This document shows, piece after piece, positions 1 through 64,000 of a DNA stretch of 64,000 nucleotides. The position numbers were made by a program, and so were the translations under genes. The notes beneath the pieces were generated by a model. The model was given only the letters and a program-made list of their open reading frames with translations, searched no databases and had not been told where the DNA came from. The number at the start of each line of letters is the position of its first letter. Within the stretch, counting starts at the first letter, position 1. The stretch spans positions 768,001 through 832,000 of the forward strand of contig CM000433.1 in assembly GCA_000165345.1 (NCBI GenBank), given 5' to 3'.

Positions 1-11
1 GTATTAAAGAC

Positions 12-1121
12 ATGGATTCCAAAGGAAATATACTTGTAACTGCTAGTACGGATGAGACAATGAGGATTTACAATTTGAAAACCAGATGTGATAGTGGAAT
101 GCTGACTAAACATCAGGGTAGCGTGACTTATGTATGTTTGTCTTGGAACTATAAATACTTAATTTCGTGTGGAGAGGATAAAGTTGTATGTATTTGGAGA
201 TGTTCAAATTGGGATCCAATTAAAAGTTTTGATGATATTCATAACTGTATTCCGATTTCAGCAGATTTTCATCCTTCATTGAAACTTGCTTTAACTTTAG
301 ATATTGAAGGAAATATATGCATGTTAAACCTCATAGAAGGAAATTTAGCAGCCAAATTCACTGTACCAGGAATGGAAAAAAATGGTCAAAATTTGAATAG
401 AAGGTATGGACTTTTTACTCTGATAAAATTTAATATTTCAGGAACTTATTATGCTGTGCTTTCTCAAAGAGAGCTTATTATTTCAAATATAACTGATAAG
501 GAAGATTGGTATTTAAGTTATTCTATTACTGATTTTGGAGTTGGGCCTTCACAAATAACTTCTTTCTGTTGGATTACAAATCAAATCTTTTTGGTTGGTT
601 TTTCCAATGGACTAATTAGAATTCTTCAAGTAACTAAACAATGTCTAATAAATTTGGAAATTACCTTCACAGTTTCAAAAACAACTTCTGATGAAATTAA
701 GAATCCACATCTTGGAAACAGAATTAAAGGAATTTGTATTATTGGTTATAACCATCTCAAGGATGAAAATCTTGGTAATTCTAATATATGTGGAAGATTA
801 GTAACATGCGATTCTTCCGGTATTTTTGTTCTTTTTAACTTTAAATTGAAATTTAACAAAGAAATTGGTAATAGTTTATGTGAACTTGAAATTATGGATA
901 TACTTGATTCTGATAATAGAATCACTTGCATGACAATTGAAGACAAAAACCCAATAGATCCTTTGTCTTTATTTTTGCCTTCAACTAGCCAGGAAAACTC
1001 AGAATCCATAGTTGATAAAGGTTGCTTGTCTAGCACTCCAACCAAAGGTAACAAAAAACTGAAGGTCATTAAGAAATCTAAGCTGGATAATTCAAAAAAG
1101 AAGGATAATTTAAAACAGTAG
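12..1121 (+). CDS. WD40-repeat protein; the 5' end may lie upstream of the window
   Basis: 369-aa ORF with repeated WD-like blades (e.g. LISCGEDKVVCIW, TASTDETMRIYNL). The frame stays open back to nt 3, so the ATG at 12 may be internal. Confidence 0.55.
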   Translation: MDSKGNILVTASTDETMRIYNLKTRCDSGMLTKHQGSVTYVCLSWNYKYLISCGEDKVVCIWRCSNWDPIKSFDDIHNCIPISADFHPSLKLALTLDIEGNICMLNLIEGNLAAKFTVPGMEKNGQNLNRRYGLFTLIKFNISGTYYAVLSQRELIISNITDKEDWYLSYSITDFGVGPSQITSFCWITNQIFLVGFSNGLIRILQVTKQCLINLEITFTVSKTTSDEIKNPHLGNRIKGICIIGYNHLKDENLGNSNICGRLVTCDSSGIFVLFNFKLKFNKEIGNSLCELEIMDILDSDNRITCMTIEDKNPIDPLSLFLPSTSQENSESIVDKGCLSSTPTKGNKKLKVIKKSKLDNSKKKDNLKQ

Positions 1122-1295
1122 ATAATAATCTGGTAGTTTATTTACTTGAATTAATATCTGATCTATATTATAGTATAACTTGAACTTTAACTGTTCTTTT
1201 AACTTGACAATATTTCAAAATATGAACTTTTTTTTTATTTATTTTGGTTGATTCCAGAATTCTGGATGTCTTTTAGAAACTGATAAACTTGAATT

Positions 1296-1625
1296 TTAGT
1301 CTTGTTTACTATTTTTGGATTTTTCTTTTTGTACATTATATTGATGTAATCCTAGAGTCAATGCAGCAAGAAAGAAGAATGAAGAAGAATTGAAGGTAAT
1401 GTATTTCTCTGGAACTAAAGTTTTCCAGAGTTTTTCTTGCATTCTAGCCTGATCTGCTATTTTGTCACCATTAATAATTTCAGATTTCTTATTTAAATTA
1501 AACTTGGAATTTTTGAAATATTTGAATATATGAAGAAATTGCTTGGAGTTACTTGTAAGAAATGACCTTCTTACAAGTAAACTACTTAGATTAAGTAAAT
1601 TTCCATGGGATGTGGGAAATATCAT
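1296..1625 (-). CDS. small hypothetical protein, possibly a tail-anchored membrane protein
   Basis: 109-aa ORF with one C-terminal hydrophobic stretch (SSSFFFLAALTLGL) followed by a basic tail. A GGGCGCCAAA box sits about 53 nt upstream of its ATG. Confidence 0.3.
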   Translation of the reverse strand: MIFPTSHGNLLNLSSLLVRRSFLTSNSKQFLHIFKYFKNSKFNLNKKSEIINGDKIADQARMQEKLWKTLVPEKYITFNSSSFFFLAALTLGLHQYNVQKEKSKNSKQD

Positions 1626-1677
1626 CCTAAATTTAATAAATTAAAGTTTTTATTATACATGGCATTATTTTTAGACT

Positions 1678-1687
1678 GGGCGCCAAA
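1678..1687. promoter_or_regulatory. E2F-like GGCGCC box (GGGCGCCAAA)
   Basis: GC-rich near-palindrome in AT-rich DNA, 53 nt upstream of the minus-strand ORF that starts at 1625. Confidence 0.4.
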
Positions 1688-2061
1688 CTTGGAATTAATT
1701 TAAATGCATTTTAAAAGTAAATCAAGGTAAATGAATAAGAATTAAATAGAGAAAAAATTTTAAGAGAGTATATTGAGGGTTAAATCAAAGAAGATTAAAA
1801 AAATAATACATTAGGAATTAAATTGGAGATGTGTATCAAAGTATTTAACTTAGAATATATGAGATTTGTTAAATTACAATAGCTAGCTTTTGTTAAAATA
1901 GCCTTAAAAAAAGTCTTAATAGAATCATTTTGGGAATATTTAGGCTTTAATACATAGTTTGCATGCATTACATGCAAACTATGTATGAATATATTTATAT
2001 ATATATATATTTAAATCATTAAATTTTTAGAAGCTACCAGCTTATTGTTTTTTTTTACCTT

Positions 2062-2694
2062 TTAATTTTGTTCTTGTTTCATTAATTTAGTAATAATTTT
2101 GGGGGTCTTAAATAGTCGAAAACCATTAGAAATTGGCATTAAAGGGTAAATATCTTCAAAGAAGTAGTAGGTGTGTCCTACAATAATTCCCATTAAGTTA
2201 TCCCAAGGTCTCCATCCAATGACTAAACCCATACCCATTAATACCCATGGCAAGTAAGGAGCTCTTACGGTGAATATGAAAACCGACATTCTAGCAGATG
2301 GATTTCTTCTTCCCCAAATATAAGTCATTACGTTGATAACTGCTCCACTAAAAAGATATCCAGCTCCAAAGAAATATGAAAGGAGAAGAAGCATCCAAGA
2401 ACATGTTATTAGCATCCAAAGAAAGTCAGCTGGTCTACTGTGGAAAACTACATCTTCCAAAGACGCACAGTAATATAGAAGTACATAGGCATTCCAAAAG
2501 AAGTGAAGGCTGAATGTTCCAAAAAAGAAAAAACAAGTTGCAAGTCTCCATATTTGGTATTCGTTGATCACAAGTAGCCAATTTAAATACAAATTAAAGG
2601 GTGAAATAATATCTAGAGTGCATAACACCATCAATAAGGTTGAGATAGCGAAGTAGACCTTCGTTACTGGCGGAATATTATTCACTACCAACAT
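2062..2694 (-). CDS. DER1: Derlin (Der1-like ERAD membrane protein)
   Basis: 210 aa with four predicted TM helices and Der1-like signatures (YQIWRLATCFFFFG, GNxxDL-type loop). Confidence 0.8.
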   Translation of the reverse strand: MLVVNNIPPVTKVYFAISTLLMVLCTLDIISPFNLYLNWLLVINEYQIWRLATCFFFFGTFSLHFFWNAYVLLYYCASLEDVVFHSRPADFLWMLITCSWMLLLLSYFFGAGYLFSGAVINVMTYIWGRRNPSARMSVFIFTVRAPYLPWVLMGMGLVIGWRPWDNLMGIIVGHTYYFFEDIYPLMPISNGFRLFKTPKIITKLMKQEQN

Positions 2695-2767
2695 TTTTTT
2701 CTTCTTCTTGTTATTTTACAAGCCAACTTTTCTATATTCTCACATTAATACTTATTGGATTTATGCG

Positions 2768-2792
2768 TTGGGCGCCACTACTTGGCGCTCAA
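2768..2792. promoter_or_regulatory. tandem E2F-like boxes (TTGGGCGCCAC / TTGGCGCTCAA)
   Basis: Two adjacent GGCGCC-type boxes about 75-100 nt upstream of the derlin ATG on the minus strand. Confidence 0.45.
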
Positions 2793-3152
2793 CGCTAACA
2801 GTTGCATGCACAGAAATTATTCTGAAGAAGAGAAAGGCTAAGAAGAAAGAAGGTGAGGGGTGCATAGGTTTTGGTAGGAGGTGGAGAATGGGAGATAGGC
2901 GAGCTGGGGAATATGGGGAACAAGCAGTGCACCAATGGGTTGGTGATAAGCAAGAAGCATTGTATCAATCTCTTTTTTAAGTAAAGTAATGTTATTATAA
3001 TCTAGATAATTAAGAATTAGGTTAATTTAGAATTCAAAGAGTTTTGAGTTTAGATGATTACATAAAGATTGTAGACTTAGAAAAAAAATTTTAATAAGCT
3101 ATTCTTATATGTTAAAAGGGATAAAATAAATTGATTGAACTATGCTAAAGAA

Positions 3153-4358
3153 TTATCTGGCACGAGGAGCAAATATTGGAACAATAGCATCAACTTGGTC
3201 TTTTCTATTCATAAGGATCATTTCGGCAATCCAAGTAAGATTTCTAATTTCTTGTTCCTTAAGCCTGGCCCAGGCATAAAATACACCATAATTCATCTGC
3301 TGATCAAAAACAAGCTCACACATGGAGACAGTTTCAGCATATAATAAATCTTCTAAACTCTTAAATTGTCTATCAGCAAGATTCTTGTGACTTGAAGATT
3401 TCTTCTTATCAGTAGATTCATCCTTATCATCAGCAAGTCCAAAATCATTGGCAGTGTCATTAACATAGAATGCTTTGCATTGGTCATAGAGAGCACTGTA
3501 TTTTGAATATGGCTCCAAAGCAGCTCTTACACGAGTATCATTCCAGGCCTTTCTAATTTGTTCTGTGCCTTCTGGATATAAGTAACCAAAGCTTGGATAT
3601 AATGTAGAAGCACTCGAGAAATTAAAATTGAGTGAGTTTAAGGTAATTGCAAGAAGTCTAAAGTCCGCCTCACATTTTAAGACATGGCTCATAACTTCAG
3701 CAGATGTAGGATTCAAAGTTTGACAGAATCTATAGAAATCCTCAAGCCAAGATTTCTTAAGAGAACTTCTGAGAATCTCTAAATCCATTTCCTTAACAAT
3801 TGAGGTAACATCCTCATTTTCACCACTAAAGGATGTCAAAAATTCATCAAAGTATGGTCCAATTGGAGTCTCAATGAGAATTGACTTGTAAAGCTCATCA
3901 AAAGATGAAGACAAATCTAAAGCAACAAAAGCTCTTATTTCTGGGAAATATCCCAATGGGTCTAAACGAGCAAGAAGCTCTTCTGCTGGCTTCTTATTCA
4001 AAGCACCTTGGATCAAATTTACCACATTATCAATCATCTTCTCATAAGTAATGTAATTTAAAAACTTTCCCAATGGCTCATAAGCCTGAGATTGTAACAT
4101 CCTAAATTCATGAGCAAATTTTTCTCTACACTTTTGAGTTATCACATTCACTGACAGAGGAAGTGGCTCATCTTGCATAAATGTACCATAGTCTGTCTCT
4201 TCTAGTGCTGTTCTCATGTCTTCCAAAGTTTCAGCTTGGCCAATTAGGTGGTATTCATCCATTGTTATAAATCCTGATCTATACCCTCGAACCATTGCCT
4301 CCAAATACCCATCCTTTAAGTTAAATGTCAAAAGTTCCATCTTGAATTTAGTACTCAA
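3153..4358 (-). CDS. VMA6: V-type H+-ATPase V0 subunit d (AC39)
   Basis: 401 aa, collinear with remembered subunit d (e.g. GYLEAMVRGYRSG, HAYEPLGKFLNYITY, YPEG, VFYAWARLKEQEIRNLTWIAE). Confidence 0.85.
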   Translation of the reverse strand: MSTKFKMELLTFNLKDGYLEAMVRGYRSGFITMDEYHLIGQAETLEDMRTALEETDYGTFMQDEPLPLSVNVITQKCREKFAHEFRMLQSQAYEPLGKFLNYITYEKMIDNVVNLIQGALNKKPAEELLARLDPLGYFPEIRAFVALDLSSSFDELYKSILIETPIGPYFDEFLTSFSGENEDVTSIVKEMDLEILRSSLKKSWLEDFYRFCQTLNPTSAEVMSHVLKCEADFRLLAITLNSLNFNFSSASTLYPSFGYLYPEGTEQIRKAWNDTRVRAALEPYSKYSALYDQCKAFYVNDTANDFGLADDKDESTDKKKSSSHKNLADRQFKSLEDLLYAETVSMCELVFDQQMNYGVFYAWARLKEQEIRNLTWIAEMILMNRKDQVDAIVPIFAPRAR

Positions 4359-4462
4359 TAATAGAACTCCTTTTTCACGCCTTTTTTCTTCTTATTTATT
4401 TTTAATTCCCTCTTGTTTTTCTTAACATAATAGCCTTTTCCGCATTAATTTAGCGGCCACAT

Positions 4463-4497
4463 TGGCGCCATCTATATTTTGGCGGGAATTTCCGGTA
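4463..4497. promoter_or_regulatory. E2F-like boxes: TTGGCGCCAT followed by TTTTGGCGGGAATTTCCGGTA
   Basis: Classical TTTGGCGGGAA E2F consensus fused to a CCGGTA partner motif, about 105-140 nt upstream of the V-ATPase d ATG. Sits in the divergent intergenic region shared with cyclophilin. Confidence 0.5.
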
Positions 4498-5130
4498 TGG
4501 CATTTTTTATATTATCAAAAATGCAAAATCAATATGGGAATAAGGAGGTAAAACGATTTTAAAAGATTTTTTTTCCTGTTTACATTAAAATAAGCCATAA
4601 GTTGAATTATATTATATATATCATATTTTTCTGATTGATTTTATTAGTAAAAGTTTTCATTCGTTTTTTTACGTCCCGTTCTTATTATTATTTTTTTTGG
4701 ACTAGTTTCAAATTGTGCAACTTTAACTATAATAATACATGCAATTCTCTTGATTGAGGATTTTTTTTAAAAATAAATATAAGTCCATACATTAATCTAA
4801 ATAATAAAGAAATGAAAAATAACAAGGAAATTAACATATATGGCGATTATAATACAGAAAAAAACAGGAAATGTTGGAAAAGTACGTAAGAATGGATAAT
4901 ATATTTTAAAACTTAAATATGAAAGTTACTTTATTTAGTTAATTCGTTAAATGTTATTATTACAGTAGGTCTAATAATCATCCTCATCAACCAATAAATA
5001 TATTTCGTTTATGGTATTTTGCATCAATTTTTTTGTATTAAAAATCATATATCATATAAAGTAAAGATCTTTGTTATTTTGTCTATTTGCTCAATAATTA
5101 TATTCTCATAATAAAAAAAACCGGGAAAAT

Positions 5131-5142
5131 CTCGGCGCCATA
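5131..5142. promoter_or_regulatory. E2F-like box CTCGGCGCCATA
   Basis: About 117 nt upstream of the cyclophilin ATG. Confidence 0.4.
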
Positions 5143-5258
5143 TATTAATACAGTCATGGCAATTAATATATTATTAATTACCAAAAATAAAGGTTGGGAG
5201 TGACTAGGATATTTGGAAATTATGCAAATGCTTGAGTAAATCCTTATATATTTAGTTA

Positions 5259-5765
5259 TTGATTAAATTAATGGAGTCAGGATTGAAAGCACAAGGTGAG
5301 GTATCACCTCGTTCAGATGCAAGCCCAAATACTTTAATAAAGTTACCTACAAAGAAAAATACCCATGTATTTTTTGATATTTCTATTGGAGGAACTCCAA
5401 CAGGAAGGGTGGTATTTGAGTTATTTACAGAAATTGCTCCTTTGACGTCTGAGAATTTTAGAGCCCTATGCACTGGTGAGAAGGGTAGAAGCCAAAATGG
5501 AGTGGATCTGCATTATAAGGGATGTAAATTTCACAGAATTATCCCAGAATTTATGTGTCAAGGCGGAGATATATCTTCAGGTAATGGTACAGGAGGAGAG
5601 TCAATTTATGGACCTACTTTTGATGATGAGAATTTTGTATTAAAGCATAATTCTGCTGGATTATTATCTATGGCTAATTCTGGTCCAAATACAAATTCTT
5701 CCCAATTCTTTATTACAACCATTCCATGCCCTTGGTTAGATGGCAGACATGTTGTTTTTGGCAAG
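5259..5765 (+). CDS. cyclophilin-type peptidyl-prolyl isomerase, exon 1
   Basis: Cyclophilin core ([44 protein letters not shown]). The ORF reads into a GTAAGT donor at 5766. There is an N-terminal extension of about 35 aa, and the true start could be the Met at 5271. Confidence 0.8.
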
Positions 5766-6009
5766 GTAAGTTAAATTATCCTTATTAATATAACTTTGAA
5801 CCCAGACGTGTTCCAGATCTTTATATTTTTATTTTTTAAAAATGAATCTAATTAAAGATTTGGGTCTAAGATGGGTAATACTAAGCTCCAGTATTTTTGT
5901 CTGGTTTTAGTTTATACAATGTTAAACTAAGATCCTATAATACTGGTATAATCAAGTTTTACATAAAACTTATATTTTACCAGCTTTTGTTAATTATTTC
6001 GTATTTCAG

Positions 6010-6111
6010 ATTTTAACAGGTGCTGATGTAGTTGCTAGTATGGAGAGATTTGGTTCTAGCAACGGAAAGACCAGCGTTTCAGTTGTGATTGCTGACTGTG
6101 GTCAAATTTAA
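6010..6111 (+). CDS. cyclophilin, exon 2 (C-terminus)
   Basis: Follows a tttcag acceptor at 6008-6009, in phase with exon 1. It encodes ILTGADVVASMERFGSSNGKTSVSVVIADCGQI*, matching the remembered cyclophilin C-terminus (EAMERFGS...NGKTS...IADCGQL). The intron is 5766-6009 (244 nt). Confidence 0.7.
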   Translation: MLTGADVVASMERFGSSNGKTSVSVVIADCGQI

Positions 6112-6214
6112 CCCAAAACTAGAACAAAGCTAAAAAGATTAAAAAGAGATTATTTTTATTTATTTTTATATTAATGCTATTATTCCTAAAATAATAATTT
6201 TTGGTTTTTTAAGC

Positions 6215-6877
6215 CTAATTTTCCAAGATCTTTTTGATTTGCTCTGTAACTTCTTTAGGAGGTAGCTTAGCATTCACTCTCTTTAGTATTCCTAGGTCTT
6301 CATAAAACTTCACTAATGGAGCAGTCTGTTTATGGAATACATCAAGACGAACCTTCACAGCTTCTGCATTATCATCATCTCTCCATACAAGAGGCTCACC
6401 TGTGACATCATCTATACCTGGCTGCTTTGGAGGATTATACTTTACATGGTAAATTCTTCCAGATGCTGGGTGAGTGCATCTTCCAGAAATTCTTTCAATA
6501 ATCTCAGAATCGTCAATTTCAAAGTAAATTACACTAGTTAAAGAATCTCCAATTTCACTTAGTATCTTTGCTAATCCCTCAGCTTGTGGAATTGTTCTTG
6601 GAAATCCGTCCAAGACAAACCCATTTACACATACTCCCAAATCAAACTTTTCCTTAACTAATCCAAGTACAATTTCATCTCCAACAAAGTTCCCTGATTC
6701 AATAATACTTTTCGCTTCCAAACCAATTTTTGTGCCATTTTTTATTGCTTCTCTCAGCATATCACCAGTAGATAAATGTGCCAATCCATACTCTTTCTTG
6801 ATGAATTCACATTGGGTACCTTTCCCACTTCCTGGAGCTCCAATAAGAATTAAATTATGCTTTTTCGAATTTGACAT
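6215..6877 (-). CDS. ADK: adenylate kinase
   Basis: 220 aa with P-loop GAPGSGKGTQC, LID region (GRCTHPASGRIYH) and NMP-binding segment. Confidence 0.85.
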   Translation of the reverse strand: MSNSKKHNLILIGAPGSGKGTQCEFIKKEYGLAHLSTGDMLREAIKNGTKIGLEAKSIIESGNFVGDEIVLGLVKEKFDLGVCVNGFVLDGFPRTIPQAEGLAKILSEIGDSLTSVIYFEIDDSEIIERISGRCTHPASGRIYHVKYNPPKQPGIDDVTGEPLVWRDDDNAEAVKVRLDVFHKQTAPLVKFYEDLGILKRVNAKLPPKEVTEQIKKILEN

Positions 6878-6975
6878 TTTCTATTCAATGCAGCTTTTCT
6901 TTTTTATTTGGGTTTAAATAAACTGAAAAAGAAAATGTTTCCTTTCTGGCATTATTGCTCTTAATTTATAGGCCA

Positions 6976-7012
6976 CGATTTCCCGCCTTTTGCCGGTATT
7001 AAGTGGGGCGCG
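6976..7012. promoter_or_regulatory. E2F-like TTTCCCGCC (GGCGGGAAA on the other strand) + CCGGTA, then GGGGCGCGG
   Basis: Divergent promoter region about 100 nt upstream of the adenylate kinase ATG (minus strand) and about 370 nt upstream of the gene starting at 7378. Confidence 0.45.
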
Positions 7013-7377
7013 GTACCTGTATTTAAGAATAATAATTGAAAGAAATACATTTTTTTTTTTTTTTTTCTAAATGACTTGAAGATTCACAAAAAAACAAAAC
7101 AAAAAACAGTGATTGGCAATATTTAGATTAAATAAGGAATTATTCAAGACAAGTAGTGGCCCCTATACTGTGGGATTTAAGCTATTATTCCAGTAATAGC
7201 AGTATCATAAACTACATTCAATACTTGTACTTTGAAATCTAAGTAAAAATAGAGTGAGGAAGAGGAAACGAAGTATTATTTAGACATATACAGTAACTAT
7301 TCTGAGTTATTTTCTCTATATATTTCTTTTTTTTAATGTAAACTTTTAAAGTTTCTTTTTGTTTTCTCAATTAAACA

Positions 7378-10300
7378 ATGTCAATTCTAGTGGATGGTCA
7401 GGCATTATCAGTAACAGATCTCTTCCAAAAATATGATTTAGATGAAATTAGTGATATTCTGGTTAAGATAAAAAAAGAGATTTTTGTGAGAACAAATGAA
7501 GTTAAAAAAGTCATTGGATCTAATCCAGACTTAATGATTGATTTTGGAGAGAATGTTTCGAATATTTATGATGCAAGTACCAAATTGAATATCAGCACAT
7601 TTGAGCTACTTAATGATATTGATAAATTTAGTAATAGTCTTAATGATCGAATTTCAGACTTTGTTCAAGAAGAGCTCCCAGATGTAATAAATAAAGAAGA
7701 TTTAACCTCTATTTTGAGTTATCAAGAGAAACATGAGAAACTTTACTTTGGTATCCTAGAATCCTTCTCAAAGAAAAGCTTTGTACAAAGTTATGAGCTA
7801 TATTTGAAACATAAACAATTTGTAAGTGAGGATACCTCAGATTCAGATAATTATCTATTTAAAGATTCTTTCTTTATTAAGCAAAGTATTTCCAGTAATT
7901 GTTATACATTTATCCAAAGTTGTGAGAAGCTAACTTCAGTTGAATTGGCACAATTAATTATGATCAGATATTTACTAGAGATTGAGGATAAACATTCTGA
8001 TCATTTGGAATATATTGAATCTGACTTCAAGACAATTCTAGAAAATGCATTGATTTTAAGGGTTGACGAGACTATTAAAGGTTTAAAGTATGCGAGGATT
8101 ACAGATAGTGATGATATTGTAAATATGGAGGAGCGTAATAATAGGCTTTGCCAGACTTTCATGATAGCTATGACTGTTTTGGTTGATATTTATGAGCTTA
8201 AAGAGTCAATATTACTTGTTTACTCTGAATTTAAACAGAAAGGATGGTGTCAATTTCAATCTTTGGATGATATTTCAGCCTGTGTATTACTTTTAAACAA
8301 CAGCGAGCATATATCAAGGCTTTTATCAGTTCTATTGGAAGAGTTTAAATCTATGGGAAAAGAAAAAGTGGCTGAAACTAGCCATATAGAAAATATTGAT
8401 ACGAATTACAGTAAAGAGCCTGAGAGAATAAAACAAAGTTTTAGGTCCAGATTCCTTTCTAGAATATATCTGAATCTATTTAATACAATTAGTCATGGAG
8501 TGGGTATAGAAATATTAAGAAATTCATTTTTCCCAATTTTGATTTCAAGTATTGAGGAAGATCTACTAAAGTTTCTTTTGAATGGGAATAAGAAAGAATT
8601 ATTGGATTTAATTTTGATATCTGAGGAAAATATCGAGTTTTGCTTTAACAAGAAAATGAATAATATCTTTGGAGATAATGATACAATTAAATGGTTATTG
8701 TTCAAGAACGAATCTTTTGAGATACTACTAGAAGAGATAAAGGATACAGAAGAACTTCTTGATAAAATTGAACCTTCAGAAAAGAATTCCATCCTCAGAG
8801 GTATCTCTGAAAGATGCTTTGGGTCTGTTATAAACAAGTTTATTGAATTTAACAGAATATTACTATGGTCTATTAAAGGTAAGGATTTTAAGCAAATCCC
8901 AGAAATTGTAACAAAGGATAAAGATGATCCATTTGTGAATATTCATAAATTCTCTAATGTTTTAATACAAGGAAAACGGTTAGAGGTTCTTGAATCTTAT
9001 CTTATTGAATATCTTTCAACAGACCAGGAAGATTCTAGCTTTTCCTTTCAATCTTTGACACAGGATTTCAATATTGGTCTTGGGAATGTTAATTGGAAGA
9101 CCCTTTTAAGAGTTTGTAATGAAATTAGTGCATCTATTGAGGATTCTTCTTTAACTACTCAAACCATTATGCTTAGCGCATTAGGAGAATTTGCAAAATC
9201 ATATATAAGCTCTGAATACCTTGTTAGGCACATTCAAAATATAAAAACACTAAACAATATTTTGTACTCATTAATGATTCATAAAGAAGATCTTTCTCAA
9301 AAAATATGTATTTACCAGTCACTTTTACAGAGAATCATTAACAAGTTGAATGATAAATGCCTTATTAATAAAGAAACTCTACCTCTTTCATCTTTATATC
9401 ATCAATTTGGTTTTATTGGAGAAAATTCAGTTACTCCTCATACTTTGTTATTACAGTTTTGCTTTGAACTTTATATGATATCAACGCAACTAGCTTCTGA
9501 AGCCCAAAAATCCACCTTTGATTTGGCTTGCAGATCTTATTTTAAAGCTTATATAATTCCATTGCAGATCGATGCCATTAAATTCCTCACAGAATTGTAC
9601 TTTAAACTGGAAGATTCTCCTCAAAGCAATGAGAATTCAAACGAAAAATTAAAAGACAACAAAGATCAGTTAGTTAAGTCTATTTCTTGCCTTTATAGTG
9701 ATATTTTATGGAGCACGAGATTCTCCGTCTGCAAAAATTCTATAATACAAGATGATAAAATTAATAATTTAGATCATCTGGAAGGATTTTCATCAACAAT
9801 AGATATTGTAAAGACCATTTTAAAATCTGAAAATCTGACTTCAATTGAAAATGGGATCCTTAAACTACTTAAAGAAGCTCAAGAAGACTATGATCTAGAG
9901 GCTTGCCACCAGTTACCCAAAGTACAGGACTTATTTGCAAATAATGTACAGAGATTCCCAACTTCACCTTTAGTAAAATCTTCCTCTATGGGATCCATTT
10001 CAAACAAAATTGCCATTGCAAATGATAAAACTCTTAAAGCCAACATGGATTCAAATAGCGTTTCTGGCAATAGTGACTATGGCCAGTTCCTATTAACCCA
10101 TTATTCTGATATTCTCAAAAACTATAACAAGTCAGAAGCCATTCGTGTTGCCTCTAAAGTTTCGAGTGTAGTTAATAGCTTTGAATCTGTCAATAATACA
10201 AACAATTCTAACATTAAAGAAGAAAAAGTTAGTGGATGGTTTTCTATGGGTAGTGGTGGACATCATGAAGAATCTTCTCCCAGTATTACTAAGAGTGATA

Positions 10301-10437
10301 ATGGCGCGGGCTCTTTTATTAATAATAATGGATCAGGTGTTATCGGAATTAATAAGAAAATAGATACCCAGTCTATCTGGCAGGTTTCCAATCTACTCAA
10401 GGAAACGGTCAAGGATAGAGTTTTTGGTCAACAATAA
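7378..10437 (+). CDS. hypothetical 1019-aa protein; possible COG1/Vps51-family tethering-complex subunit (weak)
   Basis: The N-terminal block (TDLFQKYDLDEISDILVKIKKEIFVRTNEVKKVIGSNPDLMIDFGENV) parallels the COG1/Vps51 N-terminal motif (…EELRQMVGERYRDLIEAADTI). The rest is low-complexity helical sequence. Confidence 0.25.
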   Translation: MSILVDGQALSVTDLFQKYDLDEISDILVKIKKEIFVRTNEVKKVIGSNPDLMIDFGENVSNIYDASTKLNISTFELLNDIDKFSNSLNDRISDFVQEELPDVINKEDLTSILSYQEKHEKLYFGILESFSKKSFVQSYELYLKHKQFVSEDTSDSDNYLFKDSFFIKQSISSNCYTFIQSCEKLTSVELAQLIMIRYLLEIEDKHSDHLEYIESDFKTILENALILRVDETIKGLKYARITDSDDIVNMEERNNRLCQTFMIAMTVLVDIYELKESILLVYSEFKQKGWCQFQSLDDISACVLLLNNSEHISRLLSVLLEEFKSMGKEKVAETSHIENIDTNYSKEPERIKQSFRSRFLSRIYLNLFNTISHGVGIEILRNSFFPILISSIEEDLLKFLLNGNKKELLDLILISEENIEFCFNKKMNNIFGDNDTIKWLLFKNESFEILLEEIKDTEELLDKIEPSEKNSILRGISERCFGSVINKFIEFNRILLWSIKGKDFKQIPEIVTKDKDDPFVNIHKFSNVLIQGKRLEVLESYLIEYLSTDQEDSSFSFQSLTQDFNIGLGNVNWKTLLRVCNEISASIEDSSLTTQTIMLSALGEFAKSYISSEYLVRHIQNIKTLNNILYSLMIHKEDLSQKICIYQSLLQRIINKLNDKCLINKETLPLSSLYHQFGFIGENSVTPHTLLLQFCFELYMISTQLASEAQKSTFDLACRSYFKAYIIPLQIDAIKFLTELYFKLEDSPQSNENSNEKLKDNKDQLVKSISCLYSDILWSTRFSVCKNSIIQDDKINNLDHLEGFSSTIDIVKTILKSENLTSIENGILKLLKEAQEDYDLEACHQLPKVQDLFANNVQRFPTSPLVKSSSMGSISNKIAIANDKTLKANMDSNSVSGNSDYGQFLLTHYSDILKNYNKSEAIRVASKVSSVVNSFESVNNTNNSNIKEEKVSGWFSMGSGGHHEESSPSITKSDNGAGSFINNNGSGVIGINKKIDTQSIWQVSNLLKETVKDRVFGQQ

Positions 10438-10745
10438 ATATTGAATAGTCTATAATTCCAGGTTGAATCTAGATTTTTTTTTCAAAATTGATTTTCTTTA
10501 ATTAATAATGGATTAATATACTAGTATTTAATATTATATAATAGTTTTTCCATCTTTTTGTTTTAAGTTATATTTCTATTTGATCTACCTTTCAAGAAAT
10601 CACATTTTCAATCGTTATCATGTAAAAAAAATAGCTATTAAGAAGCATTCGTAAATAATTTTTATAGTTTATGAAAGACAATATTTATTTATAATTTTGT
10701 GCTTGCAATAATTTACTGGAGATTTGCATGCACCAAATGCATTTA

Positions 10746-10757
10746 TTTGGCGGGAAC
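10746..10757. promoter_or_regulatory. E2F-like TTTGGCGGGAAC next to TGCATGCA
   Basis: Lies in the 1-kb intergenic region. TTGCATGCAC sits 10 nt upstream (10729-10738). Confidence 0.35.
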
Positions 10758-10937
10758 ATCAATACAGTTACAAAAATTATTTTTTTCTGTAACTTCATTT
10801 ATCAATTTTTCAAATTCAGCAAAGTGTAAGCCAATAAATAAATTCAATAAAAAATGAACGACAGGGAAATATAGTTTCTGATTATATCTTATTTTAAATC
10901 GTACTCACACAATAAATGCAGCTCCAAAATCAAGGAA

Positions 10938-11091
10938 GGGGGGAGAGTGGGGGGTATACTGGAGGTAATTTAAAAAGGCCAGGTCTCTTTGCATAAATAA
11001 TAATCATAGATAACTGGATAAAAATTCTCCATTACACTTATGTTTTTTGTTTTGCATGCAAATTATTGTCACTTATACCCCACACCCTCTC
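10938..11091. repeat. G-rich imperfect inverted repeat (arms 10938-10959 and 11073-11091)
   Basis: Arm 1 is GGGGGGAGAGTGGGGGGTATAC. Arm 2 is TTATACCCCACACCCTCTC, close to the reverse complement of arm 1. The spacer is about 113 nt and contains TTGCATGCAA. Confidence 0.4.
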
Positions 11092-11413
11092 AAACATAAC
11101 TTTAAAATTTAAACTTTATGTGCGCCAGGGTTGGCAAATATTATCGCGCGTCTTGTCTCCCCAATATATATATTATACAGGGGGTTGATCACAAGAATAA
11201 ACGAAAGAGGTTACACAGCGTTTATGTTAGAAGAACAGGACGTAAATGTAATAAATTTCGTGAAGTAGTTGCTTTGCAAGTTGTATTCCGATTATAGTAA
11301 GGGTAAATAGGTAAATTTGCTTTACAAAAGAATATATTAATAAGTGAGGACAAGCTAATATTTAGTGAGAAAAAAAAGCTCAATAAATAACTGAAGAATA
11401 TTTGAATTGAAGG

Positions 11414-13255
11414 ATGATAAAACTACTTATTTCTATTTTCTTAGTCACTCCAGGGCTGGTAGTTAAAGGGGAACAATTAATTAGGTGCGACTCAAGCCCA
11501 ATGAACCTTTGTGGTTCAGATTTAGTGATTTACAAATCTGAATGTGATTTTTTGGCTTCAAAGGCTAGGTTAAGCGACTTGACTATTCTTGATTTAACTG
11601 ATTGTGTTAATGGTAATTTTAGTGAGTTAAATGTTACAGAGAGTAGTTCAAACTTAGATAATAGGTCATTAAGAGGGAGCAGCATATCAAAGAAAGATTC
11701 AGATAAAACTTCTGAAAATGTAACTTTATCACTGAAAAATGATACAGAAATGAATTTACCTGATTTAATGGATGATAATAACGAAAATATAGTTAACAAT
11801 TATACATTTGTTAATGGTTCTACTTCAGATGGAAAACATCTACAAGACATATCACTGACAGATTCTATATACAATAGTGGAGATAATATATTAAATGCAT
11901 TTTACATGGGCAAACATAGTCCAATTTTTCAAAATATTAACAAGTATAATGTGAAAATGATTAATGTTATCGTAGAGAATTTTGATATTTCTACATTTAT
12001 TTTATCAAATGGTAAATATAATCTTTCAAGATTTTCAATGCTAGTCTTAGAGTCTGTTATTAAGATATTGAAAAACCAAAGGTCGAAGATAGATAATTAT
12101 TTGTCTCGATTAAAAAGTACAAAGTTAGAAAGCACGGATAGTGATAATGCAACATATCCTTATAAAGTTGTGGATAGAAGAAACGATTCAAGTATAATTG
12201 GCCAGGAAGAATACGATGGTTTGAACGTGACATTCAAGTTTTCCAACTCAAGCAATGCAAATAGTTTCTTAGATTCACAAATATTAACAGATTTAGCACT
12301 TAAATATTCAAGCAAGGTTAATGTTAGTAGTATTGATAATAACCATAAAAAAGCTATTAGTAATAGATTACTGGTTGCTTCAGAAAATGATTATGCTCCT
12401 ATTAAAGAAATTGACTCCAATTTAACCGATAGCCACTTTGTTGTTGATAATTGCGAAGTAAATATTCCACCTTATCAAGGAGCTCAGTTGGTTCCCAATT
12501 TCCATTGTATCTTCCCCCAAAACTCTACAGGTAATAATTTTGAAGTTGCTTGCAATAATATTCTTAGTTTGGCCCAAATAGCCATTATGAACACATTTGG
12601 AAATAATTCAAATTTAAATCTGATTCCATACAAAGTGTTAAATCCAATCATGAACGTAACTAGTTTATCAGAAGGTAATATCAGAATTTTGTCGAGCAAT
12701 CAATCTTGGGAGGGTGAAAGTCAGGAGAAATTTGTTCTGGATTTCTTTGATTTATTATTATCCCCATTGAATTTTACAAATGAGATAATGGACCTCGAAA
12801 TTGGTGAGATCTTTGTGAACTTTGATTTTAGTCTCTTATCTAATGGTGACTTTATTGACTCTTCGGTCTCAAATGTCAATGATACCACCAATTTGGAAGA
12901 AATAGATGAGATTTTTAAGTTAGACTCTATTTTAAAGGATTTAAATTTAATTCTGAAATCGAATAACACAGATAACTCTACGTTATCAGGTTCATTGAGA
13001 ATCACAAGTGAAACATTACCAAAAATGGACTCAAATTATACAACTGATGGCATATCTAGAGATTTCCCTCCTGCATTTGATAGGGTAAGAGGACCAGATT
13101 GCGTAGTTAAATGTGATGACAATATTGACTTACATTGTGCAAACAACGGAATAGCATACAAGAACCTTTGTGAATTCAGAAATGCTCAATGCGATGATCA
13201 AGGCTTAATTTTCGTTGGCTTTGGAAAATGTTTGCCTCTGGTTATTAAAACTTAA
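11414..13255 (+). CDS. secreted N-glycosylated protein with Kazal-like domains at both ends
   Basis: Signal peptide MIKLLISIFLVTPGLVVKG. N-terminal CDSSPMNLCGSDLVIYKSEC and C-terminal C-x3-C-x7-C-x6-Y-x3-C-x6-C-x12-C (CANNGIAYKNLCEFRNAQC) fit a Kazal/follistatin pattern. There are more than 25 NxS/T sequons. No TM helix. Confidence 0.55.
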   Translation: MIKLLISIFLVTPGLVVKGEQLIRCDSSPMNLCGSDLVIYKSECDFLASKARLSDLTILDLTDCVNGNFSELNVTESSSNLDNRSLRGSSISKKDSDKTSENVTLSLKNDTEMNLPDLMDDNNENIVNNYTFVNGSTSDGKHLQDISLTDSIYNSGDNILNAFYMGKHSPIFQNINKYNVKMINVIVENFDISTFILSNGKYNLSRFSMLVLESVIKILKNQRSKIDNYLSRLKSTKLESTDSDNATYPYKVVDRRNDSSIIGQEEYDGLNVTFKFSNSSNANSFLDSQILTDLALKYSSKVNVSSIDNNHKKAISNRLLVASENDYAPIKEIDSNLTDSHFVVDNCEVNIPPYQGAQLVPNFHCIFPQNSTGNNFEVACNNILSLAQIAIMNTFGNNSNLNLIPYKVLNPIMNVTSLSEGNIRILSSNQSWEGESQEKFVLDFFDLLLSPLNFTNEIMDLEIGEIFVNFDFSLLSNGDFIDSSVSNVNDTTNLEEIDEIFKLDSILKDLNLILKSNNTDNSTLSGSLRITSETLPKMDSNYTTDGISRDFPPAFDRVRGPDCVVKCDDNIDLHCANNGIAYKNLCEFRNAQCDDQGLIFVGFGKCLPLVIKT

Positions 13256-13483
13256 TAATTAGGCTATGATATAATAATGAATGTTTAATGAAGGCTGGAG
13301 TAATTAGATACTATTAATCATTTCATTATTTCAAATTCAAAGCGAGGTAAAGCTCGTAATTTAGTAATTAAAAACATCCTAGAGTCTCCTTAATTTTGTG
13401 TTTACATTTTTTATTTATTGTTTATCTAATTCTTTGTTCCCCTGTAATTTAAATTGATAAATGCAAATTTTGTAAGACTTTTA

Positions 13484-13494
13484 TCCCGCCCATA
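13484..13494. promoter_or_regulatory. E2F-like ATCCCGCCCAT
   Basis: About 200 nt upstream of the 11-kb ORF. Confidence 0.3.
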
Positions 13495-13690
13495 ATTTCC
13501 TGATCTGTCCGTGACAATTAGGAATTATGAAGAAAAATTAATGAAAAAAATAATGTAATTTGAGAAAAAACAAGCAAAATAATGATTAAGAATATTTGAT
13601 AGGTGGATTAATGTTTAGGAAAGGCTTTAGTTTAAGTCAATTGATTTCTAAATACCTCTGAAAATATGGTTAATTGATTGTAGATTTAAA

Positions 13691-16600
13691 ATGAGTTTAA
13701 ATCATACGGAAGTTTGTATTTTTTCACAAAAAGCTAATATAGTTTATATGAAGTTGCTAAAAGTAGCCCTGAAACCATCAATATTTATGTTAGATTTAGA
13801 TAAAGAAGATGATAGCGATGATTTTAAGGATTTCTTTTTGGAACTTTACTTCAAAAGACTCAATATTAACAAGAAAGGAGATTGTGAAGTAAACTTAACC
13901 CGGGATGTAAAAAATTCAATGATTCCTTCTTCGAAAATTTTTTATTTGATTTATAAAAAAAGCGATCCACATGATTTTTTTGCATGCAGCCATGCAGATA
14001 AAATAATTTCATTCAATACCGGCGTGTCCACATTACTAAGAAATGTGTGCAAATACATGCATTTGGTATTTGTTTTGGATTTAGGGTCATTACTATGGTT
14101 CTCAGAATTATTTGATGATATAGAACAGTTGGGGGTGTATTTAGATGAATTTTTGTTAAGTTTAGAAAATATATTAAATGGTGTTTCAAGATTATCTGAG
14201 TATTTAAAGTATCTACAAGAAGATGTAGAAGTGAGATTTTCCGTTTTTTTGTTTGGGTTGAATCAAGAGGAATCTTGTTTTAAACTGATATTTTATGAAA
14301 TTCCACTAATTTCTTGGATTTCTGAAACAGAACTTTTTATTGAAAACTTGCAAAAAGAGATTCAGCAAATATTAAAGACTCATTTGGAATTCAAGGAAGG
14401 TATACCAAACTTTCCAAGGAACTTGTGGAGTATTGAGATTCTTGCATTATTGAATTCGTTTTCATCTTCTTTCGTTCATTCACTAATTGTTATTACAACG
14501 GGAGTAATATCTTCCAGACTTTTTTCTAAAGAAAATTCTTCATCATTAGTTTGCAAGAATAGTTACTTATTACATCACTGTTATTCAAATGATATTCAAG
14601 TTCATTTTTTGGTTATTAACAAGTTTAATATAGACCTGGAAGAATCAGAAATTGGATTGAATCCTTCATTAGACACTTTGGAGTTTGTTGCAGCAACTTG
14701 TAATTCAACTTTAACAGTAACTGAGTTTGGAGTAAATGAACAAGATGCGAGGAAGATAGCTATTGATTTGTTACTCAGACCGGATATTTATAATATTCCT
14801 TCGGATATTGTATCAGAAGTTAAAAATGAATTTAATAATTTGACGGAGATTTATGGCTACAAAGTAAGTCAAAAATTATCTCTGATTGAGATTTTATTAA
14901 ATAAATTAAGAAACAGTTTTAATTTTGTTGGAGAAACAATAATTGAGGTTCCCTTAATTTTATATTCAAAATTTCACAAGCTGATTGAAATTATTTGCGT
15001 AATTGAGAATTATAAAGATATTCAAGATAATCATTGTTCAGGATTTTGGTACATCAAATTCTATATCAAAAATCTGGGGAATGTTATTTCTACTTCTGAT
15101 GAATTTTCTTTATTAAAAAAATTACTAGAGTCTAAAGAAGAGATTAAAAAGCCCAAGTCATTTAATAAACCTAATAGATTGACTTATTTTCTTTACTCTT
15201 TTATACTCAAAATCCGTCAATTGGATACTTGGATGGAGAATTTGGTTGAAAATTATTCAAAAACTAAAGACCCTCCAGCTTTTCCAAGTGGTTTGAATAG
15301 CTTATTTCTCCCAAGTATTATTCGGCATAAGATTGACTTAGTTTTGGAGAGCGATCAAAGTTTACTCAAGGAGGGAGTTTTTGATGGTTTTAAGGGTTCT
15401 TGGGAACTTTTACAAGATAAATTGGTAGAAATGGGATTTAAAGCTTTTATATTAGAAAATCAACAGTTTGAGTATGACTTTCCAATAATAGAAAAGGATA
15501 AAATCTTAATATATTATAATTTGTTTCCAAAGATGAATACTAGTGAAATCGAGTTCAAGTGTGAAGATCATGGAATCTTGAGAATTTTAAGATCCTGGGC
15601 AAAAACTGATTCTTTACTGGAAAATCTTAACTCAAATGGGTCTGAAAAAGCCAACAACTTTATGGCAATTTGGTTGGATGCCCAGAGAATCATTATTAAA
15701 ACACCTGATCATGAAAAAAGTAATAGTGAAGAAATAGAAAGCCAATCTTCATTAGTAATTTTTAATATCCTATATTATGGGTTTAGCCCAGAATATTGCC
15801 AGGAATATACAAAGTGGTTTAAAGAAAAAATTATTAAGTACGGAATTGATTCTGATGAGGCCGACTTAAGTCTTTTAAGATTTTCACTAGTAACAAATAA
15901 TTTCTATGAAAGCGTTATAAATGGAGAAAGATGTTTGGAAAAGTCATGGAGCTATGTGCTTTGGAGTGAAAAGGTAAATTATAGCTATCAAGAACAAGAA
16001 CCAATGGATTTGAATGGAAGAGTCATAATAAATATATCAAATTCTAGATATTTGGATGGGTGGATCTTGCTTAATAGAAGAAATGACAAATATCAATTAA
16101 GCTCAACCTGGTACAAAGTCCGTGATTTCCAAATCAGAAACAATTTCAAGTTAAAGGTAGTATTTATTTATGATCTTAAATTTCAATTTGGAAACAATAC
16201 AAATAGTAGTAGGCTAATATGCAGAATTTTAATGTCAAGTTCTATTGGAAAAACTGATATTATTAATGAAACCTATGGAGAATACTTTTCATTTAATAAA
16301 TTCGCAGAAAAAATTCATTTTCAAGACAATAAAATAATACAAACAATCTCATTAATAGATTATTTGTATACTTCAAGCCATTTAAGGAAGAATATTGTAT
16401 ACCTTAGAAATAATAATGATGAAGAGGTAAACGAAAAAAGTAAAGGAGAAAATAATTCTGAAATAAAGTCTGAAAGCTTTCATCAAAATCTATGCAAGAG
16501 TAAATTTGGAGCAGTAAACTCTAATTATTACAATATCATTTTTAGTGGCCTTACAAATTCGAAAGAATTTAATAAATACAAGAGAATAATCCAAAGTAAA

Positions 16601-19600
16601 TCATTTTATGGAAATGATAATAAAATTTCATTATCAATTCGAGAAATTTCAAATCTTTTTCTCACATTTAATAATAATGAAATTAAGTTAGATTCAGATG
16701 ATAAAGATACATTCAAGCTAGTTTTACCATTTAATTTAGGAAACGGCAACTATAAAGATGCTGAACAGGAATTGGATAAAGAATTTATCAATAAATTTAA
16801 ACCTTTCTGTTTTATAGAGATACCTCTAATTAACGCAGGAAATTTATTTACTTCTCAGCTTAATTCCAATAGTAGAAAGAAGAATTCTGACATTGAAGCA
16901 AGAAGAAAGTATTTGGAGGGCGCATCAGAAAGTTCATTTGAGAAGTTTCTTTATAAGATGTCAAAGATCACAGATAGATCCGTTAGAGTAGATGAAAATG
17001 AGTGGTATACAATATTGTTTATAGATGAAAGTGACTTAGATGGAAAGTTTGAGGACGAGGAAAGTTTGACAATTAATGAAGATTTAAAACCTATTCCTGG
17101 TGATAAAAAAGAAGAAATGAACAATGAAAATTCAATAAGAAAGTTATATACTAATCAGATCTATGATTATATGATAATTACTCATATTAGGCTTCACAGG
17201 TCTAGCTATAATGTACCAACAAGTTCAGTATTAGGAGTTTATCTATGCTCATATTATAATATTAGCTATGGAATAACTGGGAAAAAGAACAATATTGAAT
17301 TAGGAATTAACGAAAAAAATAAGCTTAATAAGGTAAGACAATTCGTGGAATTATATATTTTAAGAGTAAAAGAAATTTGGGATTCTATTAAATTTAATAT
17401 GATTTCCCAATACTATCTATTAGGGATACCAATTTGTTCTAAAGATATTGCAAGGATACAAAATGAAAATGAATTCAATGAAGAGAAGACTCAACCACCT
17501 TCTTCCATTGGCGGATTAAATAAGAGTTTAATAGAAGATCCCATATCAGTTCGTGGAATTGACCTTGATTTAGATCCAGAATTTGACTTCATTAAAGAAG
17601 ATAATACACATCAAGAGAATTTTCAAAGCTTATTATATGGATTAAGCTCTAATCAGGAACATCTTTCAGAAAAGGGAACATATTCTGATCCAGATACTTG
17701 CTCAGATATAGCTTTTGATGCAAATGAATATAATGAAGTTAGAAGAGAAGTTTGTAAGTATCTTAAATGCAATATATTCAGATTTAAGCTTAGCCTTTCA
17801 AGCTTTAAAATAGTTTTATCTCGAAAATTTACAAAAAATGTGGAATTGGACAAAGGTTTGGATGAATTGGATGAATTAGCAAATTTTATTGGAGAAGAAC
17901 TTGAAAGTCGTATGAAAAATGCATTGAGAGTGAAATTGGTTCATTTTGATTGTCAAGATTTAAATTGTTTTTTAGTTTTCTGTGGAGTACTTGATTTGTG
18001 TAAAGGGAGTACTAAGAATATTTTAGTAACTGTTTCATTAATGAAAAACGAGCAAAATTTAGGAATTTCTTACCTTGAACTAGCCAAATTTTGGACAAGA
18101 TTTAAGAATACAAGTTTTAACCCTACCTGGTTTCACTGCTTGGTTTGGAAGAGTTTAACAGAAAGAGACAATTTAGAACTTAAAGTGACTGTATTCACAT
18201 CCATTGATAAGAAGTACATTAGAGTCAACAGAATAAATACTGAGCTTTGGTCAATTATTAAGTTAGAAAAAGAAGTCTTCGTTTCAAAATTAAGAAGTGT
18301 AATTTCATCTTGGATGACTGATATGACCATGGAGCTTTCTTTCATACATGGAAATGAAATTTCTGGGGATATTAATGATGAATCATATAGAATGAGTCTT
18401 TTTGCTTGCTTTGGAAGAGATTTATTATTGGAATGTTTACAAGGAGTTAAAGAGAAAATTTGGAATGATGGGGATGAGATATTTTCAGGAGAGTCATTTG
18501 AGAAAGGCGAACTCGTATCTTCTGGATCACTCATTTTTAGAAGAGACATTCAGCTTCCTTTGATCAAACCTACTACTAAATTTGAAAATTATATTGCAGT
18601 AATTAATTTACTTTCATCTCAAGCTGATTATATTCCAATCAAAAGAAAACCACAATTAGTCTTAATATGGCATGGATCTAAGTTTCCAACTGAGAGTTTA
18701 TCAATCAGAAATCCAAGCTTAAAATGCAAGCTCAGAAGAGGCCTTATTAACAGGTTAATTGAGCATACTAGAGTACTTGCTGAGATCTCTAACCCTGATG
18801 AATTGATAAGTAATGAATTGGTACTTAAACTTGCTTTAAAGATTTATTTCCCATCTTCAATTATTACTGGAATGAGTATTGCTTCACAAAATAAATTTAG
18901 ATGCAGATTATGTGATTTTTATATAGATCTAAATGGCTTACGTGAATCTATTAATTTCCTTTTTTCAGCAATGCAAAGCAGATTCATTAGTATTTGGAAG
19001 GAAGCAACATGTGATTTCTTATTACAAAATGTCACTATTTCAAAGATGGTTAGTTATCTGATGGTACCTAAATTTGTTTCATCTGATTATTCAAGCTTGA
19101 GATTAGAAATTGATAAAAGAAAACCAGAAATCTCAATTTTAGATTCAAATGATCAAGAAGAAATTTTTGGACAAATTTCAATTACGTCAGAATGGCTATA
19201 CGAAGTTCCTTTTGAAATTTCTCCAGCAAGATTTAGAAGAATGAAAAAAAATAGTCTTAATAATTTGCTTAAAAGAAAGTTGGATCCTGATTATTACGAA
19301 AATCCTGGAGAAGTAATTCTATGGGATGGTAGAATTGTTAAAGTACCTAATTATATATTTTGGTTAAAAAAACATGAGGAAGTGTTTATTGAAATTCCAT
19401 CTGAACTTTATGATGCTCCATTAATTGATATTTTGTTTGGAGGAGGAAACTTGGATATTTCAAGTATTGATAAATATAGCAAAGAACTATCTTCAATTGA
19501 AAAAAATTTATTCGGAAATTCTGATTTTGGAAAGGAGCTTAATAAAGCTTCTGAGCTTCGATTTTCGAAAGAAATAGAATTTATTTCATTAATATATCCA

Positions 19601-22600
19601 AAAGGATGGTTATTATACTCTGAAGATGCAACTACTTCAACCAATACACTTGGAACTGGATCAATATTTCTAATTAAACCAGATTATCTTTTTATTGATA
19701 TTAAAAACAAGGATTTGAAATTACAAAGAAAAAGAAGAAAAGATTTTATTAATCAAAATGAGTCATACCAAAGTTATTCTGTAGAACTTTCTCTTTCAAA
19801 TTTAAATGTTACAAAACCTAAATCCAAAATTGGGATTTCTCTTTCTTTCTTTGGAAAAAGAAAGCCTTCAAAGAGTACAAAATTATACTTTTATAGAGAA
19901 TTAAAGTTTACATTGCAGAGATTAATTTCTAATTGGAACAATAACCTCAACACTATAGTTCTTTCTAAAACAGTTCGTGAGAGACAAGTTGGAGAAATAT
20001 ATTGGAACTCAAAGAATGAATTAAACAGTGATAGTAATCAAAAGGTGGAGATGCCTTGTCATCTAACTTTAATCTTGAAATTAAGCAAAGTATACCATAA
20101 TTTTGTTGTTGCTTCAGTTTGGAATATGGTTAAACATAGTAATATTATTTTAAAAAGTGGGGATTTGTTTGCAATACTGGCAAGTATATTAACATATTAC
20201 AATATCAAATATAAAGAAATTGATAGAGGAATTCGTATTTTTACTAAAAGTATTGATATTGATTCAAAATCTGAGGAATTTGAATATCAAATTGATATAT
20301 CAGTATTTTCAGGAATTAATGGTAGGATCTTAGATATTTCGGATCCATGGGCTGCAGGAAATAAGCTTGGTCAAGATCCCTATTTAAATTTAGAAAAATA
20401 TATTAATGACTGTCTACTTCCAGTTTTTGAAGATGAAATACAACAGTCTACAAATCCATATTGGGACTTTAATACAGTCTTTGAATTTGTATTCTTTAAT
20501 AAAAATAATCAGTTTGATAATATTAATAATTGTAATATAAATGAAACCATTTCTTGGAATCTAATAAGAGATTCAAATGGTAAATTAATACAGATACAAA
20601 GAAACTTACCAATACACATCATTCCAGAAAATAACTCAAATGAAACAAAAAAGCAAAAATCTCCTCACTCATTTATCCAAACAAGTTCTCGGTACGAATC
20701 TGATAATATGGAATTACCAATATATTTAATGCCATGTATTTATTTGGGAGCAGATGTATTCTATAAAGGAAAACTAATCTATTTGGATGAGAGACTAGAA
20801 ACTAATGAAATGACTAAGCATAAAGCAAATGGTGTAAGTTTGTTTATTAATTCACTTTTGAATTTAATGTTTATGGAACTATTGATTAAGCTAAAGCTTG
20901 CAACTAACGATAATTGGGTTCTAAAAGATAACTTACAGTTTTCCAAGAAAGAATCGAATATTCAAACAAATGATAATTTAGATGATTGTTCATTAATTGT
21001 TAGTAATAGTTATGCTGAAGCTCATGGAGTAACTATTAGAGATATACATAAATATAGAGATAATATCCAAAACTTTTTTCAGGCAATAATTAATAATAGA
21101 AATAATATTGAAAGATTCTTACCTTTAAAGCCAGCACCTAAACATAACACAATCTTAGAAATTTATCCAATACCAAGTTTAATTCTACAAGATATTAATG
21201 GAGAAAAAGATGAGACTCAAATTTATTTTCCTTCTTGGAGTGTAGCTGAATTTATTAAAACATTAAGAGATGAAATTATGCTCATTCAAAATAATAAAAC
21301 TAACTTATCAGAAAAAAGGAATATAAAGACTGTCATTTCTGGATATACTTGCATAATTCATGATAATAAAGAAATTGATATAGAAGAAAAGGTACTGAAA
21401 AAAGAAGATGGAATTTCATTATCTAATAATTCTTCAATTCATATCAAATTTCCTATTAGAGGAAGCCAATCATTTAAAAATGCTGATGTTGGAGAATGTG
21501 GATGGCATGTTTTGAAATATAAATCTCAAATAAAATACTTGAATTATTTATGTAATCAAACAGATTTGAACATTAACAATTGGGTGGATTCATTATATGT
21601 AATGAATAATATCTCTCCTAATATTAATAATTCGATTGGGAACAAAAATGATTTAGACTTTAACGAAATTTATGGTTCATTTTTTAATATTTCTGGTGGA
21701 AAAGAAAGACCATGTATAATAGTAAATATTCATTCAGGTAATGAAACTGAAATTGAATGTTTGATCATTCTTGAGCTTACTCCTAGTGGAATATTGATTG
21801 CATGTTGGAATGCTCCTGTTTTAATTATAAGCAGGCTTCAGAAAATGATTAAGGGATTTGTATTTGAAAGTTGTATCAAAATAATTTGGTCATTACAGTT
21901 ATCAATTTGGTACAAATATAATGTCATTTATAGAAAGCACATTTTTGTATTGGATTTGTCAAAATTTCATTTAGATTTTAAGCAAGATTCCAGTATTAAT
22001 AATAATGAATCATCAGGGTTTTCTATGATTAATAATAACTATTATCCGAGAATATGTGAGATTACCACAGATATTATTTCATATATTTGGAAGAATCAAT
22101 ATTTCAATACAAATTTGAAATGGAGTCATACTGAAGATTTGTATAAAAAGGAGCTTATGATTGAATGCAAAATTAATAGATTAAAGTTGGAGGATGTTGT
22201 AATTCCAAATATTATAATGGGAAAGATATTAGATTTGAAATTTGAAGACTTATTTGATAGAAATAATAATAAGGAATTTAATTGGTTCATTCCTTCTATC
22301 ATTAACAAAATAAGAATTTTAAATTCTGATAATTTAATGAAAAGGTGGAATAATTACTTCTTTAAATATAAATTATGGTTATTTGTTAATCAATTTTTGA
22401 TTGAATGTTTTGCAATTAAAAGTTTAAGACAAGAAATTTCTACAAAAATATTTTCAAAGAATATAATTCTTCAAGTTAGTAAAAGTAATATGATCTTTAA
22501 ATATCAACAGATTATTAATTTCTTAAAGAAGAGAGTTGAGACTTATAATATTGATTATTCAAAATATTATAAAACTTATAAAATTAATTGTCAAGAGAAA

Positions 22601-24820
22601 GAAGATAGTTTATTAAGTGATGAAAATATTATTCAAACTCATTATAACTTATTAACTTATCTTCAAAATTCTCATAATATTATTAATACATTAATTTCAG
22701 CAACAGCTCAAAATCAAGATAATCATTTCATATTAATTCATCCAAATAAAATGACTGAAGAATTTATTAAGAATCGAAATAAAACTGATAATAATGATAA
22801 AGAAAAACAATTAAATGATGAAAATATTAGTAGTTGTGAATTTTGTATGGTAAATCCAAAAGATATTTCTATCAGAATAATATTAACCACTTTATTCAGA
22901 TGTTCAATTGATGTTTTGGATCGATTATATAATGAAAAAAAAGCTGAGTCAAATTTAAATGATGATGAATATAGTTTTAAAGGATTGGAATCTTTTGATT
23001 TAGATTCTAATAATTACAAATATGAAGAACAATATATTCAAAATGAACAAAAGAATTCAATTCTATATAATGAACAAGAAGAGAATTTCAACACCAAAAA
23101 AATAGTGATAGAGAAATTAAAATGTTTTGATAATAAAGGTGAGTTATTGATCTTTATTGAAGATATATCTGGGATCCCATTTCAAAATTTTTCTTCTGAT
23201 CTTGAGAATATGTATATAATTAAGGATTTAACTATAAAATTGGATGAATTATTTAAAGAAAATGGATTTATTCGAGTTACAAATTCTTATAGTGAAATTA
23301 TTAATAAAGAATACTTATATAAAAATAATTATTGTATTTCAGTAATTAGTAGTATATTTAGTGGGTTAAATATACATGAAAGAATTGAAATGAAGAATTT
23401 AAGTTATTTAATGGAAACAGAAATTGGTTCTGAGAGAGAAATCATTATATATATAAAAACAATACATATCAAGAAATATAACTTTTCAATACCTATATGT
23501 ATTTTTTTAAGTTTGTATAAATGTAAAATAAAGATAATATATTTATCAAGTATTTTCAATGATGGTACATTATATATAAATCAAAGTATTCTAGAGTTTA
23601 TTGAAATGCTTAATATTAAAAAGTTGATTTTTGAATATATATTATCATATACTGGATCTTTAATTTGGAATATTTGGAATCAAAAAAATATTATTTTGAA
23701 TTTAGAAAACCTTCAATATTTGGAAAATAGGGTTTCTGATTTAAGATTATCATCTGATCAGTTAATTGAATTGACATTATGGTTAAATAAATTTTCACAA
23801 AATTATCCAAATATTATTAAAGATTCAAATTTGATGATATTTAAGATATGGTTCTCTAGAAATCTTAAAATAAATAATAATCAGTTAATTTCAATACAAA
23901 ATAGCTTTAACCATTATATTGAATCAGAAAAGTTAAGTTATAGAATAAAAATCTTACCAAATTCAAGTAATAAAGTACTTATATTATTCCAATCATTAGT
24001 TAGAAATGAATTAATTGGATTAATCATAGATTATTTTAAATTTGATGAAATAATAACAAATGAAGAATTACCAATGGATTGTTTTATTATAAAAAGTAAA
24101 CCAGAATTGAAAGAATGTCGCCATGAATCAAAATTTTCTGATCAAGAAAAGGTTAGATGGGAAATAACCAATACACTAAGTTCTATACAAGAATATATAA
24201 AAAGAAATCAATTGGTAAAAAAAATCCAAGTATATGGAATAACTTTTTCACAAAAGTTTATTGATGATTTGGCAAATAATCAATTTTCAATTAATATATC
24301 TTTAAATAATCAATTATTAAAACAATTACCAATTATAAAGATTCAAAATTTATTATTTAAAAATGATATTAAAATGATAATTTTTAAACCAATGTTGAAA
24401 ATTCAAGAAAATATAAATGTAATAATATCATTATTTAGACGATTTTGGATGAAGAATGATGCAATTCGATTCTTTAATTCTTTATATATAATAAAAGATT
24501 CCGAAATTTTTGATGAATCTTTACAAGATAGGATTATTTCTGTGGTAATTAAACATAAAAGAAGAGAGTTAATTTTGATAAGATTTTTCACAACTTTTAA
24601 AGTTGATAAAAGTAATGATATGGAATGGATTTTTAATGAAATAAAGTTTACTTTTAAAGATGAAGATAAAATTAAAAGATATTTCTTAATTAATAATAAA
24701 GATGATAATAATATTGAATTAGGGTATCAGAAAAATAATAAAATAATAAAAGAAGAATTATTTGAATTAATATTAAAATCAATAGAATTTATTTTGGATA
24801 ATAATAATACAAGCAAATAA
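13691..24820 (+). CDS. giant hypothetical protein (3709 aa), low-complexity N/K/I/S-rich, no recognisable domain
   Basis: Uninterrupted 11,130-nt ORF with no signal peptide or TM helices. Its composition is far more AT-rich than its neighbours. Confidence 0.6.
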   Translation: MSLNHTEVCIFSQKANIVYMKLLKVALKPSIFMLDLDKEDDSDDFKDFFLELYFKRLNINKKGDCEVNLTRDVKNSMIPSSKIFYLIYKKSDPHDFFACSHADKIISFNTGVSTLLRNVCKYMHLVFVLDLGSLLWFSELFDDIEQLGVYLDEFLLSLENILNGVSRLSEYLKYLQEDVEVRFSVFLFGLNQEESCFKLIFYEIPLISWISETELFIENLQKEIQQILKTHLEFKEGIPNFPRNLWSIEILALLNSFSSSFVHSLIVITTGVISSRLFSKENSSSLVCKNSYLLHHCYSNDIQVHFLVINKFNIDLEESEIGLNPSLDTLEFVAATCNSTLTVTEFGVNEQDARKIAIDLLLRPDIYNIPSDIVSEVKNEFNNLTEIYGYKVSQKLSLIEILLNKLRNSFNFVGETIIEVPLILYSKFHKLIEIICVIENYKDIQDNHCSGFWYIKFYIKNLGNVISTSDEFSLLKKLLESKEEIKKPKSFNKPNRLTYFLYSFILKIRQLDTWMENLVENYSKTKDPPAFPSGLNSLFLPSIIRHKIDLVLESDQSLLKEGVFDGFKGSWELLQDKLVEMGFKAFILENQQFEYDFPIIEKDKILIYYNLFPKMNTSEIEFKCEDHGILRILRSWAKTDSLLENLNSNGSEKANNFMAIWLDAQRIIIKTPDHEKSNSEEIESQSSLVIFNILYYGFSPEYCQEYTKWFKEKIIKYGIDSDEADLSLLRFSLVTNNFYESVINGERCLEKSWSYVLWSEKVNYSYQEQEPMDLNGRVIINISNSRYLDGWILLNRRNDKYQLSSTWYKVRDFQIRNNFKLKVVFIYDLKFQFGNNTNSSRLICRILMSSSIGKTDIINETYGEYFSFNKFAEKIHFQDNKIIQTISLIDYLYTSSHLRKNIVYLRNNNDEEVNEKSKGENNSEIKSESFHQNLCKSKFGAVNSNYYNIIFSGLTNSKEFNKYKRIIQSKSFYGNDNKISLSIREISNLFLTFNNNEIKLDSDDKDTFKLVLPFNLGNGNYKDAEQELDKEFINKFKPFCFIEIPLINAGNLFTSQLNSNSRKKNSDIEARRKYLEGASESSFEKFLYKMSKITDRSVRVDENEWYTILFIDESDLDGKFEDEESLTINEDLKPIPGDKKEEMNNENSIRKLYTNQIYDYMIITHIRLHRSSYNVPTSSVLGVYLCSYYNISYGITGKKNNIELGINEKNKLNKVRQFVELYILRVKEIWDSIKFNMISQYYLLGIPICSKDIARIQNENEFNEEKTQPPSSIGGLNKSLIEDPISVRGIDLDLDPEFDFIKEDNTHQENFQSLLYGLSSNQEHLSEKGTYSDPDTCSDIAFDANEYNEVRREVCKYLKCNIFRFKLSLSSFKIVLSRKFTKNVELDKGLDELDELANFIGEELESRMKNALRVKLVHFDCQDLNCFLVFCGVLDLCKGSTKNILVTVSLMKNEQNLGISYLELAKFWTRFKNTSFNPTWFHCLVWKSLTERDNLELKVTVFTSIDKKYIRVNRINTELWSIIKLEKEVFVSKLRSVISSWMTDMTMELSFIHGNEISGDINDESYRMSLFACFGRDLLLECLQGVKEKIWNDGDEIFSGESFEKGELVSSGSLIFRRDIQLPLIKPTTKFENYIAVINLLSSQADYIPIKRKPQLVLIWHGSKFPTESLSIRNPSLKCKLRRGLINRLIEHTRVLAEISNPDELISNELVLKLALKIYFPSSIITGMSIASQNKFRCRLCDFYIDLNGLRESINFLFSAMQSRFISIWKEATCDFLLQNVTISKMVSYLMVPKFVSSDYSSLRLEIDKRKPEISILDSNDQEEIFGQISITSEWLYEVPFEISPARFRRMKKNSLNNLLKRKLDPDYYENPGEVILWDGRIVKVPNYIFWLKKHEEVFIEIPSELYDAPLIDILFGGGNLDISSIDKYSKELSSIEKNLFGNSDFGKELNKASELRFSKEIEFISLIYPKGWLLYSEDATTSTNTLGTGSIFLIKPDYLFIDIKNKDLKLQRKRRKDFINQNESYQSYSVELSLSNLNVTKPKSKIGISLSFFGKRKPSKSTKLYFYRELKFTLQRLISNWNNNLNTIVLSKTVRERQVGEIYWNSKNELNSDSNQKVEMPCHLTLILKLSKVYHNFVVASVWNMVKHSNIILKSGDLFAILASILTYYNIKYKEIDRGIRIFTKSIDIDSKSEEFEYQIDISVFSGINGRILDISDPWAAGNKLGQDPYLNLEKYINDCLLPVFEDEIQQSTNPYWDFNTVFEFVFFNKNNQFDNINNCNINETISWNLIRDSNGKLIQIQRNLPIHIIPENNSNETKKQKSPHSFIQTSSRYESDNMELPIYLMPCIYLGADVFYKGKLIYLDERLETNEMTKHKANGVSLFINSLLNLMFMELLIKLKLATNDNWVLKDNLQFSKKESNIQTNDNLDDCSLIVSNSYAEAHGVTIRDIHKYRDNIQNFFQAIINNRNNIERFLPLKPAPKHNTILEIYPIPSLILQDINGEKDETQIYFPSWSVAEFIKTLRDEIMLIQNNKTNLSEKRNIKTVISGYTCIIHDNKEIDIEEKVLKKEDGISLSNNSSIHIKFPIRGSQSFKNADVGECGWHVLKYKSQIKYLNYLCNQTDLNINNWVDSLYVMNNISPNINNSIGNKNDLDFNEIYGSFFNISGGKERPCIIVNIHSGNETEIECLIILELTPSGILIACWNAPVLIISRLQKMIKGFVFESCIKIIWSLQLSIWYKYNVIYRKHIFVLDLSKFHLDFKQDSSINNNESSGFSMINNNYYPRICEITTDIISYIWKNQYFNTNLKWSHTEDLYKKELMIECKINRLKLEDVVIPNIIMGKILDLKFEDLFDRNNNKEFNWFIPSIINKIRILNSDNLMKRWNNYFFKYKLWLFVNQFLIECFAIKSLRQEISTKIFSKNIILQVSKSNMIFKYQQIINFLKKRVETYNIDYSKYYKTYKINCQEKEDSLLSDENIIQTHYNLLTYLQNSHNIINTLISATAQNQDNHFILIHPNKMTEEFIKNRNKTDNNDKEKQLNDENISSCEFCMVNPKDISIRIILTTLFRCSIDVLDRLYNEKKAESNLNDDEYSFKGLESFDLDSNNYKYEEQYIQNEQKNSILYNEQEENFNTKKIVIEKLKCFDNKGELLIFIEDISGIPFQNFSSDLENMYIIKDLTIKLDELFKENGFIRVTNSYSEIINKEYLYKNNYCISVISSIFSGLNIHERIEMKNLSYLMETEIGSEREIIIYIKTIHIKKYNFSIPICIFLSLYKCKIKIIYLSSIFNDGTLYINQSILEFIEMLNIKKLIFEYILSYTGSLIWNIWNQKNIILNLENLQYLENRVSDLRLSSDQLIELTLWLNKFSQNYPNIIKDSNLMIFKIWFSRNLKINNNQLISIQNSFNHYIESEKLSYRIKILPNSSNKVLILFQSLVRNELIGLIIDYFKFDEIITNEELPMDCFIIKSKPELKECRHESKFSDQEKVRWEITNTLSSIQEYIKRNQLVKKIQVYGITFSQKFIDDLANNQFSINISLNNQLLKQLPIIKIQNLLFKNDIKMIIFKPMLKIQENINVIISLFRRFWMKNDAIRFFNSLYIIKDSEIFDESLQDRIISVVIKHKRRELILIRFFTTFKVDKSNDMEWIFNEIKFTFKDEDKIKRYFLINNKDDNNIELGYQKNNKIIKEELFELILKSIEFILDNNNTSK

Positions 24821-24855
24821 AAAATAAAGAAAATTAAGAGATAATAGTAAAATAA

Positions 24856-25181
24856 TTAATAAAAAGGATTAAAATTGAAATATTTATGGATAATTTCTTT
24901 AATACCTTCAAGATCAATTTGTTGTATTTGTTTAAGCTTATCATCAATACTGGTATAATGGTTATTGACTATTAAATCTCTACCAATTTCCTCAAATAAT
25001 GTTCCAGAATTTTCATATAATGAAGTTAATTGATATGAAAGAATTCTCTTAACTCTAATAATATCGTCTTCAGTAATTAATGAATGTAGGTTTTTAAATC
25101 GAGAGCTAATTAATTTGGCATTTTCCATAATAGCTTTGTGACTAAGATCACTATTGCTTTTAAGGTACCATCCAAATAAGC
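24856..25181 (-). CDS. MPP-beta-like peptidase, exon 2 (C-terminus)
   Basis: A 53-nt intron (25182-25234; GTAAGT…ATTATTAG) joins …YKDTG to GLFGWYLKSN…, matching the conserved M16 C-terminal YTDTGLWGLY block. The ORF track lists 24856-25128 as plus strand, but its translation is only present on the minus strand. Confidence 0.7.
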
Positions 25182-25234
25182 CTAATAATGAATTAAAAAA
25201 GAAAACTAAGAATAGGAATGAAGATATAACTTAC

Positions 25235-26333
25235 CTGTATCTTTATAACAAGTATTAAAAGTTTCAAAGAATTCAACATGGTCTTTAATACCAGAAAGAA
25301 TCCTTTCAATAATTTGGTTTTTATATCCAGTTACTCTATTAATATTATTGGTTCCATATTCCCCTAGCATACTTTGGAGAAACATAACTTTAAGAAAATC
25401 TTTGGAATTCCAAGATGTACCATTGTATGCCATAGCAAGAAGAGTCTTTCCATCACTATTGTTTTTTTTGTGTACTAATACAGGATGATTTTTATCAGAG
25501 TTAATTTCGTTCAAATATTGAGAATTGGATAAATTAATATTTTTATATCCCTTTAAACCAAGTAGATTTCTGGAGTTATTTGAATCATTTCCAAAATAAG
25601 TTTCAGCAATATTCTTAAAAGAATTATGGTCAATATTACCAACTCCTAAAATCATCATTTTCTCTGGAATATAATTAGTACGTATATAATTGATCAAATC
25701 TTCTCTTTTGAATCCAAGAATATTTTCTTTTGGACCAAGAATAGTATTTCCAAGTGGATGATTCTTATACATTTCTTTATGTAAATCATCAAAAATAATC
25801 TCTTCTTCAGATTTGCTTACTTCTTCCATTTCTCTTAAGACAACTCCTTTTTCTTGTTCAATAGCAGATTTACAAAATTTGGAGTTTTTAATAATATCAC
25901 TCAAAAGATCCATGCACTTTGGTAGGTCTTGATTAAAGCATCTGATTTGATAAACCGTTTGTTCGCGAGTAGTATATGCATTCAAATGGGCACCTAAGTC
26001 TTCAATTTGGCTTTCAATTTCTTTTCTAGATCTATTGTATGTACCTTTAAATATGAGATGTTCCAAAAAATGAGCAATCCCATTTTTTCCTGGGTCTTCA
26101 TTTCTACTTCCAGAATCTACCCATAATCCAAAAGTTAGAGAATTAGGGATACTGTCAATTCCAAACTTCATGGTTGCAACTCTCATCCCATTTGAGAGTT
26201 TGGAGATCTTTAAATCTGGATCATTTCTTTTAAAACTCAGAGTGCTGTTAAATCTTGCATATCTAGTAGGCAATACTCGTAACAAATTTGAACATCCAAG
26301 TTTTAGTATGGAGTTTTTTAAAATTAAGCTCAT
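25235..26333 (-). CDS. MPP-beta-like M16 zinc metallopeptidase (candidate mitochondrial/mitosomal processing peptidase beta subunit), exon 1
   Basis: HFLEHLIFKGT is the inverted zinc-binding HxxEH motif. The N-terminus is presequence-like (RVLPTRYARFNSTLSF). The ORF reads TGKLY into a GTAAGT donor. The MPP-beta assignment is a family-level call and cannot be separated by eye from other insulinase-like M16 peptidases. Confidence 0.6.
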
Positions 26334-26714
26334 TTTTTTTTCTACCCTTTTTTTATCAAAAGCTTGAGAACTTTTTATTTAAAAATGATACAAAAAAATA
26401 ATAATAATAAATAAATCCTCTATCTGAGAGCTCTTGTGCTTTTACCTGGATTTTTTCTCGATTTTAATAATCAAAGCATTATTAAATCTATATAATCTTG
26501 CAATGCAATGAAAGAGGCTTTAACCTTAAATGCATTTCCTTTTAGTTAAATTCAAAATATTTTAATTAGCAAGGTAACCCTCAGATAATTATGGGTAAGA
26601 CTCCTTTATTGGTAAAGTAATCTCAAATTATTACGCTTTCCACTTCTTTTTCAATCCTTTTTTTTCCATACAAATTTTAGGGAAAAAAAATCAAGCCTTA
26701 AATGACAAATATAG

Positions 26715-26832
26715 TGCGCGCTCTTTGTTTTGCCATTAGGCGGGAAGCGTGGTACCGGCATGTTGCTATTTTTGAGGTGCATGTGAGGGGGGGAGTTGCA
26801 TGCGCGATTGCATGTGAATACTTGCAAGCCGG
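26715..26832. promoter_or_regulatory. bidirectional promoter cluster: GTGCGCGC, TAGGCGGGAAGCG+GGTACCGG, GCATG x4 around a G7 run
   Basis: Lies between the divergent MPP-beta-like (-) and transporter (+) genes. The core is GCATGTGAGGGGGGGAGTTGCATGCGCGATTGCATGTG. Confidence 0.45.
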
Positions 26833-27219
26833 TAAATTAGAATTGCGTCAGAGGGAGAATTAAAATAATTTCAGATATAAAAAATTGATCAATAGGGTTT
26901 AATGAGAGTAAAATTGAAAGAATATTAAATTCAAAGAGACTTTGGATTGATAAATTTGAATATAAATGAATATATTAGTTATTTTACATCAATTAAAACT
27001 TGCACGAATTTAAATAAATAAGTAACAGCAAGAATTTAAAGACTTGATCTTACCTCAGTAAGATTTATTTTGAGAGGTCTAAAGCAAATAATTAGTGATA
27101 GGGAGAAGAAAAAAAAACTAAAATACCAAAAAATTGAATTGACATACAATTATTAAAAGAGTGGATAAAAAAAATATAATTTCATTTTAAAAAAACACAA
27201 AAATTAGATTGGAACAAAA

Positions 27220-28707
27220 ATGATGGATAATCAAATTAAGATAGAACATGGATATGGAGTTAAGAAAGCAATTGAAAGCAAGCATTTGGTTTTCTTAATG
27301 TGGATTGTACTAAGCTTAATATTTACGCTTTATTCCAAATGGTTAATGAATAATTACTTTCCTTATCCTATTACAATGTCCCTAATTCATATGATCATTG
27401 CTTCAGTTCTAAGCCATGTGTTTGGAGGTTTTGTTAATAAAAGATTTGGAGATAAATCCAGATTTTCTTCTATTGGAGAATTGAGTTTCCAAGAAAAAAA
27501 GAGTATTTTGGCTTTTAGTATAATTGTGGCACTGAATATTTGGTTCTCCAATGCCTCTTTACACTTGGTTTCCATTTCTCTTCATCAAATGGCAAGAACT
27601 ACAATTCCACTCTTCACTATGGCATTGGGTATCCTTTTTTTCAAACACAAATATAGATTGTCTCAGATTCCTCCTGTCATTTTGGTTATTGTAGGAGTAG
27701 CCATCACAGTGAATGGTACTCCAGAACTAAGTATTTATGGCTTGTTTATAGTATTCATGGGATGTTGTGTTTCTTCTTTGAAAGGAATTGTTGCTCAGAA
27801 GTTACAGGTTGAGAACCTGAAGATTAATGCAATAATTATGCTTCAATATGTTGGACCTGTTGCATCTTTAACTTTGGGATTTTTTTCAGTAATTCTTGGA
27901 GAAGCACAAAAGATATCAAAAAAAAGCGAAAATATGGATAAAATTTCATTTTTGATGACAAATGTACTGTTAATATTTGCAGGAATATTGGCTTTTGGTT
28001 TAAATATTTTAAGCCTAATGAGTTCTTCCATAGTATCACCTCTAGCTATGAATATTGCAGGTAATGTGAAGCAACTTCTGACATGTTTACTTGGATGTTT
28101 TATTTTTGGAAATACTGTAACTGATAAATTACTTTTGGGTATTTTACTAACTAGTTTGGGTGCCTTATGGTATTCTCTCGATAAGCAAAAGGATTCTGGT
28201 AAGAAAAAAGTCAGGTATGTAAAGGGAAGGTATATTGATAGGGTTGGACTGGGAATTCCAAATGAAATGGGCACCCCACACAATAAAAGGGTTAACAACA
28301 AAAATCCTAGCTTAGAATCTATTGAGATTAAACAAATTGGGGATTGTAATAAAACCCAAATTGTTCAGATATCCAAAGAATCAGAAAGTCATCTAGAAGA
28401 AGATGTTATTCTTGAGCTTACTAACCAAATAGATGGAACTGAAATTAGCCTTGAAGATGATCACCATATCTCTTCTAAAGAAGTAAGTTGTTACCTAAAG
28501 ATGGAAAGTATTATAGAAGAGGAGGAATGCCAAGAAATTCAAGTCAATTTAGAGCCTGAGGGCTTAGAGGAGGTCGATAATGGAGATTATACTTTTAAAA
28601 AAATAGCAGATTTAAACAATAATATGGATATTATAGTTTTGGAGTCTGGCGCCAAAAGTTCACAAAATTTGGATGAGAATAGAGATTATAGTAACATTCA
28701 GAGTTAG
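27220..28707 (+). CDS. triose-phosphate / nucleotide-sugar transporter family (TPT/SLC35, DMT superfamily) with an acidic C-terminal tail
   Basis: About 10 TM helices in the first 300 aa with TPT-like spacing, then a hydrophilic tail of about 180 aa rich in E/D/S. Confidence 0.55.
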   Translation: MMDNQIKIEHGYGVKKAIESKHLVFLMWIVLSLIFTLYSKWLMNNYFPYPITMSLIHMIIASVLSHVFGGFVNKRFGDKSRFSSIGELSFQEKKSILAFSIIVALNIWFSNASLHLVSISLHQMARTTIPLFTMALGILFFKHKYRLSQIPPVILVIVGVAITVNGTPELSIYGLFIVFMGCCVSSLKGIVAQKLQVENLKINAIIMLQYVGPVASLTLGFFSVILGEAQKISKKSENMDKISFLMTNVLLIFAGILAFGLNILSLMSSSIVSPLAMNIAGNVKQLLTCLLGCFIFGNTVTDKLLLGILLTSLGALWYSLDKQKDSGKKKVRYVKGRYIDRVGLGIPNEMGTPHNKRVNNKNPSLESIEIKQIGDCNKTQIVQISKESESHLEEDVILELTNQIDGTEISLEDDHHISSKEVSCYLKMESIIEEEECQEIQVNLEPEGLEEVDNGDYTFKKIADLNNNMDIIVLESGAKSSQNLDENRDYSNIQS

Positions 28708-28924
28708 AAAAAAAATGGAATTAAAGGCAAAGAGACTATATTTTTAAGTGCTAGACCTTAGATTTTCCTAGGTGTCTATTTATTGATAAATTTTTTTTTC
28801 TAATTCAAATTAGAATTATGGTTTGAATCTATTAAAGATGCATGGTTGCATAATTGAGCCAATAGAGGGGTCCTCGCGAAAGCGTAGAAGTATAATGTCT
28901 ATAAAGAATGGAGGTATTGGATTT

Positions 28925-29235
28925 CAAGGAAGGCTGAATAAGCAAGAATTAACGAATAGAGAAATAGATGGTAGACAGGGACCAGATAAAGAAGTCTGAA
29001 AGGTTGAATTGAAAAGATATTAAGAAAAGGAGGAAAGTTAGAAAAAGGGGGGAATAATAGAAAGAGGAAGAGAGAGAAAGAGAGAGAGGGAAGAAGAAAG
29101 TAAGAGTGAGAAAAAAGATAAAAGGAGAGAGATAGTAATTTAAGGTCTGATAGAGGAGGTAGTAAAGTGGAGGAAGGAGGTTTATCAAAGGATGAAACTG
29201 AGACACTTATTGTTTGAAAATAAAGGAAGAAGCTT
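28925..29235. repeat. polypurine (GA-rich) tract
   Basis: About 300 nt that is almost entirely A/G on the plus strand (e.g. GAAAGAGGAAGAGAGAGAAAGAGAGAGAGGGAAGAAGAAAG), immediately upstream of the giant adhesin ATG at 29242. Confidence 0.6.
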
Positions 29236-29241
29236 GAATTA

Positions 29242-38200: not shown

Positions 38201-40851
38201 CTCATTGTCAGGAATCTTTATCAATATTGCTGGAGAGAAATCCTATCAAGAGCAAGACACTTTTATTGAATCCATGCCATTCAAAGTGTTTTATGATTGT
38301 AGCTGGACGACTTGGATCTTCACTACAAAGATTCGGACAGCTAGCGTTGGATCCACAATCTGAATCTTTAGGGCTTCTGCTTAGACATTATTCCAGACAT
38401 TTTTGTGTAAAGAACTCAAAAGGACAATCTTGTGGACCATTATTATTTGCAGGTGCATCTTTTGCTTTGGAAGCTTCTCTCTCTCATAAGCAGAATTTTG
38501 GAAAAGAAACTCAAACAAAAAATACAAACTTAACTAAAGGAGAAAAGATAAATGTTTCTGGATTTGGATTACAAGATCAAAACGAAGGAGGAATGGAAAT
38601 TAATGCATCAGAATTTGAAAATTTTAGCAGAAATTCTCATTTAAGCAGAGAAATCAACAAGGATAACTCAATTGTTGGATTCCAAGCACACAAAATGGAG
38701 AATTATTGTAGCAATGGATGCTTTAGTTATTATGTTGGAGATGGAATGTGTGATTTACAATGTTTTAATGAAGCCTGTAACTGGGATAGAGGAGACTGCC
38801 AATCTTCTTCAATGTATCCTGAAATTTATCAGCCTTTGGAGGATCTTTTTAAGGGATGTCTTGCAGGATCATCCTCAAAGTCAAGCGGAACAAGACAAGG
38901 AGGAACATGTTCCACAACTTGCAGAGCAAGATACTCCATTTTGGCAGAAACTTTGGGTTGTTGTACTTCAGTTGCTGTCGACTTGTATCAATCTCTAACA
39001 CAGTTATTAGACGACCAACCACATGGAGGAGGATCTTCAATTTCAGGAGAGCCATTTTCCTCATCTTTGAATTCAATGTGGTCCATTTCGCGACTTGAGC
39101 AAATGTGTGGTATGAGTTTAGATAGAACATGCTCAGATGGTCTTCCGAGAATACAAACAAGGATGACCTTGGCTTTGGACCATCCAGATTTAGGCTTGTC
39201 TGATGACCCTCAGACTCCCTTGGCAGTTTCAAGAATAGTTAGTAGAAGTCTTGGAATTTTGGATTCTGATATTAAAAAGGTATTCTTTACTAACAATGCT
39301 CCTTATTCTAGTGCAGACTACAAAGAATTTAAGTTTTTGGTGGACATAGTAATTGATACAGGATCAACCGAGCTGATTGATATGGATGAGAGGTTGCTAC
39401 TAGAAGGACAAATGAATAAGTTACAAAGAAAATGGGGACTAGACTTTTGTTATGAACTTGGGGATTCAAATGGCGAAGAATGTAGAGTTAAAGTGTTTGA
39501 AGTTGTTTCAGAGCCTATTTCCTCTTTAGGTATTTCTAATTCCACAGCTCCTGAATTGCCATGGATGAATTCAATAGGGTTTTCTTACTTAAATAAAGAC
39601 TTACCTTCTGAACCATGTTCTATTAATCATCAGTATCTACAAGATGCAAGTAGGTACAGAGTAGTACCTATTTCAAGTCAATCCACTTCTTCATCTGTAT
39701 TCACCTCCTCAACAGGGTATGGAACTTCAAATAATTACAAGTCAATGAGTCATGGATCCAAATTCTCAATTTCTTGTACAAATAATAACTATTCTCCTTC
39801 AACAGGAAGATCACCAGATACTTTAACATGTAACAATGGAAGGTGGGAGACTTCTTCTGGTCTTAGATGTAACAGAAAATGTTTGTCACTTCCAGATCTT
39901 CCAATTGGTCTTAAATTCAAAGAAAACTTGGCTATGCTTGGATTAAAGAAGGAACAGGGTCAAATGATAAATCATGGATTTAAAGCTCAGGTTGAATGCT
40001 TCTCTGATGACTATAGAAGCACATCGGCTATCATAGAGGATACTATTCAATGCATAGATGGAATTTGGACTACTCCTAGATTAGAATGCAGAAAATCTTG
40101 TACAAACTTAACTAGTACAAGTCTGGGATCCAGTAGTACTGTTGTTGGAAGAGAGTATAGACATAATGATCAAAGAAAAGTATTTTGTAGTGATGATCAC
40201 TATCTATCTCCAAAATCTGGTAAAACTACCGTTCCAAGCCATTCAAAATTATCTCAAGATAAAAAAGATCAATTAAAAACTAGTAAAAATAGTAATTCAA
40301 TTATACAACAGGAGCAATTACACATTTCCAAAAGTTATAAAGGTATTACAACGCTTGATGAGGCTATTAGAAGAGGATATTACTTAATAAGTTGTAATGA
40401 TGGAACTTGGGAATCTGAACCTTTAATATGTGTTAAAGGTACCTTAACAGATTTCAGTAATATTAAAAGAGGTATAGAGATAACTATGACTCACATCTTC
40501 TCAATTAAAACTTTGATTGCTTGTATTGTAATCGTCTCTACTATATTCATTATTATCATTGGAATTTGGCTTGCTTGGATATTTAGATATAAAAGACAGA
40601 CTGAAATTTATGATATGGACCATCTTGAGAGAGTTGAGAATGCTAGAAGGGTGCTTCTTCAGCTTTCTGGTATTGGATATACAGAAAATATGAGTTATGA
40701 TCAGACTACAGAAAATTCGAATATGATCATACAAGGTCAAGATAGGCTTTCAAATCATATTTCCTCGCCTCCTTCTTCCTCCTGGGAAAGTCTTAATAAT
40801 TTTATTGATCAAGGGAATAATATTGGGAGTAATACAGGAAAAACTACCTAA
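29242..40851 (+). CDS. giant (3869 aa) type I membrane protein: signal peptide, ~13 TSP1 repeats, ShKT-like + LNR (Notch) cassettes, Sushi/CCP modules, TM helix, cytoplasmic tail
   Basis: Signal peptide MNKIKLLAYILWIFQAFLEITEG. Repeated WSxWSxCSxTCGxG TSP1 motifs lie at 29641-32300. LNR consensus C-x2-WF-xGN-x2-CD-x2-CNN-x2-C-xFDDGDC occurs six times. ShKT-like C-xD…C…C…CPxTCxxC modules recur. C-terminal Sushi-like modules include SCTNNNYSPSTG…CNNGRWETSSGLRC. The TM helix is LIACIVIVSTIFIIIIGIWLAWIF (about 40500-40580), with a 90-aa tail. Confidence 0.8.
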   Translation: MNKIKLLAYILWIFQAFLEITEGVVKKVPIVSSSGLVCEDNPSVAESGYSCSFLARRFGGFLGCEKLLKDLAQDSLPPGIPGNTRVVDACPSSCNKCRECSPGCALWFIGNGVCDPECDNLSCQFDGGDCWKVDCKLSAWSSWSACSVTCGPGGRVTRTRQIVVSPRNGGETCGALKAEETGCNSHIPCPLSCTVSEWGNWSRCSLTCGIGHQMRERSVIKAPKDQNLFQCPETRQIRECIQDTCSSNCTLGEFKFKSAVSGSPCLMEKGCVERREILHPPFKPELGNFTCKVEERPSDCLGLHLGCPGPCEFSEWSGWSLCSYYKNEGLGFDDEASKYKLLKKRRRVARRRMRDANCEDELEYKECDESERHGVEALVRCNMGDWSSWSSCSTSCGLGSRLRARWLLSEPENEEALSENLINSESVCGPLFQTKACNDRSCLTEGCKVSDWGQWSACSSKSCNFPGLSKRQRSVISLPRKGDCPVLEESRDCLGACDHSVSVSKSNCMFGDWSSWSTCQDDCYTRYNNSSGANRSEKEKPKRYRHKMIIFNPKDKDCSKENEYLEVENCEGGCENANVEICQVSEWGPWSSCSANCDGGSRRRIRERINSGRGVGKAGSRPLTRGVSSSCPSLLEVEKCNTHPCEYSCELSPWYSNSKKSTGPQDRRGNRSDAMLEDERNEDIVISDCSTKCGIGVVERSRRILSGGFVISSNEEQNQYTSKVCGPLKDTIKCVRISEGCSVDCQVGEWSSWSACSKSCGEGFQNRSRELLVPSLGRKCELATEELRECFERPCPSSCQVSPWSEWTMCLGGCDEKPYKRRERKILEAPAPGQNCLALEEKVDAEEECPRIERCPSDCKVGEWSSWSECDAKCGIGVEKRLRKVVKRESKGGAPCPNLEDLRPCSREACKSDCVLGEWTEWGVCSKSCGGGARSRVREVISQPNEGKECEFLKEFEPCNEFQCIATRDCEVGQWSVWSPCSASCGGGVKRRQREVQVPATGGGRCEFELNQKVGCNGFKCPGEPCIDRPEAQEVVPCSILKAMFGCQKRLIDVAKSNGVPYPDDRPPEARIMDGCPATCGMCVECAPGCQLRDVGNLSCDPACNNAACRFDDGDCEKNSPQKASCILPKLPEAFLFLSKKEDQVRKGNGSDFLEIGGNSNSGKKEAQNILKDSSDNNLVVLESFTSQSSLNSSSGKSNNYGFAGNQAQMQVHEMEFSQEDYNNERHGNDGSNTIREYKKGDTVYIRCDKGKRFRKYTAIPYFKYQCKESGFIQLIEPKGAPLLYVDGDGIPRIPTCEEDECPYLMAQEAPQMIGTVNTLYKRDLSHSYTYIMYRDIGEPIFITGDHQRIILGPVGTLYLISIDSFYPEFGDPSFEKYRLWSLVDISQQKIIQEFVELKLVCVKNPNSLNSNLMSTNSTTDSEIVKASFNRPLRFLSQVYSNSNLSSRIIDFKASDEVPDFGRNLQEKPYTYVMGKKRFCEDQPEVKEQGILCETLSTMCDINIPNPQNYGLPENSFVWQICPSTCNKCKECSAGCPEWFKGNTVCDKACNNEACNFDDGDCKGVQSEQDDNEIQGKDSERNDIESEHKNRNYHEKNNIKDDQGDEDSREFTSNIVIPEGAVTYFAGKFRNCTDIPELIDSLASCKALKQTCQLKLPLSASSLEAGLSHSSTISQVCPKTCGICEECAPGCPKWFIKNGYCDVNCQNPECQFDGGDCSDDNITRNPKLPIKSPNDSDISSGSTSNSYQNSSASKNNNSGKNSCKDNPIIFEVFNRSCEELKTSFGCSINLEKIIQTGTKLPDRIKPGTKLKELCKLTCKNCSNKKDDDRITGIGKNDQTNKNADIKTERPYTIIFNEKRYCEDQPEVAKKGISCKNLSSMCNASIPGAKTYGLPDGTPIWRVCPSTCNKCKECSAGCPEWFKGNTVCDKACNNEACNFDDGDCKGVQSEQNDNEIQGKDNESSAGRKEGYEIDSNGIIKENRGSDERNGSYKGSDLDREFFSMLKEKGQECRDDPQVEELSGFSCEQITSIFDCSTLLKDLPGSSIPDDIPKNTLLRHACADSCGLCEAFSNDKKSIGKEKDEKDHPESRVCKDDVYISYVTGRCRDIMNFSVNLSEVCNESLSERTVLRDNRKSSTFSMNRKVYDHCPRSCGRCRSECDDDSRLQPGECRIAIETASIQGYGCDMPLLQVSFSLAERFGDEKEYLLLSDVCARSCNYCSPSQGGLGTDQLLDNRSSESFCSIKSTKHWGNGYLLDLKSSITQEDGLETEVTGILLNQEKNKETHSAMGGSKLIVSCSSGYSSSDKQDSVEAICDTKSSIYILPETFKCEEPHVEVMQVEMEIEEASDLDFTAVSSIYTALYSTLPVYQPNGLRIEAISTTRFENILGDGQQDIKCEDQNHQLKSFGINCSMLKPFCSKTLEELAKQFNRSIPDGVSADIKVSIACPVTCDNCQEFLEVLNNLRNEEKEEQEDEEEKEKDSKVSEVQANNSEGRRSRQNGSQAIGKSGLGSLYILFDVGFFLSSSRGRESSFEAALKDKNISKRFVATLKTQFASRGVRLAPKEFDIRSWDSQQAVVSNSRLASDDTADRNMKSKFKRHRMIRILKSDWDKFYSGQKGVGMDEEARNLFYTSGVSMPLIRSSRFGAKEIVFLKRPLHYLQNAYLACGGKGISSSSPISLSSTNQFSYSVKGRTSGYSDPENSCCGLPQDFRTVLINEGCGSLIYDRVPDKIQMDLFCRGTSSGRTSCFLRFQEVINRYKNRKGPLCNTIEYAQQLIDSWCYTTTISEAQEGLEKENGIQDTGADLDSRINSISDSNSDSSPKSGSRLDSGSSSNSESQGENNKSDLSGYTKLGKETGREYCFSSIKETISIGMDSQEFVSAAFNIFKSRCRPESCYRNHLRYFDAVTQLHTAWGYPLPSSPLKKSDFFTGSNRPIISSVGTNTGNIESEGVTGSSPNSSTYSNLEVLLEESNESWLDLLCTSTSSGTHCQESLSILLERNPIKSKTLLLNPCHSKCFMIVAGRLGSSLQRFGQLALDPQSESLGLLLRHYSRHFCVKNSKGQSCGPLLFAGASFALEASLSHKQNFGKETQTKNTNLTKGEKINVSGFGLQDQNEGGMEINASEFENFSRNSHLSREINKDNSIVGFQAHKMENYCSNGCFSYYVGDGMCDLQCFNEACNWDRGDCQSSSMYPEIYQPLEDLFKGCLAGSSSKSSGTRQGGTCSTTCRARYSILAETLGCCTSVAVDLYQSLTQLLDDQPHGGGSSISGEPFSSSLNSMWSISRLEQMCGMSLDRTCSDGLPRIQTRMTLALDHPDLGLSDDPQTPLAVSRIVSRSLGILDSDIKKVFFTNNAPYSSADYKEFKFLVDIVIDTGSTELIDMDERLLLEGQMNKLQRKWGLDFCYELGDSNGEECRVKVFEVVSEPISSLGISNSTAPELPWMNSIGFSYLNKDLPSEPCSINHQYLQDASRYRVVPISSQSTSSSVFTSSTGYGTSNNYKSMSHGSKFSISCTNNNYSPSTGRSPDTLTCNNGRWETSSGLRCNRKCLSLPDLPIGLKFKENLAMLGLKKEQGQMINHGFKAQVECFSDDYRSTSAIIEDTIQCIDGIWTTPRLECRKSCTNLTSTSLGSSSTVVGREYRHNDQRKVFCSDDHYLSPKSGKTTVPSHSKLSQDKKDQLKTSKNSNSIIQQEQLHISKSYKGITTLDEAIRRGYYLISCNDGTWESEPLICVKGTLTDFSNIKRGIEITMTHIFSIKTLIACIVIVSTIFIIIIGIWLAWIFRYKRQTEIYDMDHLERVENARRVLLQLSGIGYTENMSYDQTTENSNMIIQGQDRLSNHISSPPSSSWESLNNFIDQGNNIGSNTGKTT
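29641..32300 (+). other. array of ~13 thrombospondin type-1 (TSP1) repeats inside the giant adhesin
   Basis: Repeated (W)SxWSxCSxTCGxGxxxRxR…C…C motifs, e.g. WSSWSACSVTCGPGGRVTRTR, WSSWSSCSTSCGLGSRLRAR, WSSWSACSKSCGEGFQNRSR, WSVWSPCSASCGGGVKRRQR. Confidence 0.8.
33640..35133 (+). repeat. tandem intragenic duplication (two ~350-nt copies about 1143 nt apart) of a ShKT-like + LNR cassette
   Basis: 33833-33929 and 34976-35072 are identical over about 97 nt, followed by about 50 nt with 3 mismatches. The flanks are only about 65-70% identical. The encoded peptides differ by a few residues. Confidence 0.85.
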
Positions 40852-41155
40852 ATCCAACTTAACTCAAATTTTCTTAGTACTCAAGACTTTATAGTATTTA
40901 TAACCCAGCTTAATATATAGTCCCATCAATTTTGAAAGAATTTAAAGGTATTCATGGAAAATTAAAGGTAAATATAATTATAAGAACAACTAGAGCCAAT
41001 CATATTATTATTACTACTACTATTAATAATGATATAATCATCATAATCAATTAGGAGATTAAGGTAATGAATAATTATAAAAATTGGGTTAATCATAGGT
41101 GAATTGTAATTGTTATAATGACCACGTAAAATATTGACTACGGTACCTCCCCTCC

Positions 41156-42427
41156 TTAATTCCTCATAGTTTGTCTATAAATGCTTGGATACTTGTCTCT
41201 AAGCCATTTAAGTTTATCACAATTAGGTTTACTTCTATTTTGGATTTCTTTTAATTTACTTTTACTTTGATAGTACTTTGCATAGGCAATATCCTGCAAT
41301 ATAGTTCTTTCTTCTACACTACATTCTCTAGTAAAGTGAATAATCTCTATCTTAACTTCCAGCTCATGCAGTTTCGAAGAGTTTGGTGGAAACTTTGAAT
41401 CGAAGTTTGCCTTAGGATTTGTGTAAAATCCAACATTGTGTATTCCTGTCCATCTTTGTTTGCTGTATTCTCTAGTCCTATTAAAGCTGTAAATTGGTTT
41501 ATCTTCAGGAAACAAAGTTGGCATAAAGTTACCCATAATGGCCAAAAATAGCATTAATAAGACTGGAAGTATTTGAATAATACCTGCTATTTTTTGCCAT
41601 ATTGGTCCTGTATGTAATCCATCAGATGTTGCTCCTCCTGAATTCATATTTGTTGTATAAGTTCTATTGTGAGATCTTGAGTGTCCACTTCTATTTGGAA
41701 ATCTTTGTCTATTAAATGATACTTCTGCAGGCATACCTCCAAAAAACATCCTAAATAAATCTTCAGGTGTAAGGAACCCATCACCTTGATGATATTGATA
41801 ATACCTAACATCACCAGAAGCTGAATGCATTGGCGGTCCATCTTCTCCAAAAGTATCATAGTTCTTACGTTTCTCTGCATCAGACAAAGTCTGGAATGCT
41901 AGAGCAATTCTTTTGAATGCTTCTTCTGCACTTGGAGCCTTACATTTATCAGGATGGAGTTGTAGTGCTAATTTCTTATATGCTTTCTTAATTGCAGCAT
42001 CATCTGCATCTTTTGGTACTCCTAAAGTGTCATAAAAGTTTTTTGCTTTTAAGATACGTTTACACATACTTTCTGAGCTCTCTGATGCAGAACCTGAACT
42101 AAAATTTGATCTTGCTGAATGTGAATTACGAGAATCATCGTCCTCATTTCGCTTCTTTCCTTTAGATGAGTGGTTATGCATATTTTTTGGAGATGATGCT
42201 TTATGACTATGGTGATGGGTATGATGAGTCTGGTGATGATTATGTTGTGCTTCTGGAGTACTTGAACCACAAGATTTTAGATTAATGAGCATCTCTGTTA
42301 TTGTTTGGCTGGGATACATTCTATTAGCCTTTTCCAATAACCTTTTAGCCTTATCTAGGTCCCCTCCATGAATAGCTTTCTTAGCTAACATTACACATCT
42401 ATCGGCCTCTTCTTTATTGCTATCCAT
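41156..42427 (-). CDS. DNAJB12/DNAJB14-like ER-membrane J-protein (J-domain + TM + DUF1977-type C-terminal domain)
   Basis: J-domain YDTLGVPKDADDAAIKKAYKKLALQLHPDKCK with intact HPD. His/Ser-rich linker. Single TM (IAGIIQILPVLLMLFLAIMG). Conserved C-terminal domain as in Hlj1/DNAJB12. Confidence 0.75.
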   Translation of the reverse strand: MDSNKEEADRCVMLAKKAIHGGDLDKAKRLLEKANRMYPSQTITEMLINLKSCGSSTPEAQHNHHQTHHTHHHSHKASSPKNMHNHSSKGKKRNEDDDSRNSHSARSNFSSGSASESSESMCKRILKAKNFYDTLGVPKDADDAAIKKAYKKLALQLHPDKCKAPSAEEAFKRIALAFQTLSDAEKRKNYDTFGEDGPPMHSASGDVRYYQYHQGDGFLTPEDLFRMFFGGMPAEVSFNRQRFPNRSGHSRSHNRTYTTNMNSGGATSDGLHTGPIWQKIAGIIQILPVLLMLFLAIMGNFMPTLFPEDKPIYSFNRTREYSKQRWTGIHNVGFYTNPKANFDSKFPPNSSKLHELEVKIEIIHFTRECSVEERTILQDIAYAKYYQSKSKLKEIQNRSKPNCDKLKWLRDKYPSIYRQTMRN

Positions 42428-43042
42428 GGCTCCAATAGATTTAAAAACTTAACTTAATTATTATATATTTGAATGATCTTTTTCAATGTTGAGCAGAAGA
42501 CTAGGTAATTAGTTATTAAGCATACTATACGAATTGCTCAAAATCTGAATTCCCTCCAACTTGTCTCCCTAACTCTTCAGCCTTAGAAATGATTATTATA
42601 GAAAAGATATTTAAGGATGACTGGAACTTATTATTTGCTAAAACTGAGCGATATATTGTTCTAGGAAGAAATACCCAAGCCTACATTCAAATAATTATTG
42701 CTGCTCTCACAGTATTATTTATTAATGTCAAAGCTTCCACTTATAGATTTATATCTAAAAATAATTTTCAATTCTTTTAATCTAAAACAATTCTACATGC
42801 CTTGTAGTCTTTCACTTATGGAATACTTTGACCCCTACTTCTTCTCTTTGTTACTTCTCTTGGACGTAATTTGCACTAAGTATGTTTATGTGCAAATAGC
42901 AACCTATAATAGCAACAAATACCTTATTAATTCCTTATATTTTCATATAACTGTAGGGGGGTCCCTTTTTGTCTCTTTTACACAATTTCCAAAAGATCTC
43001 GATGAAAATTACAATTTTTTTTTATCCCTTATGTAAATTATA

Positions 43043-43084
43043 TTTTGGCGCCAAACCCGCTTGATTGTTTTGGGGGTACCGGTG
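43043..43084. promoter_or_regulatory. palindromic E2F-like TTTTGGCGCCAAAC, then GGTACCGGTG 19 nt downstream
   Basis: Lies in the divergent intergenic region between the DnaJ (-) and NAC-alpha (+) genes, about 310 nt upstream of the NAC-alpha ATG. Confidence 0.45.
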
Positions 43085-43363
43085 ATCAGGAAAATAGGCG
43101 GTAAAATGTTTAAGGTTATAAAGTAAAAGGGGGGAAATGTAAATTGATATTTAAATACAATATAAAATGAAAGTTAAAGTTAATACAAGTTGAGAATAAA
43201 TCAAATCAAATAAATATTTAATTAAAAAAAAAAATTAGTCAACAATGAGTCAAGTCGGAACAATAAAGACACGAGAACGGGGAAATTAGAAAAAAAAAAT
43301 TAAATAAACAAATAAAAGTCATAAAGTGGCAGAAATAATAAAATATATATATATAAGCAAAAA

Positions 43364-43954
43364 ATGGTAGGAGAACAGGAACCAAAGATTGTGGAGATAC
43401 ATGATGACCAAATTAGCAGTGGAGAGTCATCAGAAGATGAAGACTTAAACTCAGGAAAGACCGAGGGTGTTCGTCCAAGACATAACAAGGGTGAAAAGAA
43501 AAATAGAAAGTTGGTTCAAAAATTGGGGCTTAAACCATTGCCAGACTTTGAGAAGGTTGTTGTGAGAGGAGCTAGAGGTCTCTCTTTTCAAATTGTTAAT
43601 CCTGAGGTATACTGTGTCCCAGGAACAAAGAGTTACATTGTATTTGGAGATGCAAAATTAGAGGATCGTAACACAGCATCCCAAGCTGCTGCCTTGGCAA
43701 ATGCTACTTCACAATTAGAGCAAAAGCTTGCTGCTATGAAGACACAAGATGATGATGCATCAAAAAATAATCCTACCACTTCCAGTAGTAAAGACGATGC
43801 TGCTGATGAAGAAGATGTTGATGAAACTGGAGTAGATTCTGCCAATATTGATTTGGTAATTAATCAGACAGGATGCTCGAGAGCAAAGGCTGTTAAGGCA
43901 CTTAAATCTAATAATAATGATGTGGTTGAAGCCATTTTGTCTCTCTCTCCTTAA
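43364..43954 (+). CDS. NACA: nascent polypeptide-associated complex alpha subunit (NAC domain + C-terminal UBA)
   Basis: KLGLKPLPDFEKVVVRGARGLSFQIVNPEVYCVPGTKSYIVFGDAKLED is the NAC domain. The C-terminal IDLVINQTGCSRAKAVKALKSNNNDVVEAIL is UBA-like. Confidence 0.85.
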   Translation: MVGEQEPKIVEIHDDQISSGESSEDEDLNSGKTEGVRPRHNKGEKKNRKLVQKLGLKPLPDFEKVVVRGARGLSFQIVNPEVYCVPGTKSYIVFGDAKLEDRNTASQAAALANATSQLEQKLAAMKTQDDDASKNNPTTSSSKDDAADEEDVDETGVDSANIDLVINQTGCSRAKAVKALKSNNNDVVEAILSLSP

Positions 43955-44412
43955 TAAAAAGGGGCTTACAAAGAGTGAAATAGAGAGATTATCAAGAGCA
44001 AGTTTGTTTGATCTTTACTTAGGATTATATTGATCTTTTTTGTAATACTTTTTTTTTTTAGATGAAAAAAGAAAATATTTCATTTCATTCTCATTGTTTT
44101 TTTAATCAATTCATTTCTTATCAACAAAAACATTTTAATCAAATTTCCTATTTAATTCTTTAGATTATTTAGATCAATTTCCTTTACGTCCGAATAGGCT
44201 TCTCAGGAAGGTGGAATGAGGGGGTGGGGTAAGAGTTCATGCAAAGCCTAAACATTTACAGATCCACTTTATTGAAATAAAGTAAAGTTTTAATTAAAAG
44301 AGTATCGTGATTAACATTTTCAGGAGTACAAAACTCTATTTCTCATTACTTACTTAAATCCGATTTATTTTTACTTTAACTTAACCTTTATAATACTTAT
44401 TTTTCAGATAGC

Positions 44413-44424
44413 TTTGGCGCCAAG
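44413..44424. promoter_or_regulatory. E2F-like TTTGGCGCCAAG
   Basis: About 120 nt upstream of the ATG of the 5'-nucleotidase-family gene. Confidence 0.45.
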
Positions 44425-44543
44425 TCCACAAAATATTACTGAAAATTGGCAATATTAAAAGATATTAATTTGGGTAATTTAGCGATCTGTATTAAAAACT
44501 AATTAAAAATTGAATGAATATTGTTGTATAATTAGTATTAAAT

Positions 44544-46676
44544 ATGGCAGATCAAGATCCTCTTTCACCACTTTCAAACACAGAATCAGAATCAGCTCCA
44601 AATGAAAGGTTTAGCAATAGGATAGCACATGAAGAAAACAGGAAAAACTTGGAAAAAATGTATACAAATTTTAGTAATATTGTGGGAAAGGGAACTCCAA
44701 TCCAGAATATGCAAAGATGTATCTCAATAGGTTTAACAGGGGAGACTTTCTATGATTATGATTCTCCATTTGGACCGGAGGATGATATTTGTATACTACA
44801 TTTTAATGATGTTTATAATATTGAAGAAGATGTGAATGGCACAGGAGGAGTTGCTAGGTTTGTGGAAGCATTAAAAAGCTTTCGTTCACTAAATCCTCTT
44901 TTGCTATTTTCTGGTGATGTTTTTAATCCATCAATTATGTCAGTAACAACAAAAGGTAGGCATATGGTTCCATTTTTAAACATGATGAGAGTGCATACAG
45001 CTTGCTTTGGAAATCATGATTTTGATTTTGGAGTAGATCATCTTGAGTATTTAGCAGGATCCTGTAATTTTCAATGGATTCTTTCCAATGTTTATGATGC
45101 TTATACTGGAGAACCATTAGCAAATGCAAGAACATATAGGCTTTTTGAATGGCAAGGAAGAAGAATTGGAATCATGGGTTTGGTAGAAAAGGATTGGCTT
45201 AAAACTCTTCCAACGATTTCTGAAGAGGATGTCATTTATAAGGATTTTGTTGAGGAGGCAAATAGAATTTCCAAAATTTTAAGAGAAAAAGATGCAGAAC
45301 TAATTATTGCTTTAACTCATATGAGAGCACCAAATGATGAACTACTTGCAAAAGGAGCTGATGATATCGATTTAATTTTGGGTGGTCATGATCATGAGTA
45401 CTATGGAGTGAAGGAAATAGGTAATTCTGTAGTGGCAAAAAGTGGAACGGATTTTCGTGATTTAACAATGATTGTAATTAAACCTGGAAAACATTGCCTA
45501 GTATGTCCAAATTCGGATTCAAAGCTACATTTGGAATCGTGTAGATACTCTTCATTTAGCCTGGATCAACCACAAAATATTTATGAAGAGAGACTAATTC
45601 CTAATAATAAAGATGGAGGTGATATTTACCTTAGAAGATTTTCAGGAGGATCTATAATGACTTGGAGCTATATTGATATCAGTACATTTAACCCAAATAG
45701 GCATGTAACAAAGATGGTTAATAAATATCTTCGTGATCTTGCAACACAAATGGATAAGATTATTGGTGAGTGTGCTGTTAGATTGGAAACTAGATTTTCA
45801 GTTATTAGAACTTCTGAAACTAATGCAGGTAACTGGCTTACTGATATTATGAGATCAGCAGCTAAGACTGAAATAGCTTTGATAAACTCAGGGACAATCA
45901 GATCAGATTGTGTATTTAATATTGGTCCAGTTAGAAATCAAGATATTCTGATGATGTTGCCTTTTGTAGATAATCTGGTTAAACTTGGAGTTCCTGGTAA
46001 TTTACTTTTGGACATATTGGAAAATAGTGTCAGCCAGTGGCCAAATAAAGATGGAAGGTTTTCTCAGGTTTCAGGGCTTAAATTCAGATTTAATGGTGAT
46101 CTCCCTCCTGGACAAAGAATTGTACCTGGTTCAGTTTATATTCAGGATTTGGATAATCCAATGGAATTTAAACCTTTAAAACTTGATAGAGTTTATACTC
46201 TTGTAACCAAAGAATTCCTTTATACAGGGAAGGATGGATTTGATAGCTTCACAAAATGCGAACTTTTAAGTAACCCAGAAGATATGCCTCCACTTCCAAC
46301 CCTTGTAAGAAATGTATTTTCCTTAGCAGCTCTGGCTAATGGATATAGAAAACCTCATAATCTTGCAACTGCTAGAAAACTTAAAACTTTTCTTTTGAAT
46401 CCACAACAAACTATGACTGGCCTTAATAAAGTTCCATCGAGAGCAGCCTTCAAGAGTGAAAATATTCACCAACTTACTCCAAATTCTATTTCTGGAAGGT
46501 CTAATGAGTCTCATGAATTAATTCTGAACGAGGAGAACATTCGTCGAATTGAAGAGAAGATTGTGGATGAGCCTGAGTATTGCTTTATGATTCAGGTCGA
46601 AAGGGAAGGGAGAATTATAAGAGAAGGAAGCGCCCCTGACCCATTAATTGAATCTGGAATTGAAAGAGTTGACTGA
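44544..46676 (+). CDS. 5'-nucleotidase-family metallophosphoesterase (calcineurin-like phosphoesterase domain + 5'-NT C-terminal domain), no signal peptide
   Basis: Metal-ligand motifs ILHFNDVY, GDVFN, GNHDFDFG and GGHDHEYY, plus a C-terminal substrate-binding domain. Confidence 0.7.
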   Translation: MADQDPLSPLSNTESESAPNERFSNRIAHEENRKNLEKMYTNFSNIVGKGTPIQNMQRCISIGLTGETFYDYDSPFGPEDDICILHFNDVYNIEEDVNGTGGVARFVEALKSFRSLNPLLLFSGDVFNPSIMSVTTKGRHMVPFLNMMRVHTACFGNHDFDFGVDHLEYLAGSCNFQWILSNVYDAYTGEPLANARTYRLFEWQGRRIGIMGLVEKDWLKTLPTISEEDVIYKDFVEEANRISKILREKDAELIIALTHMRAPNDELLAKGADDIDLILGGHDHEYYGVKEIGNSVVAKSGTDFRDLTMIVIKPGKHCLVCPNSDSKLHLESCRYSSFSLDQPQNIYEERLIPNNKDGGDIYLRRFSGGSIMTWSYIDISTFNPNRHVTKMVNKYLRDLATQMDKIIGECAVRLETRFSVIRTSETNAGNWLTDIMRSAAKTEIALINSGTIRSDCVFNIGPVRNQDILMMLPFVDNLVKLGVPGNLLLDILENSVSQWPNKDGRFSQVSGLKFRFNGDLPPGQRIVPGSVYIQDLDNPMEFKPLKLDRVYTLVTKEFLYTGKDGFDSFTKCELLSNPEDMPPLPTLVRNVFSLAALANGYRKPHNLATARKLKTFLLNPQQTMTGLNKVPSRAAFKSENIHQLTPNSISGRSNESHELILNEENIRRIEEKIVDEPEYCFMIQVEREGRIIREGSAPDPLIESGIERVD

Positions 46677-46821
46677 TTAAGATTTTACATCTACGCAATA
46701 ATCTTAAAAAAGGGGTAATTATGAATACAAAATAAAGAATTTGAAATGAATGCTCAAAATATATATTATAAAGTTCTACAAAGAATTATTCTTACTAAAG
46801 ACAATTTCAGTGCAGAAAAAT

Positions 46822-47826
46822 CTACAAAGTTTCATATTTGTACTTACTAAATTTTCTCTCGTTTCTACTTTCGAGAATCTCTCTTAGATATTCTCTCTTA
46901 CATTGAGCAATAACATGCTTGATCAATAATTTCAAGGATTCTTCAAGAAGGTCAGATTGTAAATTAAGATGGGATATATTGTTGGTTGGTATATCATCCC
47001 CTATTTCTCTTGAGAGAATTTCTCTAATATCCTTAATTAATAGAGACGCAGCTTCTACTGTGGATATATTTCCAGCTTTATTCTGTTTTCTGAGTGGGCC
47101 AAAATCAGAAATTAATTTACTACTTATTACAATTCTTTTAATCTCTTTAGGCAAAGACTTGTTAATACTTTTTGCTTGAGACCAAGTACCATCGATCAGT
47201 ATTACTTTAAGTTTAAGTTTTTTATAAAATTCCATAGAAGACAACGTATTCTCGGCTTTTTTATCTGAAATTTCCAGATACTTGTTTGCTTTTAAATCCA
47301 AAAAATACTCACAAATGCTTTTTGAATCTTTGCTGGGATATAGTATTACTGTCTCATTATAACTTTGTAAATCTTGTAAAAGTATCTTCTCCAACCTTTC
47401 ACAACTACCTGGAATTCCGTGAATCAAAATTTCCGATCCAGGAATTAATTGATTCACAAGCTTTCCCGTATTTGATGACCTGAAGTACTCACGATCATTC
47501 ATAAAAATAATAAACCTTATTTCTGGATAGGCTTGAGCTTCTCTAATCTTCCCTGCAAGCCTTGAAAGATCCATACATATACAATGGTCTTTCTTAACCA
47601 AAAAACATAACCTGCACTTAACAAAAGGATGACCCTGCTTTTCCCTTTCTTCCAATTCCCTCATCGATCTTTCAAATCTTCTTTGTACTACTCTCGAGTA
47701 TTTCTCCCTTGGATCCAAATCCTCCAAATCTAGAGAATTGATCCTTTCATTTAGGATCTCCACCTCACTATCTTCTGATTTGGTTGGACCCATATAACCA
47801 AATCTCACATCTACTTTTCTTTCCAC
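46822..47826 (-). CDS. DTW-domain protein (TDD superfamily; candidate tRNA acp3U aminocarboxypropyltransferase DTWD-type)
   Basis: CRLC…C-x-C cysteine cluster and ILIDGTWSQAK (DTW motif). Confidence 0.6.
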   Translation of the reverse strand: MERKVDVRFGYMGPTKSEDSEVEILNERINSLDLEDLDPREKYSRVVQRRFERSMRELEEREKQGHPFVKCRLCFLVKKDHCICMDLSRLAGKIREAQAYPEIRFIIFMNDREYFRSSNTGKLVNQLIPGSEILIHGIPGSCERLEKILLQDLQSYNETVILYPSKDSKSICEYFLDLKANKYLEISDKKAENTLSSMEFYKKLKLKVILIDGTWSQAKSINKSLPKEIKRIVISSKLISDFGPLRKQNKAGNISTVEAASLLIKDIREILSREIGDDIPTNNISHLNLQSDLLEESLKLLIKHVIAQCKREYLREILESRNERKFSKYKYETL

Positions 47827-47856
47827 TCTTTAAGATCTTATGAAAATATCAACAGT

Positions 47857-47967
47857 CACGCGCCAATTAAAATCTCGTAAAACTACCACCGCATTTACCT
47901 AAAGTTACTTTTGACAAAACGAAATTACGCCAACCCGCTAAATGCATTTATATGGATGGGCGGCAAC
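47857..47967. promoter_or_regulatory. E2F-like CACGCGCCAATT and ATGGGCGGCAAC
   Basis: Lies in the divergent intergenic region between the DTW (-) and thioesterase (+) genes. The first box is about 35 nt from the DTW ATG. Confidence 0.35.
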
Positions 47968-48430
47968 ATTTTAGATTCAGTATCGGTAGTACTTTATTGC
48001 GGGGTTAAAATAATTTAATACAAATTAAAAATATACATTTAATAGAGAAGTCAAAAAGTGATCATTTTTAGAGTAGAAACTTATTGAAGTTCAAATACTC
48101 CCAAATAGGATCTTCGAATTTTTTTATTTTTTTTTCAAAATGCGTAGTAGAATCGTTATTTTTTTTTTTAACAATCATAATTATAATAAGTCATGCTTAA
48201 TACCTCTCTATTAGACGGTGTCTCAAACTTGTATACTATTTGCACTTAATGTGATTTGGGTGGGAAGAAATAAAGATTTATTAATTACCTTGAATAGATA
48301 ATTTTATATAATTATTTAAGGAGTAATCTCTATATTAAAACACTCTGTCAAAGGCAGCTTTATTCTGATCTAAGATAAGTAATACTAGTTGATAATAAAA
48401 AGCGTGTTTACATCATTTTTGAAATAAGAT

Positions 48431-49057
48431 ATGGAAAAACAAGCAACAGAACATAAACTTCATCATCAAAGTATCCCAAGTACTGTTTCTACATCCACAG
48501 ACTCGATTGATATTGATTCTTTAAGTCCTAAACAGGTTGAGTCTGATACTTGGTTGGACAAAATCTTAAATGAAAAAGGTATTTTGGATATTACTAACAA
48601 TATTTTGTCTCTAGTAAATGATGAAAATAAATTGATAAATACTTTTAACAAAAACTCTTGTATTATTTCCACAAAGATTTACTTAAGTAAACAGACTGAG
48701 AAACCCCCATCCATTATCTCTGTTATTGAGCTTGGAAAGAATATTGAAAGCCACTCTAATGTAGTTCATGGTGGGTTTTCTGCTACACTAGTTGATAATT
48801 GTCTTGGAATTCTGGCTGCTCAGCTATATAAATTCCCTGTAACTAAAACGCTTAATTTGGCTTATAAGAAGCCAATTCTGCCCGGCCAGACAATAGTTAT
48901 TATTTCAAGAGTTAAGGATTCTGAACAAGAAAATAATGAATCGATGATTCAGTCTGACAGATGTACTCTTATTTCTGAGATCTTTAACATGAATCAGGAT
49001 GTTCTTCTTTCATCTGAGGCTGTTTTTGTTGATATTTCAGGCAGAGTTAAAAAGTGA
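48431..49057 (+). CDS. hotdog-fold acyl-CoA thioesterase (PaaI/THEM2-like) with an N-terminal extension
   Basis: C-terminal about 110 aa carry HGGFSATLVDNCLGILAA and hotdog-like spacing. The N-terminal about 95 aa are unmatched. Confidence 0.45.
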   Translation: MEKQATEHKLHHQSIPSTVSTSTDSIDIDSLSPKQVESDTWLDKILNEKGILDITNNILSLVNDENKLINTFNKNSCIISTKIYLSKQTEKPPSIISVIELGKNIESHSNVVHGGFSATLVDNCLGILAAQLYKFPVTKTLNLAYKKPILPGQTIVIISRVKDSEQENNESMIQSDRCTLISEIFNMNQDVLLSSEAVFVDISGRVKK

Positions 49058-49998
49058 ATATATAATACCGTGATTATGCTAGATATTAATCCGGCTATTG
49101 TATTTACTAAGTAATAGTTATTTCTACATTATGTTTTTTATTTAATTTCTCACAAAGAAACAATCACCCGTTTCTGACTAAGCTAAATGTCATTATTAAA
49201 GGAAACAAACATCTATTTTCCATACCCCTAAACAACCACTAACTTTTAATCATTCTATCTTCTATATTCAATACTTAATATTTCCCAAAATTAATATCCC
49301 CTTCTCTCCCCCACTCCACCTTTCGTATAAGTACCATTAAAATGATCTAAGGCTTCAGGATGTTACTTCCATTTATTTGATTAAATTGCTATAAAGCTAA
49401 TAAGAACAAAATCACTAAGTATTCTCGAGTTATTAAATTAAAAAGGTATTCATAAACCCCAATACAATAATAATAATAATGGTGGAATTGGAAACAATGC
49501 GGTTGTACATGCTTTGAAATAAAGTATATTGTATTAGTATTTCTAATAGAGCGATACCCTATATTAAAGATTCATTCGTGACCAGCTTAACCCCATATTC
49601 AAATTTAATTAAAATCAAAACAATTTAAACTTATACCGGCGATGATATTAACGCACTTGTCTTTAATTATTCTTTATTCTTTCTTTTTTTTTTGTTTTTG
49701 TTCAATTCTTTAACCCATAATATTTAGACAATACTGCCGTTACCATTTGTTGAATTTACCAAAAACAAAATAATTAAATGTGGTTAGACAAGACTTGGTG
49801 CACGTTACTTATAATATATTTTTAAAGAATATAAGGAGACACTAAATAACAATATGGGGAAATTTAATGTTTTTATTGTATATTAAATATTATTGGGGGA
49901 GTAATGTTTTTTAAGCAAATCACTTTAATCATTTTGCAGAATTAAATTCTTAATCAATAGAATTTTGCTTTAATTGGAATTTAAGGGATTGAGTCATA

Positions 49999-50892
49999 AT
50001 GAGATTTTACGTCACTTTAATATCTGTTATTGCAGCTTTGCTCTGTACCTCTACATCAGTTCTCTCTATGGAACACAAGTCCTTAAGACAATCTAAAACT
50101 GAATTATTTACAAAAGTTGGTCTATTTATAGAAGGATTCACACTTGAATCAGTTGCAAGAACAAAGTTGGCGATAGAAAAAGGATTCGAACAAGTTGAAA
50201 TTGTTGATTTGACATTGGGGGATCTTAAAGCATTGCCAGCTTCACATGGTATTCAATTATTTGTTGCTCCATCTGAAATGTCCACTGGATTAGAATCAGT
50301 TGCTAAGGAAGGTATGGCCATCATCTCAGATTTTGTCCTCAAGGGTTCTTTCCTCTTTTCTCAGATGGATTCATCCTCAACATTATGTAAGGAATTCGAC
50401 TACGAAGGTGTTAAGACTTCCAACTCTCCATTCATTTATGATGGAGTATGTGTTGGTCCAATCACAAAGAGTGGTCCAATGGAAACTGAATGCAGAGCTA
50501 TTACAGCCCAAGTAGACAGTAGAGCTAGAATGGTTACTTACAATAACTTGTTTGTTCACAGGGGTTTCTACTTTGTTGATGCTGAGTCCAAGAAGAATTG
50601 CAAAATCCTCGCAAGTGCTACTCCACGTGATAACTCTGAGACTTTGATTGAGTTCAGAAGCAATACTAATGCTAAGGCTATTATTGTTGCATGCAAGCAC
50701 GGAAGTGGAGCTGCAATTCTCTCAGGAGTCCAATTAGACCAGAACGCAGCATTCTTGAAGAGCTATATCGCCAGACATCCAGAAAATACTCATGTTAAGA
50801 GTGTTACTGAATCTCTCTCTGATGTAACAGAATTCACAAAATCACTCTTACATTTCGTAGTCATGATGAAGGTCACTGCTACTTTAGAGTAG
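49999..50892 (+). CDS. secreted hypothetical protein (297 aa)
   Basis: Signal peptide MRFYVTLISVIAALLCTSTSVLS. No domain recognised by eye. Confidence 0.5.
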   Translation: MRFYVTLISVIAALLCTSTSVLSMEHKSLRQSKTELFTKVGLFIEGFTLESVARTKLAIEKGFEQVEIVDLTLGDLKALPASHGIQLFVAPSEMSTGLESVAKEGMAIISDFVLKGSFLFSQMDSSSTLCKEFDYEGVKTSNSPFIYDGVCVGPITKSGPMETECRAITAQVDSRARMVTYNNLFVHRGFYFVDAESKKNCKILASATPRDNSETLIEFRSNTNAKAIIVACKHGSGAAILSGVQLDQNAAFLKSYIARHPENTHVKSVTESLSDVTEFTKSLLHFVVMMKVTATLE

Positions 50893-51186
50893 ATTGTAAT
50901 GCTTGGGTTAGTTTGCGACGGAGTTAGGTAGAGTTTATGCTTTGGTTGATGGAAACCCGGCTCTAGTATGTTATAGTCCTTTCGTAACTAACTTTAATTT
51001 GCTCTTTTTGTATTGGTTCGTGGGTTTGCCGTTGAACACTAGTGATTTTCTAGGTGATAGTTGGTGTGAATTTAAAGCATTAAATCGTGACTAGGCAATA
51101 GAATATTTGAACTTTAGTTAAAAACAAGAATAAACAATTTAAGGAAAATTACTAATACAATTCAAATACATACTATCCAAATAAAT

Positions 51187-52659
51187 TTATTCGTTAATAC
51201 TCTGAAGTTTTGACTTTCTCTCAAGAGTATATAAGAACTTGACATAAATAACTCCTACAATTATAGTAGGTGGAATTAACATAAAGTTAATTTCTTGGAA
51301 TGTCCATCCATTTTGACTAAATAATGAGATCAAATATTGAGGAAGATATCCTACAGGGAATGACTGTAGTAATAGATTTACTCCAGCAAAAGTACAAATA
51401 ACATCTGTAGGTATTGCCAAAGTAAATAGAGAATATGCAGAACTAAACACAGCTTCTTGACTTGTTGTATATGCAATAAAGGTAAGTAATTGGAATGAAA
51501 CATTTGGAACCAATTTAAATATTGCGCAAACAACCAAAAGTATAGTTGGAACAAGGGCAGATTTCCATAATCCATATCTATCAACCAAATAACCCTCCAA
51601 TACACCAACAATGGAACCAAATGGTGAGACAGTTGTGAAAATGGTTGACCAGTAATAACCAATTTTCTTTCTCTCTTCAATTGAGCTTAAACCACTAAGT
51701 TCTTCTATTTGCAGTGATAGGGTTGATACATAAAAGTTGACTGAAACAACAACAAGTACTTCCAAGAGGAATTGAACCACAAACATCTCGGAAAAGATGG
51801 ACCTAAATAGAGGCTTGATTTTAGACTGAACAAATCCAGAGTTATTTTCTCTGTCGGAACGGACAACATTTACCTGATTTTCTGAGTTACCTTCATTTGT
51901 ATTACCTTTAATAGAATAGAAACCACATTTCTTTAGTGAGAAACCACAACTATCTCCCAAATGAATAATTCTGTTTGGGAGTAATAAACTGAACAAAACA
52001 AAAAATGCCTGAATAAAAGCAAGGGGAAGAAGTGATACTTTTAATGTAGTTTGGAAATGAGAATGAATTAATTGTACAACAAGGAAAGTAAGAGATGAAA
52101 AGCCATAAAGTGTTGAGAATGTAGATGCAATAACTGCTCTACCCTTGGGGAAAAGATTTGATAAATGAATGAACGATGGGATGTAAATACAACCGCATAA
52201 ATTTTGTAGAATTGCGCCATACCAAATGTAATCAATACTTCCTCTTGGATTACCAACAGCAATCATAAATGTACCTAATGCGGTAATAAATTGGCAAACT
52301 GCCATAAATTTTGGCCCAATAACGTCCATTAAAATACTTAAGAATAAGACAGAGAACATTTGAACCGACTGAGAGATAGACATCAAATTTGCCAAATATA
52401 CTTCTTCTTCTACACAAGGAAGGGATGGATCCTCACAGAGAAACCTATAAGCTCCAGTATCCTTGATAATGTTGGCTAAAGACTGCCAGCCAAGAATAAT
52501 ACCTGAACTGACAAGCATTTGAAGAAATGCTAAGGAAACTAAAAAATAGGCATTAAAGCCACTGCTTTTATTTTTAGCCATAACTAAAGGCTCTGCTTCA
52601 CTAATTATTTTTGAATTCTTCGATTTGCCCATTATGAAATAATGAGACCTAATAAACAA
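51187..52659 (-). CDS. major facilitator superfamily transporter (SLC43/LAT3-like)
   Basis: About 12 predicted TM helices in a 6+6 arrangement with a central hydrophilic loop. Confidence 0.5.
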   Translation of the reverse strand: MFIRSHYFIMGKSKNSKIISEAEPLVMAKNKSSGFNAYFLVSLAFLQMLVSSGIILGWQSLANIIKDTGAYRFLCEDPSLPCVEEEVYLANLMSISQSVQMFSVLFLSILMDVIGPKFMAVCQFITALGTFMIAVGNPRGSIDYIWYGAILQNLCGCIYIPSFIHLSNLFPKGRAVIASTFSTLYGFSSLTFLVVQLIHSHFQTTLKVSLLPLAFIQAFFVLFSLLLPNRIIHLGDSCGFSLKKCGFYSIKGNTNEGNSENQVNVVRSDRENNSGFVQSKIKPLFRSIFSEMFVVQFLLEVLVVVSVNFYVSTLSLQIEELSGLSSIEERKKIGYYWSTIFTTVSPFGSIVGVLEGYLVDRYGLWKSALVPTILLVVCAIFKLVPNVSFQLLTFIAYTTSQEAVFSSAYSLFTLAIPTDVICTFAGVNLLLQSFPVGYLPQYLISLFSQNGWTFQEINFMLIPPTIIVGVIYVKFLYTLERKSKLQSINE

Positions 52660-53131
52660 ACTTTTCTAAATTTTTCTTTTTGTCAAATTAACTTGTACTG
52701 TTACTATCCCCGGGAGACATTATTATTGAATCTGATAACTACATGAATTCCCCGCCATAAATTATTAAAAGGCATTATTTTTTCAATTGCCATTAAAAAT
52801 TGTAAAATCTGCTTTTTTTGGCATGAACTTTAGTGGTGAATAACTATTTAAACTATTTGTACTTTGAATTCTTTTTTTTTTGCCGTAGTGCTGATTAATT
52901 TGTATTTAATTTTTACTATTCTTGAACTACTAATTAATTTTAGCTAAGAATTTATTCAATTAACTATAATATTTATCGTATCAAAACATAAAATTAATAA
53001 AATAAGAGTAGCTCCATGAGTAATAATAAAATAGCAATGTACATTTCTGCGGTCTCAATTATAAAATAACTAGGGCATTTGTATAGACAAGAATCAACTA
53101 TAAAGCAAGTTCATGGTATTTTCGTTGATAA

Positions 53132-53147
53132 TTTTTTGGCGCCAAAT
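53132..53147. promoter_or_regulatory. palindromic E2F-like TTTTTTGGCGCCAAAT
   Basis: About 80 nt upstream of the GrpE ATG. The same intergenic region also serves the divergent MFS gene. Confidence 0.5.
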
Positions 53148-53225
53148 ATGTGTAAGGACAGATTGAGCGGTAATATTATGTACTATTACTAAGCCTTTAA
53201 TAACCAAGCAAAAGTAGCAGATAAA

Positions 53226-53930
53226 ATGCTGCCTTTTCTCACCCTAGCAAGGAATTTGGGAGCCGGATCAGTAAGGGTGGGTTTGGTGAGTAATTTCTCT
53301 AAGGGTCAACTATTTTTTGTTGGAAAAAATCTGTTGAAAAATTTGGGTACAAGGGCTATATCAAGCAAGTCAAAGCCGACATCAGTTTGCGAAGAAGAGG
53401 AAAGAGCAATTTTGGAGGCAGAGGTTGCAAAGATTGGAGTTCTTCAGGAAAGAATTAAGACCCTTGAGAAGGATGCAAGTGGTTATATTCATAAAATAGA
53501 AGAATCTAAGGAAAAACTGTTACGTTCACTAGCAGAAAATGAGAATTTAAGACAAAGGCATAGGAAAGACTTAGAAGCAGCAAGAGAATACTCAATTTCA
53601 GGCTTTGCTAAAAGTCTTTTGGATGTCTCTGATAGCCTTTCCAGAGCCTTATTGTCCGTAGATATTGAAAATGTAGATAAAAATTCAATCAAAAGTTTAT
53701 ATAATGGAATTAGCATGACATATTCGTCATTAGAAAAGGTTTTTGAAGCACACGGTATTAAGAGATTCCAATCTTTAGGAAAACAATTTAATCCAAAAGA
53801 GCATGAAGCCGTATTTGAAGTTAAGGATACATCTAAGCCAAAAGGCCAAGTTTGTGAGGAGCTCTTGCCTGGGTACAAGATCCATGATAGAGTCCTCAGA
53901 GCTGCAAAGGTTGCTACCATTAAGAATTGA
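53226..53930 (+). CDS. MGE1: GrpE nucleotide-exchange factor (Mge1-like, organellar Hsp70 co-chaperone)
   Basis: Presequence-like N-terminus (MLPFLTLARNLGAGSVRV). The GrpE core includes LRQRHRKDLEAAREYSISGFAKSLLDVSD and a C-terminal HDRVLRAAKVATIKN (GrpE signature G.RVLRPA.V). Confidence 0.8.
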   Translation: MLPFLTLARNLGAGSVRVGLVSNFSKGQLFFVGKNLLKNLGTRAISSKSKPTSVCEEEERAILEAEVAKIGVLQERIKTLEKDASGYIHKIEESKEKLLRSLAENENLRQRHRKDLEAAREYSISGFAKSLLDVSDSLSRALLSVDIENVDKNSIKSLYNGISMTYSSLEKVFEAHGIKRFQSLGKQFNPKEHEAVFEVKDTSKPKGQVCEELLPGYKIHDRVLRAAKVATIKN

Positions 53931-54000
53931 TCAGTTTCTTCCCATTCTGTTGTTAATTATTTTCAAGCATTATTTTAAATTAATTTTTTTTTAATTTGAG

Positions 54001-54012
54001 TTGGCGCTGAAA
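54001..54012. promoter_or_regulatory. E2F-like TTGGCGCTGAAA
   Basis: About 75 nt upstream of the Pam18 ATG. Confidence 0.4.
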
Positions 54013-54086
54013 TTTATCATTTATTAATTAGCCTTGCGATTCTCAGAGGTAGACCAAATAAAATGTGAATATGAAAGTAAAGAAAA

Positions 54087-54428
54087 ATGATATGGCCATT
54101 TTTAATGATAACTGCAGGAGCTAGTCTTGTAATTGCAAGAGGAACGCCTATATTAGCTAGGAGAGCTGGATTCTTTTCTCGGAATATGATCAGGCCTTTG
54201 GCAGGATCAACGGGGAAGTTTCCTTTAAAACTCAAGGGATTTGAGAACCCAATGAGTATTAGGGAGGCTTACAAGATATTGAATGTACCTCCGATTGCAT
54301 CGAAAGCGAGAGTTAGAGAAGCCCACAGACAGCTAATGCTAAGGAACCACCCAGATAATGGAGGCTCTAACTATGTTGCCTCCAAAGTTAATGAGGCAAA
54401 AGAATTAATTTGTGGGGATAAAGATTAA
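54087..54428 (+). CDS. PAM18: Pam18/Tim14 (DNAJC19-like) import-motor J-protein
   Basis: N-terminal TM anchor. The C-terminal J-domain is REAYKILNVPPIASKARVREAHRQLMLRNHPDNGGSNYVASKVNEAKELI, which matches Pam18 closely. Confidence 0.8.
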   Translation: MIWPFLMITAGASLVIARGTPILARRAGFFSRNMIRPLAGSTGKFPLKLKGFENPMSIREAYKILNVPPIASKARVREAHRQLMLRNHPDNGGSNYVASKVNEAKELICGDKD

Positions 54429-54668
54429 TCACTAGTTGTAGGTTTAACATTTTCCGGGGAAACAAGTACTTTGCATTAGTTTGGCACAATTTACAGGGAA
54501 GGAGGATTTTTAGAATCTTGCACCTTAAAATTAATATAGTTATTGTTTTTAATTCATATATAATCTCACAATCCTTCAGTTTTAAATATTTGTTTTTAAT
54601 TTTATTTCAACATTCGCTCTTTTATTTAACTTATTTTTTTTTTTTTTTTTGGGGTTGCATCTTGAAAA

Positions 54669-54681
54669 TTTGGGCGCCTGG
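54669..54681. promoter_or_regulatory. E2F-like TTTGGGCGCCTGG, preceded by a T17 tract and GGGG
   Basis: About 50 nt upstream of the J-like gene ATG. The poly(dT) tract is at 54634-54650. Confidence 0.4.
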
Positions 54682-54726
54682 ATTTTGTAATAAACTAGAA
54701 TAAAAATTCAAAGCAAACTTTGTGAA

Positions 54727-55257
54727 ATGCCAGGAAGCACATATATTGAAAAGATCAAAACACATTATGATACATTGGAATTAAAGAAAGATTGCTCTAA
54801 AGAGGATATATGTAGGGCGTATATGAGGCTTGCATTAGAATGGTATCCCGATGGAAATAGATCGGATACAGAACTAAAGGGTACAATGTTTAAAAAGATC
54901 TCAAATGCATACCAAATACTCTCAAATGACGAATTGAGACGCAAATATGATTCTAGCATTGATGAGCTCATCAAAAAAAACAGCTCTGAAATGAATCAGA
55001 ATTTAAATTTTGATCCATATGAAGTTTTTGAGAAATTTATGACAGAAGTACTGGCAGATAAAGAAAAGTATTATCAGTATTCTTCCCCATGTAATGGTGG
55101 ATTTTACATTCATTCAAATTCGGATTTTAACTCTGATTCTGATATTGAATTCGGATTGGATGGAGACGAAAAAGACGCCAATATTAATGATGATCTTTTC
55201 ACAGAAGATGAAGATATTGAATATTGTGATGATTATCATTATAGAAACACCTTTTAA
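54727..55257 (+). CDS. J-like domain protein with degenerate HPD (YPD) and an acidic C-terminal tail
   Basis: HYDTLELKKDCSKEDICRAYMRLALEWYPDGNRSDTELKGTMFKKISNAYQILSNDELRRKYD has full J-domain architecture, but the catalytic His is Tyr. The C-terminus is DDLFTEDEDIEYCDDYHY. Confidence 0.6.
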   Translation: MPGSTYIEKIKTHYDTLELKKDCSKEDICRAYMRLALEWYPDGNRSDTELKGTMFKKISNAYQILSNDELRRKYDSSIDELIKKNSSEMNQNLNFDPYEVFEKFMTEVLADKEKYYQYSSPCNGGFYIHSNSDFNSDSDIEFGLDGDEKDANINDDLFTEDEDIEYCDDYHYRNTF

Positions 55258-55877
55258 ATTATCCAAAATTAAACTTCAAACACACAAATGTATTTTTTGT
55301 CCTAAATTATACCAAATATCTTTATTTTTGTATGTATAATAAAGATCAGCTCAATATCCTCAATATAAGTGTAGGATAACTTGAAACCACATCTTTAAAG
55401 TATATGTTGGTAAAAAAACAAGAATTTATATAAACTGGTTAATTTGTAATTGGTAATAAGTTGATTAGAACTCAAACATAGTTCAAAGAATTCATATATT
55501 TACTCTTTCAACAAAAAACGGATGTTTGGGAATTTTCTATTACAAATACTTAGTAGATATTTATCGACAGCTTTAAAGCTAAAAGGAAAAAAATGATCAA
55601 TTTAATCAATTATTCAATGTTCAAAGAAATCTAGCTAGACTTTTATATTTGGAAGTTATCTATTTTTGACATTTTGGATAGATAATCTTCTTTATATAGC
55701 TGAACCTGATTAAATTTATGCTTTGGGTCATTTAATAGGTCACTTAAGGTAATTTCAGCAGCAACTTGTTGTACTTTTTGGCAGCATTGGATCTAAAAGT
55801 GGGAATAAAAAAAAAATCAATGAGTAAGTTGATGTCTTGTAATAATAGCGCAGATAGAAGATTTATCAACTTTTCAA

Positions 55878-56112
55878 TTAATGTTCTTCCTCCAGCTAAA
55901 GAAAAAATTTCAGTAATGTGACTAGCCAGTCACTATGAGCGACTTACAATTTTATGAATTTGGATTTTCATGGAAAATGAAGATAAATAAGAATCGTAAG
56001 CAGTACCCTCCAATGTTGAAATCTGACTCTGTTCAATGATTCGATTCATATTATCCACCATTTTGCTTATACAATCATTCACAGTTTCCTTGCAGCGTGT
56101 CCTTGCACTCAT
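55878..56112 (-). CDS. candidate small protein (about 60 aa), possibly two exons with a 52-nt intron at 55896-55947
   Basis: Minus-strand ATG at 56112 encodes MSARTRCKETVNDCISKMVDNMNRIIEQSQISTLEGTAYDSYLSSFSMKIQIHKI. A GTAAGT donor and a TTTTCTTTAG acceptor would add LEEEH*. A CAGCGCGCGCGG box sits about 45 nt upstream. Below the 60-aa cutoff of the ORF track. Confidence 0.3.
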
Positions 56113-56151
56113 TATTTATAATGTAATAATTTAGGGGGTAACTCAAATGGA

Positions 56152-56173
56152 CAGCGCGCGCGGTAATGGCAAA
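56152..56173. promoter_or_regulatory. GC box CAGCGCGCGCGGTAATGGCAAA
   Basis: Lies between the candidate small minus-strand ORF (about 45 nt away) and BRF1 (about 200 nt upstream of its ATG). Confidence 0.35.
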
Positions 56174-56369
56174 TTTTTTTTTAGAGAGAATGATTTATTG
56201 ATATATAGGATTTCATGAGCAAAGAGTAATTTTAAAAATAAAAATTAAAAAAAAAATTGAAATAGAAAAATTAGTTTGTGCTCATAATAGAGCGTAAATG
56301 GTGATAATATCTGAATAATTGATTAATTGAATTAAAGTAGTTTGTTGTGGAGGTAGAGTATGAGAGAAA

Positions 56370-58310
56370 ATGGGTCCTAGAATTTGCCCTCAATGTTCTA
56401 GCGCTAGTATTGAAGTACACGAAGGAAGAGGAGAGACAATATGTACGAACTGTGGCACTGTTTTGGAGGAGAATACCATGGTTGAAGGCCTTCAGTTTAG
56501 TGAATGTTCCAATGGATCGATGCAAATGGTGGGACATTTTGTGCCTTCATCAGGTGTTAGAGGATTTGCAATGGTATATGGAAATAGAGAAAGCAGGGAG
56601 CACGTTCTACAGAGAGGTTATCATAATTTACAGAGAATTGCTGATCAACTACGTCTTTCTAGTAGTCATATAGAATCTGCTCAAAGAGTATTTCTGATGG
56701 CAGTTCAAAGAAGTTTTACAATAGGCAGGAACAATATGCACGTTGCATCTGCTTGCTTGTATGCGATATGTAGGAGAGAGAAGACGCCTCATATGCTTAT
56801 TGATTTTAGTGACGTTCTTCAGACTCCAGTAAAAGTTTTAGGACAAGTTTTTATGAAACTTTTGCGTTTACTTAGATTACATGTTCCAAACATTGATCCC
56901 TCAATGTTTATGGAGAGATTTGCAGCTCAAATGAAGTTAGGCGAAAAAACTCATGCCGTTGCAGCTACGGGTGTCAGAATTGTTCAAGCTCTAACAAGAA
57001 ATTGGATTACTACTGGAAGAAGACCAACTGGGTTATGTGGAGCAGCTCTACTTATTTCTGCAAGATATCACGGAATTCCTGTTAGTTCTTCAGAAATTGC
57101 TCAGATTGTAAGGATTTCTTCACCCACTTTATTGAAGAGACTTGCAGAGTTTAAACATACCTCTACAGCTCAGTTAACAGCAGATGAATTCGAAAATACA
57201 GATCTGCTCTCTCTTCCAATTGTTAGAGGGCCACCCTGTTTTGAGAAGAACCGCCTAAAGGATGAAGCAAATAAAGCTTTGGCAATTTCTAATGGTGAAG
57301 ATAAATTGGCCATTGAGGGAATAAATCCTAATATAGGTTTGGAATCGAATTATGACAAAGAAAATGAACCATTAGGTAATGATGAAGATAGAAGAAAGGA
57401 TGATCCAGAAGATGCTCAGGAAGAAGAGCAAGGCGATGAAGAGGAGGAAGAGTCTGAAACCATTGATGTTGAAGCTGATGATTTTGAGGGGCATAAGAAG
57501 AGCCTTAGTTTCCCTAAATTTTTAGGAGGAATAGAATTAGACATAAATCAAGATAAACTTTGTAATGATGAACCTACATCACAGGATATCACAACTATTG
57601 CTTCCAAACTAATTAATGCATTTGATAAGGCTAAGTGCGCCTCAGAGAATTCTCAATCAGGAACTTCGACATGTGCAGATTCAACTTCAGCAGAAGACCT
57701 AGTAATGGATCCTCTACACTTCTTGTTTAAAGATTTTGGAGATCCCCAAGTTGAAACTGAAGACAAGCAAACAGCAAAAGGAAGTATTCAGGAAGAAACT
57801 AGCATTGACAACCTAATTGAGCCTGTTAGTGGAAACAAATTAAATATTGCGAATTCGGATCTCTCCACTACAATTGGCAGTTCAGGGCTTGAAGACCGTG
57901 ATGATATCTCAAGTTCTGACGATCTGAGCGACATTAGTGATTCAGAAATTAATGATTTACTACTTGATGAGGATGAAAGAGAGGCAAAGAGGCTCCTTTG
58001 GGATGAAATTACAAAGGATACGCTTCCTCCATCGTGGCTTAGAAAGATAAACAAGGAGTCAATGAATTCGAATAATTTCCAACAAAGTGAAATTTTTGGA
58101 CTTTCAAACAATACAGCCAAAGATAATACCAACACTGGTCAGCCTAAGAAAAGAAAGACAGAACAATCGGAAAAGGAAAGTTCTAAGGCTCAGAAGGTTC
58201 AACCAGAAAATGCTATTGAAAGCGTGTTAATGGCGCTTCAAAAGGCTGGTCCAGGAGCGGCCAAACATGTTAACTCTGATACTTTAGCCAAACTGTTTAC
58301 TGTCTGCTAG
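56370..58310 (+). CDS. BRF1: TFIIB-related factor BRF1 (RNA polymerase III TFIIIB subunit)
   Basis: N-terminal zinc ribbon CPQC-x15-CTNC. Two cyclin-fold repeats (e.g. ACLYAICRREKTPHMLIDFSDVLQ). Long acidic C-terminal extension. At 646 aa this fits BRF rather than TFIIB. Confidence 0.7.
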   Translation: MGPRICPQCSSASIEVHEGRGETICTNCGTVLEENTMVEGLQFSECSNGSMQMVGHFVPSSGVRGFAMVYGNRESREHVLQRGYHNLQRIADQLRLSSSHIESAQRVFLMAVQRSFTIGRNNMHVASACLYAICRREKTPHMLIDFSDVLQTPVKVLGQVFMKLLRLLRLHVPNIDPSMFMERFAAQMKLGEKTHAVAATGVRIVQALTRNWITTGRRPTGLCGAALLISARYHGIPVSSSEIAQIVRISSPTLLKRLAEFKHTSTAQLTADEFENTDLLSLPIVRGPPCFEKNRLKDEANKALAISNGEDKLAIEGINPNIGLESNYDKENEPLGNDEDRRKDDPEDAQEEEQGDEEEEESETIDVEADDFEGHKKSLSFPKFLGGIELDINQDKLCNDEPTSQDITTIASKLINAFDKAKCASENSQSGTSTCADSTSAEDLVMDPLHFLFKDFGDPQVETEDKQTAKGSIQEETSIDNLIEPVSGNKLNIANSDLSTTIGSSGLEDRDDISSSDDLSDISDSEINDLLLDEDEREAKRLLWDEITKDTLPPSWLRKINKESMNSNNFQQSEIFGLSNNTAKDNTNTGQPKKRKTEQSEKESSKAQKVQPENAIESVLMALQKAGPGAAKHVNSDTLAKLFTVC

Positions 58311-58462
58311 GAGAGTAATAGTAGCAGGATATGGAACAATGTGGTAATTACTATATTAAAATGTGTTATTTTAGTTTAAACTATACACTCCTTAGGATTT
58401 TATCTAATGTTTTCTATTTTTTACATAAATTTTGCATGTATTAAGCATTGAATTGAATCTTG

Positions 58463-58476
58463 TTTGGCGCCCAAAG
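58463..58476. promoter_or_regulatory. palindromic E2F-like TTTGGCGCCCAAAG
   Basis: About 135 nt upstream of the ATG of the GLTP-like gene. Confidence 0.45.
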
Positions 58477-58609
58477 TTTTTTTTTGTGATGGTCAAAGTA
58501 AGACAAGTAGGTCGTCGCATCATTTTAAAGCTCACTCCATGGGATTAAGAGCTGTTGCTATAAAAGAGAAAATCTAGGTAAGATCGTATAATTTACTTTT
58601 GAATGAAAG

Positions 58610-59347
58610 ATGAATGGACTAAAGGTTTGTAATAGTCAGAGGGAACTTGTGCAAAATAGTAAACGAATTTTTCATAGTAAAGATTCTCATTTAAGAAGTT
58701 ATCCAAATTTAGAGTGCATAACCACTGCATTTAGAAATTCTGTGATTTACCCTGAAACGGTAAATAACCCACCAGTTCCGCTTTTTGAACAATTTTGTAA
58801 AGCTGCAGTTTTATATTCAGATTTTTATCAATTTGCCTTGGGTGAAAACTTTGTTTGTAATTTGCTTAGAAATGATATTAAAAACAACTCTTCCCAAGCA
58901 ATGGAGGCTTGGAAAAGAGAATCATCTGATGCAAAGACAGTTGAGGAGTTTTTAAAGTCTCAAATTAGGATACATACTCTGGACAAAATTAGATCCAATC
59001 CGAGTAGTGCAATAATTAAATTTTTATGGACTGTTAGAGCTACAAACTTTATTCAACGTTTTATAGAAAACCTAATATCAACTACAGGAGAAGATCTTCA
59101 TTGCTCTGCAAGAGATGCCTACAATAAATCTTTAAGACCTTATCATGGATATGTAAAGGTTGGAATAGCAATAATGGCATTTAAACTCGTCCCCTCAAAA
59201 ACTAATTTAATTCTCTCTCTAGGCTATCCAGATATTGAATCTGGTATAACGGCTCTCAGAAAACTTTCATCTGCATCTAAGCCTTGTATTGACCAAATTA
59301 ATGGATTAATAGAAAAATATGGTTGTAATTTTCAAAATAAAGTTTAA
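58610..59347 (+). CDS. glycolipid transfer protein (GLTP)-like
   Basis: 245 aa, all-helical, with segments resembling GLTP (AIIKFLWTVRATNFIQRFI resembles LLWLKRGL; SLRPYHGYVKVGIAIMAFKLVP resembles the L..HHGW…P pattern). Confidence 0.45.
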   Translation: MNGLKVCNSQRELVQNSKRIFHSKDSHLRSYPNLECITTAFRNSVIYPETVNNPPVPLFEQFCKAAVLYSDFYQFALGENFVCNLLRNDIKNNSSQAMEAWKRESSDAKTVEEFLKSQIRIHTLDKIRSNPSSAIIKFLWTVRATNFIQRFIENLISTTGEDLHCSARDAYNKSLRPYHGYVKVGIAIMAFKLVPSKTNLILSLGYPDIESGITALRKLSSASKPCIDQINGLIEKYGCNFQNKV

Positions 59348-59526
59348 TTTATTTAAAGGTCTAATTAAGATTAATTTCTACAAAACGATAATCATTATAA
59401 TATGAGATCAGAAAATTGCAACTTAAACTCTAATAATTGAAGCGAGAAATTAATGATATATAAAAATGAAATCACATGATAGTGATTTTGATATTTAACC
59501 TTATATATAGAAAATTAACATCTTTA

Positions 59527-61761
59527 TTAGTGATTCTGATGTTTATATAGCCATTCAATGTGAAATTTAACACAAAATCTTAAGAATTTGTCCAACAAAA
59601 GTTCAATATGATGACGGCCTACATGAGCCGGCAAAAAAATAGGCTTGTTACCGCCAAATTTTTTCATATCAAGCTTAATAATTATTGATCCTGGAAGATC
59701 AAAAATTCCTTTAAATTCAGGATACTCTTCTTCCTTAAGATGATGTCTGGGGATTCTGTAAGGATGGAATTCTTTAACTTCTTCAGTATTTTCTGTTGGC
59801 TTTTCTATCGTCTGAAGTAGTTTTAAGATATATTTAATAGGAAACTCTCTACATCTTGGAGTATCGTCAAGAGAGAGGCCATGACTATAATGTAAGTAAC
59901 TATTGAATCCACAATTGAATCTGTAAATCGGTGGAAAGTTTACGTCTATAATCTGATTATCTTCAATTGATATTGGACCTTTTCTATATCTAGATAGCTC
60001 AACACCAGGAAACCCTGCATGAATCACTCTCAGAGGATTTTTAGACTTAGCTGAGAACAAGAACTTAGAAACGCTCTCAGACACTTGCCACATTTTTCTA
60101 GGGAACTTAGAATCCTCCAATTCTTGATTAGAAAGATCATCAGTTGTGTTATTAATACTATCAAAATCATCTTCAATTTTGTCTGTACTACCTTCCTTAT
60201 TTTCCTTTTCCTTTTTGTTAAGCTCTTCTAGGCTTTTTTTATTGGTACAAGCCCTATTGAAATCTCCTTTTGGATTTCTATAAATTAAAGTATTCAATAT
60301 CTTTTCTTCGTTAAAATTAGAAATTCCATATGGGTTAAAAAGCATTTTGATAATATTTTTTTTGTTAGGATTATCAGCTAGAGTTAAGTAGTCATCTTGA
60401 ATTTCTAGCTGAAAGTTATCCACCTTATGATCCTCCTTTTCAGAGCTGGTTATCCTTAAAACACTAACAAAAAATCCTCCAGTGTTTTCTTGGTGAGGAG
60501 AAATACGGATACACTTGGATAGACTTTCCTTTATTTTTGGATCTTCAGGCGGAAACATTGATGGGAAAATGGATTCCCTTGATTGGAATGGAACTTCTTC
60601 ATAGTTATCAAAGAACTCTTTAGGTTCTTGAGACAACAATTCAACATTTGTTTCTTCACATTTATTTTTCTTATTCTTATTTTTTTTCAGTTGTTTTCTC
60701 GGAATTGGGACTCTCCATGTGCTGATCCCTCTTCCGAATTTAGTTTTTGAAATAACATCCTTCGATATTTCAGAAATAGTCAAAGGATCAACGATTTCTA
60801 CATGTATTCCTCTATTTGCTAAAGAACTAATTACCGAGGAAACAACTGCTTCATTCTCTAATGGATTAAATGAGCATGTACTATATACTAGCAAGCCTTC
60901 TTTAGGCTTAAGAATAGATAATGCCCTCAAAAGAATGTTTCTCTGGAGTCTGTGCAGACCTAGAGAAAAACTTATGGACCATTTTGCAAACAAATTTGGA
61001 TTTTTTCTCAATGTGCCATCACTGCTGCACGGTACATCACACAATATTCTGTCAAAATAAAATTTCTCCTTTAGCGACTCAGAGCTGGGATTGCTCAAAT
61101 AAATATCTGGAAAATGATCCGCAGAGTGGGTTGTTACAATTAATGAGGGAGAGTTTAAATGTCTTGTATGATGAATTAACATATGAGCTCTTCTTGTATC
61201 TAAATCATTAGCGATAACAAATCCTTTAGGGTACTCTCCTGTAACAGCCTGTTCTGATTGTAGAATCTCAATAATTTGAGAAGTCTTGCTGCCTGGAGCA
61301 GAACACAAGTCCAATACATAATGATTTGGTTTAACATCCAAAAATAAAACAGGTAACATACTCACAGCCTCTTGTCTCATAATGCTTCCCCCATCACTCA
61401 TCATAACAAGCTTCGAATGAAACTCTTTTGAAACACCAGATGATCTTCTCAGCTTGTCTCTTGATTTTGTTATCTGAAAAGCTAATCCTTTCGGATACCA
61501 TTTAATTTCTTTAATTAAGTTGTCCATTTCTTCACTATTTTCATTCAAATAAACTGTAACTGACTCAGTTTCCTTTGCAAATTCCTTTATTGATGATGAA
61601 TATGGACTAACGCCGACTACCCTGAAAGTGGACGGTAAATCTTGCTTGAGGTATTCCATAAAAAGTTCCCATTCTTCTACTGGAACTATATTTTGCTCTT
61701 TATAATACTTTTCAAACAATTTACTCTCCTTTACAAGGTCACTATAACCTTTGTTGGACAT
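59527..61761 (-). CDS. NSUN2: NOL1/NOP2/Sun-family RNA (cytosine-5) methyltransferase, NSUN2/Trm4-like
   Basis: SAM-binding DLCSAPGSKT, motif IV DRILCDVPCSSDGTLRKN and motif VI YSTCSFNPLENE with both catalytic cysteines. Long C-terminal extension. Confidence 0.8.
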   Translation of the reverse strand: MSNKGYSDLVKESKLFEKYYKEQNIVPVEEWELFMEYLKQDLPSTFRVVGVSPYSSSIKEFAKETESVTVYLNENSEEMDNLIKEIKWYPKGLAFQITKSRDKLRRSSGVSKEFHSKLVMMSDGGSIMRQEAVSMLPVLFLDVKPNHYVLDLCSAPGSKTSQIIEILQSEQAVTGEYPKGFVIANDLDTRRAHMLIHHTRHLNSPSLIVTTHSADHFPDIYLSNPSSESLKEKFYFDRILCDVPCSSDGTLRKNPNLFAKWSISFSLGLHRLQRNILLRALSILKPKEGLLVYSTCSFNPLENEAVVSSVISSLANRGIHVEIVDPLTISEISKDVISKTKFGRGISTWRVPIPRKQLKKNKNKKNKCEETNVELLSQEPKEFFDNYEEVPFQSRESIFPSMFPPEDPKIKESLSKCIRISPHQENTGGFFVSVLRITSSEKEDHKVDNFQLEIQDDYLTLADNPNKKNIIKMLFNPYGISNFNEEKILNTLIYRNPKGDFNRACTNKKSLEELNKKEKENKEGSTDKIEDDFDSINNTTDDLSNQELEDSKFPRKMWQVSESVSKFLFSAKSKNPLRVIHAGFPGVELSRYRKGPISIEDNQIIDVNFPPIYRFNCGFNSYLHYSHGLSLDDTPRCREFPIKYILKLLQTIEKPTENTEEVKEFHPYRIPRHHLKEEEYPEFKGIFDLPGSIIIKLDMKKFGGNKPIFLPAHVGRHHIELLLDKFLRFCVKFHIEWLYKHQNH

Positions 61762-61869
61762 TTTTTATTTTCTCTCCTAATTGGTTTCGAGCAGGCGATG
61801 TACCTGTATTATTTTTTTTTCTCCGTATTTACGGTTTTAATTTGACATTCAACATCAGAAATATTAGTA

Positions 61870-61890
61870 CCGGTGCTTTGGCGGGAAATT
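61870..61890. promoter_or_regulatory. CCGGTG + TTTGGCGGGAAATT composite E2F-like element
   Basis: About 110 nt upstream of the NSUN2 ATG (minus strand). The same intergenic region serves the divergent last gene. Confidence 0.45.
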
Positions 61891-62374
61891 ATTTTGTTGA
61901 ATAAATAAACAAAAATAACAAAATTTTATTCATTTAAAAACTGATTTATTGGATAAAAATAGTTTACAAGTAACTAGATCCAGAATATTAACCTTTATTG
62001 AATGAATAGAATTCTATTAAAATATTTTATATTGTATGGATCAATGTTTGACCAAATCAACATGCATGCAATATTGCCAGAGAAAATACTTAATGCATAA
62101 TAGGTAAAAAAGATTAAAGCAAAATAAAGTTTAAAACATCAATTGTGTGGAGTTTTAAATAACAAATAGTAAATTTTCTAAAAATGAGATCACCACACTT
62201 TTTTGTAAAAAATGAATACTAAGGACCTAATGGATAAAGGAAAAAATACTAATATTTGGAAAATTAGTGAAAGGTATAAAAGAGGCCAAATAAATCTTTT
62301 TATTTATGACCGAAAATATAATATATGAGATAAAAATCCAATAATCTCAAAAGGTATCATTTACTTTAAGCAAG

Positions 62375-64000
62375 ATGAAATTTTTCCTGCTTTTTTTAAT
62401 ACTTGCAACATTATTGGAAAAAATTGTTTGTCAAACTGCTCCATCAGCATACCCAACAAGTACTTATGATCAATTTGCTTCTCATTTTAGACAGCCATAT
62501 TCTACAATAGTAGTCACAGGAAGTCAAGGTCCTGATTATTTCAGTTCATTGTACGCATATCCTCAATTTCCGCAACTACTTACACCATGCAATCATATGT
62601 ATCCAATGAACATAATAATTGGAAATACAAATAGTCAAAGTGGATTTTCCATTGAGTTTGGTTGTAACTACAAAAATCTCAAAGATACAATAGTAGTAAG
62701 TAGTAGTTATTCACACCTTAATATTAACTCAACGGCTATTTTAGAAGGAGCGTGTACATACTTTGCATCTTATTTAAATATGGCAAGCTTTTCAGTATTT
62801 CAAACAAATTCCTATACTAATATCACATATTTGGTTCCTGGAAATATAGTTTCTCATACTCTTTCTTTGATCCCAACATCGAGCGCAATCTTAGGAACTC
62901 ACTCAAAATTTGAATGGATTAATTCTCACTTCTTTAGTAGAAAAGCCAAATATGATCTTCCTACATTTTTAAACTTTGTTGGAGATTTTAGTGGAACATT
63001 TTCTCTTCCTCTCACTTATAAGATATTTCTTCCTGATGATGTACTACCATCTGTGACTGTAGTAGGATCTCAATCTGAAAGGTATTACATGGATCAGTTT
63101 AATGTTACCCTTACACATGGAAATTTCACAAGCCCAAGTAATTCTGGCTCAAGCTCTCAATTAAATAATAATTGGCTTCCTAAAAAAGGACTTGCAGGAA
63201 TAATTCCTATAGTGTATCCCACTGTTGCAATTATGCCAATTCAATTATATCAAGACTGGAGAAAAGACGAAAATAAAGTTGTTCCTTCATGGGGAGCAAG
63301 CAATATCCCTTTAGGATTTTCACCATTAAGAGTTCTTCCTCCTTCAAATTTTCCAAAAACAGGTTATAGAGGGTGTGGAAGTAACTTTGATTTTTACTAT
63401 CCAGAAAGCTCAGAATTTGTAAATGGAAATATTGTTGATAAAAACAAAACTCTTAGCTTACTAAAAAATGTATCAGACTCGAATACATATTATATGAATA
63501 CTCTTCAAGGGACTTTCTTCTTTAATAAGGTTCCATATTCAATGAGTGGAGATACTAATGGGCAATTGAAGGATATTCTCCCAGGATATGCATTTCTGGA
63601 TACAAACTATATTGGAGGTTGTTTCTTTAATGGAACGTATCCATTAGCTGTAAGTGAGCTTGGAGCAGGATTCAAAGCTGGTTCTCTGTGTTTTACAGAT
63701 ACTATGGATAGTTATCCAACTTCAAATAGCCAATTTTATCCTCCTCCACTAAAACATTCAGGGTTTCTTACTCAACCTGGCCATTTGGTGGGCGTACTAA
63801 CTACAATGAGTCAGTTTGTTAGATACTCAGTTTCAGGTGGTATTTCTCAAAACGAGCCTCAAAACTTACGTCCATTTAGTCATAAATACCCGGGATTGGG
63901 AATTTCACAGTCAATAATTTATGATGTATTTAACCATGGGCCAAGAATAATGGTTAAGTCCCCCCTTAACGTTTATGACAAATCTTCAATTGAAATTCCA
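62375..64000 (+). CDS. secreted hypothetical protein, 3'-truncated by the window end (at least 542 aa)
   Basis: ATG at 62375 gives signal peptide MKFFLLFLILATLLEKIVCQ. The frame is open to the last base of the window. There are several NxS/T sequons. It is not in the ORF track because no stop is reached. Confidence 0.55.
   Translation, partial: MKFFLLFLILATLLEKIVCQTAPSAYPTSTYDQFASHFRQPYSTIVVTGSQGPDYFSSLYAYPQFPQLLTPCNHMYPMNIIIGNTNSQSGFSIEFGCNYKNLKDTIVVSSSYSHLNINSTAILEGACTYFASYLNMASFSVFQTNSYTNITYLVPGNIVSHTLSLIPTSSAILGTHSKFEWINSHFFSRKAKYDLPTFLNFVGDFSGTFSLPLTYKIFLPDDVLPSVTVVGSQSERYYMDQFNVTLTHGNFTSPSNSGSSSQLNNNWLPKKGLAGIIPIVYPTVAIMPIQLYQDWRKDENKVVPSWGASNIPLGFSPLRVLPPSNFPKTGYRGCGSNFDFYYPESSEFVNGNIVDKNKTLSLLKNVSDSNTYYMNTLQGTFFFNKVPYSMSGDTNGQLKDILPGYAFLDTNYIGGCFFNGTYPLAVSELGAGFKAGSLCFTDTMDSYPTSNSQFYPPPLKHSGFLTQPGHLVGVLTTMSQFVRYSVSGGISQNEPQNLRPFSHKYPGLGISQSIIYDVFNHGPRIMVKSPLNVYDKSSIEIP

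Follow-up and report, generated by a model that had tools for sequence, protein, structure and literature searches.

cgd5_3380 of Cryptosporidium parvum: a Kazal domain and a probable second Kazal-family module at the ends of a predicted secreted N-glycoprotein

The locus considered here raises the question of whether a parasite protein with Kazal-like cysteines near both termini serves to hold off the serine proteases of the host gut. There is a precedent in TgPI-1, a non-classical coccidian Kazal inhibitor that shields Toxoplasma from gut-derived serine proteases (PMC12147184), and such a role was proposed in the earlier note on the window, by which we mean the whole stretch of DNA analysed (64,000 nucleotides; positions 768,001 to 832,000 of contig CM000433.1, assembly GCA_000165345.1).

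The gene, its neighbours and its expression

The product of the open reading frame listed first in Table 1 is 100% identical to EAK88032.1 and QOY41861.1, and is located in C. parvum on CP044418.1. The gene is cgd5_3380 of Cryptosporidium parvum, an identifier that, like the product name, is taken from Tandel 2019 supplement 4. The locus is independently anchored by its neighbours cgd5_3400 (INS-23), cgd5_3410 (TPT, 495 aa) and cgd5_3420 (TRAP-C2, 3,869 aa). Neither the gene nor its Kazal annotation is a discovery, as public databases already contain both. In the main text of the searchable papers, neither cgd5_3380 nor cgd5_3390 nor the words ‘possible kazal domain’ were found and, amongst the six identifiers cgd5_3360-cgd5_3410, only cgd5_3400 and cgd5_3410 are mentioned there. 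The supplements to the O-glycoproteome (PMC5549699), TSP (PMC10034466) and AP2-F (PMC10233709) papers yielded nothing on cgd5_3380 either.

Table 1. Features of cgd5_3380; positions are those of the window and residues those of the predicted product.
Feature	Residues	Positions	Strand	Basis
Open reading frame	613 aa	11414..13255	+	Program-made list of open reading frames
Predicted signal peptide, MIKLLISIFLVTPGLVVKG	1-19	11414..11470	+	Hydrophobicity scan and orthologue alignment
Atypical Kazal-like domain (N-terminal)	20-64	11471..11605	+	Cysteine register, profile matches, hhalign
Lineage-specific central region	65-550	11606..13063	+	Sequon counts, composition, profile search
Most conserved central block (…NKYNVKMINVIVENFDISTFILSNGKYNLSRFSMLVLESVIKILKNQ…)	161-235	11894..12118	+	Orthologue alignment A1, composition
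Conserved pre-Kazal motif, FPPAFDRVRGPD	551-562	13064..13099	+	Orthologue alignments
Complete non-classical Kazal domain (C-terminal)	563-606	13100..13231	+	Pfam, profile, domain model, Foldseek
Putative reactive-site loop, C567-D-D-N-I-D-L-H-C575		13112..13138	+	Register rule and orthologue contact-residue table
Conserved short C-terminal tail, LPLVIKT and stop		13232..13255	+	Alignments and hydrophobicity scan

The gene lies, as had been claimed, 14 kb from the TPT gene and 16 kb from the gene for the giant TSP1/LNR protein. The former had been described as nucleotide-sugar-type, but cgd5_3410 is placed with the sugar-phosphate transporters (phosphate/PEP-type; PMC9713705). Little can be made of the suggestion that cgd5_3380 has secretory and surface genes around it; its neighbours also include an M16 peptidase and an uncharacterised protein of 3709 aa without a Pfam match. 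We have set aside any argument from the gene neighbourhood as uninformative in this eukaryote.

The mRNA of cgd5_3380 stands at 0-1.3 FPKM in 18 extracellular samples (oocyst and sporozoite) and at 22-215 FPKM in 12 of the 17 intracellular samples (Matos 2019 data). Values of log2CPM are 6.7 for asexual stages, 7.75 for females in vitro and 5.2 for females in vivo. The transcript is one of asexual and female intracellular stages, and not of oocysts or sporozoites.

Secretion and the central region

Residues 1-19 are the only 19-residue window of the protein with a Kyte-Doolittle score of at least 1.6, and the hydrophobic N-terminus is retained by all full-length orthologues. Public database annotations likewise list a signal peptide. 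Cleavage before E20 is probable, the site having been placed by the -3/-1 rule rather than by a dedicated predictor. In the Kyte-Doolittle scan the lone hydrophobic segment is the N-terminal one, with no transmembrane segment or GPI tail elsewhere, and the alignments and hydrophobicity scan show the conserved C-terminal tail to be neither a GPI-type hydrophobic tail nor a KDEL-type signal. Secretion, as assumed in the earlier note, is thus predicted from a single orthologue-conserved hydrophobic segment and from the database annotations, and the product can be described as a predicted secreted N-glycoprotein that has no membrane anchor.

All 23 N-x-S/T sequons fall in the central region, 14 of them as N-x-T. 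Composition-preserving shuffles of the sequence gave 11.7 +/- 2.9 sequons, with two of 2000 shuffles reaching 23, and the density of 3.8 per 100 aa is the highest amongst the 12 large open reading frames of the window that were compared. There are 22-29 sequons per orthologue (n=9), and 15 positions are common to at least six of the nine. The enrichment that had been pointed out is therefore real, at about twice the expectation, although the count is 23 and not above 25; similarly, the Kazal ends are separated by ~498 aa where ~450 aa had been given.

This part of the protein had also been called a mucin-like spacer, a description that does not fit. The mucin-like glycoproteins of Cryptosporidium include gp40/15, gp900 and CpMuc. 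The Ser/Thr/Pro-rich low-complexity tracts that bear dense O-glycosylation, by which a mucin-like glycoprotein would be recognized, are not seen here; the composition is 34% ILVFMWY and 2% Pro, and the hydrophobic blocks of the centre are conserved and non-repetitive. Judged from its sequons, the potential glycosylation of cgd5_3380 is N-linked and not mucin-type.

The central region comprises a variable polar linker (residues 65-160), the conserved hydrophobic blocks and two invariant cysteines (C347 and C365). The best conserved block, residues 161-235, has 52-100% identity across orthologues, compared with 24-91% for residues 65-160; it is 44% hydrophobic and is probably a folded core. A full-length AlphaFold2 model, built from a nine-sequence alignment, was rejected as a basis for the fold of the region because its mean pLDDT was 29. 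No Pfam or PDB match was obtained for the region, a profile search of 1.84 billion representatives gave no match outside Cryptosporidium, and no internal repeat was significant in a shuffle test. One candidate for internal duplication, ENFDISTFILSNG against VNFDFSLLSNG, was rejected (z = 2.5; 6 of 300 shuffles reach the score). The layout of the protein had been considered unusual: this holds for the middle, which is without matches outside the genus, but the gene and its Kazal annotation were already public. The syntenic orthologue of C. andersoni (355 aa) keeps the C-terminal Kazal domain and is denser still in sequons, at 6.2 per 100 aa; its middle is not alignable with that of the C. parvum protein.

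A Kazal domain and a probable second Kazal-family module at the ends

Cysteine codons cluster near the two termini: the N-terminal cluster has them at 11486, 11510, 11543 and 11603, the C-terminal one at 13100, 13112, 13136, 13169, 13190 and 13229. Both clusters lie where Kazal-like patterns had been noticed, but only the C-terminal set is complete, the N-terminal set having four cysteines. Searching with the Pfam models had been proposed as a check, and Kazal_2 (PF07648) does call the protein, with 25.9 bits for the whole sequence, in two stretches, against a gathering cutoff of 22.8. A regular expression modelled on PROSITE PS00282 has no match in the protein, which is expected and uninformative because the domain has the non-classical C4-x6-C5 spacing. 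This spacing had been noted as longer than canonical; it is in fact that of a known non-classical Kazal layout, C-3-C-7-C-10-C-6-C-12-C, which is common to the elastase inhibitor 1y1b and typical of coccidian Kazal inhibitors (PMC12147184). Profile searches of the PDB from either end return nearly exclusively Kazal or follistatin-type chains and supersede a single-sequence search in which the matches were marginal (the best, to 1y1b, at E 0.04). The two ends are also mutually homologous (hhalign probability 92%, E 7e-7; local alignment z = 5.7).

The six cysteines of the C-terminal domain (563, 567, 575, 586, 593 and 606) have the spacing 3-7-10-6-12, which is invariant in 11 of 12 orthologues, the exception being C. 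xiaoi with an 8-residue loop, and which is compatible with a predicted 1-5/2-4/3-6 set of disulfides. The best Kazal_2 stretch is residues 574-600. The orthologue profile (A4) matches agrin at 2.2e-20, follistatin at 5e-9 and 1y1b at 1.3e-6, and its matches at E < 1e-3 include more than 40 Kazal-type chains of the PDB. An AlphaFold2 model of the domain has a mean pLDDT of 74 (72-86 in the core) and contains the elements E24-26, H35-44 and E50-53 of the Kazal fold, in which a short beta-hairpin and an alpha-helix are followed by a C-terminal strand. When this model was compared with the PDB by Foldseek, the top 50 matches were all Kazal or follistatin-type, and the superposition on the ovomucoid OMTKY3 has an RMSD of ~1.0 Å over 42 columns (TM(target) 0.74, probability 1.00); the Foldseek E-values are only ~5e-3 because the domain is small. 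The contact scaffold is conserved, with P3 as C567 and P15' as N584, the Asn being present in 10 of the 11 orthologues compared and replaced by Ser in C. xiaoi. The C-terminal module is structurally complete, with three disulfides (predicted pairing), a canonical loop of seven residues and Asn at P15'. The prototype of non-classical Kazal proteins, 1y1b from Anemonia sulcata, has the spacing 3-7-10-6-13; it is a free single-domain inhibitor of 48 aa with a hydrophobic P1 (C-T-M-Q-Y), whereas the Kazal domain of cgd5_3380 is a module of a glycoprotein.

The N-terminal domain contains C25 (C2, P3), C33 (C3), C44 (C4) and C64 (C6), and its 7-10-19 spacing is invariant in 11 orthologues; the identity of the domain across orthologues is 69-100%. 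It lacks the six cysteines of three disulfides, having no counterpart of C1 or C5; its register with the C-terminal domain is exact, and places Q21 at C1 and A51 at C5. P1 is S27 and, in place of the P15' Asn, there is an invariant Ser (S42, in 10 of 10 orthologues with this domain). The match to Pfam Kazal_1 (PF00050) is partial (residues 29-48) and, at 19.3 bits, below the cutoff of 21. The orthologue profile (A3), however, gives E-values of 2.8e-10 with agrin and 4.7e-6 with ovomucoid, and its 44 PDB matches at E <= 1 are almost all Kazal or follistatin-type. Homology of this domain to the Kazal family is very likely on the basis of these comparisons. As read from its cysteine register, it is an atypical and previously undescribed two-disulfide Kazal variant, predicted to lack the C1-C5 disulfide. 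As such, it differs from the published class without C3-C6 (PMC1236909), work on which indicates that stable inhibition is possible from a two-disulfide Kazal domain (PMC1236909).

The origin of the modules is indicated by other proteins of the genus. Secreted multi-Kazal proteins of Cryptosporidium (C. felis KAF7456930 and C. andersoni OII76041) have the extended signature P-x-x-F-D-R-V-R-G-x-x-C…C…EFRNAQC-D/N…L-x-F…G-x-C in common with cgd5_3380. For the C. felis protein, which has 11 repeats, the profile E-value is 1e-117, and C. parvum cgd4_3550 has the same product name as cgd5_3380. The multi-Kazal paralogues are tandem arrays, with P1 as R, K or M and without a large central region, whereas cgd5_3380 has one complete copy with an acidic loop and one degenerate N-terminal copy. 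Its C-terminal end is a Kazal-family module derived from the genus's own non-classical Kazal inhibitor family, and its N-terminal end is very likely another.

The motif immediately ahead of the C-terminal domain is nearly invariant in the orthologues, and recurs as P(L)GPFDRVRGPDC ahead of the Kazal repeats of the paralogues P0012 and P0015. In the domain model, pLDDT is < 50 for the eight residues with which it begins (FPPAFDRV). LEKTI and other multi-domain Kazal precursors are cut into single domains, and the recurrence of the motif, together with the predicted absence of structure in these eight residues, would suit a precursor of that kind, with the glycosylated body as carrier and the C-terminal Kazal domain freed by cleavage in or near the FDRVRG motif. 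We regard this as highly improbable. A furin-type site has Arg at P4, which D-R-V-R↓G does not provide, and the near-invariance of the motif could equally mark a structural extension of the domain.

The best profile matches of both ends amongst solved structures are to follistatin/agrin/SPARC-type FS modules, which have the C4-x6-C5 helix spacing in common with cgd5_3380; ELQRAQC and ALLKARC of the matches can be set beside EFRNAQC here. FS modules are metazoan extracellular-matrix or growth-factor-binding modules that usually follow an EGF-like subdomain, which the modules of cgd5_3380 do not have. The Kazal modules of agrin and follistatin are binding modules and are not known as inhibitors. 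The two ends could be disulfide-stabilised modules for binding or oligomerisation, belonging to a structural glycoprotein of the vacuole matrix, the host-parasite interface or the surface coat of the parasite, with no protease involved. An N-terminal domain without the C1-C5 disulfide and the P15' Asn points in this direction, as does the conserved acidic D-D-x-x-D loop of the C-terminal domain, which would be expected of a fixed binding or cation-binding surface, and a structural or coat role is suggested by the body, which is large, conserved and rich in sequons. Nevertheless, the domain clearly comes from an inhibitor-type repeat family (FDRVRGPDC…EFRNAQCDD is common to it and to repeats with CTREY loops) and the C-terminal copy keeps the canonical loop length and the P15' Asn. 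A non-inhibitory role of this kind is somewhat unlikely.

The reactive-site loop and its likely partner

The register of the putative loop follows from the rule that the second cysteine is P3 and the conserved Asn is P15' (PMC1236909): P3 is C567, P2 is D568, P1 is D569, P1' is N570, P2' is I571 and P3' is D572. P1 is Asp or Glu in nine of the 11 orthologues compared, with Lys in C. felis and Ser in C. andersoni; P3' is Asp in 10 of the 11 and the scaffold is almost invariant. The P1 residue is not one that suits the S1 pocket of trypsin (K/R), chymotrypsin (L/M/F/Y) or elastase (A/V/L). The predicted loop is acidic and conserved, and neither basic, aromatic nor hypervariable; for this reason, none of the host enzymes trypsin, chymotrypsin and elastase is a likely partner.

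These features have to be weighed against the role suggested in the earlier note, in which a secreted Kazal inhibitor guards the parasite from the trypsin, chymotrypsin and elastase of the host (digestive or neutrophil), as TgPI-1 does for Toxoplasma. TgPI-1 and TgPI-2, and NcPI-S of Neospora (MEROPS I1), are like cgd5_3380 in being secreted, apicomplexan, non-classical Kazal proteins with a short C1-C2 spacing (PMC12147184). TgPI-1 has four tandem Kazal domains with short spacers and with reactive sites of the trypsin type and the elastase/chymotrypsin type, whereas cgd5_3380 has two modules ~500 aa apart on an N-glycosylatable lineage-specific spacer, one of them disulfide-poor, and an acidic P1. 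It can be said for such a role that the intact C-terminal scaffold has a loop of canonical length and Asn at P15', that P1 is Lys in C. felis and the loop more canonical (C-T-S-E-F) in C. andersoni, and that merozoites meet luminal enzymes after their release from intracellular stages. However, the acidic P1 of nine of the 11 orthologues would clash with Asp189 of trypsin and, in the P1-variant work of Laskowski, acidic residues reportedly rank with the weakest against chymotrypsin, elastase and subtilisin Carlsberg. The N-terminal module, for its part, has Ser at both P1 and P15'. The C-terminal loop is conserved where hypervariability might have been looked for, and oocysts and sporozoites, which cross the gut lumen, have almost none of the transcript. 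Moreover, the multi-Kazal paralogues of the same genus, with the trypsin-/chymotrypsin-type loops CTREY, CPKFY, CSKYY and CTMEF, are better candidates than cgd5_3380 for defence against gut proteases. The protective role is thus weakened from several sides, and we consider it improbable for this protein.

Acidic loops of this kind have been described elsewhere. EPI1 and EPI10 of Phytophthora infestans are, like cgd5_3380, secreted Kazal proteins of a pathogen with Asp at P1, a residue that is uncommon amongst other Kazal inhibitors, and they inhibit subtilases (PMC7382257). The EPI proteins are small, with two or three tandem domains, and their target is the plant subtilase P69B. They also include a functional two-disulfide domain (PMC1236909), EPI1a, which lacks C3-C6 whereas the N-terminal domain of cgd5_3380 lacks C1-C5. 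The likeness is one of analogy, not orthology; it is because of this analogy at P1 with the oomycete proteins that a subtilisin-type partner is favoured here.

A more specific possibility is that the C-terminal Kazal domain acts as endogenous regulator of a subtilisin-like protease of the parasite that serves egress or maturation; in the vacuole, it would hold proteolysis in check until merozoites or gametes are released. PfSUB1, an apicomplexan subtilase, cuts after Asp at LVSAD↓NIDI and favours acidic amino acids at prime-side positions (PMC2647770), and D↓NID of the cgd5_3380 loop is identical in its letters to that site. The PfSUB1 consensus has Gly or Ala at P2 and an aliphatic residue at P4 (PMC2647770), with which the loop does not agree (its P2 is D and, in C. 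parvum, its P4 is K); on account of this misfit, the idea of a SUB1-substrate-like loop is kept only as a low-probability lead. For CpSUB1, the sole subtilase of Cryptosporidium whose substrate has been reported, the site used in GP60 is said to be basic and of the furin type (PMC11411101). Regulation of a SUB-type protease by cgd5_3380 is, in our estimation, decidedly doubtful.

The explanation that we prefer, tentatively and with a probability of roughly 0.4, is that cgd5_3380 is an intracellular-stage secreted N-glycoprotein of the vacuole or host-parasite interface, whose C-terminal Kazal domain has a conserved binding partner, which may be a protease of the subtilisin type. The protein would enter the secretory pathway, gain N-glycans and be released to the parasitophorous vacuole or to the interface, where the C-terminal domain would dock, substrate-like and in the standard manner, on a conserved partner protease. 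By analogy with EPI1 and EPI10, this would more likely be a subtilisin-type or other Asp/Glu-accepting protease, possibly the parasite's own. The role would then be to regulate proteolysis in the vacuole instead of shielding the parasite from gut enzymes. The N-terminal module would probably be a non-inhibitory binding or stabilising cap, and the glycosylated body may give solubility, spacing and protease resistance.

What the analysis adds is a refinement of the existing annotation: one complete non-classical Kazal domain, one variant without C1-C5, an acidic conserved loop and an intracellular transcript, with a heavy load of N-sequons that is conserved even in the syntenic orthologue whose middle is not alignable. 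If cgd5_3380 is a coat or interface glycoprotein, it may be of relevance as an antigen. Should the regulation of a SUB-type protease prove to be true, the protein would be the first endogenous protein inhibitor of such an apicomplexan protease, and the N-terminal domain would define a new two-disulfide class of Kazal domains. More generally, a loop directed at a subtilisin-type protease would bear on the control of vacuolar proteolysis in Cryptosporidium and on the biology of egress.

Identity and locus of cgd5_3380

The Cryptosporidium parvum open reading frame cgd5_3380 lies in an AT-rich window (GC about 0.30) of long, intronless open reading frames. Its product has 100% identity to C. parvum Iowa II EAK88032.1, named ‘protein with signal peptide and possible kazal domain’, which is the same protein as QOY41861.1 / CPATCC_002466. 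The gene maps to about 1.017 Mb on CP044418.1 (record 1,086,393 bp), presumably chromosome 5, judging by the cgd5 prefix of the gene names. The gene id and product name were taken from supplement 4 of Tandel et al. 2019; cgd5_3380 is therefore an annotated gene whose Kazal annotation already existed, and what is added here is a refinement at the level of domains together with a testable hypothesis. Its identity and architecture can be accepted with high confidence, and the observation made in an earlier note is, as a whole, real, the numerical corrections being small.

Features at and around cgd5_3380, in window positions
Feature	Position	Strand	Length	Description
cgd5_3380	11414-13255	+	613 aa	Gene under study
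FPPAFDRVRG(P)D motif	13064-13099			Near-invariant; immediately precedes first cysteine of C-terminal Kazal domain
cgd5_3390	13691-24820	+	3709 aa	
cgd5_3400 / INS-23			375 aa	M16 peptidase; anchors locus
cgd5_3410	27220-28707	+	495 aa	TPT transporter; anchors locus
cgd5_3420 / TRAP-C2			3,869 aa	TSP1/LNR protein; anchors locus
Strong composition shift	22001-26000			GC 0.21-0.24 at cgd5_3390 3' end and intergenic region after it
Strong composition shift	28001-34000			TRAP-C2 5' part: GC 0.36-0.42, GC skew about +0.2 to +0.33

The label ‘nucleotide-sugar-type’, formerly given to the transporter cgd5_3410, does not hold, as a survey of glycosylation pathways places it in the sugar-phosphate (phosphate/PEP) class (PMC9713705). 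This gene is strongly upregulated in females (log2CPM about 2 in asexual stages versus about 7–8), and cgd5_3390 is also higher in females (6.6 versus 3.8 asexual; both Tandel 2019). The latter has no Pfam match, and tblastn shows it to be conserved also in C. andersoni (E 1e-114).

Kazal domains at the two ends

The cysteines of cgd5_3380 fall at residues 25, 33, 44 and 64, at 347, 365 and 380, and at 563, 567, 575, 586, 593 and 606; both terminal clusters lie within the nucleotide intervals where they had been placed from the sequence. Pfam bears out the assignment to the Kazal family, with Kazal_2 covering two stretches at 25.9 bits against a gathering threshold of 22.8, and Kazal_1 narrowly missing its own threshold on the N-terminal one. 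In the C-terminal domain the cysteines are spaced C-3-C-7-C-10-C-6-C-12-C, a pattern kept in 11 of 12 orthologues. The distance between C4 and C5, suspected of being too long, is the expected layout, because the pattern is that of the non-classical Anemonia elastase inhibitor 1y1b (3-7-10-6-13) and a short C1–C2 spacing is typical of coccidian Kazal inhibitors, according to work on Toxoplasma TgPI-1 (PMC12147184). When this domain is modelled alone with AF2 (pLDDT 74), the model fits the ovomucoid third domain with an RMSD of about 1.0 Å across 42 columns, and its top 50 Foldseek matches are all Kazal or follistatin-type folds. In profile comparisons with the PDB, the C-terminal domain matches agrin (2.2e-20), follistatin (5e-9), ovomucoid and 1y1b (1.3e-6), and the N-terminal domain matches agrin (2.8e-10) and ovomucoid (4.7e-6). 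The Kazal folds of agrin and follistatin, which are also the best PDB matches for the Kazal ends, are binding modules not known to act as inhibitors, and the main rival to a protease-directed role is that the Kazal folds of cgd5_3380 serve as non-inhibitory binding modules of the same kind.

The N-terminal domain aligns with the C-terminal one at an hhalign probability of 92%, and its spacing, C-7-C-10-C-19-C, reproduces exactly the C2-C3-C4-(C5)-C6 register of the latter (6+1+12 = 19). The C1 and C5 positions are occupied by Q21 and A51, so that the C1–C5 disulfide is lost as a pair. Published two-disulfide Kazal domains, as in LEKTI and EPI1a, lack C3–C6 instead (PMC1236909), and the N-terminal domain is therefore a different atypical variant. 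Cysteine losses also occur in multi-Kazal paralogues, in the repeats at residues 83, 198, 271, 428 and 804 of C. felis KAF7456930 and at 224, 302 and 381 of C. andersoni OII76041. In the five C. felis repeats and one from C. andersoni, C2 is replaced by F or Y together with C4 by S or P, and the C2–C4 disulfide is thus lost; the change of C4 to S mostly turns the P15' Asn of these repeats into an N-x-S sequon (SNISEF, DNTSHF, SNLSEF). The C. andersoni repeats at 224 and 381 keep C2 with S at C4, leaving an odd number of cysteines. The altered repeats, like the N-terminal domain of cgd5_3380, differ from the published class lacking C3–C6.

The FPPAFDRVRG(P)D motif recurs as P(L)GPFDRVRGPDC ahead of Kazal repeats in the same two multi-Kazal proteins. 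It lies outside the Pfam Kazal models, no order is predicted for its first eight residues, and it may serve as a site of processing or extend the domain in a way particular to the genus.

Secretion, sequons and the central region

Residues 1–19 are the only segment with a Kyte–Doolittle score of at least 1.6, and the same scan gave no transmembrane helix or GPI-like tail. The protein carries 23 N-x-S/T sequons, 14 being N-x-T, all within residues 68–541; composition leads one to expect 11.7 +/- 2.9, and 23 was reached in 2 of 2000 shuffles. The count of more than 25 given in the earlier note was thus too high, although the heavy loading, about twice expectation, stands; so does the description of a protein predicted to be secreted, N-glycosylatable and Kazal-like at both ends. 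All nine close orthologues have 22–29 sequons, 15 positions being common to at least six of the nine, and the density of 3.8 per 100 residues is the highest among 12 large open reading frames of the window (otherwise 0.3–1.9).

The central region (residues 65–545; 35% S/T/N/Q) had been called a mucin-like spacer, which is refuted by its 34% hydrophobic residues, 2% proline and conserved blocks. Its conservation is patchy: residues 65–160 form a variable polar linker (24–91% identity among orthologues), residues 161–235 are 52–100% identical and 44% hydrophobic, and beyond residue 235 come the blocks LNVTFKF, NFHCIFPxNST, VLDFFDLLLSPLN and EIFVNFD, with two invariant cysteines. No significant internal repeats and no Pfam or PDB family match were found for this region. 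When 1.84 billion representative proteins were searched with a profile, matches beyond the Kazal ends came only from Cryptosporidium. The full-length AF2 model has a pLDDT of 29.

Full-length orthologues occur in C. tyzzeri, C. meleagridis, chipmunk genotype I, C. ubiquitum, C. canis, C. felis and C. xiaoi. The gene of C. andersoni, at a syntenic position (neighbours of ~1000 aa, E 7e-79, and ~3900 aa, E 1e-114, with flanking ADK and cyclophilin genes), encodes only 355 residues, with a degenerate, two-cysteine N-terminal Kazal remnant, a middle that cannot be aligned with the C. parvum protein, 22 sequons (6.2 per 100 residues) and a well conserved C-terminal Kazal domain (49% identity over the last 61 residues). 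Selection thus keeps the predicted signal peptide, a dense load of sequons and, at the C-terminus, the Kazal domain with its FPxxFDRVRG prefix. The tandem repeats of the secreted multi-Kazal proteins KAF7456930 and OII76041 also carry this prefix, along with the helix signature EFRNAQC. The syntenic C. andersoni locus (LRBS01000026.1), compared with positions 1–6000 of the window, carries at 802–4086 a 1094-residue Lon protease gene between V-ATPase AC39 and cyclophilin genes; tblastn found no Lon in the 64-kb C. parvum window, a contrast that could be tied to differences in mitochondrion/mitosome content between the two species.

Reactive loop, expression and possible partners

With P3 set at Cys2 and P15' at the conserved Asn (PMC1236909), the C-terminal loop reads V-V-K-C-D-D|N-I-D from P6 to P3', with N584 at P15'. 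Among 11 orthologues compared, P1 is D or E in nine (K in C. felis, S in C. andersoni) and P3' is D in ten; outside these loop positions the domain is nearly invariant. In the N-terminal loop, most species have Ser at P1, and the P15' Asn is replaced by a Ser that is invariant. The multi-Kazal paralogues, in contrast to the acidic P1 of cgd5_3380, have classic loops (CTREY/F, CPKFY, CSKYY, CTMEF). The transcript belongs to intracellular stages, with an FPKM of 0–1.3 in 18 extracellular samples and 22–215 in 12 of 17 intracellular ones (log2 extracellular/intracellular -7.5; Matos 2019), and sorted asexual and female stages have comparable levels (log2CPM 6.7, 7.75 and 5.2; Tandel 2019). Protection against gut proteases, as previously proposed for this gene, is accordingly poorly supported: the acidic P1, the missing P15' Asn of the N-terminal domain, the classic loops of the paralogues and the intracellular transcript argue against a protein that shields ingested stages from trypsin, chymotrypsin or elastase of the pancreas.

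Precedent for acidic-P1 Kazal domains comes from Phytophthora EPI1 and EPI10, which have Asp at P1, a residue seldom found there in other Kazal inhibitors, and which inhibit subtilases (PMC7382257). The C-terminal domain of cgd5_3380 may similarly partner a subtilase-type or acid-specific protease, although that choice of partner is, on our analysis, rather doubtful. PfSUB1, an apicomplexan subtilase, processes itself at LVSAD|NIDI and favours acidic prime-side residues (PMC2647770). This site and the C. parvum loop have D|NID in common; however, the loop has neither the Gly or Ala at P2 nor the aliphatic P4 that PfSUB1 strictly demands, and CpSUB1 reportedly uses a furin-type basic site (PMC11411101), for which reasons the subtilase idea is a reasoned hypothesis and not a result. 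The best combined explanation, with a probability of about 0.4, is that of a secreted N-glycoprotein of intracellular stages whose C-terminal Kazal domain would dock a partner protease, possibly of the subtilisin type.

Other annotated Kazal genes of C. parvum are distinct in expression (Tandel 2019 and Matos 2019 supplements): cgd8_4830 is essentially female-specific (log2CPM 1.5 versus 11.4), and the tables also hold cgd4_3550, a secreted multi-Kazal protein, and cgd4_750. A further Kazal gene, cgd8_3550, is mentioned in PMC4637869. The Kazal family of C. parvum looks to be sub-functionalised by stage.

Follow-up and report, generated by a model that had tools for sequence, protein, structure and literature searches.

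Mitosomes of the Cryptosporidium kind import proteins by way of an mtHsp70 motor that includes Pam18 and Mge1, and process them with MPP. The closest described counterparts of the genes considered here are yeast Mge1 and human GRPEL1, yeast Pam18/Tim14 and human DNAJC19, and, for the peptidase, Mas1, PMPCB and the MPP-beta of Toxoplasma complex III. Yeast Pam18 carries an intermembrane-space domain before its anchor, which is missing from human DNAJC19. Two further groups bear on the comparison, namely Pam16/Tim16, which has no functional HPD tripeptide, and the 'Type IV' Hsp40s, a set described in Plasmodium whose J-domains carry a corrupted HPD and which forms a descriptive class but no clade. 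Bacterial grpE-dnaK-dnaJ operons encode an exchange factor of Hsp70 and a J-protein side by side and in the same orientation. Among the papers available, our literature search found no gene table of the C. parvum import machinery naming the genes described below; according to PMC12691609, a C. parvum hyperLOPIT data set includes a mitosome class.

The window analyzed is a stretch of 64,000 nucleotides on C. parvum chromosome 5 that holds genes cgd5_3310 to cgd5_3560. Its open reading frames match C. parvum proteins exactly, which supports the suggestion of the earlier note that the DNA comes from a mitosome-bearing organism, and RT-PCR primers published for cgd5_3310 to cgd5_3560 (Mauzy 2012) map onto it in gene order. 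The identifiers of the GrpE and Pam18 genes (cgd5_3510 and cgd5_3520) were taken from this primer matching, and cgd5_3400 was assigned to MPP-beta by position. We took cgd5_3360 to be adenylate kinase, an identifier then confirmed by primer matching. Public records for C. parvum already contain these genes, and in C. felis the Pam18 orthologue is annotated as TIM14.

As the earlier note had described, the genes for GrpE, Pam18 and a J-protein lie head-to-tail on the plus strand, each with a GGCGC-core box. They are separated by spacers of 156 bp (GrpE-Pam18) and 298 bp (Pam18-J-protein). The features of the locus and of the MPP-beta gene are as follows.

53134-53147, no strand assigned: E2F-like box TTTTGGCGCCAAAT with palindromic TGGCGCCA core, 87-88 bp upstream of the start codon of GrpE
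53226-53930, plus strand: GrpE/Mge1 homologue cgd5_3510, 234 aa (Pfam, PDB match, primer matching)
53999-54012, no strand assigned: E2F-like box AGTTGGCGCTGAAA, 84 bp upstream of the start codon of Pam18, within the GrpE-Pam18 spacer
54087-54428, plus strand: Pam18/Tim14 (DNAJC19-type) cgd5_3520, 113 aa (Pfam, PDB match, primer matching)
54669-54682, no strand assigned: E2F-like box TTTGGGCGCCTGGA, about 53-54 bp upstream of the J-protein ATG
54727-55257, plus strand: Cryptosporidium-restricted J-protein cgd5_3530, 176 aa (Pfam, PDB matches, species comparison)
24856-25181, minus strand: MPP-beta exon 2 (splicing, PDB alignment)
25182-25234, minus strand: MPP-beta intron, 53 nt, GTAAG...TTAG, whose splicing restores a single 1425-nt frame
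25235-26333, minus strand: MPP-beta exon 1, with a presequence-like N-terminus and HFLEH at residues 88-92

We have good confidence in the reading that GrpE and Pam18 are separately promoted, neighbouring housekeeping genes encoding co-chaperones of the mitosomal Hsp70 motor, that the third gene stands outside this machinery, and that the adjacency reflects collinearity of the surrounding block. The arrangement is an ordinary one of already annotated genes in inherited synteny. The analysis shows the identities of the proteins, the positions of the motifs, the synteny, the drift of the HPD and the correlations in expression, and from these the mitosomal location and biochemical roles of the products are inferred.

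The GrpE reading frame matches the Pfam GrpE family (PF01025) at 9.3e-48 and 162.5 bits over model positions 6-163 of 165, that is, as a full-length domain, and is identical to the C. parvum 'co-chaperone GrpE' EAZ51309.1. Like yeast Mge1 and human GRPEL1 it has a full GrpE domain, and human mitochondrial GRPEL1 is its closest solved relative (3e-28), ahead of the bacterial GrpE of Geobacillus (3e-22) and E. coli (1e-14); as an mtHsp70 exchange factor, cgd5_3510 is predicted from its sequence. In a large search, the closest sequences outside Cryptosporidium were unnamed metagenomic GrpE of bacterial type with a similar score (about 1e-27), so that sequence cannot by itself separate a 'mitochondrial' from a 'bacterial' GrpE. 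The mitochondrial assignment is also based on the gene being nuclear, in an organism without a plastid. Cryptosporidium has no plastid and eukaryotic cytosolic Hsp70s use exchange factors other than GrpE, established knowledge on which a plastid or cytosolic paralogue was rejected. The N-terminus is an acid-free extension of 55 residues, with the first Asp/Glu at position 56 and charges of +3/-0 in the first 30 residues by a simple composition check.

Pam18 (cgd5_3520) has an N-terminal hydrophobic segment followed by a C-terminal J-domain with an HPD tripeptide (...LRNHPDNGGS...). The reading frame matches Pfam DnaJ at 1.4e-7 and the Pam16 family at 1.5e-5, the latter at 25.4 bits and below the cut-off of 30.3. 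In the PDB its best match is yeast TIM14 (2guz_A, 5e-13, 52.5 bits), to which it aligns over residues 51-108, with Ydj1 following at 24.2 bits. Cgd5_3520 thus resembles yeast Pam18/Tim14 and human DNAJC19 in its small size, its predicted membrane anchor and the C-terminal position of its HPD J-domain, TIM14 having a 28-bit margin over generic J-domains; at 113 aa it is too short to carry an intermembrane-space domain in front of the anchor. The hydrophobic segment spans residues 2-19 (IWPFLMITAGASLVIARG) and is borderline, with a maximum 19-residue Kyte-Doolittle mean of 1.58. By a crude composition test the N-terminus is acid-free for 52 residues, the first acidic residue being at 53.

The MPP-beta-like gene that had been placed 28 kb away is present at its coordinates, but is here corrected to a minus-strand gene with one intron and a product of 474 aa. 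It matches Pfam Peptidase_M16 (5e-48, 163.2 bits) and M16_C (4e-15, 56.7 bits), and the spliced protein aligns across the exon junction (...tcykdtglfgwyl...) with its best PDB match, the putative M16 family peptidase 9g9t_D (8.5e-85). The score against human beta is 2.7e-73, and yeast beta (1e-71) is far ahead of yeast alpha (1.2e-32). A distal Glu (LREMEE) follows the HFLEH zinc motif by 76 residues, with the ligands of the yeast enzyme as the reference for the spacing. These matches identify cgd5_3400 as a beta subunit, not an alpha subunit or core protein, and align it with Mas1, PMPCB and the Toxoplasma complex III protein in both M16 domains, in HFLEH plus distal Glu and in the strong preference for beta over alpha. 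C. parvum is not known to have complex III, in which MPP of apicomplexans is normally found. The N-terminus has no acidic residue before position 38 by the same crude composition test.

From what is known of the PAM motor, the N-terminal hydrophobic segment would hold Pam18 at the inner-membrane translocase, where its HPD J-domain would cause mtHsp70 to hydrolyze ATP on precursors as they arrive. GrpE would release ADP and reset the Hsp70 after the Pam18 step, and MPP-beta, encoded 28 kb away on the opposite strand, would cleave presequences. Membership in the import pathway, as proposed for all these proteins, is upheld by sequence tests for GrpE, Pam18 and MPP-beta, but not for the third gene, which encodes a cytosolic-type J-protein.

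Adjacency of GrpE and Pam18 was found in six of six other Cryptosporidium loci examined, or seven counting the window. The order TM490, GrpE, Pam18, (J-protein), Med22-like, BRF1, GLTP, NOL1 is kept in C. felis, C. bovis, C. ryanae, C. muris and a Logan Cryptosporidium sp., and a 1.8 kb contig of C. serpentis covers GrpE followed by Pam18 only. The synteny comparison that had been suggested thus showed adjacency in every Cryptosporidium locus examined, but the entire surrounding block was equally collinear. We attribute the persistence of the adjacency to the collinearity of the block as a whole and not to a dedicated regulatory unit. In Neospora and Vitrella the adjacency is absent and Pam18 has other neighbours; the pair is therefore not an inherited operon remnant, and a descent from bacterial operons was rejected on these grounds. 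The locus is like grpE-dnaK-dnaJ operons in that an Hsp70 exchange factor and a J-protein are encoded next to each other in one orientation, and unlike them in that the genes here are eukaryotic and have separate promoter motifs. The adjacency probably arose in the Cryptosporidium lineage.

Two chance estimates were made for this arrangement. For a class of about 15 import and maturation genes in a genome assumed to hold about 3,900, P is about 0.05 for a single adjacent pair and about 0.01 for three members within 12 genes, values that make chance an uncomfortable explanation for this narrow class, itself chosen after the fact. With the 37-54 predicted mitosomal proteins (PMC3044749) as the class, chance would place two members next to each other in 33-53% of genomes.

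The boxes upstream of the three genes are instances of a promoter element that is generic in C. parvum. This E2F box is the commonest upstream motif of the species and has no particular expression pattern; it is over-represented upstream in 163 of 200 expression clusters, which hold 2,379 genes (PMC3734150). In the window, TGGCGC occurs 21 times against 2.1 expected, a count that no shuffle reached, and 23 of the 33 GGCGC/GCGCC cores fall in non-coding DNA, which makes up 23% of the window. About 12 of the 24 window genes have an E2F box upstream, and none was found upstream of MPP-beta, BRF1 or NOL1. C. felis has boxes 71-72 bp upstream of GrpE, 75-76 bp upstream of Pam18 and 54-55 bp upstream of the J-protein gene. 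In C. muris and C. serpentis no GGCGC-type box was found upstream of these genes, although the adjacency is kept.

Expression was compared using published RT-PCR data from four time courses (Mauzy 2012), as the mean r per gene pair. GrpE and Pam18 have a mean r of 0.75, the second highest among 55 local gene pairs, next to 0.77 for GrpE-NOL1 and 0.72 for Pam18-NOL1. Each of the two correlates with BRF1 at r 0.68, and the J-protein gene correlates with GrpE and Pam18 at r 0.33 and 0.46. The RT-PCR signal of GrpE is about 50-fold above that of Pam18.

One alternative to separate promotion is that GrpE and Pam18, perhaps together with the J-protein gene, are transcribed as one polycistronic mRNA with E2F motifs between the open reading frames. 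Such transcripts, of 2-4 genes each, have been reported in C. parvum (n = 201), with this motif in the inter-ORF UTRs in 160 of 201 (10.1101/2025.01.17.633476), and the shared strand, the short spacers and the E2F motif in each spacer of the present locus are consistent with them. However, only about 11% of C. parvum genes (423) sit in such transcripts, and functional enrichment among polycistron genes was not found (10.1101/2025.01.17.633476). In addition, the 50-fold difference in signal points to mostly separate transcripts, primer efficiency aside. We consider a polycistronic origin unlikely. If true, two co-chaperones acting on one mitosomal Hsp70 would be synthesized in a coupled manner, a eukaryotic parallel to the logic of bacterial grpE-dnaJ operons, with a de novo origin in the Cryptosporidium lineage.

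A second alternative, that selection keeps GrpE, Pam18 and the J-protein gene together for shared E2F-type control and matched expression of mitosomal import, appears quite improbable. In its favor are the adjacency at all seven Cryptosporidium loci, the upstream boxes that C. parvum and C. felis share at conserved distances from the three genes, the GrpE-Pam18 correlation across four time courses and the nominal adjacency P within the 15-gene class. However, the unrelated genes of the block are just as collinear, the larger mitosomal class (PMC3044749) makes a chance pair common, and C. muris and C. serpentis keep the adjacency with no such box found upstream. The profile of the J-protein gene is different, and the gene is dispensable in two species. 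The co-regulation suggested for the cluster is not supported by these results, as the box is generic and missing from MPP-beta, and GrpE and Pam18 correlate with each other no better than with the unrelated, box-less NOL1 and BRF1. Separately promoted genes in a collinear block remain our preferred reading.

The third gene was examined by domain, structure and species comparisons. In cgd5_3530 an N-terminal J-domain with YPD is followed by the helix DPYEVFEKFM and by an acidic tail (DANINDDLFTEDEDIEYCDD) that is disordered. It had been called a degenerate J-like protein; the HPD tripeptide indeed reads YPD, but the remaining J-domain matches the whole Pfam model (DnaJ, PF00226, 3.3e-19, 69.2 bits, model positions 1-63 of 63). 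The best PDB matches are cytosolic DNAJA1, B8, B2 and B6, with neither TIM14 nor TIM16 (2guz chains) among 45 matches, and there was no Pfam match to Pam16 (PF03656) at E<=0.01. The J-domain begins at residue 12, the first acidic residue is at 8 and the first 30 residues carry +6/-6; no presequence or hydrophobic anchor was detected (maximum Kyte-Doolittle mean -0.35). A D-P-Y/F-x-x-F motif follows the J-domain, as is typical of the G/F region in class A/B J-proteins. The AlphaFold2 model was poor (six-sequence alignment, mean pLDDT 51.7, pTM 0.37) and was used for helix boundaries only.

Across the genus, the tripeptide varies: C. parvum (with the codon TAT), C. meleagridis and C. felis have YPD, and other species have SPD, CPD or HPE; HPD is intact in C. 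canis and in C. muris, whose tail differs. The protein has 176 aa in C. parvum, C. ubiquitum, C. canis and three Logan-derived Cryptosporidium sequences, and 173 aa in C. felis. A pseudogene was rejected, as the reading frame is intact and 74 alignment columns are invariant. At the syntenic gaps of C. bovis (458 bp) and C. ryanae (437 bp) the gene is absent, with no tblastn match, yet both species retain Pam18 and GrpE. An exhaustive search of 1.84 billion representatives gave 21,180 generic J-domain matches, among which only the C. felis cluster fell below 1e-30, and no orthologue was detected outside Cryptosporidium. The HPD thus appears to be under relaxed constraint, with loss of the gene in one clade, and the protein would act, if at all, most likely via its conserved acidic C-terminal motif and not by Hsp70 activation. 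It resembles the 'Type IV' Hsp40s in having a J-domain that is complete by sequence with a non-HPD tripeptide and in the expected absence of Hsp70 ATPase stimulation, and differs from them in being confined to one genus and in the variation of its HPD state among species.

A role as an import-motor J-like protein, as previously suggested, is contradicted by the missing Pam16 signal, the cytosolic PDB relatives, the lack of a presequence and the loss in two species. That the gene is a lineage-specific Pam16 substitute regulating Pam18 in the mitosome is highly improbable: it adjoins Pam18 and, in C. parvum, has lost HPD as have Pam16/Tim16-type proteins, but it has neither sequence signal (Pam16 Pfam, TIM16/TIM14) nor targeting features (presequence, hydrophobic segment), its tail is acidic, the motif after its J-domain is of the class A/B kind, the orthologues in C. 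muris and C. canis still have HPD, and C. bovis and C. ryanae dispense with it while keeping Pam18 and GrpE.

The picture of mitosome biogenesis is unchanged by the present findings. What may be new is the GrpE-Pam18 adjacency at every Cryptosporidium locus examined and its absence from two relatives outside the genus, and the pair as a reasonable candidate among the reported C. parvum polycistrons. The J-protein provides, inside a single genus, a clean natural example of HPD drift (H, Y, C, S; D to E) combined with gene loss, which could interest researchers working on J-protein evolution.

The window has a G+C content of about 31% and few introns. The RT-PCR primers that Mauzy et al. (2012, PMC3305300, Table S2) published for genes cgd5_3310 to cgd5_3560 map on it in order, which identifies the region as part of Cryptosporidium parvum chromosome 5 and provides the gene identifiers listed here. 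The open reading frame coordinates of an earlier note agreed exactly on re-reading, and exact C. parvum protein matches were found for all three products of the plus-strand genes, which are separated by spacers of 156 and 298 bp.

Genes of the GrpE region and the M16 peptidase gene (window coordinates)
53226-53930, plus strand, GrpE, cgd5_3510 (primer mapping)
54087-54428, plus strand, Pam18-like gene, cgd5_3520 (primer mapping)
54727-55257, plus strand, third gene encoding a J-protein, cgd5_3530 (primer mapping)
BRF1, cgd5_3540 (primer mapping)
24856-26333, minus strand, M16 peptidase (MPP-beta), cgd5_3400 (identified by position)
25182-25234, minus strand, MPP-beta intron, 53 nt (GTAAG...TTAG), removal of which gives a single 474-codon frame

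GrpE, Pam18 and MPP-beta had been read as organelle proteins, and their domains and nearest solved relatives agree with this. GrpE (234 aa) has a complete GrpE domain (9e-48) and human mitochondrial GRPEL1 as its top solved relative (3e-28), with bacterial GrpE behind. The Pam18-like protein (113 aa) has a hydrophobic segment at its N-terminus followed by a J-domain with HPD; its top solved match is yeast TIM14 (2guz_A, 52.5 bits, with the generic J-domain ranked next at 24.2 bits), and the C. felis orthologue carries a TIM14 annotation. The spliced M16 peptidase contains both M16 domains and an HFLEH motif (residues 88-92) that is followed 76 residues later by a Glu. Its top PDB match is 9g9t_D, a putative M16 family peptidase (8.5e-85), and it is far closer to human (2.7e-73) and yeast MPP-beta (1e-71) than to yeast alpha (1.2e-32). 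By a check of composition, as distinct from a trained targeting predictor, the N-terminal stretch free of acidic residues spans 55 residues in GrpE, 52 in Pam18 and 37 in MPP-beta; unrelated neighbors such as BRF1, GLTP and NAC have one no later than positions 4-15. Cryptosporidium has no plastid and, to our knowledge, eukaryotic cytosolic Hsp70s do not use GrpE; together with family membership, this suggests that all three proteins reside in the mitosome. As to localization data, PMC12691609 cites a hyperLOPIT data set that includes a mitosome class. A further eukaryote-like GrpE (276 aa, 46% identical) was observed on a 3.3-kb contig (L005, Logan SRR23274242), where its neighbors are DUF1751 and an uncharacterized 84-aa gene, not Pam18.

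The third gene had also been assigned to the import motor, wrongly. The J-domain of its 176-aa product covers the whole Pfam model (3e-19), the Pfam search returned no Pam16-family match, and its 45 PDB matches, headed by the cytosolic DNAJA1, DNAJB8, DNAJB2 and DNAJB6, included neither TIM14 nor TIM16. The J-domain begins at residue 12, leaving no space for a presequence, and no hydrophobic segment was found in the sequence. A predicted DPYEVFEKFM helix follows the J-domain; class A/B J-proteins typically carry a D-P-F-x-x-F element of this kind. The C-terminus is a disordered acidic tail with a motif, NDDLFTEDED, invariant among the intestinal species aligned, and the C. muris tail is basic and unrelated to it. 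In an exhaustive search of 1.84 billion representatives, the sole relative below 1e-30 was a C. felis cluster, all other matches being generic J-domain similarity.

Sites bearing on the third gene, and nearby genes
54844-54846, HPD site of the C. parvum J-protein, codon of residue 40, Y (TAT), reading YPD
L001 6367-6823 (C. bovis locus) and L008 5364-5799 (C. ryanae locus), site of the missing J-protein gene
~55643-56112, minus strand, small two-exon gene between the J-protein gene and BRF1 (exon 1 ~56112-55942, exon 2 ~55792-55646)
41156-42427, minus strand, further J-protein (DnaJ + DUF1977), cgd5_3430, 11 kb upstream of GrpE

At the HPD position of this J-protein, C. parvum, C. meleagridis and C. 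felis have YPD, C. ubiquitum has CPD, one Logan-derived species SPD and another species HPE; C. canis and the C. muris gene that is orthologous by position have an intact HPD. The flanking W and the P are fixed between species, the D mostly so. Since stimulation of the Hsp70 ATPase needs an intact HPD, this drift suggests that the protein is losing its Hsp70-activating role. C. bovis and C. ryanae both lack the gene at the syntenic position: Pam18 is there followed directly by a Med22-like gene, only 458 and 437 bp away, respectively, and tblastn found no trace of the J-protein in either gap. The protein is therefore genus-restricted and dispensable, and does not belong to a universally conserved import motor. 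Counterparts of the small two-exon gene between the J-protein gene and BRF1 are present in C. felis, C. bovis and C. ryanae, the product of the C. bovis gene giving a weak Pfam Med22 match; no GGCGC box was found in the 257 bp that the gene in the window has in common with BRF1. Three J-domain genes of three different kinds lie within 14 kb in the window, including cgd5_3430, whose domain combination is characteristic of DNAJB12/14-like proteins of the ER membrane.

Pam18 comes directly after GrpE in C. felis, C. bovis, C. ryanae, a Logan Cryptosporidium species and the gastric C. muris and C. serpentis, so that synteny in relatives holds for all Cryptosporidium loci examined but does not extend to Neospora, where Pam18 is flanked by a ubiquitin-conjugating enzyme and Cox11, or to Vitrella, where its neighbors are unrelated. 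On sufficiently long contigs the entire block is collinear (490-aa membrane protein, GrpE, Pam18, the J-protein gene where present, Med22-like gene, BRF1, GLTP and NOL1-type methyltransferase), and conservation of the GrpE-Pam18 junction is therefore nothing special. With 15 "import and maturation" genes among about 3,900, our assumed C. parvum gene total, random placement gives at least one adjacent pair in ~5% of cases and a 12-gene span holding three of them in ~1%, which is weak evidence because the gene class was chosen post hoc. These values rise to 33-53% and 20-42% if the class is enlarged to the 37-54 mitosomal proteins whose prediction is quoted in PMC3044749. The likeliest explanation of the adjacency is a lineage-specific chance event kept by general collinearity.

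The E2F-like motif is genuine: the window contains 21 copies of TGGCGC where 2.1 are expected, and of its 33 GGCGC-type cores, 23 fall in non-coding DNA, which makes up 23% of the window. As the earlier note had claimed, GrpE, Pam18 and the J-protein gene each have their own box, with a GGCGC core 53-88 bp 5′ of the ATG, at nearly equal distances in C. parvum and C. felis. Such boxes precede about half of the window genes (e.g., Der1, V-ATPase d, cyclophilin, adenylate kinase, NAC, 5′-nucleotidase, GLTP), and no GGCGC-type box was found upstream of MPP-beta, BRF1 or NOL1. Oberstaller et al. (2013, PMC3734150) examined 200 expression clusters and found E2F-like motifs over-represented upstream of the genes of 163 of them, which together contain 2,379 genes, without a particular expression pattern. 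In C. muris (L006 4237-6729) and C. serpentis (L004), both of which keep the GrpE-Pam18 adjacency, no box of the GGCGC, GCGCC or CGCGC type was found 5′ of the three genes; gastric and intestinal species of Cryptosporidium may differ in their use of the E2F box. Elsewhere in the window, a second giant ORF (3869 aa, 29242-40851), locally G+C-richer (up to 0.42) with a strong GC skew of 0.33, lacks a box in the 500 bp that precede it; ~590 bp 5′ of its ATG, at 28647-28654, there is a perfect TGGCGCCA box, which falls within the 3′-terminal part of the transporter ORF (cgd5_3410). Its promoter may thus overlap the preceding transporter gene.

Expression of 11 local genes was compared over four RT-PCR time courses of seven points each, taken from Table S1 of Mauzy et al., a data set that does not include MPP-beta; the comparison is indicative rather than genome-wide. 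GrpE and Pam18 correlate with a mean r of 0.75, ranking second of 55 pairs, which is equivalent to their pairings with NOL1 (0.77 for GrpE, 0.72 for Pam18) and BRF1 (0.68 for each). The common profile is flat or slightly elevated through 24 h and then falls to a minimum at 72 h; that of the J-protein differs (r = 0.33 and 0.46), being almost silent at 2 h and up at 6 h. Given the generic box, the block-wide collinearity and the equal correlation with NOL1 and BRF1, the suggested co-regulation of import genes finds no support. A 2025 preprint (10.1101/2025.01.17.633476) describes 201 C. parvum polycistronic transcripts of 2-4 genes each, the majority of which carry an E2F motif between their ORFs, in the spacer, and GrpE-Pam18, with or without the J-protein gene, has the same anatomy; however, the RT-PCR signal of GrpE is ~50 times that of Pam18, which argues for mostly separate transcripts; a shared one is improbable. 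MPP-beta is flanked by two late-stage genes in the Mauzy RT-PCR tables: cgd5_3390, a 3709-aa ORF (13691-24820) rising ~2- to 17-fold from 48 to 72 h, and cgd5_3410, of the triose-phosphate-transporter family (27220-28707), close to zero at the early time points and high from 48 to 72 h.

The genes and the pathway of GrpE, Pam18 and MPP-beta are already known. Only two items are mildly new for Cryptosporidium: the presence of the GrpE-Pam18 junction at every locus examined in the genus, and the drifting HPD of the neighboring J-protein.
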